Positions 1-64,000 of a stretch of 64,000 nt of DNA are shown one piece after another (position 1 is the first letter of the stretch; each line of letters opens with the position of its first letter). Below the pieces are notes generated by a model. It was given only the letters and a program-made list of their open reading frames with translations, ran no database searches and was not told the DNA's origin. A program made the position numbers and the translations under genes. The stretch comes from an uncultured Gammaproteobacteria bacterium (GTDB taxonomy: Bacteria > Pseudomonadota > Gammaproteobacteria > CAWCPV01). Location of the stretch: positions 192,001 through 256,000 of the forward strand of contig CAWCPV010000007.1 in assembly GCA_963797555.1 (NCBI GenBank), in the 5' to 3' direction.

Positions 1-223
1 CTCCTCGCCGCATAGCGGAAGAAGTCCCCGCCCACGAGCTTGTGCACCACCGGGTACACGGCTCCCAGGGCGTCCGTCAGGCTCGCAAAGGTGTTGTTGC
101 GGTAAACCTGGAGCCTCTCTTGCCGCTCAGCCCCCGACCCTGTATCCGCCCAGCGAGACCGGCATCCGTCTCGCCGAACACGGACTGAGCGAAGGCGAGC
201 TGCATATCACGCGGCGAGCGCAC
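1..223 (-). CDS. DUF2063 / BufC-HvfC-like MNIO partner protein, 5' part (runs off window, one frameshift)
   Basis: Minus strand reads ...RLQVYRNNTFASLTDALGAVYPVVHKLVGGDFFRYAAR, typical of the DUF2063 N-terminus; overlaps the stop of the DUF692 gene. Confidence 0.8.
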
Positions 224-1075
224 GGCGTTCCTCCAGGCAACTTTCCGCTCGGCGGGCCTCGGCCAGCAGCACGGCGAGAGGCGGGATGTCGGCGTCCCAC
301 TCGATGAGCGTCGGAGCCGCCCCGAAGCGCTCCAGGGCGCAGCGATAGAGCGCCCAGACCGGATCGGCGACGCGCCGGCTGTGGGTGTCGATGAGAATCT
401 CTCCGTCCTCGAAGCGGTTGACGCTGTAGCCGGCCAGATGAATCTCCTGCACCGGGGCGACGGGGATGGCGTCGAGGTAGTCGTGCGCGTCGAAGCCGTG
501 GTTCGTCGCGCTGACGTAGACGTTGTTCACGTCCAGCAGGATCCCGCAGCCCGAGCGGCGGGAGACCTCGGACAGGAACTCCGCCTCGGGGATCGTAGAG
601 TCTTCATACTGCAGGTAGCTCGATACGTTCTCCACCAGTATCTGGCGACCCAGGAATTCCTGGACCTGCGCGATGCGCTCCGCCACGTGCCCGAGCGCTT
701 CCTCGGTGTAGGGCAGCGGCAGCAGATCGTTCAGGTAGCGCCCCCCACGGAGCTCCAGGACAGATGCTCCGAGACGAGGAACGGCTCGACGCGCCGCGAG
801 AGGGCACTGAGCTGCTGCAGGTGCCCCACACTCAGCGGGTCTGTGGAGCCGAGGGACAGCCCCACCCCGTGCAAGCTCACGGGATAGTGGGCGCGCACCC
901 GCTCCAAGTAATCCAGCGGCGGGCCGCCGCCGAAGTAGTTCTCGCTGTGCACCTCCAGCCATCCGACGGCTGGAAGCGTGTCCAGCACCTCGCGGTAATG
1001 GACCGCCCGGAGGCCGATCCCGGCACGCGCCGGGACCGGCTCCAGCTCGCCGCGCTTTGCATCCGGAGCGAGCAT
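207..1075 (-). CDS. DUF692 multinuclear non-heme iron oxidative enzyme (MNIO, BufB-like), frameshift near 745
   Basis: [32 protein letters not shown] in one frame; NDLLPLP, ENVSSY, LLDVNN, EIHLAG, IDTH, IEWD in the next; shift falls in a C-homopolymer. Confidence 0.9.
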
Positions 1076-1083
1076 GACCCGCC

Positions 1084-1350
1084 TCACCCCTTCTTCGGCT
1101 CCAGGCTGCCGCCCACGATCTTCTCGCAGGCCCCCTTGGGCAGATAGATCCACGACATGGGGTCGCTGTCCATCTTGACCTGCCCGGCACAGGCGTGGGT
1201 GCTGGTCTGACAGTCGTTCTTGCCGGCCTTGACGACGCCGTAACACTTCTCGGCTTTCTTCTCGGCGGCCACGGCCTGTCCGGCGCTCGCCAGGCCCAGC
1301 GCAACCACGCCAGCCATCGCGGAAATCAGAAGGGTCTTCGTGTCTCTCAT
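1084..1350 (-). CDS. DUF2282 / BufA1-type bufferin precursor peptide with signal peptide
   Basis: Signal peptide then [14 protein letters not shown]...HACAGQ...[15 protein letters not shown] (4 Cys), immediately upstream of DUF692. Confidence 0.9.
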
Positions 1351-1513
1351 CGACGGTCTCCTATCAGCATCTCACTCAGGATTCAGGCTCCTTGCCCAAG
1401 GCGCCGCGCTCTGCGCGGCCTCGTCCCTGAGAACCGACCCGCGGGACGCGGGGCCTGGCCCGGCGTGCTCCCCGCGGATGGTGACAATTGTGGCGGGTCG
1501 ATCTCACGGCACG

Positions 1514-1540
1514 TTCACGAACGGATAACATTTCTGTTAC
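1514..1540 (-). promoter_or_regulatory. Putative ECF sigma (SigF/ECF16-like) promoter of the bufferin operon
   Basis: Minus strand GTAAC-N16-CGTGAA about 165 bp upstream of the precursor gene; resembles the GTAAC...CGAA motif. Confidence 0.4.
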
Positions 1541-1697
1541 GGGCGGGATCTGCGCCGTCGTCTCCGCCGGTGCCCCCAACCCCCGGCTCGGCGGGGCGCG
1601 CAGGAGCAGCAAGACGGGTCTGGTCGTGCACAGAGTTCCGCCGGGAACACCCGGCCGCGGGGTGCCCGCGCCGTGCCTTGGGAGAAGCCCCAAGCCC

Positions 1698-2489
1698 TCA
1701 GACCGGCCTGTGGCCGTGATACTCACAGAAGATGCAGCGCTTCTTGTTCTGGTGGTGAAGCTTGGCGCAAAAGACGCGCCGCGCGCCCCTCGCCCGGACG
1801 TAAACCTCGGCCGCAAGCAGCATTCCCAGCGGCGGCGCGGTGAAGTACAGCCACAGCGAGCCCCAGGCGTGGGCGGAGAAGGCCGAACCGAAGGTGCGGG
1901 CAGGGTTCATGCTCATGCCGGAGAGCGGCGCCTCGATGCTGATGTAGATCGCCACCAGGGCGCCCGCGAACAGGCCCGTGAGGTGCGCGATGCGCGCGGT
2001 GTTCGTCACGAGGAGCACCATGCTCATAAGCAGAAAGGAGATGAGCAGCTCCGCGGCGAAAGCCACCCATGGCCCCTGCGGACCAGGCATCGTCACCACA
2101 TAGTTCACCTGCATGTGGGCCACGAACCCGCGAGACAGGTAGACCATGAGGGCGACGCCCAGGGTGCCGCCGAGAAACTGGGCCAAAACGTAGAACAGAG
2201 CGTCCCAGCCCGCGACCTTGCCGAGCCGGAAGAAGGTCAGGGTCACCGCGGGATTGATGTGCGCCCCCGACTGCTTCCCCCAGGGGGAGTAGATGATGCC
2301 GATGGCGGTCAGGCCCATGGCGAGCCCGAAGATCACGCGCCGCACGACCGGATCGGGGATGAGTGGCGGGACCGGAGACCCAAGGTGCAGAAGAACGATT
2401 CCGACCAGGCAGGCCGAGACCATGAACAGGCCGAGACCCGCGCCCTCCATCAGGTACTCAGGCCAGTGCCGCTGCAGTGCATGCCACAT
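1698..2489 (-). CDS. MIP/aquaporin family protein
   Basis: Two NPA motifs (SGAHINPAVT, MNPARTFG), six hydrophobic segments, C-terminal C-x-K-L-H-H...C-I-F-C tail. Confidence 0.9.
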   Translation of the reverse strand: MWHALQRHWPEYLMEGAGLGLFMVSACLVGIVLLHLGSPVPPLIPDPVVRRVIFGLAMGLTAIGIIYSPWGKQSGAHINPAVTLTFFRLGKVAGWDALFYVLAQFLGGTLGVALMVYLSRGFVAHMQVNYVVTMPGPQGPWVAFAAELLISFLLMSMVLLVTNTARIAHLTGLFAGALVAIYISIEAPLSGMSMNPARTFGSAFSAHAWGSLWLYFTAPPLGMLLAAEVYVRARGARRVFCAKLHHQNKKRCIFCEYHGHRPV

Positions 2490-2597
2490 GTTGAAACCTC
2501 CGCACGGAGAACCCCAGGAGGCGGCGCCATCATCCGGCTGCGGCTGCGAAGCAGGCCTGCGCTGCCATGGTGTCCGCCTGGCGGCGTCTCCGATCCC

Positions 2598-4215
2598 TCA
2601 GTCGGGGCGGATTCCTGGCGTGTTCATACGCATCCGGTACAGCCCCGTCTGCGCCGCGAGATAGAGCGTCTTGCCGTCGGCATCTCCCCAGGCGAGGTTG
2701 TGGGGATGCTCGGGCCCACGCAGCGTGCCGAGATGTTTGCCTTCGGGGGAGAGGATCCACAGGCCGCCGGGCCCCGACACATAGAGGTTGCCGAGCCGGT
2801 CCACCTTGATGCCGTCGATGGCGTCCTCACCGGGCTGGGCCGTCATGTCGAAGAACACCTCTCCCGCGCCCAACGTGCCGTCGGGTTTCACGGGATAGCG
2901 CATGACCACCTTGCGCTTCGGGTCCCAGTCCCCTACGTACAGGTAGCTCTCGTCGGGCGAGAACGCGATGCCGTTGGGGCCGGCCAGATCCCGGGCGACC
3001 ATATCGACCTTGCCGTTGCGCACGCGGAACACGCCGCTGAACGGGAGTTCCTTACGGCGATCGTCGAAGAATTTGGGCAGCCCGAAGGGCGGGTCGGTGA
3101 CGTAGAGGTCGCCATTGGAACGGTAGACGAGGTCGTTCGGGCTGTTCAGCCGCTTGCCCTGATAGCGGTCGGCGAGCACGGTGAGCACACCGTTCTTCTC
3201 CAGGCGAGTGACCCGTCGGTTGCCGTGCTCGTTGATGGTGAGCCGGTGCTCCCGGTCCAGGGTCAGGCCGTTGGAGCCCGGCTGGCCATACTCGACGATG
3301 TCGAAGCCGGTATAGCCGCTCTTCGGGCGGAAGATGAACAGCTCGCCCTGCGGTGTCCAGCGGTAAATGATGTTGTCGTTGGGGTCGCTGAACAGCAGGT
3401 AGCCGTCCGGGTGCCACACCGGCCCCTCGGTAAACTGGAAGCCTTCGGCCAGCTTCTCCAGCTTGGGATTCTCGGGAACGATCGCATCCAGCGCCTTATC
3501 GAGGCGGACCACCTCCACGGGAACGGACACTCCCACCCCAGCGTGTTCCGGTCCATAGAAGTCCAGGGTTGCGGAGCGCACCCAGATGAAGTTCCCGGGC
3601 GGATCGGACAGCGGACCATTGACGCCGGACACCGCGAGCTGGATGCGTTGGCCCGGCTTGAGGTCGCGACCGATGACCACGCAGTTCGGGGCGTTGTAGC
3701 CACGCACGAGCCCACCTCCGGTCTGCCCCAAGACCTGCGGCAGGCGGCCGTCCACCCAGACCTCGGCGTAGTCGTCGACCACGATCTCGAAGACCGCGGT
3801 AGAGCCGGTGGTGCCGAACCGCCCGATGCGCTCCGGGATGGTGATGGCGGTGCGGTACCAGTTGAAGCTGAGCCGCCCGGTTCCGCGGCGCCCATCGAGT
3901 GCGGCGGGATCCAGCACTTCCCAGCCCGAATCGTCGAAGCCGACCGCTCCGGCGCGGGGGACCACGTCGTGAGTCCTATTGGGCGGGGCCGCTCGGCTTC
4001 AGGTCCGGACCGGGGCTGTGGTGCGCGACGTCGACCACCTGCGCCTCGCTGTAACGCCACTGCCCCTTCACGAGAGCGACACCTGCCGCGCTGCGCAGGT
4101 CGACCGTCGCGTCCGGCCGGTGGTCGAGGGCACTCAAAGACCTCGGGGCCGCGCAGCAGGCGGCCGGCAGACCAAGCGCTGCGGCCGTGAGCAGCAGTGC
4201 GAGGGCGCGGCTCAC
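2598..4215 (-). CDS. SMP-30/gluconolactonase family lipoprotein with N-terminal extra domain (frameshift near 3975)
   Basis: FTEGPVW, GSNGLT, LNSPNDL, PNGIAFSPDE, DGIKVD motifs; signal peptide starts at GTG 4215 after GGAGG in another frame. Confidence 0.85.
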
Positions 4216-4449
4216 GACGCACCTCCCGCGGAGATCGGCTTCACCACGAAGTACAGCGATGTGGCACTTCTGCGCCGCCAACGGCCGGGCTATCTGCAAC
4301 GGCCGGAACATCGACGACAGGCGGCGGTGCCAATTGGCAACGTGTCCGGTCTAACCCCTGTGCGGGCGGGTGGCATTGCGGCCGGGCAAGGCAAGCCGGT
4401 GAGGGGTGCGACCTAGACGAAAAGCATCCCTCCCGAGTCTCCCTGACGT

Positions 4450-4518
4450 GAACCGATCGGTGCGGACCCGCATGCCATGGTGCTGTGGGGCTGGGGTGAA
4501 ACACCCCCGGCTACCGAT
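4450..4518 (+). mobile_element. Group II (class C-like) intron 3' end, domains V-VI, orphan
   Basis: GAACCGATCGGTGCGGACCCGCATGCCATGGTGCTGTGGGGCTGGGG...CCCCCGGCTACCGAT matches the IIC dV/dVI pattern; followed by TGGGC. Confidence 0.7.
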
Positions 4519-4525
4519 TGGGCAC

Positions 4526-4885
4526 TCAAAACGTAATACATTTATCCCTTTCCAAAATAGCGGACATATAGTCCGACGTTCCCTTAATAACTGCCCCTTC
4601 GACTAAATCGGCAGATACAATCTGTCTTCCTGTAGCACACGCACTACATACCCAAATCTGGACTCCGGCGCTCTGAATCACAGCCAACAAATCCTTGAGT
4701 GGCGGCAGATTCACTGCAATCACATGGTTGGCGACCCCAATCTTGGCAAGGATCACGGCCTCATTCCAAAGCCATAGAACCACATCATGTCCTTGTTCCT
4801 TGGCTGCCTTGGCAACCATGAAGGGAAGCGTCGCCATTGTTGGATCATCCGTTCCCCGAGTTCCGGAAATAATGAATGTCGTCAT
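4526..4885 (-). CDS. DsrE/DsrF-like protein
   Basis: GTDDPTMATLPF..AKAAKEQGHDVVLWLWNEAV...WVCSACATGR; ATG 4885 after GGAGG; lower GC than flanks. Confidence 0.8.
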   Translation of the reverse strand: MTTFIISGTRGTDDPTMATLPFMVAKAAKEQGHDVVLWLWNEAVILAKIGVANHVIAVNLPPLKDLLAVIQSAGVQIWVCSACATGRQIVSADLVEGAVIKGTSDYMSAILERDKCITF

Positions 4886-5078
4886 AACGTTGTTACCTCC
4901 CTTCGTCTTAGCCATCGTCTTCCCAACCGGATCGGGTCCGAGGTTCTGACCGCTCGCCTCTGGTGTCGCCGTCTGCTCCTTTGGAAGCTGGACCAACCGA
5001 CCTCGCGGCACCGTCCAGCGGCGCGTTCGCCCCGCTCCCGACCTGTCCCTGCGGGGTTTACTCCCATTGTCACGGGAA

Positions 5079-5395
5079 GTCAATGTCACCACCGGCTACA
5101 AGCCGGTGGCTTGAGTTGGGCACTGTAAGTGCCGGTTCCGGCTGAAGCCCGCTGCAAACCACCCGCCCCAAGGCGGTTCATTGCGACTCCAAGTCGCCCC
5201 CCTCAACGACCTGAAACCGATCTTCGGTCCTCTGCCCAACATCGCCGCGCAACACCCCCTTGTGGTACTTGGTACACTACACCAAGTGCACGTGCAGCCG
5301 AAAAACCGAGTGCGTCCCTCGCCTATAAGCGCTCATCCCCCTAAGCTACAAGGGCAGGCCCAAAGCTTCCAGCTCAAGCTGGGGGTTTGAACCCT
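5079..5395 (-). mobile_element. Miniature, internally deleted IS200-family element
   Basis: End hairpins AAACCCCCAGCTTGAGCTGG and AAGCCACCGGCTTGTAGCCGGTGG; remnant ORF 5336-5178 MSAYRRGTHSVFRLHVHLV*CTKYHKGVLRGDVGQR (TnpA N-terminus) joined to a C-terminal stub. Confidence 0.75.
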
Positions 5396-5492
5396 CCCAT
5401 GGGGTGACAATCAATAGGAAATTTTCCCGTTTTTCGGTTCGCTGCGGAAGGTAAGATCTGACTCCGGCACCGCATAACCACGATGGGCACCC

Positions 5493-6410
5493 ATGAGCAA
5501 GAAGAAGTCGCACCAGCATCTCTTCAATGAGGAATGGGTAAAACAAGCCAGCGCCGATCGGAACCCAGCTTCATGGGCCACCCGGGCACTCGATGACTCC
5601 ACCGGGGGGCAGGTCTACCTAGCCACCTTGGAGCAATGGTTTGATGCGTACCCGTTGAAGACGGACGATAAGAGTCAGATGGCCGGTCGGCTTCGGAACC
5701 TAAAAGAAAATGAGGCTCACCTCGGTGCCGTGAATGAACTAGTGTGGTGGCAATTGATGAAACGGATGGACTGGAAAGCTGAACCCGTGCCCTGTAAGAA
5801 AGGAGTTTACACGCCAGACTTTCTGGTTCGGCATCCTCACAGATTGCATGTGGAGGTCACCACTGAGAACGTGTCGGCTAAAGATCGCGCCGACGTACGG
5901 CCCTTAGATCACAAAGAAACGGCGCGGAGGTTGCTCAATATCGTTTGTGGCAAGAAAGGCCAGCTTTGCGCCGCAGCAGCCGAAGGCCAGCCGATCGCCC
6001 TCGCCGTCTTCGACTATACGGCATGGAGTGGCTTTGGGGCGGAGGTGGCGCGGGGTATTGCAGAGTATGTGGTATGTCCAGACAGGCTCAACGCCACGAT
6101 CCCGGCCGAAGCATCGGCCATCGTGTTCGTACTCTCGCAGTTCGACGGTGAGCGGTTCAGGGTCAGCGTAGATCAGTCGGCCGTGTACCATAACCCCGTA
6201 GCCACGCATCCCCTGCCCGAATCAGTCTTCTCCTGGTTCCCCAATACCGGTTTACAGCCGAGCGTCTCTCCCCGACCGCCCCCGCATGGATATGCTTATA
6301 GTGGCTACGAGGGGGGGAACGTGGTCGAGCTCGGCCTGGGATCGAGCGTGGAATGTTGGCCTGCCGGGAAACCTGTCCGCAGCACGCACCGAAAGTCGTC
6401 CCAACCGTAG
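5493..6410 (+). CDS. Hypothetical protein, possible restriction-endonuclease-like (PD-(D/E)xK) fold
   Basis: 305 aa ORF, lower GC; E...TPDFLV....HVEVT spacing resembles PD-(D/E)xK nucleases. Confidence 0.6.
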   Translation: MSKKKSHQHLFNEEWVKQASADRNPASWATRALDDSTGGQVYLATLEQWFDAYPLKTDDKSQMAGRLRNLKENEAHLGAVNELVWWQLMKRMDWKAEPVPCKKGVYTPDFLVRHPHRLHVEVTTENVSAKDRADVRPLDHKETARRLLNIVCGKKGQLCAAAAEGQPIALAVFDYTAWSGFGAEVARGIAEYVVCPDRLNATIPAEASAIVFVLSQFDGERFRVSVDQSAVYHNPVATHPLPESVFSWFPNTGLQPSVSPRPPPHGYAYSGYEGGNVVELGLGSSVECWPAGKPVRSTHRKSSQP

Positions 6411-6463
6411 CTGTCCGCCGGGCGCAGCCAGGGGCGGGAACGTGCTTTGCTGGCTTCTTCCGT

Positions 6464-6824
6464 TCACCCAGGTCGGGGCTGATCTGTCGCGCCGGCTGAC
6501 ACCTTCAACACGAGGTTGTTGACGTGTTCTCGGATCGGCTCAATGCCCTGGGCATCGTAGTCTTCTCGCGTTGGGCGAATGACGTACTTGATTCGAGAGG
6601 CTTCGTCTGTGGGCGGATTCGGGCGATCCCACGGCCGCTTCGGCAGGTTGTCTCCCCTGACGCGATGTGTCTTCCATGCCCATTCTCCCTGGACCTCCCC
6701 GTCTTTCCAGTGGTGGGCGAGGCGCGTAATAGGGTCCCATATCCATTGCACCTCCCAGTCAGCCTGAACCGGTCGACAGTCAACTTCTGCGCCATGATGA
6801 GGTAAAAGGACGGCCATAGCGTAC
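6464..6824 (-). pseudogene. 3' fragment of hypothetical gene, truncated by the IS66-type element
   Basis: Trp-rich ORF running up to the IS terminal inverted repeat at 6825. Confidence 0.4.
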
Positions 6825-6941
6825 GTAACCGTTCACCCCCCTGGAATATTTTGACCCGGAGGGCTGGACAAAACGGTTCCAGCGTGAGACAGTTGGGTGC
6901 CCTTGGCAGGATGTTCCTCGACCTCACTGTCACACACAATC

Positions 6942-8510
6942 ATGGTGCTCAAGGAGCACGACCTTCGTCAGCTCAGCGAGGAGCGCATTCTGGAGCTGAG
7001 GCAGAAGGATCCCGATGCGCTGGCAGCGCTGAGCATCCGCCTGCTGCAGGATCTCAAGGAAGCGTGGGAGCGGCTCAATCAGAGTCCCTCCAATAGCTCT
7101 CGTCCGCCGAGCAGTCAAGACCCCTGGCTGCGTGCGCGGGAGGACGAAGAGGCCGACGCCGGTCCTGAGGACGAGGAGGCCAAGAGCCGTTCTGAGGAGG
7201 ATGGCCTCCCCGGGGCTGGCGGCCAGAAGGGCGCAAAGGACACGAGTGGCAAGACCTCAGGGACGCAGCGCCGAGCGGGCCGGCAGCCTGGCTCCCAGGG
7301 ATTCGGGCGCGCCCAGAAGCTGACAGTCACCGATTGGGACCATCATCGGCCGGGAAGTTGTGCGCTGTGTGGTGGGGCGCTCAATCCTGAGCAGGCGAAG
7401 CCCTACACCGCCTTTGATAGGCTGGACTTGGTCTTTGGCGATGAGCAGGCGCCGGGGCTGCGCCTGACCTGCACGCGGCAGGTATACTACCAGAGCCGTT
7501 GCGACTGTGGTCATGAGACCCGGCAGGCGCCGCACCGCGCGCCCGAGCACTTGGGATGCTGGCGAGGGGTGGAGCTTGGCGAGTGGCGCCTGGTGGGGCC
7601 GGGATTGTGCGCCTTCATCGTCTGGCTGCGGTTTCGGATGCGCCTGTCCATCCGCCTGGTCCGGGAGTTCCTGCACGAGGTGTTTGGGCTGGCGCTCGGC
7701 ATCGGCACCCTCCACCAATGCGTGATGGAGACCGCCCGTGCCTGCGAGCCGGTCGAGGATGAGCTGGTGACCCAGTTGCTGGAAGCGGCCCTCATGCATG
7801 CCGATGAGACACCGCACAAGCAATGGGGAGAGCCCTTGTGGTTATGGGTGTTCATCTCGGCCTCGACGGCGCTGTTCTTGGTCGGCTCTCGCGCCAAAGA
7901 GATGTTTCAGAACCTCATCGAGGATCTCTTCTGCGGCTATCTGATGAGCGATGGGTACCAGGTCTATCGGGACTATGCCAAGCGCCTGCGTTGCTGGGCG
8001 CATCTCATTCGCAAGGCCCGGGGCCTGAGGGATTGCCTCTCGCCCACCCTCCAGGGCTACGGCCAGGCGGTCTATGACCTGCTCGATGCGCTGATGCAGG
8101 CCGTCTATCACGCCCGCGAGGGACCGGGCGGCTCCCTGCGGCAAGCCCACCCGGGCGAGCTCAACGAGCTCACGGCCCTGTGTGAACGCATGAGCTGCTG
8201 CCCTTATGACAAGGCCCAGGCGCTGGGCAAGGAGCTGCTCAACGACTGGGGGGCGATCTTCCGGGTGTTGGATGAGCCTCAGCTGCCGCTGACCAACAAC
8301 GTGGCGGAGCGGGCGCTGCGTCACTGGGTGATTCTGCGTCGCATCAGCCAGGGGACCCGCAGCGAACAAGGCAGCCGGGCGCTGGCGCTGCTCGCCAGTG
8401 TGATCGAGACTTCTCGGCTGCGATTGAGCTCCCCGCTGTGCTATCTCAGAGATGTCCTCGCCCACCGACGCCGCGGCTTTGAGGCACCGCCGCTTCCTGC
8501 GCCCGCTTGA
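6942..8510 (+). CDS. IS66 family DDE transposase
   Basis: NSSRPPS, CALCG Zn ribbon, HADET, MSDGY, RCWAHL, TNNVAERALR motifs. Confidence 0.92.
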   Translation: MVLKEHDLRQLSEERILELRQKDPDALAALSIRLLQDLKEAWERLNQSPSNSSRPPSSQDPWLRAREDEEADAGPEDEEAKSRSEEDGLPGAGGQKGAKDTSGKTSGTQRRAGRQPGSQGFGRAQKLTVTDWDHHRPGSCALCGGALNPEQAKPYTAFDRLDLVFGDEQAPGLRLTCTRQVYYQSRCDCGHETRQAPHRAPEHLGCWRGVELGEWRLVGPGLCAFIVWLRFRMRLSIRLVREFLHEVFGLALGIGTLHQCVMETARACEPVEDELVTQLLEAALMHADETPHKQWGEPLWLWVFISASTALFLVGSRAKEMFQNLIEDLFCGYLMSDGYQVYRDYAKRLRCWAHLIRKARGLRDCLSPTLQGYGQAVYDLLDALMQAVYHAREGPGGSLRQAHPGELNELTALCERMSCCPYDKAQALGKELLNDWGAIFRVLDEPQLPLTNNVAERALRHWVILRRISQGTRSEQGSRALALLASVIETSRLRLSSPLCYLRDVLAHRRRGFEAPPLPAPA

Positions 8511-8512
8511 GT

Positions 8513-9422
8513 TCAGCGCTCACCGCGCAGGCGCTCTCTGGCCTGCGGGTGCAGAGCGTAGAGGAAGACCCGCTTTATCGCTCTGCCATGGCGTTGGTGC
8601 GCACGGTCCATGCGCCCGCGTCCGCTGGTCTCGCCCACCTCGCACCAGTTGGCCGCCCGGTAGCAGGTCCCGGCAAAGCGGGCCGGGTCCACCAGGGTCT
8701 CCAGCAGCCAGGGACGCAGCCCATAGTGGCGCTCCCAATCCCCTACGATGCGCCGGCTGCCCAAGGCCAGCACGTGGCTCGCCAGATGAGGCACTTTCAC
8801 CCAGGGCAGAATCAGGAAGCGCCCCTGATTGACGATGCGTGCGAGGTGCGCTTTGCGCGCTCTCTCGTCCCAGCCGAATCCACGCATCGCGGGCCTGCAT
8901 GCGCCAGGCCGGGCTGGTGTAGGTGAGCCCGCCCAACACCTCCCCCTCCCGGCGCTGGGAGCAGATGAGATAGACCAACTGGGCCCCAAAGGGTGTGGCA
9001 TAGCCCAAGTAGTGATAGCGCGCGAGAAGCTCGCGCCACAATGCCCGTCCCTCGGCCTGGCGCACTAACTGAAGCTCCACCGGGGCCACCTCCTGCAGCG
9101 CACCGGCAATCTCGCCGCGGCGTTCGCCCCGATCGGTCTGCGCAGTGCAGGTGCGCCGCCCCTTGGGCCTGCCCGTGCGCTTGGCGGGAAGCCTCAGATC
9201 CCCCCGAGCTTCCAACCGCTCCAGTAGATCCCGACCCTCGCGGGACTTCAGGGCTCCGTTGTCCCGTCTCCACCCCAGCAGCTCACAGATGGTCTGCGCC
9301 AGCTCAAAACGACTCAGGCCCACGCACATCGACACCATTCGGACGATGGCGGAGATCTCCTCTTCGGTAAAGCTCCGGCCGCTCGCCGTGATCGCCTGCG
9401 GAATAGAGGGCTCTTGATCCAT
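8513..9422 (-). CDS. DUF4338 / DruA-like protein (frameshift near 8875)
   Basis: RYHYLGY..PFGAQLVY, AWRMQARDAWIGW, NQGRFLILPWV..PHLASHVL, ETLVDP.RF.GTCYRAANW..VGETSGRGR. Confidence 0.85.
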
Positions 9423-9668
9423 GAGCCGGGAGTGTACGACAAGCCGAGCGGCTCTGCTGCGCTGGACGCGCTCTTAACGCATCGATCAACTGGTGGGAGG
9501 GTCTGAACGGTTACTCGATGAGTCGTTCTACGATTGGCAGCCTCGTAATGGCGAGTTTACCGGACCGAGTGCCGCCGCGCACGAAACCGAATTCAACAAA
9601 GAAAATCAAGGCGACACCCGAGTCGGTGTTTAGCGTCGCGTAGGGCTGACTGAGCGGAGAAAACCATA

Positions 9669-10366
9669 CTAGTAACCCACAATGCCAATACTAACTCCCT
9701 GAGGTAAGCCCCCGGCTTTGCCGGGGGACTCACCGAGGTTTGACCTATACGACGGTCGTCGTGAATCTCCAATCTCCGCCAAGAGAAGGGGATCCACGAT
9801 GAAAGAGTACCAGAGTCTGAGCCACACGAAGTGGGACTGTAAGTGCAGGAAAAAGCGGATCTTCGGGGCGCTGCGCCGCCACCTGGGACGGATCTTCCAC
9901 GAGTTGGCGGGCCATAAGGAATCGAAGGTAGTTGAAGGGCTTACATCCGGAACCAAGAGCAAGAGGAGGAGCGCTACGATCAACTGACGCTGCGGACATA
10001 GGTCCAGCCGCCTTGGGCGGCTCCCGGTATTATGGCGCCTTTGAGGCGCTCACCCAATAAGCCCCCGGCTTTGCCGGGGGTGAGTTAACTTCACCGCTCC
10101 AGCCAACAAGCACTTCGAAATCACGACCTTCTATCATAACGTGGCATCTGCCTTCCGGTATTGCTGTATGTGGGACTTCTGCCCTTATGCCTCCCTGGTT
10201 ATTTCCACGGGTCAGTCTGGCGATACCGTATAGTTGAAGTACGTTACCGCCTGAAATATGACAGCATTATTCCTGTAATGAGGCGGATCAACAAAACGTA
10301 TAACCGTAGTGTTTGCTACCGTTTTACGTAATGACGAAGTTCTTGTCCTGACATCAGATCCCATAG
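9669..10366 (-). pseudogene. Low-GC hypothetical gene interrupted by mini-IS200
   Basis: Removing 9696-10089 gives a continuous frame ...HVMIEGRDFEVLVGWSGE|VSIGIVGY* ending at 9669; ATG with GGAG near 10366 (one frameshift). Confidence 0.5.
9696..10089 (+). mobile_element. Internally deleted copy of the IS200 element at 37347-37969
   Basis: Near-identical ends (AAGCCCCCGGCTTTGCCGGGG hairpins, TAAC on the left flank and at the right end); tnpA lacks its HUH core. Confidence 0.9.
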
Positions 10367-10438
10367 AGTTCTCCTTGCCTATAAAAACAGTGATGTTCGC
10401 TAGGATGAGAAGATGTGTGATTCAACACAACAGTATGA

Positions 10439-10726
10439 CTATTTCTTCGTCATTCCTAAACTCTCGGCAGCTTCGAGCGCAATTTTGTTAATGTCATCTG
10501 TTGCCCATCCATTCTTGCGGATCAACTCAGCCATCGTAGTTCCTAGGCGTGACCAACTTGGCACGTTCTTGTACCCTTGGGCTACAAATTCGATAACGAT
10601 TGGTTCAAGTGTATTGTGTTCTTGACTCGTGCCTTCTACACGCAAGAATTCCACGCCTGTCATAGCATGAGCTACGCTAGTAAAGAGCAGGAACACAACC
10701 CAGAGAGACTGTGTAGCTTTTTGCAT
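10439..10726 (-). CDS. Small secreted hypothetical protein
   Basis: MQKATQSLWVVFLLFTSVAHA signal peptide after GAGGAG; low GC. Confidence 0.65.
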   Translation of the reverse strand: MQKATQSLWVVFLLFTSVAHAMTGVEFLRVEGTSQEHNTLEPIVIEFVAQGYKNVPSWSRLGTTMAELIRKNGWATDDINKIALEAAESLGMTKK

Positions 10727-10749
10727 TTTGCACTCCTCTTCGAGTTTGG

Positions 10750-11145
10750 CGCGTCCGGCCACCAGAGGGAGCGTAGCTCCGGGCAGGTGAACGCGTCAAG
10801 GCTCTTGAGGAGAATCAGGGACTCGGGCAGCGCGCCACGCAGCAACGTCGGGCGTGATTGGACAGAAGGAAGCCAAGGCCGTAGTAGGGGACCGCACCTG
10901 ACACCGTGTGCCATCGAAGGGCCGAATACGGTGAGACCAGGACGAGCCACGAGTCACTCGGTCTCGATGTGGAGTCCGGCAGGAGGAGTCGCGGATCGGC
11001 GTGCCCCATGCGGCCTGCCTTGCGCGATGACCTCGTGGCGCAGATGGTGACACCAGAGAACCTGCATGGAACATGGAACCAGGCGAAGGCCAACGGGGTG
11101 CCCCCCGAGTCGACGGCATGGCCATCGAGGGTTTCCCGGCCTTCC
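10750..11145 (+). mobile_element. Group II intron remnant with degenerate RT N-terminus
   Basis: PALRDDLVAQMVTPENLHGTWNQAKAN / GAPRVDGMAIEGF across frames matches RT0 of group II maturases; truncated at a REP. Confidence 0.65.
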
Positions 11146-11151
11146 CGCAGC

Positions 11152-11240
11152 GCGCAAGGATGCGACGAACGAAAGGAAACCGCATCGCTCGGGTTGCGCC
11201 CGTGCCGCAATACTTGGGACGCTCTCGCCACCCCACCTCG
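11152..11240. repeat. Degenerate GTAG-type REP plus RAYT 3'-end stub
   Basis: CGCAAGGATGCGACGAACGAAAGGAAACCGCATCGCTCG followed by CCGTGCCGCAATACTTGGGACG as at 11955-12030. Confidence 0.7.
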
Positions 11241-11370
11241 GATCGACTCCTGGCCTTGTCGCCCGTCTTGGGCGCTGGCGACGCTTGTCCGGAGCAAGCG
11301 CGATGCGATGCACGGCAGGGCTCATCGATCTTACGGCTAGGTGCGCAGGAGGCGGTGCAGGTCGGGCCTG

Positions 11371-11940
11371 CTATTGGCCCCCCCGATCGCCAACTTCCCG
11401 CATCGAAGCGATGTGGGCTTTGAGCTCTCTCGCATACGGGTGCTTGGGGGACCTCGCGCAGCACCCGGTCGAGTAGCGGCTCGGCCTCCTCGAATCTGCC
11501 GACCGAGCACAGGATGACTGCGTATCAAGCTGTAATGTCGACGTTGTGAGGATGCGCCTGCCACAGTGCCTCGCGGATCTCCAGCGCGCGGCGGTACGCT
11601 TGCTCTGCATCGGCCACCTGGCCAGCATCCCTTAGTAGGTTCCCCAGGTTGATCAGGCCCAGGGCCAGGCAGGGGCCGGTAATCATATTCTCGCGGTTCG
11701 CTTCCCACAGTGTCTGGGAAATCTCCACCGCGCGCCGCAGAGCCGCATCCGCCTCGGCCACCTGGCCGGCATCCCTCAGCAGGTTCCCCAGGTTGTTCAG
11801 GGACCCGGCGAGGTCGTTGCCGATGCTCACATTCTGCGGGCTGGCCTGCCACAGCGTCTGGGAGATTTCCACCGCGCGCCGGTACGCTTGCTCTGCATCC
11901 GCCACCTGGCTAGCATCCCTCAGCAGACCCGGGGACAGAC
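11371..11940 (-). pseudogene. Orphan TPR-repeat C-terminal module paralogous to the end of the STAND protein at 15594-16115
   Basis: About 2.5 48-aa repeats plus tail ...LREVPKHPYARELKAHIASMREVGDRGGQ vs LREVPQHPYARQLKAQIASLRGVGGHEGQ; internal stop at 11525. Confidence 0.8.
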
Positions 11941-11954
11941 CCCCTATTGTCTTC

Positions 11955-11993
11955 CGTAGGATGCGGTGAACGAAGGGAACCGCATCGCTCGCG
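11955..11993 (+). repeat. GTAG-family REP (type 1)
   Basis: CGTAGGATGCGGTGAACGAAGGGAACCGCATC; GTAG plus GATGCGG/CCGCATC hairpin. Confidence 0.85.
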
Positions 11994-12522
11994 TTATTCC
12001 CGTGCCGCAATACTTGGGACGCCTTCGCCACCCCAATCCTCCGGGTAGACTCCTCGTCGCTTGAACGCGTGGAAACTGGAATGAGGCCAGTCGGCTACCC
12101 GCCGAACCCATCCGTGCTTTACCGGGTTCCAATGGATATAGTCCACGTGCCGGTTGAAGTCACCCTGGTCACGGATGAGATCTTCCCAAGAACGCCGCTG
12201 CCATAAACCCCTTTCGCCCCGTTTGGCGCGGCTTTCCGAAACGCGCTCGCCCGGTTCGATGGCAGGGGAGAACTGTCCTTGATGAGACTCCAGCGAACAG
12301 AAGACTCGGCATCGCCGGGCGGCAGCGTCCAGACGCAATGCAAATGATCCGGCAGGATCACCACCGCTTCCAGGTGGAACGGTGCCGTGCCCGAACACTA
12401 CGGAACACAGTGCGCAGCGCATCGATCCGCTGGACCAATAGCCGATTCCCCTGTCGCTCGGCCAGATTCACCGTGAAGAACCACGTGGCTCCAGGAAGCC
12501 AGGCACGGCGGTATTCGGTCAC
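11994..12522 (-). pseudogene. REP-associated tyrosine transposase (RAYT), frameshifted
   Basis: YRRAWLPGATWFFTVNL, VILPDHLHCVWTLP, GLWQRR, HVDYIHWNPVKHG, DWPHSSF; flanked by inverted REPs. Confidence 0.88.
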
Positions 12523-12543
12523 TTTCTCTCGTCCAGCTCTTTT

Positions 12544-12582
12544 CGCGAGCGATGCGGTTCCCTTCGTTCACCGCATCCTACG
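12544..12582 (-). repeat. GTAG-family REP (type 1), inverted
   Basis: CGCGAGCGATGCGGTTCCCTTCGTTCACCGCATCCTACG, reverse complement of 11955-11993. Confidence 0.85.
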
Positions 12583-12754
12583 CGGGCTAATGACGTCATG
12601 CGGCGGATCGTCCCCCGCCTCTGCAAGGGGGAGCAGTGCGTCAAAGGGGCCAAGGCTCGAATATTTCTGCTGTGCGCAGTGGATTCATACCGCAAATTCT
12701 CCGTGGCCTCGGTTATGCCCGATGGAGTCGTCTCGCCCGACAGCACGGAGAGCG

Positions 12755-12915
12755 CGTAGGATGCAGTGAACGAAGGGATACCGCATCGCTCGCGTTACTC
12801 TCCTGCCACAATAGCTGGGACGTTCTCGCCACCCCGATCTTCCGGGTAGACTCCTCGGCGCTTGAACGCATGGAAACTCGAATGAGGCCAGTCGGCTATC
12901 CGCCGAACCCGTCCG
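12755..12915. repeat. REP (type 1) plus duplicated RAYT 3' end
   Basis: CGTAGGATGCAGTGAACGAAGGGATACCGCATC then sequence similar to 11994-12120. Confidence 0.75.
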
Positions 12916-12969
12916 TGTTTTGCCGGATCGCCGATGAAATGTTACCAACAACGGCGCTGCCATAGACCC

Positions 12970-14378
12970 CATCCCATTACACACAACTCGAGCATCTCCG
13001 GTAACATGCTGATCTCGCAACGAAGTGGAGGTAGGCATGAGCTGGGCGGCGGAGGAATTCAAGAGCATTGACCTGGGCGACAAGCGGCTGGACAAGCGCG
13101 CGATCCTATTGGCAGAGCGACTGGCGGAGAAGCCGACGGCGAGCATTCCGGGGGCCTGCGGGGGTTGGGCGGAGACGCAGGCGGCCTATCGCTTCTTCGC
13201 CCAGGACGACCTGGACTGGCGCGACATCCTCGCCCCGCACTGGCAGTGCTCTGAGGCGCGCATGAGCGAGCACCGTGTGGTGCTGTGCCTGCAAGACAGT
13301 GTCGAGCTCGATTTCAACGGCCAGGCCATCCAGGGTCTGGGGCCGCTCAATTACGAGGCGCAACGGGGCATGTTCCTGCACGCTACTTATGCGGTGACGC
13401 TTGCGCGCGAGCCCTTGGGAGTGCTGGATGCCTGGATGTGGGCGCGCGAGCCCAAAGACGAGAGCGGCGAGCGCGGAGGTCTCAAGGAGAGCATCCGCTG
13501 GACGGAAGGTTACGAGCGTGTGGCGGAGCTTGCGGCCGAGCTGCCGGACACGCGGCTGGTGTACGTGGCTGACCGGGAGGCCGATATCATGGAGCTGATG
13601 GCCCGTGCGCGGGATCTGGGTCACCCGGCCGACTGGCTGATTCGCTCCCGGCACAACCGCGCGCTTCCCGAAGGCGGCAAGCTCTGGGCAGCCGTGACCG
13701 CAGAAGCCCCCTTGGGCGAGGTGCGCTTCACTTTGCCTGCGCGCCATGGCCAGAAGGCACGTGAGGTGCGCCAACAGGTGTGGGCCAAGCGCGTAGAGCT
13801 CTCCGACGGCAAGCGCGGGCGGGTCGCGGCCACCTGCATCGTAGCGCGGGAAGTGGATGCGCCTGCGGGGGTGAAGCCCCTTGAATGGCGTTTGCTCACC
13901 AACCGCGAGGCCGCGACCATGGAGGCGGCAGCCGAGCTCATCGACTGGTATCGGGCGCGTTGGGAAATTGAGCGGTTCTTCGACATTTTGAAAAACGCCT
14001 GCCGCGTCGAAGCGCTGCAACTGAGCACGATGGAGCGCCTGGAGCGGGCGCTCGCCCTGTTCATGGTGGTCGCTTGGCGCATTGCCCGGCTGGTGCGCTT
14101 GGGGCGCACCTGTCCGGACTTGGACGCCGAGCTCCTGTTCGACCCGGACGAGTGGAAGGCGGCCTTCATCCTGAGCAAAAAGCCGGTGCCCAAGACCCCG
14201 CCGCGCCTCAACGAGGTGGTGCGCCTCGTGGCCCGGCTTGGCGGCTTCCTGGCCCGCAAGGGCGATGGCGAGCCCGGCGCCAAGACCCTCTGGCAAGGGC
14301 TTCAGCGGGTGATGGATTTCGCCGCAGGGCTCAAGTATGCGCGGGAGGCTCATGTTCTGAGTTGTGTGTAATGGGATG
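12970..14378 (+). mobile_element. IS4 family element (IS50/Tn5-like), intact
   Basis: 20-bp inverted repeats CATCCCATTACACACAACTC and 9-bp TSD CATAGACCC (12961-12969, 14379-14387). Confidence 0.95.
13037..14371 (+). CDS. IS4 family transposase
   Basis: LGDKRL, QDSVEL, VADREAD, WYRARWEIERFFDILK (YREK), LGGFLARKGDGEPG. Confidence 0.95.
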   Translation: MSWAAEEFKSIDLGDKRLDKRAILLAERLAEKPTASIPGACGGWAETQAAYRFFAQDDLDWRDILAPHWQCSEARMSEHRVVLCLQDSVELDFNGQAIQGLGPLNYEAQRGMFLHATYAVTLAREPLGVLDAWMWAREPKDESGERGGLKESIRWTEGYERVAELAAELPDTRLVYVADREADIMELMARARDLGHPADWLIRSRHNRALPEGGKLWAAVTAEAPLGEVRFTLPARHGQKAREVRQQVWAKRVELSDGKRGRVAATCIVAREVDAPAGVKPLEWRLLTNREAATMEAAAELIDWYRARWEIERFFDILKNACRVEALQLSTMERLERALALFMVVAWRIARLVRLGRTCPDLDAELLFDPDEWKAAFILSKKPVPKTPPRLNEVVRLVARLGGFLARKGDGEPGAKTLWQGLQRVMDFAAGLKYAREAHVLSCV

Positions 14379-14458
14379 CATAGACCCCGTTCGCCCACTT
14401 ATAGCTAACTGCGCGGGCTGTCCACGCGACTTGATCTGGCGCGAGGTTGCGAGCGCTT

Positions 14459-15421
14459 TCAGGGTAGCGATCGCCCCGCATCAAGCTCTTCTCTGTCAAG
14501 GGCCGAACACAACCCGTTCTCTCTCAGGAACGCATAACCATTGAACCGACTGCCCGTATCCAGTTCATCGAGGTCAACCCAGCGATTGTATTCACTGGCG
14601 CGGCTAAAAGCTTTTTGAATTAGCTGCCACAGATAACCCTCATTCCTCCCTCCCAGAACACTATCAGTATGCGCCACCCATCTGGCGAAAACTAAAGCGA
14701 CTCCACGATCCATGCAGGCCATCACTTTGAGGCGCGTGCGTTCGTTGCTGCCAATCCGACTGGTATTGCCGCCCCATTTCTCAACGTCACGGAAGTGCTG
14801 GTTCCCCATGACTTCAATCGCCTCACTCCTCGACTTGTTCCAAAAATCGAGTTCGAGACGTCGCTGCGTGCTTTGCCTCAGAAACTCGGGACGAACACGG
14901 TGATGCCATTGTCCCGCGGCATTAGCCTGGAGGACTCGAAATACTACAAGTTCTCCTTCGGAACTGCTTGAACCGGCGATGCCTTCATGGATTAGCTTAT
15001 CCAACTCATCTAGGTACTCTCCTAGAAGGTCGATAGCCTTCCGGACATCCATGTGACCCTTGGTATTCGGATCCAGGCGCTTGGAGGTGGGGATGACAAT
15101 ACGAGCCCAGTCTCGACCGGTTCGTGTATGAGCACAAAGTGCGCGCGTTTCCCTAGTTAGAGCACCGGGATGGTAAAGTTCTATAATCGCATTATGCGAC
15201 TCTACGGCGAACACCGCGATACGGTGACCAGGATTACCTACTGGCGTTAAGTAATGGCAATATTGGCTCCGAGACTCGCGTATGCTTGCCTTCGATGTTT
15301 CAAGTCGATGAGCATACGCGTCGTAAATAATTTCAAGGGCTTTCGCCGCTTCGTGATATCGAGGAGGGACAAAGCGGCGGAAACCGTCGCGCGCGTAATC
15401 GAATACCTCGTGACGTGCCAT
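14459..15421 (-). CDS. Hypothetical protein (320 aa, low GC)
   Basis: Clean long ORF with atypical composition; no recognisable family. Confidence 0.65.
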   Translation of the reverse strand: MARHEVFDYARDGFRRFVPPRYHEAAKALEIIYDAYAHRLETSKASIRESRSQYCHYLTPVGNPGHRIAVFAVESHNAIIELYHPGALTRETRALCAHTRTGRDWARIVIPTSKRLDPNTKGHMDVRKAIDLLGEYLDELDKLIHEGIAGSSSSEGELVVFRVLQANAAGQWHHRVRPEFLRQSTQRRLELDFWNKSRSEAIEVMGNQHFRDVEKWGGNTSRIGSNERTRLKVMACMDRGVALVFARWVAHTDSVLGGRNEGYLWQLIQKAFSRASEYNRWVDLDELDTGSRFNGYAFLRENGLCSALDREELDAGRSLP

Positions 15422-15593
15422 ATCTGTGAGCTCCCTAAGCCACCTGAACCGGCAAAGCCGGACACCAAACAGAAAGTAGTCCAGTCCAGCCTAGGCCGTG
15501 CAAGACAGTATGCGGCGGATCGCCCCATCGCCCCCGGTAGGCGGACGCTGTTACAAGCCCGCCCTACAAAAAGCACTGTACCTGTCGGGGCTA

Positions 15594-18500
15594 CTATTGG
15601 CCTTCGTGACCGCCAACTCCCCTTAGCGAAGCGATCTGGGCCTTAAGTTGTCTGGCATATGGGTGCTGGGGGACCTCGCGCAGCACCCGGTCGATCAGCG
15701 GCTCGGCTTCCTCGAATCTGTCGACCGAGCACAGGCTGCCCGCGTATCCCACGGTGATCTCGGCGTTCTGCGGGTTCGCCTGCCAGAGGACCTGGTAGAT
15801 CTCCACCGCGCGCCGGTACACCTGCTCCGCCTCGGCCTCCTGACCGGTATGGCTCAGCAGAAGCCCCAGGTTGTGCAACGCCGCGGCCAGGCCGTACCCG
15901 ATGCGCGCATTATCGGGATTCGCCTGCCACAGCGCCTGGTAGATCTCCAACGCGTCCCGGTACACCTGCTCCGCCTCGGCCACCTGCCCGACCTCCAGCG
16001 CCAGGACCCCGAAAGTGCTCAGCACCGCGGCCAGGCCGTTGCCGATGTCCATGTTCTCGGGGCTCGCTTGCCACAGCGCCTGGTAGATCTCCAGCGCGCG
16101 CCGGTACGCCCGCACCGCCTCGGCCGCCTGCCCAGCATCCCTCAGCAGGTGTAGGTGTTCCCCAGATTGTACAGTGCCACGGCCAGGCCGTGGCCGATGT
16201 CAACGTTCTCGGGGCTCGCCTGCCATAGCGCCTCGTCGATCTCGACCGCACGCCGTGACGTCCGCACTGCCTCGGCCAACTGCCCAGCACCCTCAGCAGG
16301 ATCCCCAGGTTGCTCAGCGCGGCGGCCAGCCTGTAGCCGACGCCCACATTCTGCGGGTTCGCCTGCCACAGGGCCTCGCCGATCTCCACCGCGCGGCGGC
16401 ACGCCCGCTCCGCCTCGGCCGCCTGCCCGGCCTCCCTCAGCAGCATCCCCAGATTATTCAGCGTCATCGCCAGGCCCTTGCCGATGTCCACATTCTCGGG
16501 GCTGGCTTGCCGCAGCGCCTCGCCGATCTCCACTGCGCGGCGCCACAACCGTTCCGCCTCGGCCACCTGCCCGGATCCCTCAGCAGCTTCCCCAAGTTGT
16601 TCAGGGACGCGCCCAAGCCGTCGCCGATGTCAACGTTCTCCGGATTCGCCTGCCACAGCGCCTCGCCAATCTCCACTGCGCTCCGGTGCACCCGTTCGGC
16701 CTCGGTCGCCCGCCCGGTATCCGCCAGCAGGGGCCCCAGGTTGGTCAGGGCCGCGGTCAGGCGGTCGCCGATGCCTCCGTCCTCGGGGCTCGCCTGCCAC
16801 AGCGTCGAGGTCGATCTCCGCCGCGCGCCGGTACGTCCGCTCCGCCTCGGCCGCCTGCCCGGCGCCCGCCAGCAGGAGCCCCAGGCTGGTCAGTGCCCCG
16901 GCCAGGCGGTCGCCGATGCCCGCGTTCTCGGGGTTCGCCCGCGACAGCGCCTCGTAGATCGCGACGCAGGCCTGGTAGAAGGTCCTCGCCGCCAGGGCAA
17001 AAGGCGTGCTCGCCAACTGGGAGCCCGCGGCATGGAGCGCATCGGCGGATGCGGCCCCGCCCGTGCGCGTTAAGGCGCGAACGGTTGCCTCGGCCGCCGC
17101 GCTGCCCGTGTCCGGAACGTAGCCGCTCCGACCCCGCTCCACGAGGAAGGCAGTCAGGACTTCGCCCATCCACCCGGACGGCAGAGGCGTCCATGCTCCG
17201 AGCCCGGGTATGCTGCGGATCGTCTTCGTCCACGAGGGCGAGGTTTCGGCCAGCGTAGGTACCCACTCCAGCCGCCCCATGGCGGCCCAGTCCCGCAGAA
17301 GGAAGCCGAATGCGCCCGCATACTCCGGGAACACCCCGGCGGGCTGCGCTCGGCGCGTCCAGTAGGCCAGCTCGTCCTCCCCCGCGGGGCGGGCTGCGTC
17401 GAGATAGCGGTAGATCAGATACTCTGCCACGGCCTCGAACAAGAAGCGGTAGCCGCCTCCCTCCTCGCGCACCCGCTTGGCGATGAGCCCCTCATGGGCC
17501 ATCGCTTCGACGGGGCTGAGGGAGAGCCGGGCCTCCTCGGCGGACCGCGCCTCCGCCCAGGCGCGCCGGATAGCATTGCAGTCGTCGTCGCCGAGATCGG
17601 CGCTGGCGCGTCCCAGGTCGCCCAGGAGGTGTGCCACCACCGCCTCGATGCTTTCCTTCAGGCCGGGATGGTCGGCCACCGCGCGCTCGACGTAGCGGCG
17701 AAACAGGGCGGGCACGGTGGTCAGCGCTTCCGCCTCCCTCCCGTCGAAGGTCTCCATGAAGAGATGCAGGTAGAGCGGGTTGGTGAGGAGCGCGCGTGTC
17801 GCCTCCGGCAGTCCATTCCAGGCGGTGCGGCAGCCGGGAATGGGGCCGCGCCCCGCGGCGGCCGGCTGTCCGGCAGCCGCCTGGTACCGCCGGTAGACCT
17901 CGGCGGCCTGCCCCGCGGTGAGGGGCTCCAGCGTCAGCACCGGCGGGCCCGGCTGCCGCGGCCCTTCCTGCGGCTCGGCGACGTAGAGCCAGGGCCGCAG
18001 CCCTTCGAGCCGGCTCGTCTCCTGGGCGCCCATCTTGCCCGACCAGATGGCGAGCCACTCCTGGCGGGTCGAGATCACCATCTTGCACCAGGGGAAGCGC
18101 GCGGCCGTGGCAATCATCTCCAGAGCCTCGTCGACCACCTTCCCCGCGTAAGGGGCCTCGTTGAGCGCGTCCAGCACCAGGATCAGGCGCCTCCCTTCCA
18201 CCCGGTCGTCTTTCCAGCGCCCGTGCAGATGCTGTAGCAGTTCGGCGAAAAGACTGAAGCCCGCCGTTGCCGAGGGCTTTGGCTTATCGCGCGTCTCGGC
18301 CGGGGTGACCGCGAGACCGAGCTTCTCGGCCACATCGCGGAACAACGATATGCCTTCGGCGCGGAGCGCCACGCCGTCGCCGCGCAGGAAGAGCACGAGG
18401 TTCGGGTTCTCGCGCCGGGCATCGGCCCGGTCGACGGCCGTGAGCCTCTCCACCTGCCGTGCGAGGAACGCGGTCTTCCCCGATCCCGCGAGCCCCGTCA

Positions 18501-19686
18501 GCACCAGGCCGTTCACGCAGCGGGCGCGGCTCGTGTCCGCGGCCCAGCGCTCGGGATCGGGCACGCGCAGGAAGCGCTCGAAGTGGCGCTCGAGGTCTTC
18601 GAACGGCACGTAGCACACGGGGAAATACTTCTGCCCGATGAGATCGTCCAGGGTGCGCCGGGAGTAATCCGCCGCGCTGTCGGCGATGGTCCAGGGGTAA
18701 GTGTGCTCCTTGCTCAGGAAGAAGCTGATGTGCCGGGCTGCGAGCAATTCTTTCAGCCGCTCGCAGGCAGGACTATCCGCGGCACGGTGGTGCGTGCCCA
18801 GGTAGTAGATGTAGCTCCGCTCTTCCAACCGCTGCTTGGTTTCGACCCGAATCCCGTAGTGTCCGTCATAGAGATAAAGCGGCTCCTGCTCGGTCAGCGG
18901 ATTGAACAGGGGATAGAGGGGCACCGGCGCGGCTCCCGGAAAGGTCAGCACTGCGCGCGACTGCTCCAGGGCCTCGATCAGCTCATCCGACAGCGCCTCT
19001 TCGGCCGGATCGCGCAGCCGGGCGCCCCGCAGCCGGCGCAACCTGGCGCGGCCGGTGGCGAGAGCCTCCATACCATCGAGTCCCACCAGCAGGTCGGCGT
19101 CGCCCAGGAAGTCGAAGGCCGCGAGCACCTCATGCAACACGGGCAGGTACTGCTCTAGGTGGCGCGCCGCCTCCTCTTCGTCCGCGAGCCCGCCGTGGGC
19201 GGTTTCGTTCCGCAGCGCCAGGATCGCCTCGAGCGGATTGAGACTGGTGCGCCCGCGCAACCCCACAGGCCGCTCCGCGGTCCGCCCGAGTGCCTTGAGA
19301 GCTTCCCCAAGTCGCGGGAACAGGGGCTCGATGCCGACCCGCGGCAGGTGCCGGCTCAAGGCCCCGGCGAGCGCGATCCAGTCGCTGAAAAACGGCGAGC
19401 GGATCGCCGCTATGGCCCGATTGAGCGCCGAGACGCCCTTCTGGGCGGATGTGTCGATGTCTTCCCGCAGGTACTGACCGACCAGCGGCAGGCACACCAT
19501 CCTGAGCAACTGGTATTCGGTGAAGCAGAGCGCCCAGCGGCGGATCGACGGCGGCCGCTCGTGCTCGTCGAACATGAGCGAGTACGGGTAAGCGACGGGA
19601 TACGGAAAGTCATCAAGGACACGCTGGTTGGGTTCGACCATATCTTGCCTCTCTGAGCGAGTCGCCGCCGGCTTTATGGTATCCAC
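15594..19686 (-). CDS. STAND/NACHT-like NTPase with N-terminal HEPN-like domain and C-terminal 48-aa TPR repeats (several frameshifts in repeats)
   Basis: LRNETAHGG (RxxxxH), Walker A GLAGSGKT, Walker B LILVLDALNE, NPLYL, FLFE; repeats AEAE..YRRAxEI..ALWQAxPEN..IG..LA..L.NLG.LL continue over ORFs 16464-16691, 15910-16566, 16142-16402, 15594-16115. Confidence 0.8.
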
Positions 19687-20017
19687 TCAACGCGTTTTCT
19701 GCCCCGGTTTCGCTTTCGAACCGGGCCTGACCGTCCTTCACGCGAACCCAGAATGTGCGGGGCCGCGCCGCGTTCCGCTCGCTACAATCCCAGCAGGCGG
19801 CGGACGTGCGGATGGCGGTTTTCCTAGCGGGGGGACAGGGCCAGCTTTCATCCGCTCCTTTGGAGCGCGTAGCTCCGACTTCGAGGCTCCAAACTCCGGC
19901 GTCGAGGTTCGGGGAAATAACAGGGGACGGCCCCGGGGCAGACCCCTATTGTGTCCCCCCTCTCCGCCTGCCCGTTGTGTATCATAGACTCATATCGTAC
20001 TCACCCGACGTACTCCC

Positions 20018-20524
20018 ATGACCAGTCAGAGCAAACGGGCGAACTTCGACGTGACGCCTGAACAGGAGGCGCGCCTCAGCGCCGTCAAAGAACTGCTCCA
20101 GGCGTCCTCGCTGAAGGATGCCGTACTCCGCATGACCAGTGTGATGCTGGTTCTGGCGCGCGAGCTTGCCAGCGGCAAGCATCTGTACCTCGGCGAGCGC
20201 CCCGAGACGGCGGAACGATTGGTGCTGCCGGAGCTCGAAACGGTCGATGGCGGCTGGCGCTGGCTGGTCGCCCGCCCGCACCCCTGGCGCCGGCAGCTCT
20301 GGGTCAAGGGGCGCAAGCTCCTGGCCGCACAGGTCTGGTCGGACATGCGTGCCAACCAACTGACCAGGGAGCAGGTCTCCCTGGACTGGGACCTGCCGCC
20401 GCAGGCCGTGGACGAGATCGTTCGGTACTGCGAGGACAACGCGGCCCTGATCGCGCTCGAGGCAGACGAGGAACGACGCCGGCTCAGCGACGCGGGAGTC
20501 GCGCTTGCGCCTGCTCCTCGATGA
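20018..20524 (+). CDS. DUF433-like antitoxin with N-terminal DNA-binding region
   Basis: WRRQLWVKGRKL.AAQVW..M....TREQV..DWDLP..AVDEIVRY; overlaps DUF5615 gene. Confidence 0.65.
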   Translation: MTSQSKRANFDVTPEQEARLSAVKELLQASSLKDAVLRMTSVMLVLARELASGKHLYLGERPETAERLVLPELETVDGGWRWLVARPHPWRRQLWVKGRKLLAAQVWSDMRANQLTREQVSLDWDLPPQAVDEIVRYCEDNAALIALEADEERRRLSDAGVALAPAPR

Positions 20525-20859
20525 GGACACCCAGGCGCGGCGCCTGGTCGACCTTTTACGGACGCGGGGCCACGACGTGCTGACAGTCGGTGAGGCGGAC
20601 CGGATTGGAGCCTCCGACACCGAGGTTTTGACGCTGGCCGCTGCAACAGATCGTGTCCTGCTCACCCGCAACTGCGCCGACTATCTCGCTCTGCACGAGC
20701 GCGGCACCGCCCACGGCGGCAGTTCTGTGCGTGTACCAGGACTCGGACCTGGGCAAGGCCATGCGCTACGAGGACATCGCCCGTGCCCTGGGGAACCTAG
20801 AAGGTTCCGGGGTCCATCTGGAAGGCATGTTCTTGGCGGTCAACGCATGGATCTATTGA
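20505..20859 (+). CDS. DUF5615 PIN-like toxin (frameshift near 20725)
   Basis: MRLLLDED...GHDV...GASDTEVL..A....RVLLTRNCADY...HGG. Confidence 0.8.
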
Positions 20860-21005
20860 CGCAGGCACCGCACGGTGGATCCAACGACATCCAGCGCATG
20901 GCGTACGCTGGCACGGTCGGCGGTGTCGCCTATCGCACCCCGATTCGCCGCCGTCGCCAGCCCGCGGTATCCCGGAAGGCCAAGCGAGCGTGGCCCGGAA
21001 GCCCG

Positions 21006-21039
21006 CGTAGGGCGGAAGCCCCTTGCGGGCGTTCCGCCG
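21006..21039 (+). repeat. GTAG-family REP (type 2)
   Basis: CGTAGGGCGGAAGCCCCTTGCGGGCGTTCCGCCG; inverted copy at 21618-21651, direct copy at 22712-22745. Confidence 0.85.
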
Positions 21040-21066
21040 AACGCATCGGGCCGATAAGATCGCGCC

Positions 21067-21490
21067 ATGCCCGACTACCGCCGCTATCGCGTGCCCGGCG
21101 GCACCTACTTCTTCACCGTCAATCTCCTGGAGCGCCGCACGGACTTGTTGGTGCGCCATATCGACTCGCTGCGCGAAGCGGTGGCGCGTACTCGGGCGGA
21201 GCGGTCTTTCCACATCGATTGCCAAATGTCCACGCTCGTGTCGCGTTATCTGTGCCGCGGAGCGCCGCTCATGGTGAGTTCCCACGGCCCGCATCGAAGC
21301 GTATCCTGATGGCCTTGATGCGGTTGGGGAAGTCATCATCGCTAGGGGCCGGCTGAGCACACGATGGAGGTGATCGCGGCCGGAGCGAACCATCCAACGT
21401 CCGTTTCTGGGGATATGCCATCCGCGACCAAGACGATTATGCGCGGCACATGGACTACCTTCACTTCAACCCGGTGGAATAAGGCTATGT
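21067..21490 (+). pseudogene. RAYT transposase with internal inversion
   Basis: MPDYRRYRVPGGTYFFTVNLLER...; about 21220-21398 is the reverse complement of the corresponding part of the 22773 copy. Confidence 0.8.
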
Positions 21491-21617
21491 GACGATGAAA
21501 TGGCGAATACGGCCATTGCGCGACGGTCTCGGTTGGCAAGAGAGGGTGTGTATCCCCGCTCGTGGGGCAGCGAAGGCGCGGCCGACGTTGCCGCCGGCGA
21601 GCGGGGTTGAGGCCATG

Positions 21618-21651
21618 CGGCGGAACGCCCGCAAGGGGCTTCCGCCCTACG
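21618..21651 (-). repeat. GTAG-family REP (type 2), inverted
   Basis: CGGCGGAACGCCCGCAAGGGGCTTCCGCCCTACG. Confidence 0.85.
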
Positions 21652-21828
21652 CGGGCTGGAGTCCCTGCTCGCGGAGCCGGAATTCGACCCCCTGCGCCGC
21701 TTGCTCGCCGAGCGCGCCGTTCCCGTCGCCGAGATCCAGCGCGCCATCGACGAGCTGCTACAGGCTTCGGAGAACGAGCCGTCGGCGACCCCAGGTGGCC
21801 AATCGTCCGACTCGGATGCGACGGCCGG

Positions 21829-22161
21829 CTAAGGGCCGGGTTCTCCCGGGTGCCGCCGCAGCTCCATCGCGTCGTGGAGAAATCGCAGGACCTCGATGTC
21901 GCCTGCGGTGGAGACGCGGTAGACGAGCAGGTGGCGGGCCGGTCGTCCCGCCCGACCGATGTGCAGGGTGCGCACCCCGGGCCGGATCTCGTCGCGTGCC
22001 CGGCTTGTCGGACCCCGGGGATCATCCAAAAGCTCCGCGAACGCGGCGGAGATGAGCGTCCCATAGGACGCGGCCTGGGCCGCTCCCCAACGGCTCGCGG
22101 TGAATCTCAGGGTCGCCCGGATATCCTGCTCCGCCCGGGCGGTCAGGAGCAGGCGGCGCAC
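21829..22161 (-). CDS. parE: ParE/RelE family toxin
   Basis: LTARAEQDI..TLRFT..RWG..QA..Y...RDEIRPGVR...HLLVYR.....EVLRFLHDAMEL. Confidence 0.85.
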   Translation of the reverse strand: MRRLLLTARAEQDIRATLRFTASRWGAAQAASYGTLISAAFAELLDDPRGPTSRARDEIRPGVRTLHIGRAGRPARHLLVYRVSTAGDIEVLRFLHDAMELRRHPGEPGP

Positions 22162-22470
22162 TCAGGTACCGGGAGCCGTCGGAGGCACATCCTCGGCCGG
22201 GTCGGCATCCTCTCGAAGGAGATGCGCCATGACATCCTCGACCCCCTCGAACGCGCGGTAGCGGCCCTCCGTCAGGTCCATCAGCGCTTCGTCGACCGCC
22301 CCACGCAAGGCCTCGAGGCGTGCCTGGTCCTCCAACTCCCGTTGCTCGACGAGCCGCAGCCCCTCGCGCAGGACCTCGCTCGCGTTTTGATAGCGGCCGC
22401 TATCCACCAGGGAGCCGATCAGGGCCTCCTGGTGGTTGGTCAAAACGACATTGCGTGTGGGCATGGTCAC
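22162..22470 (-). CDS. parD: ParD family (CC2985-like) antitoxin
   Basis: TRNVVLT.HQE..I..LV.SGRYQNASEVLREGLRL. Confidence 0.9.
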   Translation of the reverse strand: MTMPTRNVVLTNHQEALIGSLVDSGRYQNASEVLREGLRLVEQRELEDQARLEALRGAVDEALMDLTEGRYRAFEGVEDVMAHLLREDADPAEDVPPTAPGT

Positions 22471-22711
22471 CTCCGATGTTGCGGCTGACGTTCGAGTCCT
22501 GCCGCGGGCGCTTCAAACCGTGCTCGCCCTCCGGCAGAGGAGCGGGGGTGGGGGATACGGTCATGGAGCCCGCGGCCCTGATTGCTCAGGGTCGCGCGAA
22601 GGCCCCGCCCCTTTCGGAACCGAACCGATGGCATGGCATATTATGCCATGACCCAGCGCTGGGCGGCCATCCGGCCCGGTCGCGGCCCCTGCCTGGCCTG
22701 ATTCCAGCCCG

Positions 22712-22745
22712 CGTAGGGCGGAAGCCCCTTGCTGGCGTTCCGCCG
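22712..22745 (+). repeat. GTAG-family REP (type 2)
   Basis: CGTAGGGCGGAAGCCCCTTGCTGGCGTTCCGCCG. Confidence 0.85.
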
Positions 22746-22772
22746 AACGCATCGGGCCGATAAGATCGCGCC

Positions 22773-23235
22773 ATGCCCGACTACCGCCACTATCGCGTGC
22801 CCGGCGGCACCTACTTGTTCACCGTCAGTCTCCTGGAGCGCCGCACGGACTTGTTGGTGCGCCATATCGAGTCGCTGCGCGAGGCGGTGGCGCGTACCCG
22901 GGCGGAGCGGTCTTTCCACATCGATAGATGTGGTGGTCCTACCGGATCACGTCCATTGCGTGCTCACCCTGCCCCCGGCGATGATGACTTCTCCAACCGC
23001 ATCAAGGCCATCGAGATGCGCTTCGTGCGGGCCGCGGGGCCCGTTGAGCGGCGCTCATCAGCGCGGGTAGCGCGCCGAGAGCGTGGAATCTGGCAACGCC
23101 GTTTCTGGGAACTATGCCATCCCGCGACCAAGACGATTATGCGCGGCGCATGGACTACCTTCACTTCAACCCAGTGAAACACGGCTATGCGACGGCCGTC
23201 GCGGTCTGGCCGTATTCGACGTTCATCGGTTGGCG
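22773..23235 (+). pseudogene. RAYT transposase, frameshifted
   Basis: [61 protein letters not shown] across frames. Confidence 0.85.
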
Positions 23236-23301
23236 ACCGTCCGCGCGGCCCAAGCGATAGTGGGGTTGCCAATGCATATGCGATATGCATACTAGGACGT
23301 T

Positions 23302-23571
23302 GTGGATCTGGACTATGACCTCTCCAAGAATGCGATAAACCTGCGCAAGCATGGCGTTGACCTAGAAGACGCCAAGCTCGTGCTCTTCGACCCGATGGCA
23401 GTGGTCTGCGAGGAGGCGGATGCCCGGGGAGAGCAGCGCTTTGTCGCGGTGGGCGCAGACACGTGGGGTCGCGTTCTGACGGTCGTTTACATCTATCGCG
23501 AGCCGGACACCATTCGGCTGATCTCGGCTCGGGTGGCTACGAAAAAGGAGCGACAAGCATATGAAGCGTGA
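23302..23571 (+). CDS. brnT: BrnT family toxin
   Basis: D.SKNAINLRKHGV...GEQRFVAVG...VLTVVY.YR...IRLISARVATKKER..YE. Confidence 0.9.
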   Translation: MDLDYDLSKNAINLRKHGVDLEDAKLVLFDPMAVVCEEADARGEQRFVAVGADTWGRVLTVVYIYREPDTIRLISARVATKKERQAYEA

Positions 23572-23821
23572 GTACGACATGACTGGCGCGCGCCGTGCGA
23601 CCGAAGTCGAACACCTGATCCGCCTAAGGGCTGGCAAGACTCGGATTACCATCATGGTGGACGAAGACGTCCTGCAGAGCTTTCGTCAAAGGGCGAAGGA
23701 GCAGGGCGTCGGCTACCAGACCTTAATCAACCTGGCACTGCGCGAGCACCTTGGCCGGCGACCCGTGGATGAGCAGACATTGCGCCGCATCCTCCGGGAG
23801 GAATTGCACCCGACCGCGTAG
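23561..23821 (+). CDS. brnA: BrnA family antitoxin
   Basis: MKREYD...KTRITIMVDEDVL..FR......GYQTLIN.ALR. Confidence 0.9.
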   Translation: MKREYDMTGARRATEVEHLIRLRAGKTRITIMVDEDVLQSFRQRAKEQGVGYQTLINLALREHLGRRPVDEQTLRRILREELHPTA

Positions 23822-23893
23822 GTCGGGTTGCTACAGATCGGCTTTCGCAGATCGACGCTGGTCGACCTTCCACGGAGGCGGGGTAGGCCGCGC

Positions 23894-23923
23894 TTGACAG
23901 GCGCCGGCTGCTGTGACGAAAAT
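23894..23923 (+). promoter_or_regulatory. Putative sigma70 promoter of the riboswitch/Ehr operon
   Basis: TTGACA at 23894 and GAAAAT at 23918, about 15 nt before the aptamer. Confidence 0.55.
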
Positions 23924-23931
23924 TCCCGCGT

Positions 23932-23985
23932 ACCATCGGTGATGGGGTCCACCTAAACCGCCCGCAGGGCTGATGACTCCTACTG
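23932..23985 (+). ncRNA. Fluoride riboswitch (crcB motif)
   Basis: GGTGATGGGGTCCACCTAAACCGCCCGCAGGGCTGATGACTCCTAC: P1 GGTG/CACC, pseudoknot GGGGTC/GACTCC, AAACCG, GCCC/GGGC stem, GCTGATGAC consensus. Confidence 0.93.
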
Positions 23986-24022
23986 GATTCTGAGTTTCTC
24001 AGAGATTCAGAGGAGTCGACCC

Positions 24023-24127
24023 ATGGCCCAGATCCCCGTTGTGCGCTCGCGGCTGCCCGACGCCGGCCGCGGCGAAATTCCGAGCTGCACCGTTTCCTCG
24101 ACCTGCTCGCGCGAGCGCTGCCCGTGA
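24023..24127 (+). CDS. 34-aa leader ORF (or, if an indel is present, the true N-terminus of the HycD-like subunit)
   Basis: ATG 5 nt after AGGAGTC; MAQIPVVRSRLPDAGRGEIPSCTVSSTCSRERCP; stop overlaps next start (GTGA). Confidence 0.45.
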   Translation: MAQIPVVRSRLPDAGRGEIPSCTVSSTCSRERCP

Positions 24128-25071
24128 GCCTGCGGGACATTGCCCTGCAACTCGGGCAAGTGCTGACGGTGCTCGCGTTCTCCCCGCTGCTGCAGGGCTT
24201 CATCCTGCGTTACGAGGAGCGGGTGCAGCGCGCCCGCGGACCGAGCCTGGTCCAGCCCTACCGCGACCTGTGGAAGCTGTTCCACAAGGAGCTGGTGGTG
24301 CCGGAGGGCGCCTCCTTCATTCATTTCGCGGCACCGGTGGTGGCTTTCACCGCCATGCTCGTCGTGCCGCTGCTCATCCCGGTGCTCACCAACTACGCGC
24401 TGCCGCTCTCCGACATGGGCGACATCCTGGGCGGCGGCCTCATCCTCACGCTCGGCGCCTTCTTCGTCACCCTGGCCGGCCTCGACTCGGGAAGCGCGTA
24501 CGGCGGTGTGGGGTCGAGCCGCAGCGTGATGGTGACGATCCTGGCCGAGCCCACGCTGATCCTGGTGCTGGTCGGCATCACGCTGCTCGCCAAAGCCATG
24601 CTGCCGTTCGTGGTCAATCACCTGCTGGTGGCCGATGCCGCCGTGTACTGGAGCCCGGCGCACGTGTTCCTGGCGTGCGCGTTCTTCATCCTGCTGCTGG
24701 CGGAGACGGACCGGCTACCTATCCATTCCAGCACCCACATCGAGGTCTACATGATCGAGGAGGCGCGCATCCTCGAGTACTCGGGGCCGCTGCTGGCGCT
24801 GCTCAAGTGGGCCTCGATGATGAAGCAGTTGATTCTGTACACCATCTTCTGCAACGTGCTGCTGCTGCCCTGGGGGCTATCGGTGAAGGGCACCGCTCTC
24901 GGGGCGGTGGGCGCTGCTGCTGCGCTGCTCGGCAAGGTCGCGCTGGTGGCCTGTGGGGTGATCGTGGTGGAAACGGCACAGTCGCGGCTGCGCTTCTACC
25001 GTTACCAGGAGCCGCTCGCCGCCTCGTTTCTGCTGGCGGCCCTGGCGGTCGTCGCCAACCAACTGCGCTGA
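24124..25071 (+). CDS. HycD/HyfC/NuoH-like membrane subunit (Ehr complex)
   Basis: RVQRARGPSLVQPYRDLWKLFHKE, GSSR, AETDRLP, EYSG motifs. Confidence 0.92.
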   Translation: MSLRDIALQLGQVLTVLAFSPLLQGFILRYEERVQRARGPSLVQPYRDLWKLFHKELVVPEGASFIHFAAPVVAFTAMLVVPLLIPVLTNYALPLSDMGDILGGGLILTLGAFFVTLAGLDSGSAYGGVGSSRSVMVTILAEPTLILVLVGITLLAKAMLPFVVNHLLVADAAVYWSPAHVFLACAFFILLLAETDRLPIHSSTHIEVYMIEEARILEYSGPLLALLKWASMMKQLILYTIFCNVLLLPWGLSVKGTALGAVGAAAALLGKVALVACGVIVVETAQSRLRFYRYQEPLAASFLLAALAVVANQLR

Positions 25072-25075
25072 CGCC

Positions 25076-25756
25076 ATGCCCATCCCGCAGTTCACTCCGC
25101 TCGCCGGCTCGATCTTCAGCCTGCTGGCCATCGGCAGCCTGCTGCTCGCCTTCGTGATGCTGGGCTCGCGCTGGTTGCGCGACTATCTGTTCGCTTTCGG
25201 GCTGCAGTCCTGGCTGATCGCGCTGCTCTCGGCCACGGTCGCCTACCACGCACACTTTCCTGAGCTGTATCTAATTGCGGTGTTCACGGCCCTGTTCCGC
25301 GGCCTGCTGTTGCCTTATCTCATCCTGCGCATCCTGCGCCGAGTCCAGGCCCACCGAGAATTGCACGTCATCCTGCAAGCCTCCACCAGCCTGGTGGTCG
25401 GGGCGCTGGCGGTCGTCTTCGCCCTGGCCGTCTCCCACCGGATCTCCGCGGCCCTCGGGCTGACCGGGAACATAGCGGTGCTCGCGCTCACCGTGACATT
25501 CGCGATGGAGCTCATCGGCTTTCTCATGCTCGCGGTGCGCCACGAGGCGGTCAGTCACGTCCTGGGGCTGCTGGTCCTCGAGAACGGCATCTTCCTGGGC
25601 TCCCAGGTGCTGATCCCCGGCATGCCGCTGCTCATCGAGCTGGTGATCCTGTTCGACTTGCTGGTGGCCGTGGCTTGTTTCGGTATCTTGGCTCGCTACC
25701 TGGTGGAGCGGGCCGGCACCACCAGCAGCCTGCAGCTTCGGAGGCTGGTGGGATGA
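25076..25756 (+). CDS. hyfE: HyfE-like membrane subunit
   Basis: Hydrophobic; GLLVLENGIFL...GMPLLIEL..LFD. Confidence 0.88.
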   Translation: MPIPQFTPLAGSIFSLLAIGSLLLAFVMLGSRWLRDYLFAFGLQSWLIALLSATVAYHAHFPELYLIAVFTALFRGLLLPYLILRILRRVQAHRELHVILQASTSLVVGALAVVFALAVSHRISAALGLTGNIAVLALTVTFAMELIGFLMLAVRHEAVSHVLGLLVLENGIFLGSQVLIPGMPLLIELVILFDLLVAVACFGILARYLVERAGTTSSLQLRRLVG

Positions 25757-27216
25757 CCGGCGTGTGGCTCGCCGCCGTGGTCCTGCTGGCGCCGCTCGCC
25801 GCCGTGGTGCTGTGCGCCGCCGTTCGACGGGCGCAGGCCGCGGAGCGCGTCAATCTGGCCGCATCCGGGGTGACCCTGGCGGCGGCGCTGCCCCTGCCGT
25901 TCGTCGCCGCCGGTCACAGCACCGTGGCGCTGGACGGTTATCTGCTGGTGGACGCCCTGGGGGCCTGGGTGGTGCTGTGCGCGGCGCTGGTCTACCTGCT
26001 CGCCTCGATCTATGCGGTGGGTTACATGCGCCTGCTGGGCGAGCCACGGCGCCTGCCGCGCTTCTATGCGCTGTTCGCCGGGTTCGCCTTCACGACGCTG
26101 GCCGCGCCGCTGATGAACAATGCCGGCGTGTACTGGATCGCCGTGGAGCTGACCACCCTGGTCAGCACCTTCCTGGTCGGTTTCGAGCGCGCGCCGGAAA
26201 GCATCGAGGCGGCCTGGAAGTACATCATCGTGGTGTCTGCGGGGATCAGCATGGCTTTGCTCGGCACCATGCTGTTCTACTGGGCCGGCACGGCCGCGCT
26301 GGGACCCACCTACGACATGACGTGGCAGGCGCTGGCCGCCGCGGCGCCGGCCATGAATACGAAGCTCGTGACGCTCGCCTTCCTGCTGGCCCTGGTCGGC
26401 TACGGGACCAAGGCGGGGCTCGCGCCCATGCACACCTGGCTGCCCGACGCGCACAGCGAGGGTCCGGCGCCGGTCTCGGCGCTGCTCTCGGGCGCGCTGC
26501 TGAATACCGCACTGGTGGGCATCGTGCGGCTGCTGGCGGTCGTCGAGCAGGCGGGAGCCGGGGAGCTGCCACGCATCGCGCTCATGGTGCTGGGGGCGGC
26601 CTCGCTCGCGGTCGGCACGCTGTTCATCGTGCGCCAGAACGGGGTCAAGCGTCTGATGGCCTATTCCAGCGTGGAGCACATGGGGATCACGGCGCTCGGC
26701 TTCGCCTTCGGCGGCGCGCTGGGGGTGGCGGGCGCGCTCTACCACATGCTGAACCATGCGCTCAACAAGTCGCTCATGTTCTTCGGCGCGGGTGTCGCGA
26801 TGCGGGCATACGGCACCAAGGAAATGACCGGCATCCGCCGGTTCGGTGTGCGTTTCCCGCTGACCGGGGCGCTGTGGCTCGCGGGCGCACTGGCCATCAC
26901 CGGGGCGCCGCCCTTCGGCCTGTTCCTGTCCGAGCTGACCGTGCTGCGCGCAGGGCTTGCGCCGGGCACCACCTGGGCCGCGGTGGTCATGCTGGTGCTG
27001 CTAGTGGTGGTGTTCGCGGGCTTCCTCAACCACTTCCGGGTGATGTACTACACCGAGGCGGATGCCGAGCCGCAGGCCCCGGGCGTGGCGGGCCCCTGGT
27101 GCGTGACGCCGATGGCGCTCGCTCTGGCGCCCCTGCTGCTGCTGGGGCTGTGGTGGCCGGTGGGCTTCACCCGGCTGTTCGGGCAGGTCTCGGCAGGTCT
27201 GGGAGCTGGGCCGTGA
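25753..27216 (+). CDS. hyfF: HyfF-like antiporter-type (proton-translocating) subunit
   Basis: WIAVELTT, EAAWKY, GYGTKAGLAPMHTWLPDAHSEGP, KRLMAYSSVEHMG, NHALNKS, GAPPFGLFLSE. Confidence 0.92.
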   Translation: MTGVWLAAVVLLAPLAAVVLCAAVRRAQAAERVNLAASGVTLAAALPLPFVAAGHSTVALDGYLLVDALGAWVVLCAALVYLLASIYAVGYMRLLGEPRRLPRFYALFAGFAFTTLAAPLMNNAGVYWIAVELTTLVSTFLVGFERAPESIEAAWKYIIVVSAGISMALLGTMLFYWAGTAALGPTYDMTWQALAAAAPAMNTKLVTLAFLLALVGYGTKAGLAPMHTWLPDAHSEGPAPVSALLSGALLNTALVGIVRLLAVVEQAGAGELPRIALMVLGAASLAVGTLFIVRQNGVKRLMAYSSVEHMGITALGFAFGGALGVAGALYHMLNHALNKSLMFFGAGVAMRAYGTKEMTGIRRFGVRFPLTGALWLAGALAITGAPPFGLFLSELTVLRAGLAPGTTWAAVVMLVLLVVVFAGFLNHFRVMYYTEADAEPQAPGVAGPWCVTPMALALAPLLLLGLWWPVGFTRLFGQVSAGLGAGP

Positions 27217-28699
27217 CCCCGGCAGCCGAAAGGCGCCTCGCCCCCGACGAGCTGGAGGCGGCATGCCGCGATCTGCTCGCCGATGGCGGCCGGATGCAGA
27301 TGGCCTGGGGCTGGTTCCCCGAACCCGAGGCGGCCGAGCTGTGCTACCTGGCGGCGCGCCGGCCGCGCGAGCCTTTCGAGCTGTGGCGCTCGCGGCCGCA
27401 GCACGGGCTCGTGCCCAGCCTGGCGCACACCGCGCCGCTGCTCGGCTGGTACGAGCGCGAGATCACCGACCTCTGCGGGGTCCGCTTCGAGAACCATCCG
27501 GAGCCCCGCCCCCTGGTGCTGCACGAGGGCGCCGCGCCGGTCTGTCCGCCGCTGGACCCCCGCTGCCCGGCGGCTGTGCCGATGCCCTACACGCCCACAG
27601 CCCCCGCGCTGCTGGAGGTGCAGGGCCCCGACGTGCAGGTGCTGCCCTTCGGTCCGGTGCGGGCCGACGTGGTGGAGTCGGCCCAGTTCCTGTTCTGCTA
27701 CATCGGCGAGCAGATCCTGCACTACCGGCCGCGGCTGTTCTTCAAGCACCGCGGCCTGGAGAAGCTTTTCGAGGGCCGCGACCCGCACGCGGCGGTGGTG
27801 CTCGCGGAGCGCGTCTCCGGGGTGGGCAGCGTCGCCCATGCGCTCGGCTACTGCCAGGCCGTCGAGGCCGCCGCCGGCGCCGAGGTTCCGCGGCGCGCGC
27901 GGCTCCTCCGGGTGCTGCTGGCCGAACTGGAGCGGCTGTACAACCACTTGCACTACCTCGGGCACCTGGCCGACACCACCACGCTCAAGGTGGGGCAGGC
28001 CGAGGGCAAGCTGCTCGAGGAGCGGCTCAAGCAAATCAACGGCCGGCTCACCGGGAGCCGGTTCCTGCGCGGCCTGCTCGCTCCGGGCGGTCTGCGCCGC
28101 GACCTCGCGCCGGGCCATGATCTCGCCGGGATCTGGGCGCGGTGCGCCGCGAGGCGGCCGCGTATGCCGCAGAGCTGGAGCGCACCGCGAGCTACCGCGA
28201 CCGTCTGCACGACACCGGCGTGCTGGATGCGCGCACCGCCTTCGACCAGGGCGCCACGGGGCCGGTGGAGCGGGCATCCGGCCTCGACCGCGATCTGCGC
28301 CGCGACCACCCTTACGCGGCTTACGAGGAGATGGACCTGCGGGTGCCGGTGGAGAGCGCGGGCGACGCCCATGCCCGCGCCCGGGTGCGGGTGCGGGAGA
28401 TCGAGGCGGGCTTCGAGGCTATCCTCCGGCTGCTGCCGCGCCTGCCCGACGGCCCGGTGCGGGTCCCAGTGACGGTGCCGGGCGGCGCCGAGGGACTGGG
28501 CTGGGCCGAATCGCCTCGGGGCTCTCTCTACTACGCGGTGCACGCCGGAGCCGACGGACGGCTCGCGCGGGTGAAGATCAAGTCGCCGTCCTTCTCGAAC
28601 TGGCGAGCGTTCCCCTACACCGTGCACGACACCAACATGATGGACTACGCCATCAACGAAGCGAGCTTCGGGCTGACCGTCGCCGGGTGCGACCGGTGA
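27213..28699 (+). CDS. HycE/HyfG-like large subunit lacking Ni-Fe ligands (EhrL; frameshift near 28138)
   Basis: WYEREITDL.G..F..HP, GPVRADVVES, KHRGLEK, ERVSGVGSVAH (no CxxC), ELERLYNHL, ESPRG, C-terminus DYAINEASFGLTVAGCDR (no DPCxxC). Confidence 0.9.
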
Positions 28700-28708
28700 G
28701 GCGCTGAC

Positions 28709-29512
28709 ATGTCCAAGTGGACCTGGTTCGGGCTGTCGAGGGGAACCGCCACCACCGCCTGGCCGGCGCGGGACGGCGAAGACGGCCAGATCGGCGTGCT
28801 CGGCATGCCGCGCTTCGATCCGCAGCGCTGCGAGGCAGAATGCCGCGCCTGTGTCGAGGTCTGTCCCACCGGGGCGCTGGCTTTCCCGCCGAACGGCGCG
28901 ACGGTCCCGATCGAGGTGGATTACGGCCGCTGCGTGGTCTGCCAGCTCTGCACCGAGCACTGCCCGAGCGGTGCGCTCGCGCCCTCCGGAGATTGGGCCT
29001 TCGCGGTGCGCGAGCGCGCCGATCTGCGCTGGCGGGAGGCCCTCGACGCGCCGTCCGGGCGGCGCCTCGGCAGCCGCATCGCTGCGCTCCGACGCAGCCT
29101 GCACGTGCGCCACGTGGACGCGGGCTCCTGCAACGGCTGCGAGTCGGAGTTGCAGGCGCTCAACAACCCTTTCTACAACCTGCACCGCCTGGGGGTGTTC
29201 TTTACCGCCTCGCCGCGTTTCGCCGATCTGCTGCTGGTGACCGGTCCCGTGACCTACGCCATGCGCGGACCGCTGGCGGCCGCCTACGAGGCCATGCCGG
29301 AGCCGCGGTTGGTGATGGCCATGGGGACCTGCGCGGTTTCCGGCGGGGTCGCCGGCGGCGGCTACAGCACGGGTACCGGGCTCGACGGGGTGCTGCCCGT
29401 GGACCTGTGGCTTCCGGGCTGCCCGCCCAACCCGGCGGCGGTAATCGAGGGGCTGCTGGTGCTGCTGGAGCGCCGCCCCCAGCGCGTGCGAGGAGGTCGC
29501 CTTGAGCCCTGA
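28709..29512 (+). CDS. Fused 2[4Fe-4S] ferredoxin (HycF-like) and NuoB/HycG-like small subunit
   Basis: C...CRACVEVCP, CVVCQLCTEHCP, then DAGSCNGCE, ASPRFAD, GTCA, PGCPP. Confidence 0.92.
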   Translation: MSKWTWFGLSRGTATTAWPARDGEDGQIGVLGMPRFDPQRCEAECRACVEVCPTGALAFPPNGATVPIEVDYGRCVVCQLCTEHCPSGALAPSGDWAFAVRERADLRWREALDAPSGRRLGSRIAALRRSLHVRHVDAGSCNGCESELQALNNPFYNLHRLGVFFTASPRFADLLLVTGPVTYAMRGPLAAAYEAMPEPRLVMAMGTCAVSGGVAGGGYSTGTGLDGVLPVDLWLPGCPPNPAAVIEGLLVLLERRPQRVRGGRLEP

Positions 29513-31462
29513 GCCGGTTGGAGTGGCGGTGCTCGCCTGGTGCCTCGCCGGTGTGCTCGCCGCCGCCGGGCGAGGCCTGCGGCTCGCGCGGGCGCTGCTC
29601 GCGCTGGGGGCGCTGGCCGTCATCGCGGGCGCGCTGGTCACGCTCCCCGGGGAGGTGCCGGTCCTCGGATTGGGCGTCACCCTCACCGCACCCGTGACCT
29701 TCCGTCTCTCCCCCGAGGCCCTGTGGCTCGCCGGCTTTGGCCTGGCGCCTGCCGCCCTGGCGGTGGCCTTGGGCTCGCCCGCCGGGCGCGGCGGCTGGAT
29801 CGCAGGGGCGGCGCTCACCCTGCTCGGCAGCCTCGGGGTGTTCGGCCTGCAGGAGGGGGCGGCCTTTCTCATCGCCTGGGAGCTCATGAGTCTGGGCGGG
29901 GCGCTGATGATCCTGTCCGAGCGGAGCAGCAGGGGCGGCTCACCGGTGCTGTTCATGCTCGCCCTGCTGGAGCTCGGGGCCGTCGCGCTGGTGGCGGCCA
30001 TCCTGCTGCTGGGCGCTCGGAAGGGCCTCGACTTCGCCGGCTTCACGGCCGCCGGCGCCGCCCTGGGACCGGGGATGCACTACCTCGTCGGCATGCTCCT
30101 CATCGTCGGATTCGGCGCCAAGCTCGGGCTGCTTCCCTTCTACGAGTGGTTCCCGGGCGCCTACGGGGCGGGGAGCGGCGCCACCGGGGCGGTGCTCTCG
30201 GGGGTGGTGCTGAACGCCGCCTACTTCGCGCTCGCCCGCGGCCTGACGCAGTGGCTGCCCGGGGACGGCGGCGCCGGGTTCGACCTGGCGCTCACCCTGC
30301 TTGCGTTGGCCGTGCTCACCGCCGTGTTCGCCATCCTGTACGCCTTCCAGGAGGAAGACTGGCGCGAGCTGCTCAGCCTCTCCACCGCCGAGAATGCCGG
30401 CATCGCCGCCGCGGCGTTGGCGGCGGCACTGCTGTTCCGCCACGCCGGGCTGAACAATCTGGCCGGGCTCGGGTGGCTGGTGGCCCTGCTCCATCTCGCC
30501 GGCCACGCGCTCGCCAAGGGGGCCTTGTTCCTGACCGCCGACGGCGCACGCGCGGTCACCGGGACCTATCGGCTCGTTCCGCAGGGCCTGCTGCGCCGAA
30601 GCGGCTGGCCGCTCGGGGTCGGCGCGCTGTTCGCGGTCATGAGCTTGGCCGCCATGCCGCCGCAGGCCGGTTTCGTCAGCGAGTGGTACGTGTTCCAGAC
30701 CGTTTTCCAGGGCTTCAACCTGCCGGGGCTGGCGGGGCCGCTGGCGCTGGCCATCGCCGGGGCCGGCCTGGCCCTCACCGCGGCCGTGGCGCTCGCCACC
30801 TTCGTCAAGTTGTTCGGCATCGGACTGCTCGGCGACGGAGCTCATCGGGGTCCGGGCATCCCCGCGCGTTACGGCGCCGCGGTGGGGCTGTTGGGTCTTG
30901 CCGTGCTCGCGACCGCGGTGGGCATGCCCTGGTGGCTCACGGCCCTCGACCCGGCCGTGCAGGGACTGCTGCCCGGGGCCAGCGCGGCTGCGTTGCGGGA
31001 AGGCTGGCTGCTGGTGCCGCTCACCAGCCACTTCGCCTTCATCTCGCCCACCCTCCTGGTCATCGCCGGACCGCTGCTGGCTCTGCTGCCCCTCTCGCTG
31101 TGGCGGCTCTCCCGCGGCGAGTGGCGCCGCACGCCTGCCTGGTACGGCGGCCTGCCGCGGCTGTCCGAGCGCGTCGCCACCACGCCGCTCGCCTTCTCCA
31201 ACGCCATGCGCACCTTCTACAGCATGGTCTACCGGCCGACCCTGGACGTGCACCACGAGCACGTGGGTACGGCCTACTTCTTGAGACGGCTGCGCTTCGA
31301 CCACCAGGTAGCTCCGATCTTCGGACCGCTGCTGTTCGGCCCGGCGGTGCGCCTGACTTATCGCCTGGCGGCCCACCTGCAGGCGCTGCAGTCCGGAAAC
31401 CTGAACTTCTACCTGGCCCTGATCGGGCGCTGGTGCTGATTCTGCTGGTGCCGTTGCTGTAA
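29502..31462 (+). CDS. hyfB: HyfB-like antiporter-type subunit (frameshift near 31430)
   Basis: FLIAWELMS, GFGAKLGLLPF..WFP, STAENAG, HALAKGALF, MPPQAGFVSEW, TFVKLFGI, LQSGNLNFY. Confidence 0.88.
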
Positions 31463-31540
31463 TGTCGCCGGCCGTGGCGTTCGGTTGCCCTAGGCATCGG
31501 TTGGAGGCTTTGAGTAGCGAAGGCTTCGAGGCAGCGTGAC

Positions 31541-31861
31541 ATGGACAAGGACATGACTCTGGTGCGGATCTACCTGCGCGAGGCGGACCCCGGACACCGC
31601 AAGGCCTTGCTCGAGGAGATCCTGTCCGTGCTGCACGACGAGCACCGAGTCCATGGGGTAACGGTGTTCCGGGGCATCGCGGGCTTCGGCGATCACGGCG
31701 ACATCCACACGGCCGACTTGCTGCACCTCAGCGTCCATCTGCCGCTGGTGGTGGAGTTCTTCGACGAGCCGGACGTTGTCGCGGCCGCCATCGAGGCGCT
31801 GGGCGACCTGGTGCCGCCCGACCACCTGACGCAGTGGACCGTGCGCTGCCGCTGCGGATGA
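31541..31861 (+). CDS. DUF190 (PII-like) protein
   Basis: VRIYLRE.D, GVTVFRGIAGFG, LSVHLPLVVEFFD. Confidence 0.9.
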   Translation: MDKDMTLVRIYLREADPGHRKALLEEILSVLHDEHRVHGVTVFRGIAGFGDHGDIHTADLLHLSVHLPLVVEFFDEPDVVAAAIEALGDLVPPDHLTQWTVRCRCG

Positions 31862-31945
31862 TCTCGGGCGGGCGTCGCCCCGAGCATTGCGGGTGCGGCC
31901 GCCTTTCGTGCGTGGTGAAGAGGCTTGTAGAATCGGAGGCGGAAA

Positions 31946-32917
31946 GTGACGAAGACCGGAGGAGAAACCGCACGCACCGGACGCGGCTCCCCGGAGCCCT
32001 CTGGCGACTGCGGTCACAGGCCATCGCCGGCAGGTCGGCCCCGCGGGAACGGCATCGATGTCGATGCCTGCTACCGCTATATCCTGGGCCGTCAGACCAT
32101 CGACGGCGGATTTTGCTTCTATGTTTACCACGACTGGGGGGTGGAGGAACCGAACGCGCCCGACACCTGTGCCGCCGTCGCGAGCCTCGGCCTGCTCGAC
32201 CGGCCGGTGCCGAGACGGGCGTCCGTGGCGGACTGGCTCAAGGCCCAGCAGGACTCCCGCGGCGGCTATCCGACCCTCACCATTGCCCATGCGACGCTTA
32301 CGGCATTGCGCCTCCTGGGGGAAGCGCCGCCGCAAGACCCGAGCCGTTTCTTGGAGAAAATGGGCGGGATCTACGGACTCACGGATGCCGCCGGGCGGGA
32401 GGCATCCGGTTGGCTCCACAACGCACTGCGCTGCGTCGAGCTATGGCGGGACTATGACCTGTCCCTGAGCGATCGAGTGCGCACGCAGGTGGGCACCGGA
32501 CTCAGCCGCCTGCGGCAGGACGACGGCGGTTACGGCGCGCCTGGGGCGAGCCTGCCCGATACCGCCGCCGCTGTGGCGCTCGCTGCCGCGCTCGACCTGC
32601 CCGTCGACCCCGCGGCGCTCGCTTACGTACGGCGATGCGAGGCGTTTCCCTACGGCTTCAATATCACCCCGTCGGCCTCGTCCAGCGGCCTGGAAAGCCA
32701 CCATGCGGGCATGCGGGTGCTGCGTCACTTCGGCGCCGGCCCGCGCCAACCCGTGGTGGTGCAGGACTATGTCGCGAGCTGCCAGACTCGGCGCGGCGGC
32801 TTTGGGCGCGTGCCGGGCGCGGTGCCCCGGCTCGACGACAGTCTGCGTGCGCTGGAAGTTCTGTCCATGCTGGCGCAGGCGCGATCCGCGAGCCCAGAGG
32901 CCTCCGGGGACCCTTGA
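31946..32917 (+). CDS. Prenyltransferase/squalene oxidase repeat protein (GGTase-beta-like)
   Basis: Repeats RQTIDGGF, QQDSRGGY, RQDDGGYG, CQTRRGGFG; true start may be downstream of 31946. Confidence 0.75.
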   Translation: MTKTGGETARTGRGSPEPSGDCGHRPSPAGRPRGNGIDVDACYRYILGRQTIDGGFCFYVYHDWGVEEPNAPDTCAAVASLGLLDRPVPRRASVADWLKAQQDSRGGYPTLTIAHATLTALRLLGEAPPQDPSRFLEKMGGIYGLTDAAGREASGWLHNALRCVELWRDYDLSLSDRVRTQVGTGLSRLRQDDGGYGAPGASLPDTAAAVALAAALDLPVDPAALAYVRRCEAFPYGFNITPSASSSGLESHHAGMRVLRHFGAGPRQPVVVQDYVASCQTRRGGFGRVPGAVPRLDDSLRALEVLSMLAQARSASPEASGDP

Positions 32918-32991
32918 TAGGTGCCCAAGCTACCGGCACAGGCGTCGGTCCGGCGAGCGGATCGAGACCGACCGGGCATGGGGGTAAAAAG

Positions 32992-33462
32992 ATGCTGGAG
33001 ATCGCCATTCCGGGGTTCGGTGGGCTGGGTCTCGAACACCTGGTGACGGACTATACGGGTACGCTGTCCGCGGACGGCGCACTTCTGCCGGGCGTCAGGG
33101 AACTGCTGAACGCCGTCGCTGCAGACCTCCAAGTGCACGTCGTGACGGCCGACACCTTCGGCATGGCGCGGTCCGAGCTCGAAGGGGTCCACTGCGTGGT
33201 ACGCATCCTGGACGGAGGAGCCGAGGACGCCCAGAAGGAGGATTACGTCCGCGCGCTCGGCGCCGAACGGGTGGCGGCGCTCGGAAACGGCAACAACGAC
33301 CGGCGCATGCTGCGGGCTGCACGCCTCGGCATCGCCGTATGTCAAATCGAGGGATGCTCCATCGACGCTCTGACGGCAGCGGACATCGTCGTGACATCTC
33401 CCGTCCATGCCCTCGAGTTGCTGCTGCACCCAGGCCGCCTCAAGGCGACCCTGCGATTCTGA
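32992..33462 (+). CDS. HAD-family hydrolase (soluble P-type ATPase-like, COG4087)
   Basis: MLEIAIPG, DYTGTL..DG, TADTFG, GNGNND..ML..A.LGI, LL.P.RLKATLR. Confidence 0.88.
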   Translation: MLEIAIPGFGGLGLEHLVTDYTGTLSADGALLPGVRELLNAVAADLQVHVVTADTFGMARSELEGVHCVVRILDGGAEDAQKEDYVRALGAERVAALGNGNNDRRMLRAARLGIAVCQIEGCSIDALTAADIVVTSPVHALELLLHPGRLKATLRF

Positions 33463-34234
33463 GCCGCAGCATGCGAAGCACCCAGTACGCACCGAGCGCA
33501 GCCAGGAGATGCTTGACCGTATGCCCGCTCAGCTCCCCGGTCAGGCTGTACAAGGCGGCGTCGAAGTGCTCTGCCGGCTTCGACAGGGCGTAGAACAGCA
33601 GCACAACGAACAGGTCGGAGCTGCGTGTGAACCGGCCGGGGTAAGCCACGAGCACAACGGGTATCAGGATGGCGGGGAGGAACTGGACCAATGCGTACGG
33701 CCTGAGGTCGCCGGCGCCGAAATGCTCGGAAACATCCCAGTAGAGAACGCTGCCCAAGCCCAGCGCGAGCAGCCAAGGAAGCGCTCGCCGGGCGCGGGGG
33801 TCGAGGTGCTCCGTGAGGATGGCCGAAAACAGCCCCATGAAGGCGACGGTCATGGGCAAACGGTCCCAGACCAGGGTGTCGTTCGTGGGGTGCAGGTGAT
33901 ACCAGGCCGATCCGATGCCTGTGAGTGCAACGCCGACAAAGAACGCGATATAAGCCGCGAGAGCCGGTGTGCGCAGTCCCTCCCACTTGCGGCGAACGAC
34001 GGCAACCAGACCCGCAAGCCCGACCAGCAGAAACGGGACGTTCGATACCACGTTCCAAAAATTCGGGATGCCCCACAGCCTCCGCTGATCGATGAATTGG
34101 TGATAAGCGGCATCCTGGGGGACGGGCGCCACGAAGAGCAGGGTGGAGAGGCCGGCGAGGCAAAGCGCCGTCAATATCCATGGCCTCGCCGTCCGGAGCC
34201 ACGGCGGTGGCCAGGGGCGGGCGGTGGCGCTCAA
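33440..34234 (-). CDS. Ceramidase-like integral membrane protein
   Basis: QD.AYHQF.D.R...GIPNFWNVVSN.PF, GSAWYHL.P, WDRLPM, SGHTVKH. Confidence 0.85.
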   Translation of the reverse strand: MSATARPWPPPWLRTARPWILTALCLAGLSTLLFVAPVPQDAAYHQFIDQRRLWGIPNFWNVVSNVPFLLVGLAGLVAVVRRKWEGLRTPALAAYIAFFVGVALTGIGSAWYHLHPTNDTLVWDRLPMTVAFMGLFSAILTEHLDPRARRALPWLLALGLGSVLYWDVSEHFGAGDLRPYALVQFLPAILIPVVLVAYPGRFTRSSDLFVVLLFYALSKPAEHFDAALYSLTGELSGHTVKHLLAALGAYWVLRMLRLRIAGSP

Positions 34235-34419
34235 GGATTCCGGCCTACCACGCGCGTGTCGGCGATGCGGCCCGGCGCTGCTGTCCGGCCGTGCGGCCCT
34301 CGCCCAACAACACTTTCTCGGACATGGTGTTCGACGGCGGACATGAGAACAGCCGGGCGCTGACCGGCTTCAGCGAAGGCCCGTCGCTTGCGCACTGGCT
34401 TTGCCTCCCCAAACCTCCT

Positions 34420-34809
34420 CTACGACCAGAAGCGGTCATCTGTCTGCTCGTCCCCTTGGAATTCGCGGAACTCAGTGGCCTTCCCGTTCACAAGCCGCCA
34501 AACATGCACCTCTGGGAAAGCCGCAGATTGACCGTTGCGCTCCGCCTTGACGGTCACGAGCACGACCACCACATCGTCTTCGGCAAGGACATGATGCACC
34601 TCAATACCCAAGACGCCGCCGGAAAGTTCCATGGTGTGTCTGAAAAATCCGACGACCTCGTTGTGGCCTTTGTAATCGCCCGATAACGGGCTGTGACCCG
34701 GCACGTGCCGGGTGATCGATGCGTCGAATGCCTCAAGGACCGCGGGGATGTCGCCCTTGGCGAAGTCCTCATATGCCTTGCGGATGACGGTAGCGTTCAT
34801 GAGATTCAC
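34420..34809 (-). CDS. SnoaL/NTF2-like protein
   Basis: YEDFAKGDI, VPG.SPLSG.Y.G, EVHVWRL..GK. Confidence 0.85.
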   Translation of the reverse strand: MNLMNATVIRKAYEDFAKGDIPAVLEAFDASITRHVPGHSPLSGDYKGHNEVVGFFRHTMELSGGVLGIEVHHVLAEDDVVVVLVTVKAERNGQSAAFPEVHVWRLVNGKATEFREFQGDEQTDDRFWS

Positions 34810-34871
34810 AGTTTCTCCTTACTGTAATTCGGAATCGTGATTCGTGGCGCAAACAACCTGCACGTAGCAAA

Positions 34872-34970
34872 GCCCAACGCCGCAGTTATGCGGCACCGTT
34901 CGACCGAGCGCTGTCCTTGCCATTGCCTCGACCCGACGCTCGTCGCCTGCTAGCGGTTTGACTGTTGTAC
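34872..34970 (-). repeat. Degenerate attC-like site
   Basis: Minus strand GTACAAC ... CCGCATAACTGCGGCGTTGGGC (GTTRRRY core); internal pairing weak. Confidence 0.5.
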
Positions 34971-35015
34971 GTTGACCCTTGACGCACACCCTGTCATCAT
35001 CAAGCCTCACGAAAT

Positions 35016-36098
35016 TTACGTCAGGGCTGCCTGGGCCACGCGGCGGGCGAGTATCTCGCGGTCGACCAGTCCTTCGAGGCGACCGTCGCGGACCAGTGCT
35101 GCGAAGCGCGTTTGCCGTCCGAGAACTTCCTGTTGTAGAAACCGCTGGCCCTTCTCTCTGACATCCACGACCTGTGCATCCCGAGCAATACCCAATTCGT
35201 ATTCGAGGTCGCGCGCTGACAAGGAATGTTTTGTAATTTGCTCGTCCGCCCCGAACGCTTCGCCGACAAACAACGGGTACCGCCAGAGTTCTTGTTCCAG
35301 CTTCTCCAGAGTTGGGGCTTCGCGACGAAAGTTCCCGTAAGCCTGTTCGAGGGCCGGCCAGCGCAATTCCAGCCGATGACAGAACTCGGACGGCGTTGCC
35401 ATCAACAGGAACTTCCCTCCGGCGTCGATGAACACGAAGCCGCGAGTTTGACCGAACTCGCGTGCCAGAGCCGACACCAGATACAGGCGCGTGTTCCACC
35501 ACGGTGTGGGTCCTATGTGCAACTCGATGAACTGTACTTTGCCCAGAAGTCCTAGCTTGTCCTTAATATTCATCATGTACGACGGGCCAAGCTCCTGAGC
35601 CTTAAGCATCACGTCGATTGCTTCCAGTTGCCGCGTTAAGCGCGTGCTTTCGTGCATACGCAGCGCAGCCAGTACTTCTACAGCGAGTTCCTCAGCGCTA
35701 GCAAAGTACCCGCTGCACTGCTTCTTCAGCCGCTCACGAAGATTACTGATCCTAGCGAGGTCTGCATCCTTCCGTGCCTTGGGCCAACGTGCCTTCTCAT
35801 TTAGCAAGAATGTGAGTCGCGTCATCGGCTTGTCGGTAGCGGCTGCATATTCCATTTCGGTCACTGAGAGGCGTTGGGGATTGTTGTCGATGGGGATGTG
35901 TCCGTAGCGCCAAGCGAAAACGCCAATATAGACATCGCACGCTACCACGTCGCCCTGACAGGCAAATTCGACCCGCTGGTCGCGTGCGACATACTCCTCC
36001 ATCATCACGACATCGTAGCCGGCCTTGCGCAAGGCACGGCCAAGGATTGCCCGGTGGCGCTTTAGGTCAGTGAACGTCGATGACAGATAGACTTTCAT
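35016..36098 (-). CDS. DUF4062 domain protein with unknown C-terminal domain
   Basis: MKVYLSSTFTDL..HR, C..DV..CDVYIG....RYG, SVTEMEY. Confidence 0.85.
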   Translation of the reverse strand: MKVYLSSTFTDLKRHRAILGRALRKAGYDVVMMEEYVARDQRVEFACQGDVVACDVYIGVFAWRYGHIPIDNNPQRLSVTEMEYAAATDKPMTRLTFLLNEKARWPKARKDADLARISNLRERLKKQCSGYFASAEELAVEVLAALRMHESTRLTRQLEAIDVMLKAQELGPSYMMNIKDKLGLLGKVQFIELHIGPTPWWNTRLYLVSALAREFGQTRGFVFIDAGGKFLLMATPSEFCHRLELRWPALEQAYGNFRREAPTLEKLEQELWRYPLFVGEAFGADEQITKHSLSARDLEYELGIARDAQVVDVREKGQRFLQQEVLGRQTRFAALVRDGRLEGLVDREILARRVAQAALT

Positions 36099-36143
36099 CC
36101 GAGCGACTGGTCAGGACATTACGTCAGGTCTAACCATACTGAG

Positions 36144-36309
36144 TCAGGGTGACCACGGTCCGATCATCGTCCTGCCGACATTTGCGGGCGCGTTGGGGAG
36201 CATTTGCACCCCGTCGTCTGTGAACTGTGCGACCCACGCCTCGGCATCGCCAGCATCGAGCCCAGCTACGTGCGCGTCTCGCACCCTAATGTGTTCATAC
36301 TTGGCCATG
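36144..36309 (-). pseudogene. SnoaL/DUF4440 fragment
   Basis: AHVAGL.AGDAEAW...FTDDGVQM.PN; truncated. Confidence 0.55.
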
Positions 36310-36339
36310 CGATCCTCCGTAACGGTTGTTGCCCATGCC

Positions 36340-36405
36340 ATCTAAGGCTGAAGCTCAGCCGCGGGCCGGCGCGGCCGGCTCGTCCGCGGGAGCGCCTCGT
36401 TGGGG
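36340..36405 (-). repeat. Degenerate attC-like site
   Basis: Minus strand CCCCAAC GAGGC GCTCCCGCGG..GCCGG/CCGGC..CCGCGGCTGAGC TTCAG CCTTAGAT. Confidence 0.6.
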
Positions 36406-36852
36406 GGCTCCCTGTGGGGCCGGAACCAGTCCGTATTTGGACATAACGTCAAGAAGTTTCGCACGGTCAGGAGGCCCGCCCGCATTGACGATGGAACCTA
36501 CATCCCGAAAATACTGGGCACCGATGTCCGGGCTCAAAACGATGAGCGCCCGGGCCGTGTAATTGTGCGGATTGCTGAATTGATGGACCGACCCCCGCGG
36601 CGTGAACATCCATTCTCCCGGACACAAGTCGCGCTCTGCGCCATCCACGGAGTATCGAAGCGTGCCCTCCAACACATAGACGCACTCTTCGTTGCGCGTG
36701 TGGCTATGGGGCGCGGGAACGTTTGAATTCGGCGGTACGCTCAATTCGAAGACGCCCATACCGCCGGTGGTAGCGCCGTCAATGAGATACCGAATGCTCA
36801 TTCGGCCGACCATGATCGAGTCTTGGGTTGATTCCTGGACCCCGTCAGTCAT
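36355..36852 (-). CDS. Cupin domain protein
   Basis: PAPHSHTRNEE..YVLEG, PRGSVHQFSN; reads into the attC-like site. Confidence 0.88.
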   Translation of the reverse strand: MTDGVQESTQDSIMVGRMSIRYLIDGATTGGMGVFELSVPPNSNVPAPHSHTRNEECVYVLEGTLRYSVDGAERDLCPGEWMFTPRGSVHQFSNPHNYTARALIVLSPDIGAQYFRDVGSIVNAGGPPDRAKLLDVMSKYGLVPAPQGAPQRGAPADEPAAPARG

Positions 36853-36894
36853 TCTAATCTCCTCGTTCGAATTGCCCGAAGCATTTCTACTGCG

Positions 36895-36969
36895 GCCCTA
36901 TGACCGCGCTAACCGGCTGCGGAAGGAGCCCAGCGACTGACGCAGTCCGAGCTACGCACCTTGTTCGGC
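36895..36969 (-). repeat. Degenerate attC-like site
   Basis: Minus strand GCCGAAC AAGGT GCGTAGCTCGGACTGCG...CGCAGCCGGTTAGCGC GGTC ATAGGGC; paired arms with extrahelical bases. Confidence 0.6.
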
Positions 36970-37218
36970 ATTACCTTCATGCGCTGCGGGCTTCAATCCA
37001 GATACCAGCGTTTCCGGCGCGATATCTTGTTCATGGGGCCATGTCACTGCACCAAAGACTGTGTCGACTTGCGAGAAGTAACTCTTATCTCGAAGCTCCC
37101 TGAATACGCCGTGATTCAGATACGGCTTGAGGTCAAAGACGCCCTTCCGACCATCTACCAACTCAACGAAAATCTCATAGTCGTCTAATGGGCGAACTGT
37201 CTTCACGTCCCAATACAT
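36952..37218 (-). CDS. DUF2442 protein (antitoxin-like)
   Basis: V.PLDDY.I.V.L.DG.KG.FDLKPYL..GVF..L.D..YF......GAVTWP.EQDIAPETL. Confidence 0.88.
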   Translation of the reverse strand: MYWDVKTVRPLDDYEIFVELVDGRKGVFDLKPYLNHGVFRELRDKSYFSQVDTVFGAVTWPHEQDIAPETLVSGLKPAAHEGNAEQGA

Positions 37219-37225
37219 AGCAACC

Positions 37226-38115
37226 TCACAATGGATCAATTTTGTACGGGTTTTCACCCGCCACAGCCAGGTCCCAATCGGCCATGAGTTCATCTCGACA
37301 CAATTCAATCCATGCTTGCACCAAACGTAGCTGCTTACGCGGTAACTCCCCGAGGTAAGCCCCCGGCTTTGCCGGGGACTCACCGAGGTTTGACCTATAC
37401 GACGGTCGTCGTGAATCTCCAATCTCCGCCAAGAGAAGGAGACGCACGATGAAAGAGTACCAGAGTCTGATCCACACGAAGTGGGACTGTAAGTACCATG
37501 TGATATTCATCCCGAAAGCGCAGGAAGAAGCGGATCTTCGGGGCGCTGCGCCGCCACCTGGGACAGATCTTCCACGAGTTGGCGGGCCACAAGGACTCGA
37601 AGGTGGTTGAAGGCCACCTGATGTCCGATCACGTGCACATGTGCCTGAGCATACCGCCGAAGTATGCGGTGTCCAACGTCGTGGGGTATATCAAAGGCAA
37701 GAGCGCCATCCAGATCGCCCGGAGGTTCGCAGGCCGGCAGCGGAACTTCACCGGAGAGAACTTTTGGGCGCGCGGGTACTTTGTGTCCACGGTCGGCTTA
37801 GATGAGGCGATGGTCAGGGCCTACATCCGGAACCAAGAGCAAGAGGACGAGCGCTACGATCAGCTAACGCTGGGGACATAGGTCCAGCCGCCTTGGGCGG
37901 CTCCCGGTGTTATGGCGCCTTTGAGGCGCTCACCCAATAAGCCCCCGGCTTTGCCGGGGGTGAGTTAACTCTCCGGCTAAAACTTCACCATCATCAATCC
38001 GAATCGATGCCTCGAATCCTGAGTACCGCGCATGAACGTGCGGCGCAGCGTGATGCTGGTTATCCAGAAAGTACCGCCGGATGATGATCCCGTAGAACAT
38101 TGAAATTGAATGCCT
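37226..38115 (-). pseudogene. DUF4160 toxin-like gene interrupted by IS200
   Basis: ISMFYGIII...DNQHHAAPHVHARY...DDGEVLAGE|LPRKQLRLVQAWIE...LMADW...IDPL; frame restored by removing 37347-37969. Confidence 0.85.
37347..37969 (+). mobile_element. tnpA: IS200 family element with tnpA (about 37449-37881, one frameshift)
   Basis: HTKWDCKYHVIF, DHVHMC (HUH), GYIKGKS, FWARGYFVSTVG, YIRNQ; subterminal hairpins; TAAC at left flank and right end. Confidence 0.92.
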
Positions 38116-38179
38116 TCAACCGTCTGTTTCCTCGCCACCCATCCTTTGACACGCTGCTATTTTCGTTCAGTCCCGCAGT

Positions 38180-39285
38180 TACTAAGTCCATTTTAAGTAA
38201 AGCCATATGTTGGTACAATGGGGGCATGAAATGCAAGCGCGAATCGGACGGGCGCAAGCTCGATCATAGGAGCCTGCAGGTGCTGCGCCAGCAAGCCGTG
38301 AAAGCGGTGCGTCACGGACAGACGGTACAGAGCGTAGCGCAGGCCTTCGGGTTGAACATTCGCACCGTGTTTCGCTGGCTCTCGGCATTTGCCTCGGGGG
38401 GACAGAACGCGCTGTTGGCCAAGCCGATCCCGGGCCGCCCGCCGCTGCTTGGCGCCGAGGAGATGCGCTGGCTGGCGGGGGCGGTGCGCGAGCACACGCC
38501 GCAGCAGTTCCGATTCGAGTTTGCGCTGTGGACCCTGCCGCTCATCGGCAGGTTGATCGAGCGGCGGTTCAACAAGCGCCTTTCGGACTCCGCCGTCAGG
38601 CGGGTGATGCGGGTGCTGGGATTCACTGCCCAGAAGCCGCTCTACCGTGCCTGGCAGCGCGATCCGGTGCTGGTCGAGCGCTGGCAGAAAGAGCAATTTC
38701 CCGCCATCCAGGCCGAGGCCAAGCGCGTGGGGGCGACCATCTACTTTGGGGATGAGTCGGGGATGCGCTCCGACTACCACGCCGGCACCACTTGGGCGCC
38801 GATGGGCAAGACCCCGGTGGTCGCGGTGACCGGGGCGCGGTTCTCGCTCGCCATGCTCTCGGCGGTGAGCGCCCGCGGGGGCTTGCGCTTCATGGTGCAC
38901 GAGGGGACGGTGACCGCCGCGGTGTTCAAGGAATTCCTCAAGCGCCTGCTGGTGGGCGCCACCCGGCCGGTCTTCCTCATCGTCGATGGCCATCCCATCC
39001 ACAAGGCACGATTGATCCAGGACTTCATCGGCGAACAGAACGGGCGCCTTAAGCTGTTCTTCCTCCCCCCGTACTCGCCCCAACTCAATCCCGACGAACA
39101 GGTTTGGGGGCATGTGAAAGCCCGCGTCGCCAAGCGCCGGGTGGAAAGCAAAGAGGATCTCAAGAGCAAACTCCTCGGTGCTTTGCGCCGGCTCCAGAAG
39201 CTGCCAGAAATCGTCAAAGGCTTTTTCATGCATCCGCATTGCTGCTACGCTGTCTGATATGGCCTTACTTAAGAAAGGATTAGTA
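38180..39285 (+). mobile_element. IS630 family element; transposase 38226-39257
   Basis: Imperfect IRs TACTAAGTCCATTTTAAGTAAAGCCATAT / ATATGGCCTTACTTAAGAAAGGATTAGTA with TA; FGDESG, VDGHP.H, LPPYSPQLNPDE. Confidence 0.92.
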
Positions 39286-39635
39286 AGCACGGTACCTTGC
39301 AGTCTATCCCAAACCGCGACGGCCTTGCCAGATACTGCTGCGGGCCTGGAGTTCCGTCCCGACCGCGGTAGGCCCCTGTACCGCAGGGCCTAGCAGTGGC
39401 AGTGCCGCGTGTGCGTGGAGCCCGCCGAGGTGGCGATCCGGGGCCTGGCCTGACGCTGGGGGGGCTCCTTCGGCATGCGCGGTAAGCTTTTGGCACCGCA
39501 GGTGTTCCCTCGGCCTGGGTCGCATGTGGCGTCGGCTTGCTCCGATGCCTTTTCTCGGCGCCGCGCGAGCTTGGACGGTATCCGGCGGACGATGTCCCGC
39601 CGCGACGTGACGCACCGAACTGCCGCTCCTCTGCG

Positions 39636-40513
39636 CTCAAGGCGAGCCCAGCAGAGGGAGCGACTGAGCGTCCAACCGCTTCGCAAGCTTCTTGTATCCG
39701 TCAATGCTCGGATGGATCTCGTTCATCCAGTCTCCGTCTTCACCGAGGCTTCCCAGCTTCGCACGCTTGAGCGTCCCCCGCGTATCGACGACATGGAATT
39801 TCGTAAGGCATGCGGTCCCGTGGCGAGGGCGAGGATCGCCTCGGCAAGCTCGTCGACCAGATAGTCCGAGACGCCGATCCAGTCGGTCTGCGGCACCTGA
39901 GCATCGGTAAGTGCCCTGAACAGCCAGGGGCCGAGAACCGGCACGAGAATAAATCGCGCCTGTGCATTCCGGGGCGTGGGGTAATCATACGTGTGGGTCA
40001 GAATCGGTTTGCCGATCGCGGTGCTATCTGGGGCGTCTCGCAGGGCCACGATGCTCCGGTAGCCAGTCTGAACGTCATCCTTCAGCCGCTGCAGCCTGGC
40101 CTGGTCGCAGTAGTCGGCCGGTCCAGCGGTAGTTGCAGACCGCGCGGCCGGCGGCAGCAGAATATCGTCCGCATCGTCGATCAGGTCGTTGCCGCCCCCG
40201 CTCAGAAGAATCAGATCCCACTGCACTAGCTGCCAAACTTGGGACTTAGCGCGTCCCGGAGCGCCCGGTCCCTGGTGAGCGTGCTCATCCGGCGGATGGT
40301 ATCCCCCGGGAAAGCACAGTTGATGATCACTGTGTTTCCGTCGAAACGCATCGAGAACAGCAGGTTAAACGTTGGGATTCCGCCCAGAGTGAACCAGGAA
40401 TCGCCCTCCGCCAGTATGCGCAAGTCGAAGCTCGAAGAGTCGGGATTGTGCTCAGGGTCAGTCCGGTCCGCCTGGGACCAGCTTATGACCTCGGGGCGCC
40501 ACTTCTTTGCCAT
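39636..40513 (-). CDS. SGNH/GDSL-like hydrolase (frameshifted twice)
   Basis: AEGDSWF, LSGGGND, HTYDYP, NEIHP across three frames. Confidence 0.7.
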
Positions 40514-40714
40514 GTCTTGCTCCTTGCGCGCCGGACGGGCGAACTGTGCCCGCGGTTCCCCCGGACCAGCCAGATGCTGCTCCTCGCCTGACGGCCACCG
40601 TCACGTCGACACCCATCGGTATCAAGCCTCGCCCGGCGGCAACGTTACCGCACGGGGTGCCACGGCCACGCGGCCTTGCGTGCGCGTACGTTGGGGTTTA
40701 TCCACCCATGAGAG

Positions 40715-40927
40715 TAAGCATCCTCCGGCAAAGCCGGAGGCTTCCCCGTCGCTGGCCCCTCAAAGGGGCCTTTCCGCGACGGACAGAAGAACGGCTCCCG
40801 TTCGTGACTCATCGACACATGAAGTGATGCACCAGTCCCTGAGCGGAACCACAAGTCGCCTCAAACAGCCCGACTCCCTGCACTGTCAAACTTTGGATGT
40901 CGCCCCGGCAGAGCCGGGGGTTTTCCC
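40715..40927 (-). mobile_element. MITE-like IS200/IS605 derivative without ORF
   Basis: Left end AAAACCCCCGGCTCTGCCGGGG...GTTTGAC and right end GCCCCTTTGAGGGG...AAGCCTCCGGCTTTGCCGGAGG. Confidence 0.65.
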
Positions 40928-40947
40928 GCCATAATAACAGAGGCTCC

Positions 40948-41280
40948 TCATCGGGGACGCCGTCGAGTCGCAGAGCATACAACCGAAGGCCCATGTCGTC
41001 TCCGCCTATTGTCAGCATTCATCGGAAGCGAGCCGCTTACGATGACCTTGCCCGAGAAGTCCCCCGCCGGATTCAACACGTCGTCGATTCCGAACCAGTG
41101 CACAGCCAACAAGAGGGGATCCGCTTCCTGCGCGGCCTCACTCGAGCGGGCGTCCCGCGCGAGCTTCTTCAGTTTCTCCTTGCTGCGCGCATAGCTGAAT
41201 ACCACCTGATGCCCCGCACGCGCGAAGAGCGTCCCGAGTTTGCCACCCATCAATCCCGAACCTAGAATGCCAACTCGCAT
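40948..41280 (-). pseudogene. F420-dependent NADP oxidoreductase-like, truncated
   Basis: MRVGILGSGLMGGKLG Rossmann motif, LLAVHW; ends near the MITE. Confidence 0.75.
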
Positions 41281-41312
41281 ACTGCTCTCCCTCGCCTTTT
41301 GCTGCCAGCATC

Positions 41313-42444
41313 GGCGTTGTCGACAAAATGCCCGTCGCCTCTTGACAAGGGGGTGCTGAGCGCTTGGAGAGAAGTTGCTGTAGGGCGTATCATCGCGGCC
41401 AACGCGAGCGTTGGGGAGGGAGTGCGATGAGCAGCGGAGCCCAGTAGCAGGAGCGGCGCATTACCAACTGGTCGGAGTACAACAGGGCGCTGACCAACCG
41501 AGGGTCGCTGACCTTTTGGCTGGGTGAGGACCTCTTGGAGTTGTGGTTCAACCGCACGCCCAAGGCTGCGGGCAGCCGAGGGCTGCACCGCACCTTCAGC
41601 GACCACGCCATCCAGAGGTGTCTGACGTTCAAGGCCGTGTTCCACCTCGCCTACCGGCAGACCGAAGGGTTTGTGAACTGCGTGTTTGCTCTGGGTGGAA
41701 TTGGGCTCAAGGCCCCGGACTATACCGCGCTCGCCAAGCGGGCGAAGCATCTTGAAGTGGCCATCCCGGTGCTTGCGCGGGACGAACCGGTGCACGTGGT
41801 GGTGGACTCCACAGGGCTCAAAGTCTACGGAGAAGGTGAGTGGAAGGTGCGCCAACACGGCATCGGCAAGCGGCGCACCTGGCGCAAGCTCCACCTTGCA
41901 GTAGACGCCGAGCGCCACGAGATCCTGGGCGTCGAGCTCACCCGCTTGGAGAGCGCCGACTGCGAGGTGCTCCCCACCCTGCTTCAGCAAAACGCCGACC
42001 AGCCCCTAGCCAGCGTGAGTGGCGACGGCGCCTACGATACTCGTGAGACTTATCGGGAGGCCGAAGCCCGCGGGGCCCGCCGCGGTGGTGCCCCCGCGCC
42101 GCGGGGCGGCGCTCTGGGAGCCCCTGGGCACCCGCGCAACGCCGCGCTCGAGGCTTGCCGCACCCAAGGCCGTTCGGCCTGGAAACGCACCGTCGGCTAT
42201 CACTGGCGCAGTAACGCCGAGACCGCCATGTTTCGCTACAAACAGATCCTCGGCCCCTGCCTCAGCGCCCGTCTGCCACACACCCAGATCACCGAGGCCT
42301 ACGTGGGTGTCTCCGTGCTCAACCGCATGAACAGGCTCGGTCTGCCCAAACGCGCCAAATAGGGGGAAAACCGGGGAAACCCCTCCTGGGGCCAGGCCCA
42401 TAGTACATTTAATGCGCCCATAAATTTATTTGATCGACAACGCC
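41313..42444 (+). mobile_element. IS5 family (IS903 group) element; transposase about 41428-42362 with lesions
   Basis: IRs GGCGTTGTCGA / TCGACAACGCC, 9-bp TSD GCCAGCATC; DSTGLK..GEGEW, WRKLH, DGAYD, RS.AET.M.R.K. Confidence 0.9.
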
Positions 42445-42519
42445 GCCAGCATCTGCCTCGCACGTGTTGCCTTGTTCAGTGAGCTACGGAATGCAACCAG
42501 AGAACACGGTCTTTGCCGC

Positions 42520-43838
42520 TTAGGTGCCTATGCAAAATAACTTGAACATCTCAAGGGCGCGAGTGGGGTTGGGAGACAAGCTGTAGTTCCATTCGCCGTG
42601 AAAGTCACAGCGCGTGATAGCCAGGGTTTTCATGTCTTGGTCCGTGACTTTTCTGCCGGTCTCGTAGCTGCCCTTATCGAGTTCGGCCCGAATGGCAAGC
42701 CCTTGGCGGGTCCGAGTGTGGCTGATCAAGGAGACGATGGCCATTTGGCTGGTCAAGGGACGGCCACGCCAGTTCTCGGTGATGTGACAGAACATGCGGT
42801 GCTCGATCTTGTTCCACTTGCTCGTTCCAGGCGGAAAGTGTCTGATGTGGATAGCGATGCCTAGCTCGTCGGCAAGCTGTTGCAGCATCAGCTTCCACAA
42901 CCGGACTCGGGCGCCATTGCTGCCACCACCGTCGGCGGTGATCAGCATCTCCGAGGCCCGGGGATAGACTTGGCTGCCCATGCGGTACCACCAACGCCGC
43001 AGGGTCTCGACGGAGAATTCCGCCGTGTCGTGGGTAATGCCGCGACTTCCCCAGCCTTCGTTGCGAGCGATGTCGTAGACCCCGTAGGGGATGGCCTTGC
43101 CGAGTTCTTGGTCGACAAAGTCATGCAGGTTGACTTGCTCGGGCTCACCCTTGCGCTGCCATTCTCGGCCACTGTTCTTGAACCGCCCGATGAGATCCTT
43201 CTTTTGGGTATCGACCGAGACCACGGGCAGACCCCGCTGCAGAAAATCACTCACGCTCGCACCGATGAACTCGAACTGCGCGTTGCGATCGGGATGGTCC
43301 GAGCCTTCCCGAGTCTTGCGATTGGACTGCATGCTGTAGCCGAGCTCATCGAGCAGTCTCCACACCGTCGCTTGCGACACCCGATGCCCCCTGTCCCGAA
43401 GCTCTGCCGCCAGCTTGGTCGTGCTCTTGCAAGTCCAGCGCAACGGCGACATCGGATCGCCTCGGGTTACCGGATCGAGCAGTCGATCCAGATCCGAGAG
43501 CAGCGTCTCGTCCTGCTCCTGTTGTCGCTTACGCCCACCGCCGGGTCTTCGAATCCTCCGGCGCTCCTCCACCCGCGCCGCTTCCCGACCAGCTCTCCTC
43601 AGCTCCTGCATCCCCGCGTGTACGGTGGTGCGAGATACACCGGCTGCCTTGGCTACACGGCTCACGCCTCCATACCCCAAAGCCGTCGCCTCGGCTGCCA
43701 GACAGACTCGCAACGAGCGCTCGTCCAATAGCGGTGTGAGTATCCGGTACTTCACCCGCAGGGCATCCTCTGCCACCATGGACCCAGAGCATAGCCAAAA
43801 GCCGGCAACTGTTCAAGTTATTATGCATAGGCGCCTTA
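42520..43838 (-). mobile_element. ISAzo13 family element; transposase 42520-43779
   Basis: IRs AGGTGCCTATGCAAAATAACTTGAACA / TGTTCAAGTTATTATGCATAGGCGCCT; GDPMSPLRWT.KS, SVDT.KK, ADGGGSNG, GTSKWNKIEHR. Confidence 0.92.
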
Positions 43839-43937
43839 GCGACCGGTCATTTGCTCCAGGTTTTCTGGGTACCGAGCCCCTTGCACCGTGATCTTTGAGG
43901 AGGCGCTGTCGATCTCACGGAGATCGGCGGGGGTAAG

Positions 43938-45409
43938 TTAGACAGCGGTGGCTCCAATATTTTCCTCCAGGCGCTCCAGCTTGCGGGTGCCTGGGATTGG
44001 AACAATGATGTGGCTCCGATTCTCTGAACAGAGGAATCGATTTTGTAGATGGTGAACCGCGGGTGCAGAGTTATCCACGGGGCCGCCGCCCGCCCTTCTC
44101 AGGCGGGAGGCGAGCGGCCCGGTGGGTAACTCGCGTTCAGGCTGCGAGCTTTTCGTCTTGCTGCCCATAATACACGGCGTCCGGTGTCTGGTCTCCTAGC
44201 CCTTGATGCCGGCGTCGTTGATTGTAGAAAGTGAAGTACCGGCCGAGTTGGCGCTTGGCGTCCAGGATCGACTCGTACGCCTTCAGATACACTTCTTCGT
44301 ACTTCACGCTGCGCCACAGCCTCTCGACAAAAACGTTATCTATCCAGCGCCCGCGTCCGTCCATACTGATGCGGATGTCATGAGCCAGGAGCGCGCTCGT
44401 GAAATCCTTGTCGGTGAACTGGCTGCCCTGGTCGGTATTGAAGATCTCGGGGCGTCCGTGGAGCATGAGCGCCTCTTCCAGCGCCTCCATACAGAAGGAG
44501 GTGTCCATGCAGTTGGAAAGCCGCCAGGCCAGCACCCGGCGCGAGCACCAATCGATGATCGCCACCAGATAGGCAAAGCCCTTGGCCAGGGGAATGTACG
44601 TGATGTCCGTAGCCCAGACCTGGTTGGGTCGGGTGACCACTACATCACGCTAGCCAAGTAGGGCCATACCTTGTGGCCGGGGTGCGCATCCGAGAGCCGC
44701 GGCTTGCGGTACAACGCCTCGATTCCCATCTTGTCCCTCAATGTCTGGACGTGGCGCCGGCCGACCTCGAAGCCCTCGTCGCGCAACGCCCCGCGCATGC
44801 GCCGGCTGCCATAGAACGGGTGCTTTAGGTGCAGCTCGTCGATTGCCCGCATCAGCGCCAGATCCCGCGCCGACACCGCCACCGCCCGGTAGTACTGGGA
44901 TGAGCGCGAGAGCCCCAGGAGCTGGCACTGCCGCGTCAGCGGCAATTCGGCCACCTTGTCGATCATCGCTTTGTCGCATCGCCGATGCGACCGAGCGCGA
45001 CGGACAAAAAATCGTTCTCCAGCGTCAGCTGCCCGATCTTCGCCTGCATGTCCTTCACCGACGGCCCCGATTCGGACTTGCGTTCCCGCTCGAACACCTC
45101 GTCAGCGCGGCTCTGCAACTGCTGCTTCCACGCCAGGATCTGACTCTGATGAACCTGAAACTGCGCCGATAACTCCGCCAAGGTCTTGTCGCCCTTGATC
45201 GCCGCCAGTGCCACCCTTGCCTTGAATCCCGCTCCATGATTGCGCCTCTTGCCACTCATTTGCCGCTCCTCTCAATAGCATCGCCATGATAAAGCGGTTC
45301 ATCCCCTACCACTTATCCCGCCGTACAGATTTCCGGAGCCAGCTCTCAATCCACGGCTTCTGGGCAAGCAGCCAAGCGAGCGCTATCTGAGCAGGTGTCG
45401 CCTTCTTTC
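43938..45409 (-). pseudogene. Aldo/keto reductase C-terminal remnant split by IS3
   Basis: KKATPAQIALAWLLAQKPW (45409-45349) joins IVPIPGTRKLERLEENIGA (44005-43938). Confidence 0.8.
44006..45348 (-). mobile_element. IS3 family element (orfA 44963-45259, orfB 44137-44966)
   Basis: TG...CA ends with TGGCTCCG IR; orfA FKARVALAAIKG...ENDFL; orfB WATDITYIP, NTDQGSQFT, DNVFVERLWRSVKYE. Confidence 0.92.
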
Positions 45410-46057
45410 GGCTCTTTCGGCAATTGTGTGGGTGGTGGTAGTCAAGTAGCATCTGTTCTGACCGGTCGCTTATCACAGCATCTTGTGGTTGGGGTGGTGG
45501 GCGAGAGGCCCTCGCGTGGGGCCGCTCCGCAGGACTCGTCCATAAATCCACAGGCCGTCATCCAAGGGGGGGAGCACCGTGCAGCCCACGCATCTGTTTA
45601 GCACGGCACTGGGCCTGACGGCGCCTTGGGAAGTCACCGAGGTGCGGTTCGACCCCGAGGCTGGGCGCATCGACCTCGATGTGGCGTTTGCCAAGGGCAG
45701 CCGCTTTGCCTGCCCGGCCTGCGGAGTGCAAGGCCAGGCGGTGCACGACACCCGGGAGCGCAGTTGGCAGCACCTGAGCTTCTTTAAGTCACGGGCATAC
45801 CTGCACGCGCATCTGCCGCGAGTGCGCTGCGAGGCCTGCGGCAAGACGACCCAGGTGGAACCGCCGTGGGCGCGCGCCCACAGTGGCTTCACGGCGCTGA
45901 TGGAGGCGCTGGTGGTCACGCTGTGCCAGGCCATGCCGGTGGCGACCGTGGCTCGGCACCTGGGTGTGGGCGATGAGCGCCTGTGGGGGGTGCTCGATCG
46001 CTAGCTCAGAACGGATGCTACTCGACCACCACGATCCACACAATTACCGAAAGAGCC
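45410..46057 (+). mobile_element. ISL3 family element, internally deleted
   Basis: Ends GGCTCTTTCGGCAATTG / CAATTACCGAAAGAGCC; ORF 45579-46004 keeps CPACG and PRVRCEACG Zn fingers but no DDE. Confidence 0.85.
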
Positions 46058-46162
46058 TAATTATCTTGTTTGCGATCGGTGGGTTTCTCCTGACAATGCT
46101 GGATGCCGGTGTTCGCGAACCCACATCGCAGTGAAATGCCAAACGACGGTTAGACTGGCGCC

Positions 46163-46642
46163 ATGGCAAGGTCCCGGCTCGTGAACCGAGGCGCCGTGCG
46201 GCGCGAAGGCTATTGGCTGCTTCTCTTGCCGTGCCTGCTGTCGGCCTGTGCATCCACGTCCACCGACGACCTCTGGCTGTATCCCGCCGCGGGTGCGCCC
46301 CAACAGGACGTCCTCAAGGCCCGGCTCACGCGATCGTGCCGCGTCGGAAACTGCCCCGTCCAGCACGCGACCTTGGCGATGCCGGACGGTGAAGTGCTGG
46401 AAGGAGAGATCAGAATGCTTTCCGCTGGCACCGACGTGGAAGTCGTTTCCCGCGCCCCCAGCGGACCGTTGGGTCCTCCCGGCCCGACACCGGGCCGCTC
46501 GGCTGGGCTCCGAGCGACCATGACGGTCCACGACAGGCGCAACACCGAAATGCGTTGCGAGATGACCCTGGCGCGCGCCGGCCGGCACGGTGTGGGCTTC
46601 TGCTGGAACTCTCGCGGTTCCGTCTTTCGGGCTGAGTTCTAG
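46163..46642 (+). CDS. Hypothetical lipoprotein
   Basis: LLSAC lipobox; C-terminal CE......HGVGFC....G..FR..F. Confidence 0.6.
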   Translation: MARSRLVNRGAVRREGYWLLLLPCLLSACASTSTDDLWLYPAAGAPQQDVLKARLTRSCRVGNCPVQHATLAMPDGEVLEGEIRMLSAGTDVEVVSRAPSGPLGPPGPTPGRSAGLRATMTVHDRRNTEMRCEMTLARAGRHGVGFCWNSRGSVFRAEF

Positions 46643-46651
46643 TACCTTATT

Positions 46652-47275
46652 TCACCTCGATTTTTGGTATAAACGCTGGAGTCTGATGCGAACAACGTCG
46701 GCCCTGAGTATGGCCGCTTGCTTGAGACCCTCCGCCTCCAGGATGTTGGCGCGCTTCTCCCGCTCGGCCTTCATCTGCCGCGCCGTGGCGGCTACGAGGT
46801 CTGCCGGGGGTGCGATCTCCATGATCTCGATGCGCGTGACCTTCACGCCCCAAGGAGTGGTCGCCTCATCCACCACCGTCAGCAGCTTCGCATTGATCTC
46901 GTCACGTTTTGACAGCAACTCGTCGAGATCCATCGAGCCCATGACCGTGCGGATGTTGGTCATGGTGAGGTTGGTGATGGCGAGCTGCAATTGGTTCACC
47001 TCGTAGGCGGCCTTGGCGGCGTCCAGCACTTGGAAAAACACCACGCCGTCCACCTCGACTATGGCGTTGTCGCGGGTGATGACGTCCTGGGACGGCACGT
47101 TCAGTACCTGCTCCATCATGTTCATCTTGCGTCCGACGCGGTCGATGAGCGGGACGATCAGGTGCAGGCCCGGCGGCAAGGTGTTCGTGTAGCGCCCAAA
47201 CCGCTCGACCGTATACTCCATGCCTTGTGGCACGGACTTGATCCCTTGGAACACAAGTACCAGGGCCAGTGCCGG
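46652..47275 (-). pseudogene. SPFH/band 7 (QmcA-like) protein, truncated
   Basis: [13 protein letters not shown]...[45 protein letters not shown]; both ends damaged. Confidence 0.8.
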
Positions 47276-47394
47276 TGTCCTTCTCCCATGACAGTTGCAG
47301 TCCTGCTCGACCACTGCGCCGGTTGCAGGCCGCATCGGGCGCAAGCATAACGGTTCGCGGGGCCGCTCGCGACGATCTCTTCACAGGCTCCGAT

Positions 47395-48810
47395 TCAGGG
47401 GATCTCCAGAGCGACGAAGTGCAGTTGCCCGTTACGCTCGATCTGCAAGGCCACCGCGTCGCCCGCCTTCATGCTGCTCAGCAGCTCGCGCAGGCGTGCT
47501 GTGCTTGAGACCCGCTCGCGGTTCACGCGGTAGATGATGTCGCCGGCCTTCAGGTCTTCCTCGAATGCCGGTCCCTCCTCCAGGGTGGCGGCCACCAGCA
47601 CGCCCCCGGTCCCGCGCGTTTGGTTGAGCTGTTCGCCCAATCGATGGTCTACGTCCATGACGAAGATTCCGAGCTGAGGAACGAGGTTCCGCTCGTCGAT
47701 GGCCGCCGCGACTGTGGCGGACTCGGACGCTCGCTTGCGCGCTTCGACGGCAAACGGAAGTTTACGTCCGTCGCGCAGGATGTTTAGCTGCAGCGTCGAC
47801 CCGATGGGGGCGCCGTAGAGACTGAGGTTGAGCTGCGGGAGATTCACCACAGGCTTCCCCTCGATGGAGTCGATGACGTTGCCGGGCTGTATGCCGGCCT
47901 TCTGCGCCGCGCTATCTGGCTCCACATCCCGCACCATCACGCCGGCGGTCGTCGGTAGTGCCCAGGCGGCTGCGAGCGTCGGGGTGACCGTGCGCGCCTC
48001 GATACCGATGTCGCTGCGGACGACGCGCCCGCTCCGCCGCAGTTGCCGCACCACGGCGGAGACCAGGTTGCTCGGGACTGCGAATCCGAGCCCTTCATTT
48101 CCGCCGGATTGCGAGAGAATGAGTGTATTGATCCCCACCACTCGTCCCGCCGAATCCACGAGTGGCCCGCCGCTGCTCCCCGGATTGATGGGCGCGTCCG
48201 TCTGAATGTAAGCGATCGGATCCTCTGGATTGAACTGTCTGGCGGTCGAGCTGACGACGCCGAAGCTCACGGAGTCTTGCAAGCCCATCGGACTTCCGAA
48301 TGCCAGCACCACCTGTCCCTGCTGGACCTGGTCAGAATCCCCCAGCGGGAGGTAGGGGAGCCCTGCCTGCGCCACCTCGAGGAGTGCGACGTTGGCATCG
48401 GAGTCCAGGCCCACGACTCGCGCGGGCAAGACCTTTCCTCCGCCCGGGCTCCAATGGCCCAGCGCCGATGCAAGGGCCGTGGAGGGGAGGGTCACCTGCG
48501 CGTGATCGGAGCCGGCCACGACGTGGGCGTTGGTGACGATGTATCCGGCCGGGTCGATGATAACTCCCGAGCCGGAGATCTGCTCTCGGCTCACCACTCC
48601 CTGCTCCGCATTGTCCTCATCCGGCTCGCGGAAGCCCATGGTCACCACCTTAACCACGCAAGGATGGACCCTTCGGGCGAGCTCTTGGACGGACTGGCTC
48701 AGCGCTTGCAGCGATGCCCGCTCAGGCACGGGCGAGTCCAATGGTTCCCCGCAAGTGACGCCCGCAATGAGGAGGGCCAGGAGGGGCAGGCCAATCGCCG
48801 TGGGTCTCAT
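47395..48810 (-). CDS. HtrA/DegP-like serine protease with two PDZ domains
   Basis: GSGVII, VTNAHV, IQTDAPINPGSSGGPL, GLGFAVP, two PDZ-like C-terminal regions. Confidence 0.9.
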   Translation of the reverse strand: MRPTAIGLPLLALLIAGVTCGEPLDSPVPERASLQALSQSVQELARRVHPCVVKVVTMGFREPDEDNAEQGVVSREQISGSGVIIDPAGYIVTNAHVVAGSDHAQVTLPSTALASALGHWSPGGGKVLPARVVGLDSDANVALLEVAQAGLPYLPLGDSDQVQQGQVVLAFGSPMGLQDSVSFGVVSSTARQFNPEDPIAYIQTDAPINPGSSGGPLVDSAGRVVGINTLILSQSGGNEGLGFAVPSNLVSAVVRQLRRSGRVVRSDIGIEARTVTPTLAAAWALPTTAGVMVRDVEPDSAAQKAGIQPGNVIDSIEGKPVVNLPQLNLSLYGAPIGSTLQLNILRDGRKLPFAVEARKRASESATVAAAIDERNLVPQLGIFVMDVDHRLGEQLNQTRGTGGVLVAATLEEGPAFEEDLKAGDIIYRVNRERVSSTARLRELLSSMKAGDAVALQIERNGQLHFVALEIP

Positions 48811-49689
48811 TGCGGTCTTCACGAGGCGTGGAGCATCGGCCAGGGAGCGGATCCCACCAGGATGGTGCTGGGACCTCGCTGGCTCGTTGCGCTCATGTCA
48901 GGGCGCGGCGCCATCTCGTGGCAGCCCCTCCAATGCGCCGTGCAGGCCCCCTCCTGCGGCCGACAAGCGGCGAGAGGCACGGCAGCGTTTGGGATCACGG
49001 GGCGAAATCCCGACGGCGAAGCCCCGCGCCTCGTTGCGCGGAGCAATGGCGCGGTTCGACGGCGCGGCTTCGGCCTCGCCGAAGAGGCGTCTGTACGGAA
49101 TAAATGGTCCAGGGTTGGCACGGCGGTCTGGCCTCGCGGCTTTGCACTTTGGCGGAGTTCGTGGGTGGAGGGTATTTTCCTCTCAACACCTGTCTCCTGC
49201 CAGGGCTGTCGGCACGGAGATAGCCAGTGCAGCGGCGCACCGGACCGATGGCTCGGCGGGATACATCGCCGCCAGTGGCCGATGGAGGCTGTCCAGCAGC
49301 TTCTGGCAGGCCGCAGGCCGTTGTATCCACGACCAGCTGACCGAGGTCAAAGAGCCACAGGGGAATGCAACTGCTTCGTGCCCGGCCGGACCACCTCGAC
49401 CGAGATCGCGTGAATAGGTTGTACGCCACCCCTTGGGGCATCCCGCGGACGTGCCGAATGGTGGTCCTGCCATTCGGTCGCTCCTCGGCTATTCTACGGG
49501 GTGCTCCTTGCCGCCGCGCTCCGTGCGCCACGCTCTCGCGCCCCTCGCGGCGATTTCAACACAAGCTCTGAGGCCGTCGTCGGCCCGCGGATGCTCCGCT
49601 CGGGAAGCCGCAATTGACTGCGCCGGCGCGCCGCTTTGCAAGCATCCGCATCGACGCCTGCCGCACGCTAGCGGAAATGATAGGCGAGC

Positions 49690-50547
49690 GCCAAATTGAC
49701 GCTTACATCCTCGATGGGAAATTCTGTTTTGCCTTGGCATGTTCGTGGGACCCCGCAGGCTGTAGGAAGACAAGAAGTTGTTGTACCGCGCCAAAATGCT
49801 CATAGACCAGCGGTCCCCGAACCGCCACCCCGCTCCGGCCTCGACCTCCACGCCGACGGCGACGTTGCTCGACCAGCCGAGATTCCGTTGATTGCCGAGG
49901 GAAGTGAACTCGGGCACTCCATTGACAAGCCTGACGTTGTCGAAGCGTACGATGGCTTTCTGGGAGGCAAAATTGACCGACGGTCCCACGCCCACCTCCA
50001 GCTTCCCATCCGGCGCCTCACCGTCGGCAAGCCATCCATGGCGGATTTTGAGCAGGATGCCGACGGAATCGAGCGACCCGATGCTGTGCAAGGTGCTGTC
50101 GCCCGAAAGATTGGTGTCCCGTTGTCCCGGACTGGAGAGAACCTCCGAGTAGCTTCCGGGACTCGACCCGAGGCCGAGGTCCTGGTGACTGTAGTCGAAG
50201 GACACGCCGAGATTCTTCGCCCAAGCACCGAGGAAGCTGAACCACGTTCCTAGAGTCGCCCCATACGCCACAGCGGCGTCCGGTGTTGCGCGGCTGCCGG
50301 GGTCCGCGGTGGTGGTCAGGGGGGATGCGGAAACGGCGGCGACTTCGCCGGGCGTGACCTTCGCGGTCGAAGCGGGCCCCACGCCCCCGACGCCGATGCG
50401 CACCTCTGCGAAGACCCTATCGAGGTCCGTCAAGACTGCCGGCGTGCCCGTCGAGACGTCCCCGGTTCTCTGGGCCAAGACCGCAGGCGCCCCGCCCAGG
50501 GGAAGGGCGGATAGGAGAGCCATGGCACCACGGATCGGGGCTTTCAT
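49690..50547 (-). CDS. Secreted/outer-membrane beta-barrel-like hypothetical protein
   Basis: Signal peptide, alternating beta-strand pattern (GVSFDY, EVGVGP, EVEAGAGWRF); 3' end uncertain. Confidence 0.5.
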
Positions 50548-51063
50548 GGTTTTCCTCAGTGCTCAGGCGAGTGGTCCACCGCCTCCGGAGTCGCTCCTGG
50601 GGAATCACAGGACAGCCTGCGGGTCGCGCCTGCCGGAGACGCCAGGGTAGCAATTGCCGCTGCGGCTCGCTGCGCGCGGACGGAGCACCTCGCTGGCGCC
50701 GGGTTTGCGGCGCTCGTATGGTTGGAGAGGAAAGAGAGCCAGCGTGCACTCTAGCGAGTCGTTCCGTTCGAGTGCTATCGGGGAGATCCCTGGGCGAGTC
50801 GAGGGTTAACCCTTTGCACGGGCGGCGTGTGGGAGCCCGAAGTGGGGGCGCTCGTGGCGCGCCGAACGAAGCTGTAGGCTGTGCAGCGGCGCGGGAAACG
50901 GCATTGGGCTTGGCTTGGCGTGACGGCAGCGGCGAGTGGCCGCCGCGGCGGGGGCCGTCAGGAGCCCGACAAGGGCTCACCCATGCCGTCGCCTGGCTAG
51001 TGGTCCGGGTCGACGCGACCGTGTGGAGTGGCTATTCTGTTCCGCAATAGGCTTGCGCGCTGC

Positions 51064-51657
51064 AAAATGCCCACGCACGGAGATACCGGTTCGGCTGGCG
51101 ACGGAGGGTTCTCCACTTCCGCCCCCCCCGAACCTAGCGAGACCAACGGGTTTCTGACGGAGCACGTCAGGCTGCTTCGCGACAGCCTGATCCGCTGGGG
51201 CGGTCGGGATCTCATTGCACCCGGGGTGCCGGAGGGCGAGGCGGCCTCGTGGCTCTACCACGCGCCCTTCGCCGTGGTTTCCCACAACGCCGATGAGGAT
51301 CCGACGTTCACCTACGGCAATCGCACCGCCCTCGATCTGTTCGAGCTGTCTTGGCAGCAACTCACGTCTCTGCGGTCCAGGCTCTGCGCCGATCCCGTCG
51401 CGCAGCAGGAGCGCGACAGGCTGCTCCATGAGGTAGCGACCAAGGGAGTCATCCAGAGCTACTCGGGGGTGCGTATCTCCCGCACCGGTCGACGCTTCCT
51501 CATCCGCCAGGCAACGGTGTGGAACCTCGTCGACGCCGAGGGCAGATACCGCGGCCAGGCCGCAATGTTCGCCGACTGGGAGGCTCTGCCGGGAGACAGC
51601 GAGTCGGGCGCCGAGCCTGCACCACCCGGCGGCACTCGACATCCGCTTGGCCGATGA
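51064..51657 (+). CDS. MEKHLA domain protein
   Basis: LY.APFAVVSH....DP.F.YGN..AL.LFE, ER..LL..V...G.I..YSGVRISRTGRRF.I..ATVWNL.D..G.Y.GQAA.F; start uncertain. Confidence 0.88.
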   Translation, partial: KMPTHGDTGSAGDGGFSTSAPPEPSETNGFLTEHVRLLRDSLIRWGGRDLIAPGVPEGEAASWLYHAPFAVVSHNADEDPTFTYGNRTALDLFELSWQQLTSLRSRLCADPVAQQERDRLLHEVATKGVIQSYSGVRISRTGRRFLIRQATVWNLVDAEGRYRGQAAMFADWEALPGDSESGAEPAPPGGTRHPLGR

Positions 51658-51749
51658 GGATCGGACCGGCGACCGCGGGTGCGGTTGCGGGACCACCATC
51701 GCGACGCGCAGGAGATCTATTCACCAGCGCTCAGAGCTGATGAAAATAC

Positions 51750-52652
51750 CTAGGCCGGAAGCCCGTGAGTAGTGGCGGGCAGCCCGGCGGCTTCTCTTTG
51801 GTCCAGGGCAATCGCCGCCCAGTCCAGCTCTGCCCGCCCGTTGGCCAGGCATCGCAGAAAGCGGTCTTCCAGCAGGGCGGCGAAGGGCATCGGCACCTGT
51901 TCGGCACGGGCCGTATCGCGTACCAGTCGCAGGTCCTTCGCGCCGAGCGCCAGCGAGAACCCGGCAGGCGAGAATCGGCCTTCGGCGATGACCTGCCCGT
52001 AGTTCTGGTAAATCGGACAGGCGAACAGGGTCTGGGCGAGCAGCTCATACATGGCCTTCGGCTCCACTCCGCCCTTTTCCGCGAGTGATAGCGCCTCGGC
52101 CATGGCCTCGATAGCGGCCGCAATCAAAAAGTTCCCGGCGAGCTTGACCACGTTCGCTGCGCTGGGCGCGGTCCCGAAGTCGAAAACTCCCTGACCCATG
52201 ACCTTCAGCAAGGGCTCGACCCGCCCCTTGGCAGCGCTGTCACCGGCGATGCACAGCCACAGCTTCCCGGCGGCCGCCGCATCGGGACGTCCGAACACCG
52301 GGCAGGCCAGGTACTGCACCCCGTGGCCCGCATGCGTGCTGGCAACCTCACGGGCGGTCTCGGGACTGACGGTGCTCATGGACACGTGCACGCCGTCGGG
52401 GCCTAGACGGGACAACACAGAATCGGTGACCACGGCACGCAGCGCTCGGTCGTCGGCGAGCATGGTGACGAGGATACCGCCGGGGCGGACCGCCTGCTCG
52501 GGGCTGGAGGTGCGCACGGCGCCCCTCGCTTCCAGAGGGGCTGCCTTCTCCGGCGTTCGGTTGTAGACCTTGAGGCTGTGGCCCGCGCCTAGCAGGCGCA
52601 ATGCCAAGCCAGTGCCCATGCGGCCGAGGCCAAAGAATGCGACTTCAGTCAT
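51750..52652 (-). CDS. NAD(P)-dependent beta-hydroxyacid dehydrogenase (MmsB/6PGDH-like)
   Basis: FFGLGRMG, YNRTPEKA, SMSTVSP, ACPVFGRP, VKLAGNF, KDLRL. Confidence 0.9.
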   Translation of the reverse strand: MTEVAFFGLGRMGTGLALRLLGAGHSLKVYNRTPEKAAPLEARGAVRTSSPEQAVRPGGILVTMLADDRALRAVVTDSVLSRLGPDGVHVSMSTVSPETAREVASTHAGHGVQYLACPVFGRPDAAAAGKLWLCIAGDSAAKGRVEPLLKVMGQGVFDFGTAPSAANVVKLAGNFLIAAAIEAMAEALSLAEKGGVEPKAMYELLAQTLFACPIYQNYGQVIAEGRFSPAGFSLALGAKDLRLVRDTARAEQVPMPFAALLEDRFLRCLANGRAELDWAAIALDQREAAGLPATTHGLPA

Positions 52653-52979
52653 GCTCGTCTCCGGTTGGGGGTGGTACCCCTTGTTTGACCGCGGACCGGC
52701 GCTCGGTTTCGGCTTGGTCCAGCTCTTGTTCGCTGGCTTTCTGTTCAATCGCTGGCCCGCCGACCTGATGGCGCTGGTGTTGGCGATACTGCCGGACGAT
52801 CGGCAGGTTTCCCGCTAGTGTGCTCGACAGGGCCAACACGGTACCCGCCCGCCGCAAGGCTTGACGCCATCCTCGGTTACGGCGACGATTCCATCCATCA
52901 ACGCGTCGAATATCGAATATCCAGCCCAGCACGAAAACCTTGCTCAAGAATAAGGGGCGATTCGTAAAGGGAGAGACTC

Positions 52980-55900
52980 GTGTCCGAACTGCTGCCCGGG
53001 CAGCACGCACAGATCCTCGCCGACAAGCTCTATGACGGGCAGCTTGCGCTCTTTGTCGGCGCCGGGATCTCGCATCTGGCGAATGGCCCGGACGGACGGC
53101 GACTGCCTCTATGGAAGGGTCTTGCGGAACAAGTCGCTGCGGCCTGTCATGAGGACCTGGACTCCTATCGCCACATCCTGGATCTGTTCGATGCCATCGT
53201 CTATGGCCAGAGCCGCATGACGCTGGAGGAGGCGGTGCGGCAGGCGCTGGACGACCGCGGCTTCGAGCTTTCCGACGCCCACCTGGCCCTCAAAGACCTC
53301 CCCTGGGCGGCGGTGCTCAGCACCAACTACGATGGCCTGCTCGCGCGGCTGCTCGGCGAAGACCCTGTCTACGAGGAACAGGACTACGACCGGCTCCAGC
53401 TTGCCCCCGACCGTCAGCCGCACCTGTTCCAGATCCACGGCACCCTCGCCCGGCAGCACACGCTCACCCGCGAGGACTACCGCCTGTGGTCCGAAAAGCA
53501 CCCGTGGGCCTTCCGCCATCTGGAGGGCATCGTCCTCAACAAGACCGTGCTGTTCGTCGGCTATTCCCTGTCCGATCCGCATCTCGATAGCGTGCTGGCG
53601 ACAGTACGGGGAATCACGAAGGGGCGGAAGAAGCGCCTTTACGCCCTGGATGTGGAAGATGAAGGATGGACAGAAGGCGCTCCTCGACCGCCGCGACAAG
53701 ATCGAGGCGGTCCCCATCGAGAAAGAGGAAGACTGGGTACACGCCTTCCGGCAGGTCGCCGCGTGTTTGGAAAAGCGGCGGCGCGGCGCCCCCGCGCCCC
53801 CGGCGGCGGTGGCCGCGGATGCCTTCGCTTACGCCCGCGCCCAATATCTGGCGGGTCTCGAAGCCCATTACGGCGTCGCCAACCTTCAGGGGCTATATCA
53901 GTGGGGCGCGGGGTATGCTCGGGACGACGTGCTGCTGGACGAGGTCTTCGTCGAGCCGGACCTCGAACGCGCGGAGCGCGGCGCCCGAGCAGGTGAGGGA
54001 GCCGTCGCCGAGACGGAAGCGCTGGAGCGGGCAGGGCTGTCGTTTGCCATGCGCGCACGCCGGCGCGGAGAGCAGGCGCCGACTGCGAGCCGGACTCCGG
54101 CTTTCCAGGTGCTGGCCCAGGAACAGCGCGTGCTCATCGTCGGTGCGCCGGGACAGGGCAAGTCCACGCTGCTGGGCGCTTGGCTGCTCTCGGTCGCCGC
54201 TCGATGGCGCGAGCAGCCGGCCCTGCACCCGCTGCCGGTGCTGGTACGGCTCGCGGAATGGGAGAGCGACCCGCAGCGCGGCGAGGGGTGGCTCCGAGAG
54301 CACGTGAGCAGCAAACTGCCTCGGCTCGCCGAGGTGGGCTCGGCGGCGGTCGAGGCGTGGCTCCGGGGCCCGGTGCTGTGGCTGCTGGATGGCATCGACG
54401 AGGTGCGCGACCCCCACGAGCGCGGTCGGCTGCTAGCCGAGGTCCGGGCGACAGCGGCGATGCGCCCGCAGGATCGCTGGGCGGTCACGACCCGCCCGGC
54501 CGGGGAGCCGGCCGGCGGCATCGGCAGCGGCTGGCTGCGCTGCGAGCTGCCCAGCCTGTCCGACCCGCAGGTCGAGCAGGTGCTGGCGAAATGGGCGGGG
54601 GTGTTGCAGCGCAAGGAGCAGTTGGTGCTGGACCACCGGCAGATGGCTAGCGCCCTGAAAGCGGACCCTGGGCTGCGGCTGATGCGCGGCAATGGTCTGC
54701 TGCTGACCATGGCGGTGCTGTTCTACAAGTCGCGCAAGCGGCTCCCGCACCACCGCTGGGAGTTCTATGATGGCTCCGAGCAGGCGCTGCGCGATGGCTG
54801 GGTGCGCCATCGCCTGCAACAGGCGCAGCGCTACCTGCCCGGCGATTACCTGCCCGAACTCTTGGAAGTGCTCGCTCTCGATGGCATGGTCGAGGGCAGC
54901 GTGCTGTTCGCTGAAGAGGATGTCAAACAGGAGGCGGACAGCCTGCTGCGGGCACGGGGTTACAGCGGGGGTGAGCGGGACCAGGAGGTTGCGCGCCTGC
55001 TGGAGGCCGCCCGCGACCTGATTGGCGTCCTCGTGGAGCAGGGTCCCAGCCGATTCGGCTTCCTGCACGTCACCTTTCAGGAGTTCTATGCCGCCCGCGC
55101 GCTGGTCCACCGCAGCCAGAACGCCGCCGGGTACATCAAGGGCTACTGGGACCACCCGGACTGGCGCGAGGTCTGGCCGCTGTACCGGCTGGGCGTTCAG
55201 GCCGACCCGGCGCGGACGGCCGAGCTGTTCCAGACCATCCTGGCCGATGCTCACCCGCTGGATGAGTACCTGTTCCGCCCGCAGCTCGCCTGCCTGCGCC
55301 TGCTCGGGACAGGATCGGCCCCCGTTAGCCCCCCGGAGACAGGAGTGCTGGACTGGGCCCGCTCCATCATCGAGCGGACCACCCGCCCCTTCCAGGAAGT
55401 ATGCACCATCGTGCAGCGCTGGGAGCGGCCACTAGGTACCGAGTTGCGGGAAGCCCTGCTCGGGCGGCTCGCCGACCAGGACTGGAACGTGCGGTGGGCG
55501 GTGGCGCGGGCGCTCGCGGCGGCGGTGAGTGAGCCCGCGGTGCGGGAAGCTCTACTCGGGCGGCTCGCCGACGAGGACTGGAACGTGCGGTGGGCGGCGG
55601 CGCAGGCGCTCGCGGCGGCGGTGAGTGAGCCCGCGGTGCGGGAAGCCCTGCTCGGGCGGCTCGCCGACCAGGACTGGAACGTGCGGGGGGCGGCGGCGCA
55701 GGCGCTCGGGGCGGCGGTGAGTGAGCCCGCGGTGCGGGAAGCTCTACTCGGGCGGCTCGCCGACGAGGACTGGAACGTGCGGTGGGCGGCGGCGCAGGCG
55801 CTCGGGGCGGCGGTGAGTGAGCCCGCGGTGCGGGAAGCTCTACTCGGGCGGCTCGCCGACGAGGACTGGAACGTGCGGTGGGCGGCGGCGCAGGCGCTCG

Positions 55901-56448
55901 CGGCGGCGGTGAGTGAGCCCGCGGTGCGGGAAGCTCTACTCGGGCGGCTCGCCGACGAGGACTGGATCGTGCGGTGGGCGGCGGCGCAGGCGCTCGGGGC
56001 GGCGGTGAGTGAGCCCGCGGTGCGGGAAGCCCTGCTCGGGCGGCTCGCCGACCAGGACTGGAACGTGCGGGGGGCGGCGGCGCAGGCGCTCGGGGCGGCG
56101 GTGAGTGAGCCCGCGGTGCGCGAGGCCCTGCTCGGGCGGCTCGCCGACCAGGACTGGAACGTGCGGTGGGCGGCGGCGCAGGCGCTCGGGGCGGCGGTGA
56201 GTGAGCCCGCGGTGCGCGAGGCCCTGCTCGGGCGGCTCGCCGACCAGGACTGGAACGTGTGGCGGGCGGCGGCGCAGGCGCTCGGGGCGGCGGTGAGTGA
56301 GCCCGCGGTGCGGGAAGCTCTACTCGGGCGGCTCGCCGACCAGGACTGGAACGTGCGGTGGGCGGTGGCGCGGGCGCTCGCGGCGGCAGTCGCCTCCGAG
56401 AAGTTTGGGATACCGGCTCGCGATCTAGGCGACGTGATGCCCTGGTAG
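52980..56448 (+). CDS. SIR2-NACHT-HEAT repeat NLR-like protein (single frameshift near 53647)
   Basis: SIR2_2: FVGAGIS, TNYD, QIHG, FVGYSLSDP; NACHT: GAPGQGKST, LLDGIDE, FLHVTFQEF; HEAT repeats. Confidence 0.88.
55447..56390 (+). repeat. Ten near-identical 96-bp tandem HEAT-repeat units
   Basis: REALLGRLAD(Q/E)DW(N/I)V(RW/RG/WR)A(A/V)A(Q/R)AL(A/G)AAVSEPAV x10. Confidence 0.95.
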
Positions 56449-56532
56449 CTGGCGTCAACACGAAGGGAATGCAGTGAGACGCGGGAGGGCCGGCTAGCCG
56501 ATGCGCTTCTCCAAACCGCGCAACCGGTGACA

Positions 56533-57042
56533 ATGGCCGAGCCTCGAGCAATTCGCATCGTCCGCCGGATCAGCCTGATTTCCACAGGCGTCACGCTCGG
56601 CGCGACCGTGGCCCACGTGCTGGAGCTTCCCAACAAGCTCGCACTCGACGGGCCGCTCTGGCTCGCCGTCCAGCAGCACCTTTACCGCGGGTGGGGACCG
56701 TTCATCGGGCCGTTCGAGGTCACGGCCATCGTTTCGACGTGGCTGCTGCTCTTGCTAGTCCGTAAACGGCCGCCAACCTTCCGGTTGACGCTCCTCGCGG
56801 CGCTCTGTCTCAGCGCTGCACTGGCGATCTTCTTCGCTTTGAACGCGCCGGTGAACGCTGCGTTCGCGGCCTGGACCGCTGAAACGCTGCCGCCGAACTG
56901 GCCGACGTACCGTTTGCGCTGGGAGGTCGGCCACGCCGCGAGCTTCGTGCTGGCTTTCTTGGCGTTCGTCGCGCTGCTGCGTGGTCTGGTCGCCGATGCG
57001 GTCGCCAAGGCGTCCCAACCAGGAGGAACGCAGTCAATCTAG
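56533..57042 (+). CDS. DUF1772-like membrane protein, copy 1
   Basis: AHVLELPNKL.L....WL.VQQ.LY.GWG, PVN......W....LP..W...R.RWE.GH. Confidence 0.8.
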   Translation: MAEPRAIRIVRRISLISTGVTLGATVAHVLELPNKLALDGPLWLAVQQHLYRGWGPFIGPFEVTAIVSTWLLLLLVRKRPPTFRLTLLAALCLSAALAIFFALNAPVNAAFAAWTAETLPPNWPTYRLRWEVGHAASFVLAFLAFVALLRGLVADAVAKASQPGGTQSI

Positions 57043-57150
57043 GGAAATGGGTCCGCGCAGTCGGAGTGACCTGATCATCATTTGGCGAGCCCCTCGGCCG
57101 GGCGGTTAAAGTTCGGTTTGGAAGGTGAATTGATCTCTTGGAGAAGGCGT

Positions 57151-57223
57151 CCATAGGATGCGCTGAGCTACGAAGCGCATCGGTCGCGAGCGATGCGGTT
57201 CCCTTCGTTCACCGCATCCTACG
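57151..57223. repeat. REP doublet (type 1)
   Basis: 57185-57223 is identical to the REP at 12544-12582; degenerate partner CATAGGATGCGC...GCGCATC at 57152. Confidence 0.75.
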
Positions 57224-57377
57224 CGGGCTGGTAGCTGGCGGCCGCCCAGATGGAATGCAGTGGAGTCCGGGAAGGCCGGCCAGCCGATGCGCTCCTCCAA
57301 GCCGCGCAACGGCTATCCCGGCGCGGCGATGTTTGCCCGAGGCTCGGCCAATTCTGACCTGAAGGGAGGGGCATCTG

Positions 57378-57872
57378 ATGCTGCTTCGCATCGTCCGCTG
57401 GATCAGCCTGGTCTGCACAGGCGTCACGCTCGGCGTGACCGCGGCCCACGTGCTAGAGCTTCCCAACAAGCTCGCGCTCGGCGGTCCGCTCTGGCTCGCC
57501 GTTCAGCAGCACCTTTACCGCGGGTGGGGACCGTTCATCGGGCCGTTCGAAGTCGCGGCCATCGTTTCGACGTGGCTGCTGCTCTTGCGGGTCCGCAAAC
57601 GGCGGCCGGCCTTCCGGTGGACGCTCCTCGCGGCGCTCTGTCTCAGCGCTGCACTCGCGGTGTTCTTCGCCTTGAACGCACCGGTGAACGCTGCGTTCGC
57701 GACCTGGACCGCTGAAACGCTGCCGCCGGACTGGCCGACGTACCGCTTGCGTTGGGAGGTCGGCCACGCTGCGAGCTTCGTGCTGGTGCTGGTGGCGTTC
57801 ATCGCGCTGCTGCGCGGTCTGTTCGCCGATGCGGTCGACGAGGCGTCGCAGAGTAGGGGAACGGGGTCATGA
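57378..57872 (+). CDS. DUF1772-like membrane protein, copy 2
   Basis: Highly similar to copy 1 at DNA and protein level. Confidence 0.85.
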   Translation: MLLRIVRWISLVCTGVTLGVTAAHVLELPNKLALGGPLWLAVQQHLYRGWGPFIGPFEVAAIVSTWLLLLRVRKRRPAFRWTLLAALCLSAALAVFFALNAPVNAAFATWTAETLPPDWPTYRLRWEVGHAASFVLVLVAFIALLRGLFADAVDEASQSRGTGS

Positions 57873-57961
57873 ATTCCTTGAAAGCCCGTCACGCGCTCGG
57901 CGCGGCGGGTCTGTCGTCGAAAGATGTGCGGGGCGCCCGAGCGGAGCGCCCCGCAGTCGAC

Positions 57962-59194
57962 TTACTGTGGGCTACCGGGCGCGCTCGCCGGGGCTGTCCC
58001 GGGGGGCGGCGCGGTGGCGGCTGCAGTATGGCTCGGCGGGACCTGGGGAGCGGAAGCCGCAGGAGGCGGCGGAGCGGATCCGCCCGCAGGTGCAGCGCCC
58101 ATTGTGGGTACGGGTGGTGCCGGTGGGGGAGGGGGCCCATTCGCGGTCTGGGTAGCAGCGGGCGCCGCGGCACGGTTGGCGGGCGCCGTTCCGCCTGGAG
58201 TTTCTGCCTTTGCGGCTGCCGGAGCCGGCGCGGCGGCGGGCTTCCCGGCCGGAGCCTGTGCGACGGCGGGCGGCTTCGCCGGGGCCTTGACCAGCTTTTC
58301 GCGCTTGGCCTCGATCAACGGTTTGACCGTGAAGTCGGCGACCTTGAAGTAGTAGGGTGCATTCGAAGTCTTGAGCACGTATTCCGCGCCCTTGTCCGGC
58401 TTCGAGAAGACGTAGCTGCGCGGCTTGGTGCCCTTGGCAGTGACCGAAATCGAAAGCACCGGGGCGTCCTGCTTGTATTCGGGCTTCGCCTCCTTCCCCA
58501 GCACCGACACGAACCTCAGCTCGGCGAGCTGGCGGGCGATGGATTGGGCCTCCGAGGCATTGGTCTGCTCGCCCGCCGCCAGGCCGTCCACCTGCCACTT
58601 GCCGTCTTTGCGCTGTAGATGCAGCCCCGGCAGCGTGACCTCGGTGATGTCGTCCTCCTTCAGATCGAGATAGGACTTGTCCGTCCACCCGTCCGCGTCC
58701 GTGCTCGCCTCGTGGGCGGGAAGCTCCAGGTCATAGATCGCATCGTCACCGTCTGCGCGGCCGTAGACCCTCCGGAAGTTCGGCGAGTCTCCCAGCCACA
58801 GGGTGGCCAGAGACTTGTCCCCGGCGGCTAGGACGACTTTGTGCTCGAAGGCATCCGGGCTGACCTTGAAGCGCTTGGCAGCGGCCGCGCTGGTGGCGAC
58901 AGGGACGCGCTCGCGCAGCCCTTCGAGCTTCACGAGAAAATCCTCCACCTTGAGCTTGGCGGCGGGAAAGCCGCCCAGCGCCGGAAGCTGCCAGCTTCCG
59001 TCCTTGCGCTCCAGCACCAGGGCTTCCTTGCCCGGCTGTCCGACCGAGACTCGGGTGACCGCCTTGGCGTCGAAGTGCAGCAGTGGGTCGCCGCTTGGGA
59101 TCGCGCCTGATCCGCTGCCCGCGATGTCGAGGACCACGGCAAGCAGCACCTGCAGTCCGAGCACGACACCGAGTACGTTGATGAGTCGCTTCAT
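57962..59194 (-). CDS. DUF4340 domain protein with Pro/Ala-rich tail
   Basis: N-terminal TM, L.RKDG.W.L....FPA, W.DK..L; downstream of Gld-like permease. Confidence 0.8.
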   Translation of the reverse strand: MKRLINVLGVVLGLQVLLAVVLDIAGSGSGAIPSGDPLLHFDAKAVTRVSVGQPGKEALVLERKDGSWQLPALGGFPAAKLKVEDFLVKLEGLRERVPVATSAAAAKRFKVSPDAFEHKVVLAAGDKSLATLWLGDSPNFRRVYGRADGDDAIYDLELPAHEASTDADGWTDKSYLDLKEDDITEVTLPGLHLQRKDGKWQVDGLAAGEQTNASEAQSIARQLAELRFVSVLGKEAKPEYKQDAPVLSISVTAKGTKPRSYVFSKPDKGAEYVLKTSNAPYYFKVADFTVKPLIEAKREKLVKAPAKPPAVAQAPAGKPAAAPAPAAAKAETPGGTAPANRAAAPAATQTANGPPPPPAPPVPTMGAAPAGGSAPPPPAASAPQVPPSHTAAATAPPPGTAPASAPGSPQ

Positions 59195-59196
59195 GC

Positions 59197-61510
59197 TCAG
59201 GCCCTCCCCAGGTTCAGCACGTCCCGATAGTGGCGCAGCCGACGGCTGCGGCTGCGACGCTGCAGGCCGTAGATGAGCGCCAGGCCGGCCAGTGCCAGGC
59301 CGTAGTTGAGATACTCCCAAAACATCTCGGCGTTCCGGCCCATGGGCTCGAGCATGCGCGAGAATTGCCCGCGGCCACGCAGGGCCAGCAGGCCGCGGTC
59401 CTCCAGCGACCAGTCCACCACATTCTCGATGAGTTGCACCGGCTTCAGATAGCGCGTCCCGGTCGCCCCCGCGGCCAGCCCCAGGGCCTCGTCGCTGAGG
59501 AAGCTGCTGGAGCCGATGAGCACCAGCCGCGCGGAGGAGGGTGAGCTGTCGATGACCCCGGAGACCACCGGCTTCTGCTCGGCCGTCTCCTTGGCCGATT
59601 TTTCGGTCGCGGTGGGCTTTTGATCGCTCTTCAGCAAGGGCGAGGGCTTGCCCTTGAAGTTGCTCGTGAAGCGGCCCTCGATCACCGCCCCCAGCAGCTT
59701 GGAGCCGCGGTCACCGCCTGGGGCGAAGCCGAGCTCGCCATGCGCCGAAAAGTTCGGCTCGATATCGGTGGACGGCGAAGTCCATGACTGCGCGGAGCTG
59801 CGCAGCAGCTCGACGACTCGGCGGTCCTTGTTCTTGGTGGAATCGATGCTGATCGGCGAAGCCCAGTTCAGCGTCAGTGTCGAGCGGCTCCGGTAGCGGG
59901 ATAGGCACGGTCTGGCCGTCGGACTCCAGCAGCATGTAAAAGTAGAAAGTGGTCGGGTCCAGCAGGCTCAACGCCAGAGGCTGAAAGCCGTACTTCTCCG
60001 CGATCTCTTTGGCCAGCGATCCATCGCCGGCGTCGGGGTCACGGATGTCCACCGTGAGCTTGCCGCCGGACTGCTGCTTCAGCTCCGCGAGCACCGCGTC
60101 CAGGTCCTTGCGCAGCGCAGGCAGCGGCTTGGGGAGCCGCTTGTCCGGGGAGATGAAGCCGCGGAACGTCACCGGCTTGCGCAGGGACTGGAACAGGTCG
60201 CCGCCGGCCTGGTAGCCGTACAAGACCTTCTTGATAGCGCGCGTGATGTCGTACTCGGGATTGCGCAAACGCACGTCCAGGTCGGTCTCGCCGCGCCGCT
60301 TCACCTCGATCAGGTCGCGGAAGCCGAGCTTCTCGAACTGGTCGCCGTACTGGACCAGGATGTCGAAATAGGAGTTGACCACCGAGGTCTGGTACTTGCT
60401 GGCGCTCTGGAAGGCCACCGGGCGGATGCCGTATTTCTCGCCCGCCTCGCGCTCGATCTCGGGGTTTTCCTGCGGGTCTACGAACTCCACGCGCACCTTG
60501 CCGCGTCCGGCCACCTCGTACTCCTTGAGCAGGTCGCGGATTTGCGGCACCAGCGGACTGAGCAGGGGGTGCGTCTTGGCGCTGAAGTAGCCGCGGATGA
60601 GCAGAGGCTCCCGCAACTGCGCCAGATAATGCCGGGTGGCGTCCGAGATCGAATACACGTGTCCCTCGGTGATGTCGGCGCGCGCCCAGCCGATCTGCTG
60701 CAGCCACAGGTTGCCGGCCAGAAAGTTGGCGGCGAACAACGCGGTCGCCAGCCCCCAGCGCCGGTGGACCTCGGGCCTCTTGCTGTCCGCGGCCCAGCGC
60801 AGGTGCTCCAGAGTGTAGACGTTGAGGGTGAGGAACACCCCCACGATGCTGAGGTAGTAATAGAGATCCCGCAGGTCGATGACGCCGCGGGTGATGGACT
60901 CGAAGCGCGATCCGGTTCCGAGAAGCTGGAGCAGCTCGCCCCCGCGGTGCCCCAGCAGATGGGTCAAGGCATCCGAGCCGATGAGATAGAAGACGCCGCA
61001 CACCAGAGCCGTGCCGATGAGGCTGACGATGGCGTTGTCGGTGCGCGCCGAGATGAACAGGCCGATGGAGATGTAGGCGGCGGCCAGCAGCAGGGCGGCG
61101 ATGTAGCCTCCGACCACCGGGCCCCAGTCCAGCGGTCCGAGGAGACTGACGGTCACCGGCAGAGGCAGGGTCAGCAGCAGGGCCACGGCCACCAGCGCCA
61201 GACTGGCCAGGAATTTGCCGAGCACGAGCTGCAGCGTGGACACCGGCAGAGTCATGAGGGTCTCTAGGGTGCCCGCCCTGCGCTCCTCGCTCCACAGCCG
61301 CATGGTCAAGGCGGCGACCAGGAAGATGAGCAGCAGCGGCATCCACTCGAACAGGGGGCGCACGTCGGCGATGTTGCGGGCGAAGAAGGTCTCCACCCAG
61401 AAGAAGACGAACAGGGAAACGGCCAGGAAGGCGCCCAGGAAGATGTAGGCCACGGGCGAGGAGAAGAAGGCCCACAGCTCCTTGCGGGCCACACGAATCA
61501 GGTCAGGCAT
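59197..61510 (-). CDS. GldF-GldG-like ABC permease fusion (frameshift and probable internal deletion near 59878)
   Basis: KELWAFFSSP.AY, TMRLWSEERRAGTLE, RGVIDLRD, D.TEG..YSIS, EYDITRAIKK; C-terminus NVVDWSLEDRGLL.LR. Confidence 0.85.
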
Positions 61511-62444
61511 GAGCGGCCTCCTCGCTGTGCTGGCTGTTGATCTCGCCGAACACCGTCTCCAGGTCGCGGCGCTCGGGCTCCAGGCCGTACAGGCGCAAGC
61601 CTCCGTCCATCACCGCACGGGCCACCTGCGGCGCGGCCGCATTGGGGTCGGCCGTGTCCAGGGCATAGCGGTGGACGCCGTCGACGGCCTCCAGGTGGCG
61701 CACCGCGCTCACCCCCGCAACCCCGCCCAACACGGGCTGCACCTGCTCCGGCGCGCCGTCCGCGGTGACCAGCAGGCGATGGGTGACGTTGAGGTCGGCG
61801 AGGCGGGAATCCAGAGCCAGCCGGCCGCTGTGGATGATGAGCACCCGGCCGCACACCGCCTCCACTTCCTGCAGGATGTGGGTGGACAGCAGCACCGTGG
61901 CGTTCTCCGCCAGCTCGTGGATGAGCGAGCGCATGTGCTGAATCTGGGTCGGGTCCAGGCCGTTGGTCGGCTCGTCGAGGACGAGGATGTCCGGCTCGTG
62001 CAGGATGGCTTGGGCGACCCCCACCCGCTGCCGGTAGCCCCGTGACAGCGTTCCGATGACGTCGGCCGCCTTGGGCCCTAGCTCGGTGCGAGCGATGGCG
62101 CTGCGCACCGCCGCGAGCCGCTTGTGATCGGGGATGCCGTGCAGTCCTGCGTGGTATTCCAGGAAATCGATGACGGTCATCTCCGGATAGAGCGGACAGT
62201 TTTCGGCCAGATAGCCGATGCGGCGCTGCGCCGCCTGCCGATGTTCCGCCAAGTCCTCCCCGTCCAGGGTGATGCGCCCGGCGGAAGGCTCCAGAGAGCC
62301 GGTCAGCATCTTCATGATGGTGGTCTTCCCGGCCCCGTTGTGGCCGAGCAGTCCGACGACCTCGCCGCGCTGGATCTCGAACGAGACCCCGTCCACCGCC
62401 ATCAAGTCGCCGTAGCTTCGCGACAACTGTTCTGCCTCGATCAT
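61503..62444 (-). CDS. ABC transporter ATP-binding protein (GldA-like)
   Basis: GHNGAGKTT, LSRGYRQRVG, LDEPTNGLDP, STHIL. Confidence 0.93.
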   Translation of the reverse strand: MIEAEQLSRSYGDLMAVDGVSFEIQRGEVVGLLGHNGAGKTTIMKMLTGSLEPSAGRITLDGEDLAEHRQAAQRRIGYLAENCPLYPEMTVIDFLEYHAGLHGIPDHKRLAAVRSAIARTELGPKAADVIGTLSRGYRQRVGVAQAILHEPDILVLDEPTNGLDPTQIQHMRSLIHELAENATVLLSTHILQEVEAVCGRVLIIHSGRLALDSRLADLNVTHRLLVTADGAPEQVQPVLGGVAGVSAVRHLEAVDGVHRYALDTADPNAAAPQVARAVMDGGLRLYGLEPERRDLETVFGEINSQHSEEAAHA

Positions 62445-62809
62445 GCGAAACCCCTTGCTCCGTGTACCATATCGAGAGACGGGCGAGCGCCCGCCGGCTG
62501 ACTTAAACGTCTGGTACGACCGGGCAGCCGGGAGGAAGTTCACGGCGGGTAGGGCAGTCAGGGCCGGGCAGCCATGCCCGGTGCAGATCTCACCGCGTCG
62601 AGAGGATCTGCTGTCGATGAGCATAGCTCTGCAGGTGTCCGGCCGCGCATGGGATTGGAGGCATGGACCGTGCCCGGTCCGCCCAATGGCGAGACCTTGC
62701 GGCGCACTGGCGCCAGCCAGCCCCCTTGAACCAACCGGTACATGGCTGATCCAACGATAAGGTTCCCCGTGACGATCTCAGACAATACATCCGCCGAGCA
62801 ACGAGCCCA

Positions 62810-63229
62810 ATGTCAAACTTGAGCCGATGGTTGTGCGTTCTCGCCGTGTTTGGGCTCATGCTCACTGCTGTGGTCCACGGCCAGACTGCGACTCTGCGCC
62901 CCCAGGTCGAAAAGCAGGATGAGGCGGAGAGGCTGAAGCTGGAGACGGATCAAAAGACCTATACGGAGTCGCTCAAGCCCTTGGCGCCACAGCAGCGGCA
63001 AGAGCTTCAGCAGCGCCTGCAGCAGCAAAAGCTCCAGCAGCGCCAGCTCCAGCAGCAGCAACTTGGGGACGAACTCTTGCTGGAACAGCGCATGAAGGCA
63101 TTGCCGGGCGCCAACGTCCGTGGGGCGGAAAGTCTCCAGATTCAGCAGTTCGAGAGGCAACAGCGCGGGCTTCAGCTCCAGCAAGAAATGCAGAGGGAGA
63201 CCTGGCCGTATCCAAGACGGTGGCAGTGA
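62810..63229 (+). CDS. Secreted Gln-rich hypothetical protein
   Basis: Signal peptide then Q-rich coiled coil. Confidence 0.65.
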   Translation: MSNLSRWLCVLAVFGLMLTAVVHGQTATLRPQVEKQDEAERLKLETDQKTYTESLKPLAPQQRQELQQRLQQQKLQQRQLQQQQLGDELLLEQRMKALPGANVRGAESLQIQQFERQQRGLQLQQEMQRETWPYPRRWQ

Positions 63230-63462
63230 AGAAAAACCGGCCCATCGGCTCGCAGCGGCCCGGATCACAACACCTCGGCGAGCGCAGGTGGCTTGGGAGG
63301 CAACGGGAGTCACCTGACCCGCCGGGCAAAGGCTGGGGCTTGCAGGCGAGCAGCGCCTCGCGAGGGCGCGATGAAACCGTGATTCGCCCGAGGAGGCGGC
63401 GCGCCTGTTGCCTATTCGAAGGTTACCGGCTGCCAGGGTAGGCGGGTGCGCGGGCCTCTGAC

Positions 63463-63476
63463 TTGATCTCAATCAA
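63463..63476 (+). promoter_or_regulatory. FNR/DNR box
   Basis: TTGATCTCAATCAA is a perfect TTGAT-N4-ATCAA, about 75 bp upstream of ATG 63550. Confidence 0.8.
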
Positions 63477-63549
63477 GGACTGACGGGGCGGCTTGCATTC
63501 TACTGAGCGCCACACGCGCTGGGCTGCGTGCTCGCGGAGGACAAGGTCC

Positions 63550-63861
63550 ATGGAGCCGGTCGCGCTGCAGGACTTCTTCGTAGCCGTCGTTTCAGCGGCC
63601 GCGGTCATTATCGCCGGCGCGGCCTATGCGCTGCTGTTCGCGGCGGGGCGGGTTTACGGCCGTCCCGGGCTCGTGCCCTTCGCCTATCTAGCCTACGTCA
63701 TGCTGGCCGTGGCGGTACTGACGCTGTCGCGCGCACTGCACTTCAGTGGGTCATGGCGGGTGCTGACTTATCTCCTGCTCTTCGGCTACCTCCTGGCACC
63801 GCACGGTATCTGGCATCTGAGCGTGGCCACCCACGGGGCGGAGACGGACGAGGCGGAATGA
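63550..63861 (+). CDS. Small membrane protein (3 TM)
   Basis: MEPVALQDFF...; hydrophobic; YLLAP..IW.L...TH. Confidence 0.7.
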   Translation: MEPVALQDFFVAVVSAAAVIIAGAAYALLFAAGRVYGRPGLVPFAYLAYVMLAVAVLTLSRALHFSGSWRVLTYLLLFGYLLAPHGIWHLSVATHGAETDEAE

Positions 63862-63916
63862 AGCAGGCAGCGCGCTCGGACCACGAACAATGACACCCGG
63901 TAAGGAGGATGCACGC

Positions 63917-64000
63917 ATGGGTGAGACCCCTTGGTGGGCGAGTATTCCCTTTTGGAGACACGTGGCCATCTGGACCACGGTGGTCATGACGGTGGTGCTC
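63917..64000 (+). CDS. 5' end of membrane-anchored protein, possibly a NorC-like cytochrome c (partial)
   Basis: AAGGAGG RBS; MGETPWWASIPFWRHVAIWTTVVMTVVL; runs off the window. Confidence 0.45.
   Translation, partial: MGETPWWASIPFWRHVAIWTTVVMTVVL

Follow-up and report, generated by a model that had tools for sequence, protein, structure and literature searches.

A Fluoride Riboswitch Heads an Operon for a Nickel-Free, Ehr-Type Complex That May Act as a Redox-Driven Cation Pump

Results

The Operon and Its Leader

The window (the whole 64-kb stretch of DNA that was analysed) contains a fluoride riboswitch aptamer at the head of nine co-directional genes, six of which encode a complex resembling complex I and group 4 hydrogenases (an Ehr complex). 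The features of the locus are as follows.

23894-23923, + strand: sigma-70-like promoter, TTGACA-18 nt-GAAAAT, 10/12 consensus matches
23929-23989, + strand: fluoride riboswitch aptamer RF01734 (59 bits, E 8e-14)
23975-24017, + strand: alternative hairpin, aptamer 3' strand GACUCCU pairing with the ribosome-binding site AGGAGUC (translational expression platform)
24023-24127, + strand: 34-codon leader ORF between the aptamer and the first gene, its TGA overlapping the GTG start (GTGA)
24124-25071, + strand: A, NuoH/HycD-like membrane subunit (PF00146, E 8e-33)
25076-25756, + strand: B, HyfE-like membrane subunit (NF008556 hydrogenase 4 membrane subunit, E 9e-14, below the curated cut-off)
25753-27216, + strand: C, HyfF/NuoN-like antiporter-like subunit (PF00361, E 8e-50), ATGA overlap with B
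27213-28699, + strand: D, NuoC-NuoD/HycE-like large subunit (PF00374 and PF00329), frame broken at 28125-28127
28709-29512, + strand: E, fusion of a 2x[4Fe-4S] ferredoxin (HycF/NuoI-like) and a NuoB/HycG-like small subunit (PF01058, E 2e-28; Fer4 families)
29502-31439, + strand: F, HyfB/NuoL-like antiporter-like subunit (PF00361, E 2e-23)
31541-31861, + strand: G, small DUF190 (COG1993/UPF0166) protein (PF02641, E 6e-24)
31946-32917, + strand: H, prenyltransferase alpha-alpha-toroid-fold protein (PF00432, E 8e-11, partial match)
32992-33462, + strand: I, small HAD/P-type-ATPase-like phosphatase-fold protein (TIGR01494, E 1e-7, below the cut-off)

One promoter-like site was seen against 0.1 expected from shuffled sequences, its end lying 6 nt upstream of the aptamer. 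The aptamer match covers model positions 1-64 of 64 at a score above the RF01734 gathering score of 34, and an in-house model (R1) scored the same element at 68.7 bits. RF01734 is the sole Rfam family matched within the window, and the operon aptamer is its one match in the whole 5.35-Mb genome (G000). The hairpin that sequesters the ribosome-binding site is part of the minimum-free-energy fold (-44.2 kcal/mol, z -3.6, with 0 of 200 shuffles equally stable), and no terminator-like site was found between 23700 and 24300. Aptamer and expression platform compete within the 5' leader of the operon, as in a riboswitch; judged by its sequence and predicted fold, the fluoride switch of the operon is genuine. 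The same leader design (a ribosome site and start codon 8-55 nt past the aptamer, and an ORF ending at the start of the first gene) was found in 54 of 60 related loci examined, against 1.7 expected from shuffled leaders, and in 42 of these 54 the leader ORF and the first gene share an exact 4-nt stop/start overlap.

The start assigned to subunit A (VSLRDIALQ...) is consistent with the starts of its relatives. Subunit C matches hydrogenase 4 subunit F models (E 2e-108) and subunit F the hydrogenase 4 subunit B model (E 2e-72), both below cut-off, and C aligns with MbhH (6cfw_H) with its charged motifs conserved. The DUF190 protein has structural relatives in TM0021 (1o51) and PH1503 (2dcl), and 41 of the 67 complete related loci contain its gene. 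Protein H falls into Atlas clusters labelled prenyltransferase (score 0.98); its homologs in three related loci (L083, L055, and L219) each stand behind a fluoride aptamer of their own. The translation of gene I contains DYTGT and GNGNND motifs and gives weak P-type ATPase matches. No promoter-like site was found in the gaps of 74-101 nt between genes F, G, H, and I, and the last three are candidate genes that may be co-transcribed behind A-F. The initial annotation had described a TTGACA promoter with a fluoride aptamer followed by nine co-directional genes, including those for DUF190, prenyltransferase-repeat, and HAD proteins; the Rfam search bore out the former and all of the genes are present, although it had overlooked the leader ORF, and the HAD gene starts at 32992 rather than at 32635.

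The Frame of the Large-Subunit Gene

The large-subunit gene, which had been read initially as a single ORF, changes frame at 28125-28127 through a 1-nt deletion. It is one base shorter near 28125 than the gene of an intact homolog (P0003, 94% identical, 495 aa), and 4 of 4 metagenome contigs that cross 28125-28127 carry one extra base; none of these covering contigs is from the same strain. The deletion may be real or an assembly error, and if it is real the local copy of the operon is dead. The deletion, together with the transposases and toxin-antitoxin pairs on both flanks and the absence of a crcB partner, would fit a decaying remnant within an insertion-sequence/toxin-antitoxin island. 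However, it falls in a C/G run (GCCGGG vs. GCCCGGG), the remaining eight genes are all open, and single-base frame breaks occur elsewhere in the assembly, for example in a TPR gene that runs through three frames. We consider decay of the operon in this genome somewhat unlikely.

Ligands Lost and Kept

The large subunit is homologous to the large subunits of group 4 [NiFe] hydrogenases, with E. coli HycE (7z0s_E, E 1e-49) as its best solved relative and MbhL (6cfw_L) at E 4e-37. In the alignment RVSGVGSVTH stands in place of RVCGICGFAH of HycE, so that both N-terminal nickel cysteines are replaced, and the same replacements are common to 17 of 17 aligned family members. The alignment stops short of the C-terminal motif; read from the sequence, the last 60 residues contain a single Cys (…AGCDR) and no CxxC. 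The CxxC NiFe-binding motifs are absent, and with them the four-cysteine NiFe site of formate hydrogenlyase and group 4 [NiFe] hydrogenases. The features of complex I are also missing: RVSGVGSV aligns with RMDYISAI of Aquifex NuoCD, which places a glycine at the NuoD tyrosine that we take to be the quinone-site tyrosine of complex I, and there is no NuoE/F/G-like gene within the operon. A three-cluster electron-transfer chain is retained, with two Fer4 motifs in fusion subunit E and all four cluster cysteines of its small-subunit part (SCNGCE, GTCAVSGG, and PGCPP, aligned with MbhJ and HycG; closest solved relative HycG 7z0s, E 4e-34). A NuoH-like gene and two PF00361 genes lie in the same tightly packed row. 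Ehr complexes are defined, in the relevant parts of two papers (PMC10284858, PMC4758237), by a group-4-hydrogenase-like large subunit without CxxC and by complex-I-like membrane subunits. From the lost ligands and the gene content, and not from a tree, we assign the operon product to the nickel-free complexes of Ehr type, in agreement with the initial annotation, which had also counted two antiporter-like subunits.

Pairing of Switch and Operon in Related Loci

Among loci with at least 3280 nt of upstream DNA, a same-strand aptamer lies 2752-4050 nt before the large-subunit gene in all 70 genome loci and all 44 metagenome loci; the loci are kin, and 114/114 therefore does not represent 114 independent events. 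An ortholog of 57% identity, from a genome belonging to the same class, likewise has the aptamer before it, and the loci span Gammaproteobacteria, Alphaproteobacteria, and Acidobacteria (taxonomy as in the sequence records). The order of genes A to F does not vary among the listed genome loci or the 40 complete metagenome loci. The pairing of switch and operon is general and invariable within the family, and the conservation that the initial annotation had asked for before orthologous operons is borne out. The riboswitch-led neighbours of the related loci include genes for dihydroxy-acid dehydratase and metallophosphoesterases, which are examples of iron-sulfur or metal enzymes.

Fluoride Exporters

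Searched in all six frames, genome G000 as a whole gave 0 matches to CrcB (PF02537); the assembly is 84.59% complete and even rpoB and rpoC are absent from it, and the control search found CrcB in 11 of 14 known genomes. There is no CLC gene within the window. The four CLC matches of the genome lie on other contigs and 0 of 4 carry the CLC-F signatures (GNNLI/GMGLI, GREGT/V, and GEVTP, as given in part of PMC11139923): GSGIP/GHGVP, GREGP, and GxFxP occur in three of them, and DREGP in the fourth. CrcB was found in 56 of 79 related genomes, leaving 23 without it, and crcB directly follows hyfB in 25 of 66 evaluable loci, with a 26th (L083) added from the gene layout. In nine of the more contiguous CrcB-less genomes, 40 CLC places were matched, and none of the 30 that were read shows a CLC-F motif. 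The absence of Fluc and CLC-F genes noted initially thus holds for the window, and none was detected genome-wide in the 84.6% complete assembly; as a feature of the system it does not hold, given the frequent presence of crcB in the same operon.

Discussion

We propose, with a probability of roughly 45%, that this is a fluoride-inducible operon whose product is a redox-driven cation pump that supports pH and membrane potential under fluoride, and not a hydrogenase or formate hydrogenlyase. The sigma-70-type promoter would give a transcript beginning at the aptamer. In the absence of fluoride, the 3' strand of the aptamer is predicted to pair with the ribosome-binding site of the 34-codon leader ORF; in its presence the aptamer would fold and free this site, and ribosomes translating the leader could then be handed to the first gene through the GTGA overlap. 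The genes A-F would together form a six-subunit, complex-I-like membrane complex composed of a NuoH-like, a HyfE-like, two antiporter-like, a NuoC-NuoD-like, and a fused ferredoxin/NuoB subunit. A low-potential donor, possibly ferredoxin, may feed electrons into the complex, and their flow would power the outward transport of H+ or Na+. A review (PMC11139923) describes how HF acidifies the cytoplasm as it enters and how the membrane potential drives the Fluc channel. Under fluoride stress, pumping may expel the protons brought in by HF and may also sustain the inside-negative membrane potential, with F- leaving via Fluc channels. The initial annotation had likewise suggested putative roles, namely the export of F- or a restored proton motive force. 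The two PF00361 subunits and the conserved motifs common with MbhH support competence in pumping, while the operon link to crcB and the presence of CrcB in most related genomes argue for a role in ion or pH physiology. Against the pump stand the large-subunit pocket, which matches neither hydrogenases nor complex I, and, at this locus, the broken frame. The 23 CrcB-less relatives and G000 fit poorly with a pure Fluc-helper role, unless their assemblies are incomplete.

The complex might instead provide a fluoride-insensitive bypass where a redox or energy step is sensitive to fluoride, for example by re-oxidising ferredoxin once the usual routes are blocked, with ion pumping secondary. The retained cluster chain and the riboswitch-led iron-sulfur and metal enzymes among the neighbours are consistent with a bypass, and fluoride regulons often duplicate inhibited enzymes, as in the extra enolase and pyrophosphatase copies described in part of PMC11139923. 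The pocket shows no recognisable acceptor site, however, with a glycine aligned to the quinone tyrosine and its nickel cysteines gone; no fluoride-sensitive counterpart was identified, and the frequency with which crcB and DUF190 genes share the operon points to membrane and ion physiology. We regard a bypass as unlikely. It is distinctly unlikely that the Ehr clade is a self-sufficient fluoride-defence machine in which redox energy expels HF/F- or the proton load even without Fluc or CLC-F; if true, this would be the first physiological role for Ehr and a third kind of fluoride-resistance device.

There is a slim chance that the complex itself removes fluoride, as a redox-energised exporter of F- (or HF equivalents) able to act without Fluc or CLC-F. 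The genomes that lack both CrcB and CLC-F signatures would fit such an exporter, as would G000, G054, and G065, in each of which the single genomic RF01734 match is the aptamer before the Ehr operon. The antiporter-like subunits, however, carry conserved Glu/Lys motifs, and subunits with these motifs are known to conduct cations or protons and are not known to conduct anions. An exporter would also be redundant in the about 40% of loci that co-encode crcB, and the incomplete assembly of G000 weakens the argument from absence. A similarly slim chance is given to a complex that lowers the pH gradient, as a primary Na+ pump or Mrp-like exchanger: the potential would be kept while the cytoplasm became less alkaline relative to the outside, and weak-acid trapping of fluoride would decrease. 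Such a role would suit the Mrp/Mbh-like membrane arm and would need no fluoride channel, in keeping with the CrcB-less genomes; PMC11139923 ranks Na+/H+ antiporters second in frequency among the classes behind the fluoride riboswitch and states that acidification reduces the fluoride load in adapted yeast. The sequence does not separate Na+ from H+, and this reading overlaps with that of a redox-driven cation pump.

A true formate hydrogenlyase or hydrogenase that marks a fermentative shift under fluoride, which is the explanation in print (PMC11139923, in part) and agrees with the source annotation of the large subunit as 'formate hydrogenlyase subunit 5' and with its kinship to HycE, is hardly credible: the identity is contradicted by the missing nickel-iron ligands, and no formate dehydrogenase, HycB-type partner, or maturation gene was found among the window ORFs scanned (at least 110-140 aa, from 9 kb to the window end); the initial annotation had likewise noted no formate dehydrogenase and no maturation genes.

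Genes for 'formate hydrogen lyase' were reportedly among those that Baker et al. placed behind the fluoride riboswitch in 2012. They have been listed behind the crcB motif since 2010 (Weinberg et al., 2010, PMC2864571) and a 2024 review by Stockbridge and Wackett treats them, in the part concerned, as true formate hydrogen lyase (PMC11139923), so the system is not undescribed as had been supposed initially. The operon shares with this listed class a fluoride aptamer before genes annotated as formate hydrogenlyase subunits; it differs in that the relevant passages of both sources accept the annotation, whereas here the nickel-iron ligands are missing and the pairing is invariable. The 'formate hydrogen lyase' of fluoride-riboswitch lists is thereby shown to be a nickel-free Ehr complex, and the listed genes probably encode an ion pump that aids survival in fluoride.

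Ehr complexes were reportedly published in 2013, and we know of no function assigned to them since they were named. The present clade shares with them the large subunit without CxxC and the complex-I-like membrane subunits, and is set apart by its fixed six-gene order, the HycF-HycG fusion, and the fluoride riboswitch. E. coli Hyc (7z0s) and hydrogenase-4 Hyf provide the closest solved large and small subunits and the HyfB-, HyfE-, and HyfF-like membrane subunits, but the operon lacks the nickel-iron site and the HycB/FdhF partner, is under riboswitch control, and differs in gene order (C-E-F-G-[F/H+I fusion]-B type). With MBH (6cfw) and MBS (6u8y) of Pyrococcus furiosus it has in common a ferredoxin-type input module, a NuoB-like cluster, and an Mrp-like ion-translocating arm, and MBS, a relative that also lacks nickel, sets a precedent for keeping ion movement coupled to redox chemistry; here, in contrast, there are far fewer membrane subunits, a bacterial host, and fluoride control. 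Complex I (Nuo) shares homologs of NuoH, NuoL/M/N, NuoB, NuoC-D, and NuoI, but the operon has no NADH module and a glycine in place of the quinone-site tyrosine.

Every member examined carries the switch, and the role of Ehr in fluoride can now be approached in culturable carriers. The system also bears on the energy cost of fluoride export to the cell and on the engineering of fluoride tolerance for organofluorine work. The predicted hand-over from the leader ORF would be a small addition to the ways in which translational riboswitches control long operons.

Fluoride riboswitch, leader ORF, and gene order

The fluoride aptamer recognized in the initial annotation was confirmed with the Rfam fluoride riboswitch model RF01734, which matches 23929-23989 (+) over its full length with 59 bits against a gathering score of 34 (E 8e-14). 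It is the sole Rfam family match within the window and the single RF01734 match across the window's own genome, G000 (5.35 Mb, 20 contigs). The 3' end of a TTGACA-18-GAAAAT promoter-like site lies 6 nt before the aptamer (sites of the TTGACA type: 1 observed vs 0.1 expected from shuffles). The aptamer is followed at a distance of 135 nt by nine genes, the first six of which encode the Ehr complex.

Genes of the operon behind the fluoride aptamer
A, 24124-25071, +, NuoH/HycD-like
B, 25076-25756, +, HyfE-like
C, 25753-27216, +, HyfF-like antiporter-like subunit
D, 27213-28699, +, NuoC-NuoD/HycE-like large subunit
E, 28709-29512, +, two-cluster ferredoxin fused to NuoB/HycG-like small subunit
F, 29502-31439, +, HyfB-like antiporter-like subunit
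G, 31541-31861, +, DUF190
H, 31946-32917, +, prenyltransferase-fold protein
I, 32992-33462, +, HAD/P-type-ATPase-like protein, 156 residues

Genes A-F overlap or lie no more than 10 nt apart, and the gaps before G, H, and I are 101, 84, and 74 nt, respectively. No promoter-like site was found in these three gaps; the lone terminator-like site in 31300-33700 is inside gene H, a number no higher than chance. A convergent ceramidase-like gene on the opposite strand closes the row. This gene row stands as first annotated; the frameshift in gene D, the leader ORF, and the generality of the pairing between switch and operon were absent from that description.

The minimum-energy leader fold (-44.2 kcal/mol, z -3.6) pairs GACUCCU of the aptamer 3' strand with AGGAGUC, the ribosome site of a 34-codon leader ORF (24023-24127) whose TGA overlaps the GTG start codon of gene A. 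The same design, defined as an ORF, 12 codons or longer, that stops at the A start and whose ribosome site and start codon lie 8-55 nt past the aptamer, occurs in 54 of 60 related loci vs 1.7 expected from shuffled leaders, and 42 loci of the 60 have the exact ATGA/GTGA overlap. This count excludes seven loci whose gene A start was not located by motif, four with an extra gene separating aptamer and A, and those with too little upstream DNA to include the aptamer. An intrinsic terminator as the expression platform was rejected, since a search of the leader region found none. The switch would instead control translation of the leader ORF, with the effect relayed to gene A by translational coupling. 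One further guess is that the arrangement shields the long transcript from Rho.

Generality of the switch-operon pairing

The large subunit has more than 2212 relatives at E <=1e-20 among 8000 candidates scored, and 531 relatives were found among 573 matching stretches of one-genome-per-species contigs. The best 80 of these 531 were surveyed with our own covariance model, built from 19 aptamers. The pairing described in the initial annotation proved to be general: a same-strand aptamer is present in all 70 genome loci with at least 3280 nt of upstream DNA, 2752-3989 nt before the large subunit (upstream DNA is too short in the other 10), and in 44/44 evaluable loci of an independent metagenome set of 80, the remaining 36 being too short. 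Without four loci from unpublished genomes (L049, L051, L052, and L063 of G072, G074, G075, and G086) the genome count is 67/67; synteny and leader ORF counts include them. A further genome, G039, enters none of these counts. The scores of two loci in our model are weak (L026, 24.6 bits; L029, 25.8 bits), and the Rfam model gives 42.6 bits (G049) and 29.6 bits (G052, below the cut-off) for what are likely those sites. A 57%-identical ortholog in G030, which belongs to the same class, is accompanied by an RF01734 match at 48.5 bits. The related loci carry Gammaproteobacteria, Alphaproteobacteria, and Acidobacteria labels; as they are related by descent, the counts speak for conservation and not for independent origins. 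Culturable carriers include Mesorhizobium montanum MSK 1335 (L045), Acidicapsa dinghuensis 4GSKX (L097), Acidobacteriaceae bacterium TAA 166 (L068), and Varunaivibrio sulfuroxidans (P0084).

Weinberg et al. (2010; PMC2864571) list 'formate hydrogen lyase' genes after the crcB motif, and Ehr complexes are described in PMC10284858 and PMC4758237 as lacking CxxC motifs and of unknown function. Our literature search found no paper testing these genes under fluoride and no mention of missing nickel ligands in a fluoride context; supplements may say more. The operon is a true, typical member of a widespread family that appears in print under a misnomer and uncharacterised. We give odds of about 0.9 to its being a fluoride-response system of any kind.

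Loss of nickel ligands and retention of redox and ion-path motifs

The earlier claim that the large subunit has no Ni ligands is borne out at both ends of the protein: the N-terminal cysteines are replaced and there is no C-terminal CxxC. RVCGICGFAH of E. coli HycE (7z0s_E, E 1e-49) is aligned with RVSGVGSVTH of P0003, the closest intact homolog of the large subunit, and neither N-terminal nickel ligand is left. The HMMER alignment ends before the C-terminal motif, which was therefore judged from the sequence itself; the last 60 residues of the window's own large subunit hold a single cysteine (...AGCDR), which makes a CxxC impossible there. Aquifex NuoCD RMDYISAI is aligned with RVSGVGSV, with glycine at the position of the tyrosine that we take to be the quinone ligand of complex I. 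The same ligand replacements are invariant among 17 aligned relatives. The small subunit, aligned with MbhJ and HycG, retains all four cluster cysteines, the N-terminal half of the gene E product has two Fer4 motifs, and the HyfF-like subunit (C) has Glu, Lys, His, and Lys motifs in common with MbhH, presumably the ion path of antiporter-like subunits. Judged by these residues, the predicted Ehr complex is not a hydrogenase and is still a redox machine.

Fluoride exporters in carrier genomes

A six-frame search of the whole G000 assembly found no CrcB (the fluoride channel Fluc); the same search recovered CrcB in 11/14 known genomes used as a control. All four CLC genes of G000 are on contigs other than the window's, and all four lack the signatures of the CLC-F fluoride/proton antiporter, used as given in PMC11139923. 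Since G000 is 84.59% complete and the rpoB and rpoC models have no match in the whole assembly, exporter absence weighs little here.

Among related genomes CrcB was detected in 27/40 and 30/40 of two sets which have one genome in common, giving 56/79 (52/75 without the unpublished G072, G074, G075, and G086). The gene crcB comes immediately after hyfB in 25 of the 66 loci with room to show it, and the L083 layout is a 26th.

DUF190 and crcB at loci with complete A-F
67 genome loci: DUF190 41; crcB 33; both 31; DUF190 only 10 (the window's case); crcB only 2; neither 24
40 metagenome loci: DUF190 17; crcB 19; both 14; DUF190 only 3; crcB only 5; neither 18

These counts indicate that the Ehr complex is usually a companion of Fluc, not its replacement. 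In nine contiguous genomes lacking CrcB, CLC-F motifs are missing from all 30 CLC places read, out of 40 matched, and no CLC-F-like ORF lies within the 80 genome loci. In a minority of genomes no known exporter was detected. The likeliest reading, to which we give slightly less than even odds, is that cells under fluoride stress make the Ehr complex as a redox-driven cation pump that would hold pH and membrane potential.

In a variant layout the aptamer is followed by crcB and then the six Ehr genes, crcB not being at the tail (L057 and L089, 6012-6879; L085, 5784-6300; L170, 5951-6485); a DUF190-like ORF is also present in L057 and L089. CrcB matches with an in-frame stop were seen at G061:C1:2754042-2754380 (L038), the copy at the Ehr operon tail, G049:C30:354254-354556, and G117:C4:821949-822239.

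Tail genes and fluoride islands

Homologs of gene H near the Ehr loci L083, L055, and L219 are each behind their own aptamer; a separate metagenome scan with this prenyltransferase-fold protein gave no relative. Gene I homologs occur in L083, L150, and L170, with a same-strand aptamer ~0.85 kb (L150) and ~4.3 kb (L170) upstream, and HAD-type genes count as a riboswitch-linked class in PMC11139923. DUF190 often adjoins the operon with its own aptamer (eight cases). Because tail-gene homologs stand behind aptamers of their own, the window appears to string several fluoride-regulon modules behind one switch.

Fluoride aptamers are numerous in some related genomes, with as many as 17 in G073 and 12 in G071, and form clusters tens of kb across, or 'fluoride islands' (G073, G071, G060, G077; loci L050, L048, L037, L028, L200, L208, L213). 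Products of the first genes behind island aptamers include DUF190 (8), CrcB (4), metallophosphoesterase (4), MutS-domain-V protein (4), dihydroxy-acid dehydratase (2), HEAT-repeat proteins, USP, NUDIX, dynamin-like GTPase, MFS, outer-membrane efflux protein, cyclopropane-fatty-acid synthase, and glutamine synthetase.

Frameshift in gene D

Gene D runs in one frame until ~28125 and in another up to 28699. Its closest intact homolog, P0003 (495 aa), is 94% identical, and compared with it the window has one base fewer in the run GCCCGGG. One extra C or G is present in 4/4 contigs spanning the site in two marsh-metagenome runs; these are ~90%-identical relatives, two per run, and none is of the same strain at the site (the best-matching DNA runs have at most 0.30 of words in common with the window and represent relatives). 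The matching runs listed include no RNA run. A programmed frameshift was set aside, as relatives carry one base more and read straight through in a single frame. Either the deletion is real or the assembly is in error here; we lean towards error, given that a TPR gene of the window is spread across three frames. The uvrA gene of G000, looked at as a long essential gene to gauge assembly errors, is open, with the UvrA match in a 1928-aa open frame holding two UvrA-like halves. The TPR-repeat matches lie in three overlapping frames (15597-16889 (-) with 16633-19686 (-)) and adjoin a 1018-aa ORF without a family; the region is probably a single large gene whose frame is broken at several points, either a pseudogene or the product of assembly errors.

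Genomic surroundings

Seven transposase/integrase genes of different families (Tn5-like, IS200, DDE_3, IS5-like, ISAZ013, IS3-type, and ISL3) flank the operon, which places it in a mobile, island-like region:

13013-14368, transposase/integrase
37504-37878, transposase/integrase
38088-39254, transposase/integrase
41448-42359, transposase/integrase
42523-43812, -, transposase/integrase
44140-45101, -, transposase/integrase
45546-46001, transposase/integrase

The best named relatives of the large subunit are in Gammaproteobacteria, G000 relatives being only of the 'same class'; there are hints of lateral acquisition of the operon. Toxin-antitoxin genes (ParE/ParD, BrnT/BrnA, a DUF5615 protein, and DUF2442/DUF4160) adjoin the operon at 21832-22512 (-), 23302-23821 (+), 20451-21353 (+), and 36955-37690 (-), and the BrnT/BrnA pair ends 70 nt before the promoter. 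At 52968-56445 (+) a SIR2_2-domain ORF overlaps a 1075-aa ORF with NACHT and HEAT repeats, an architecture that looks like a defence gene; the two ORFs may belong to a single gene whose frame is broken.
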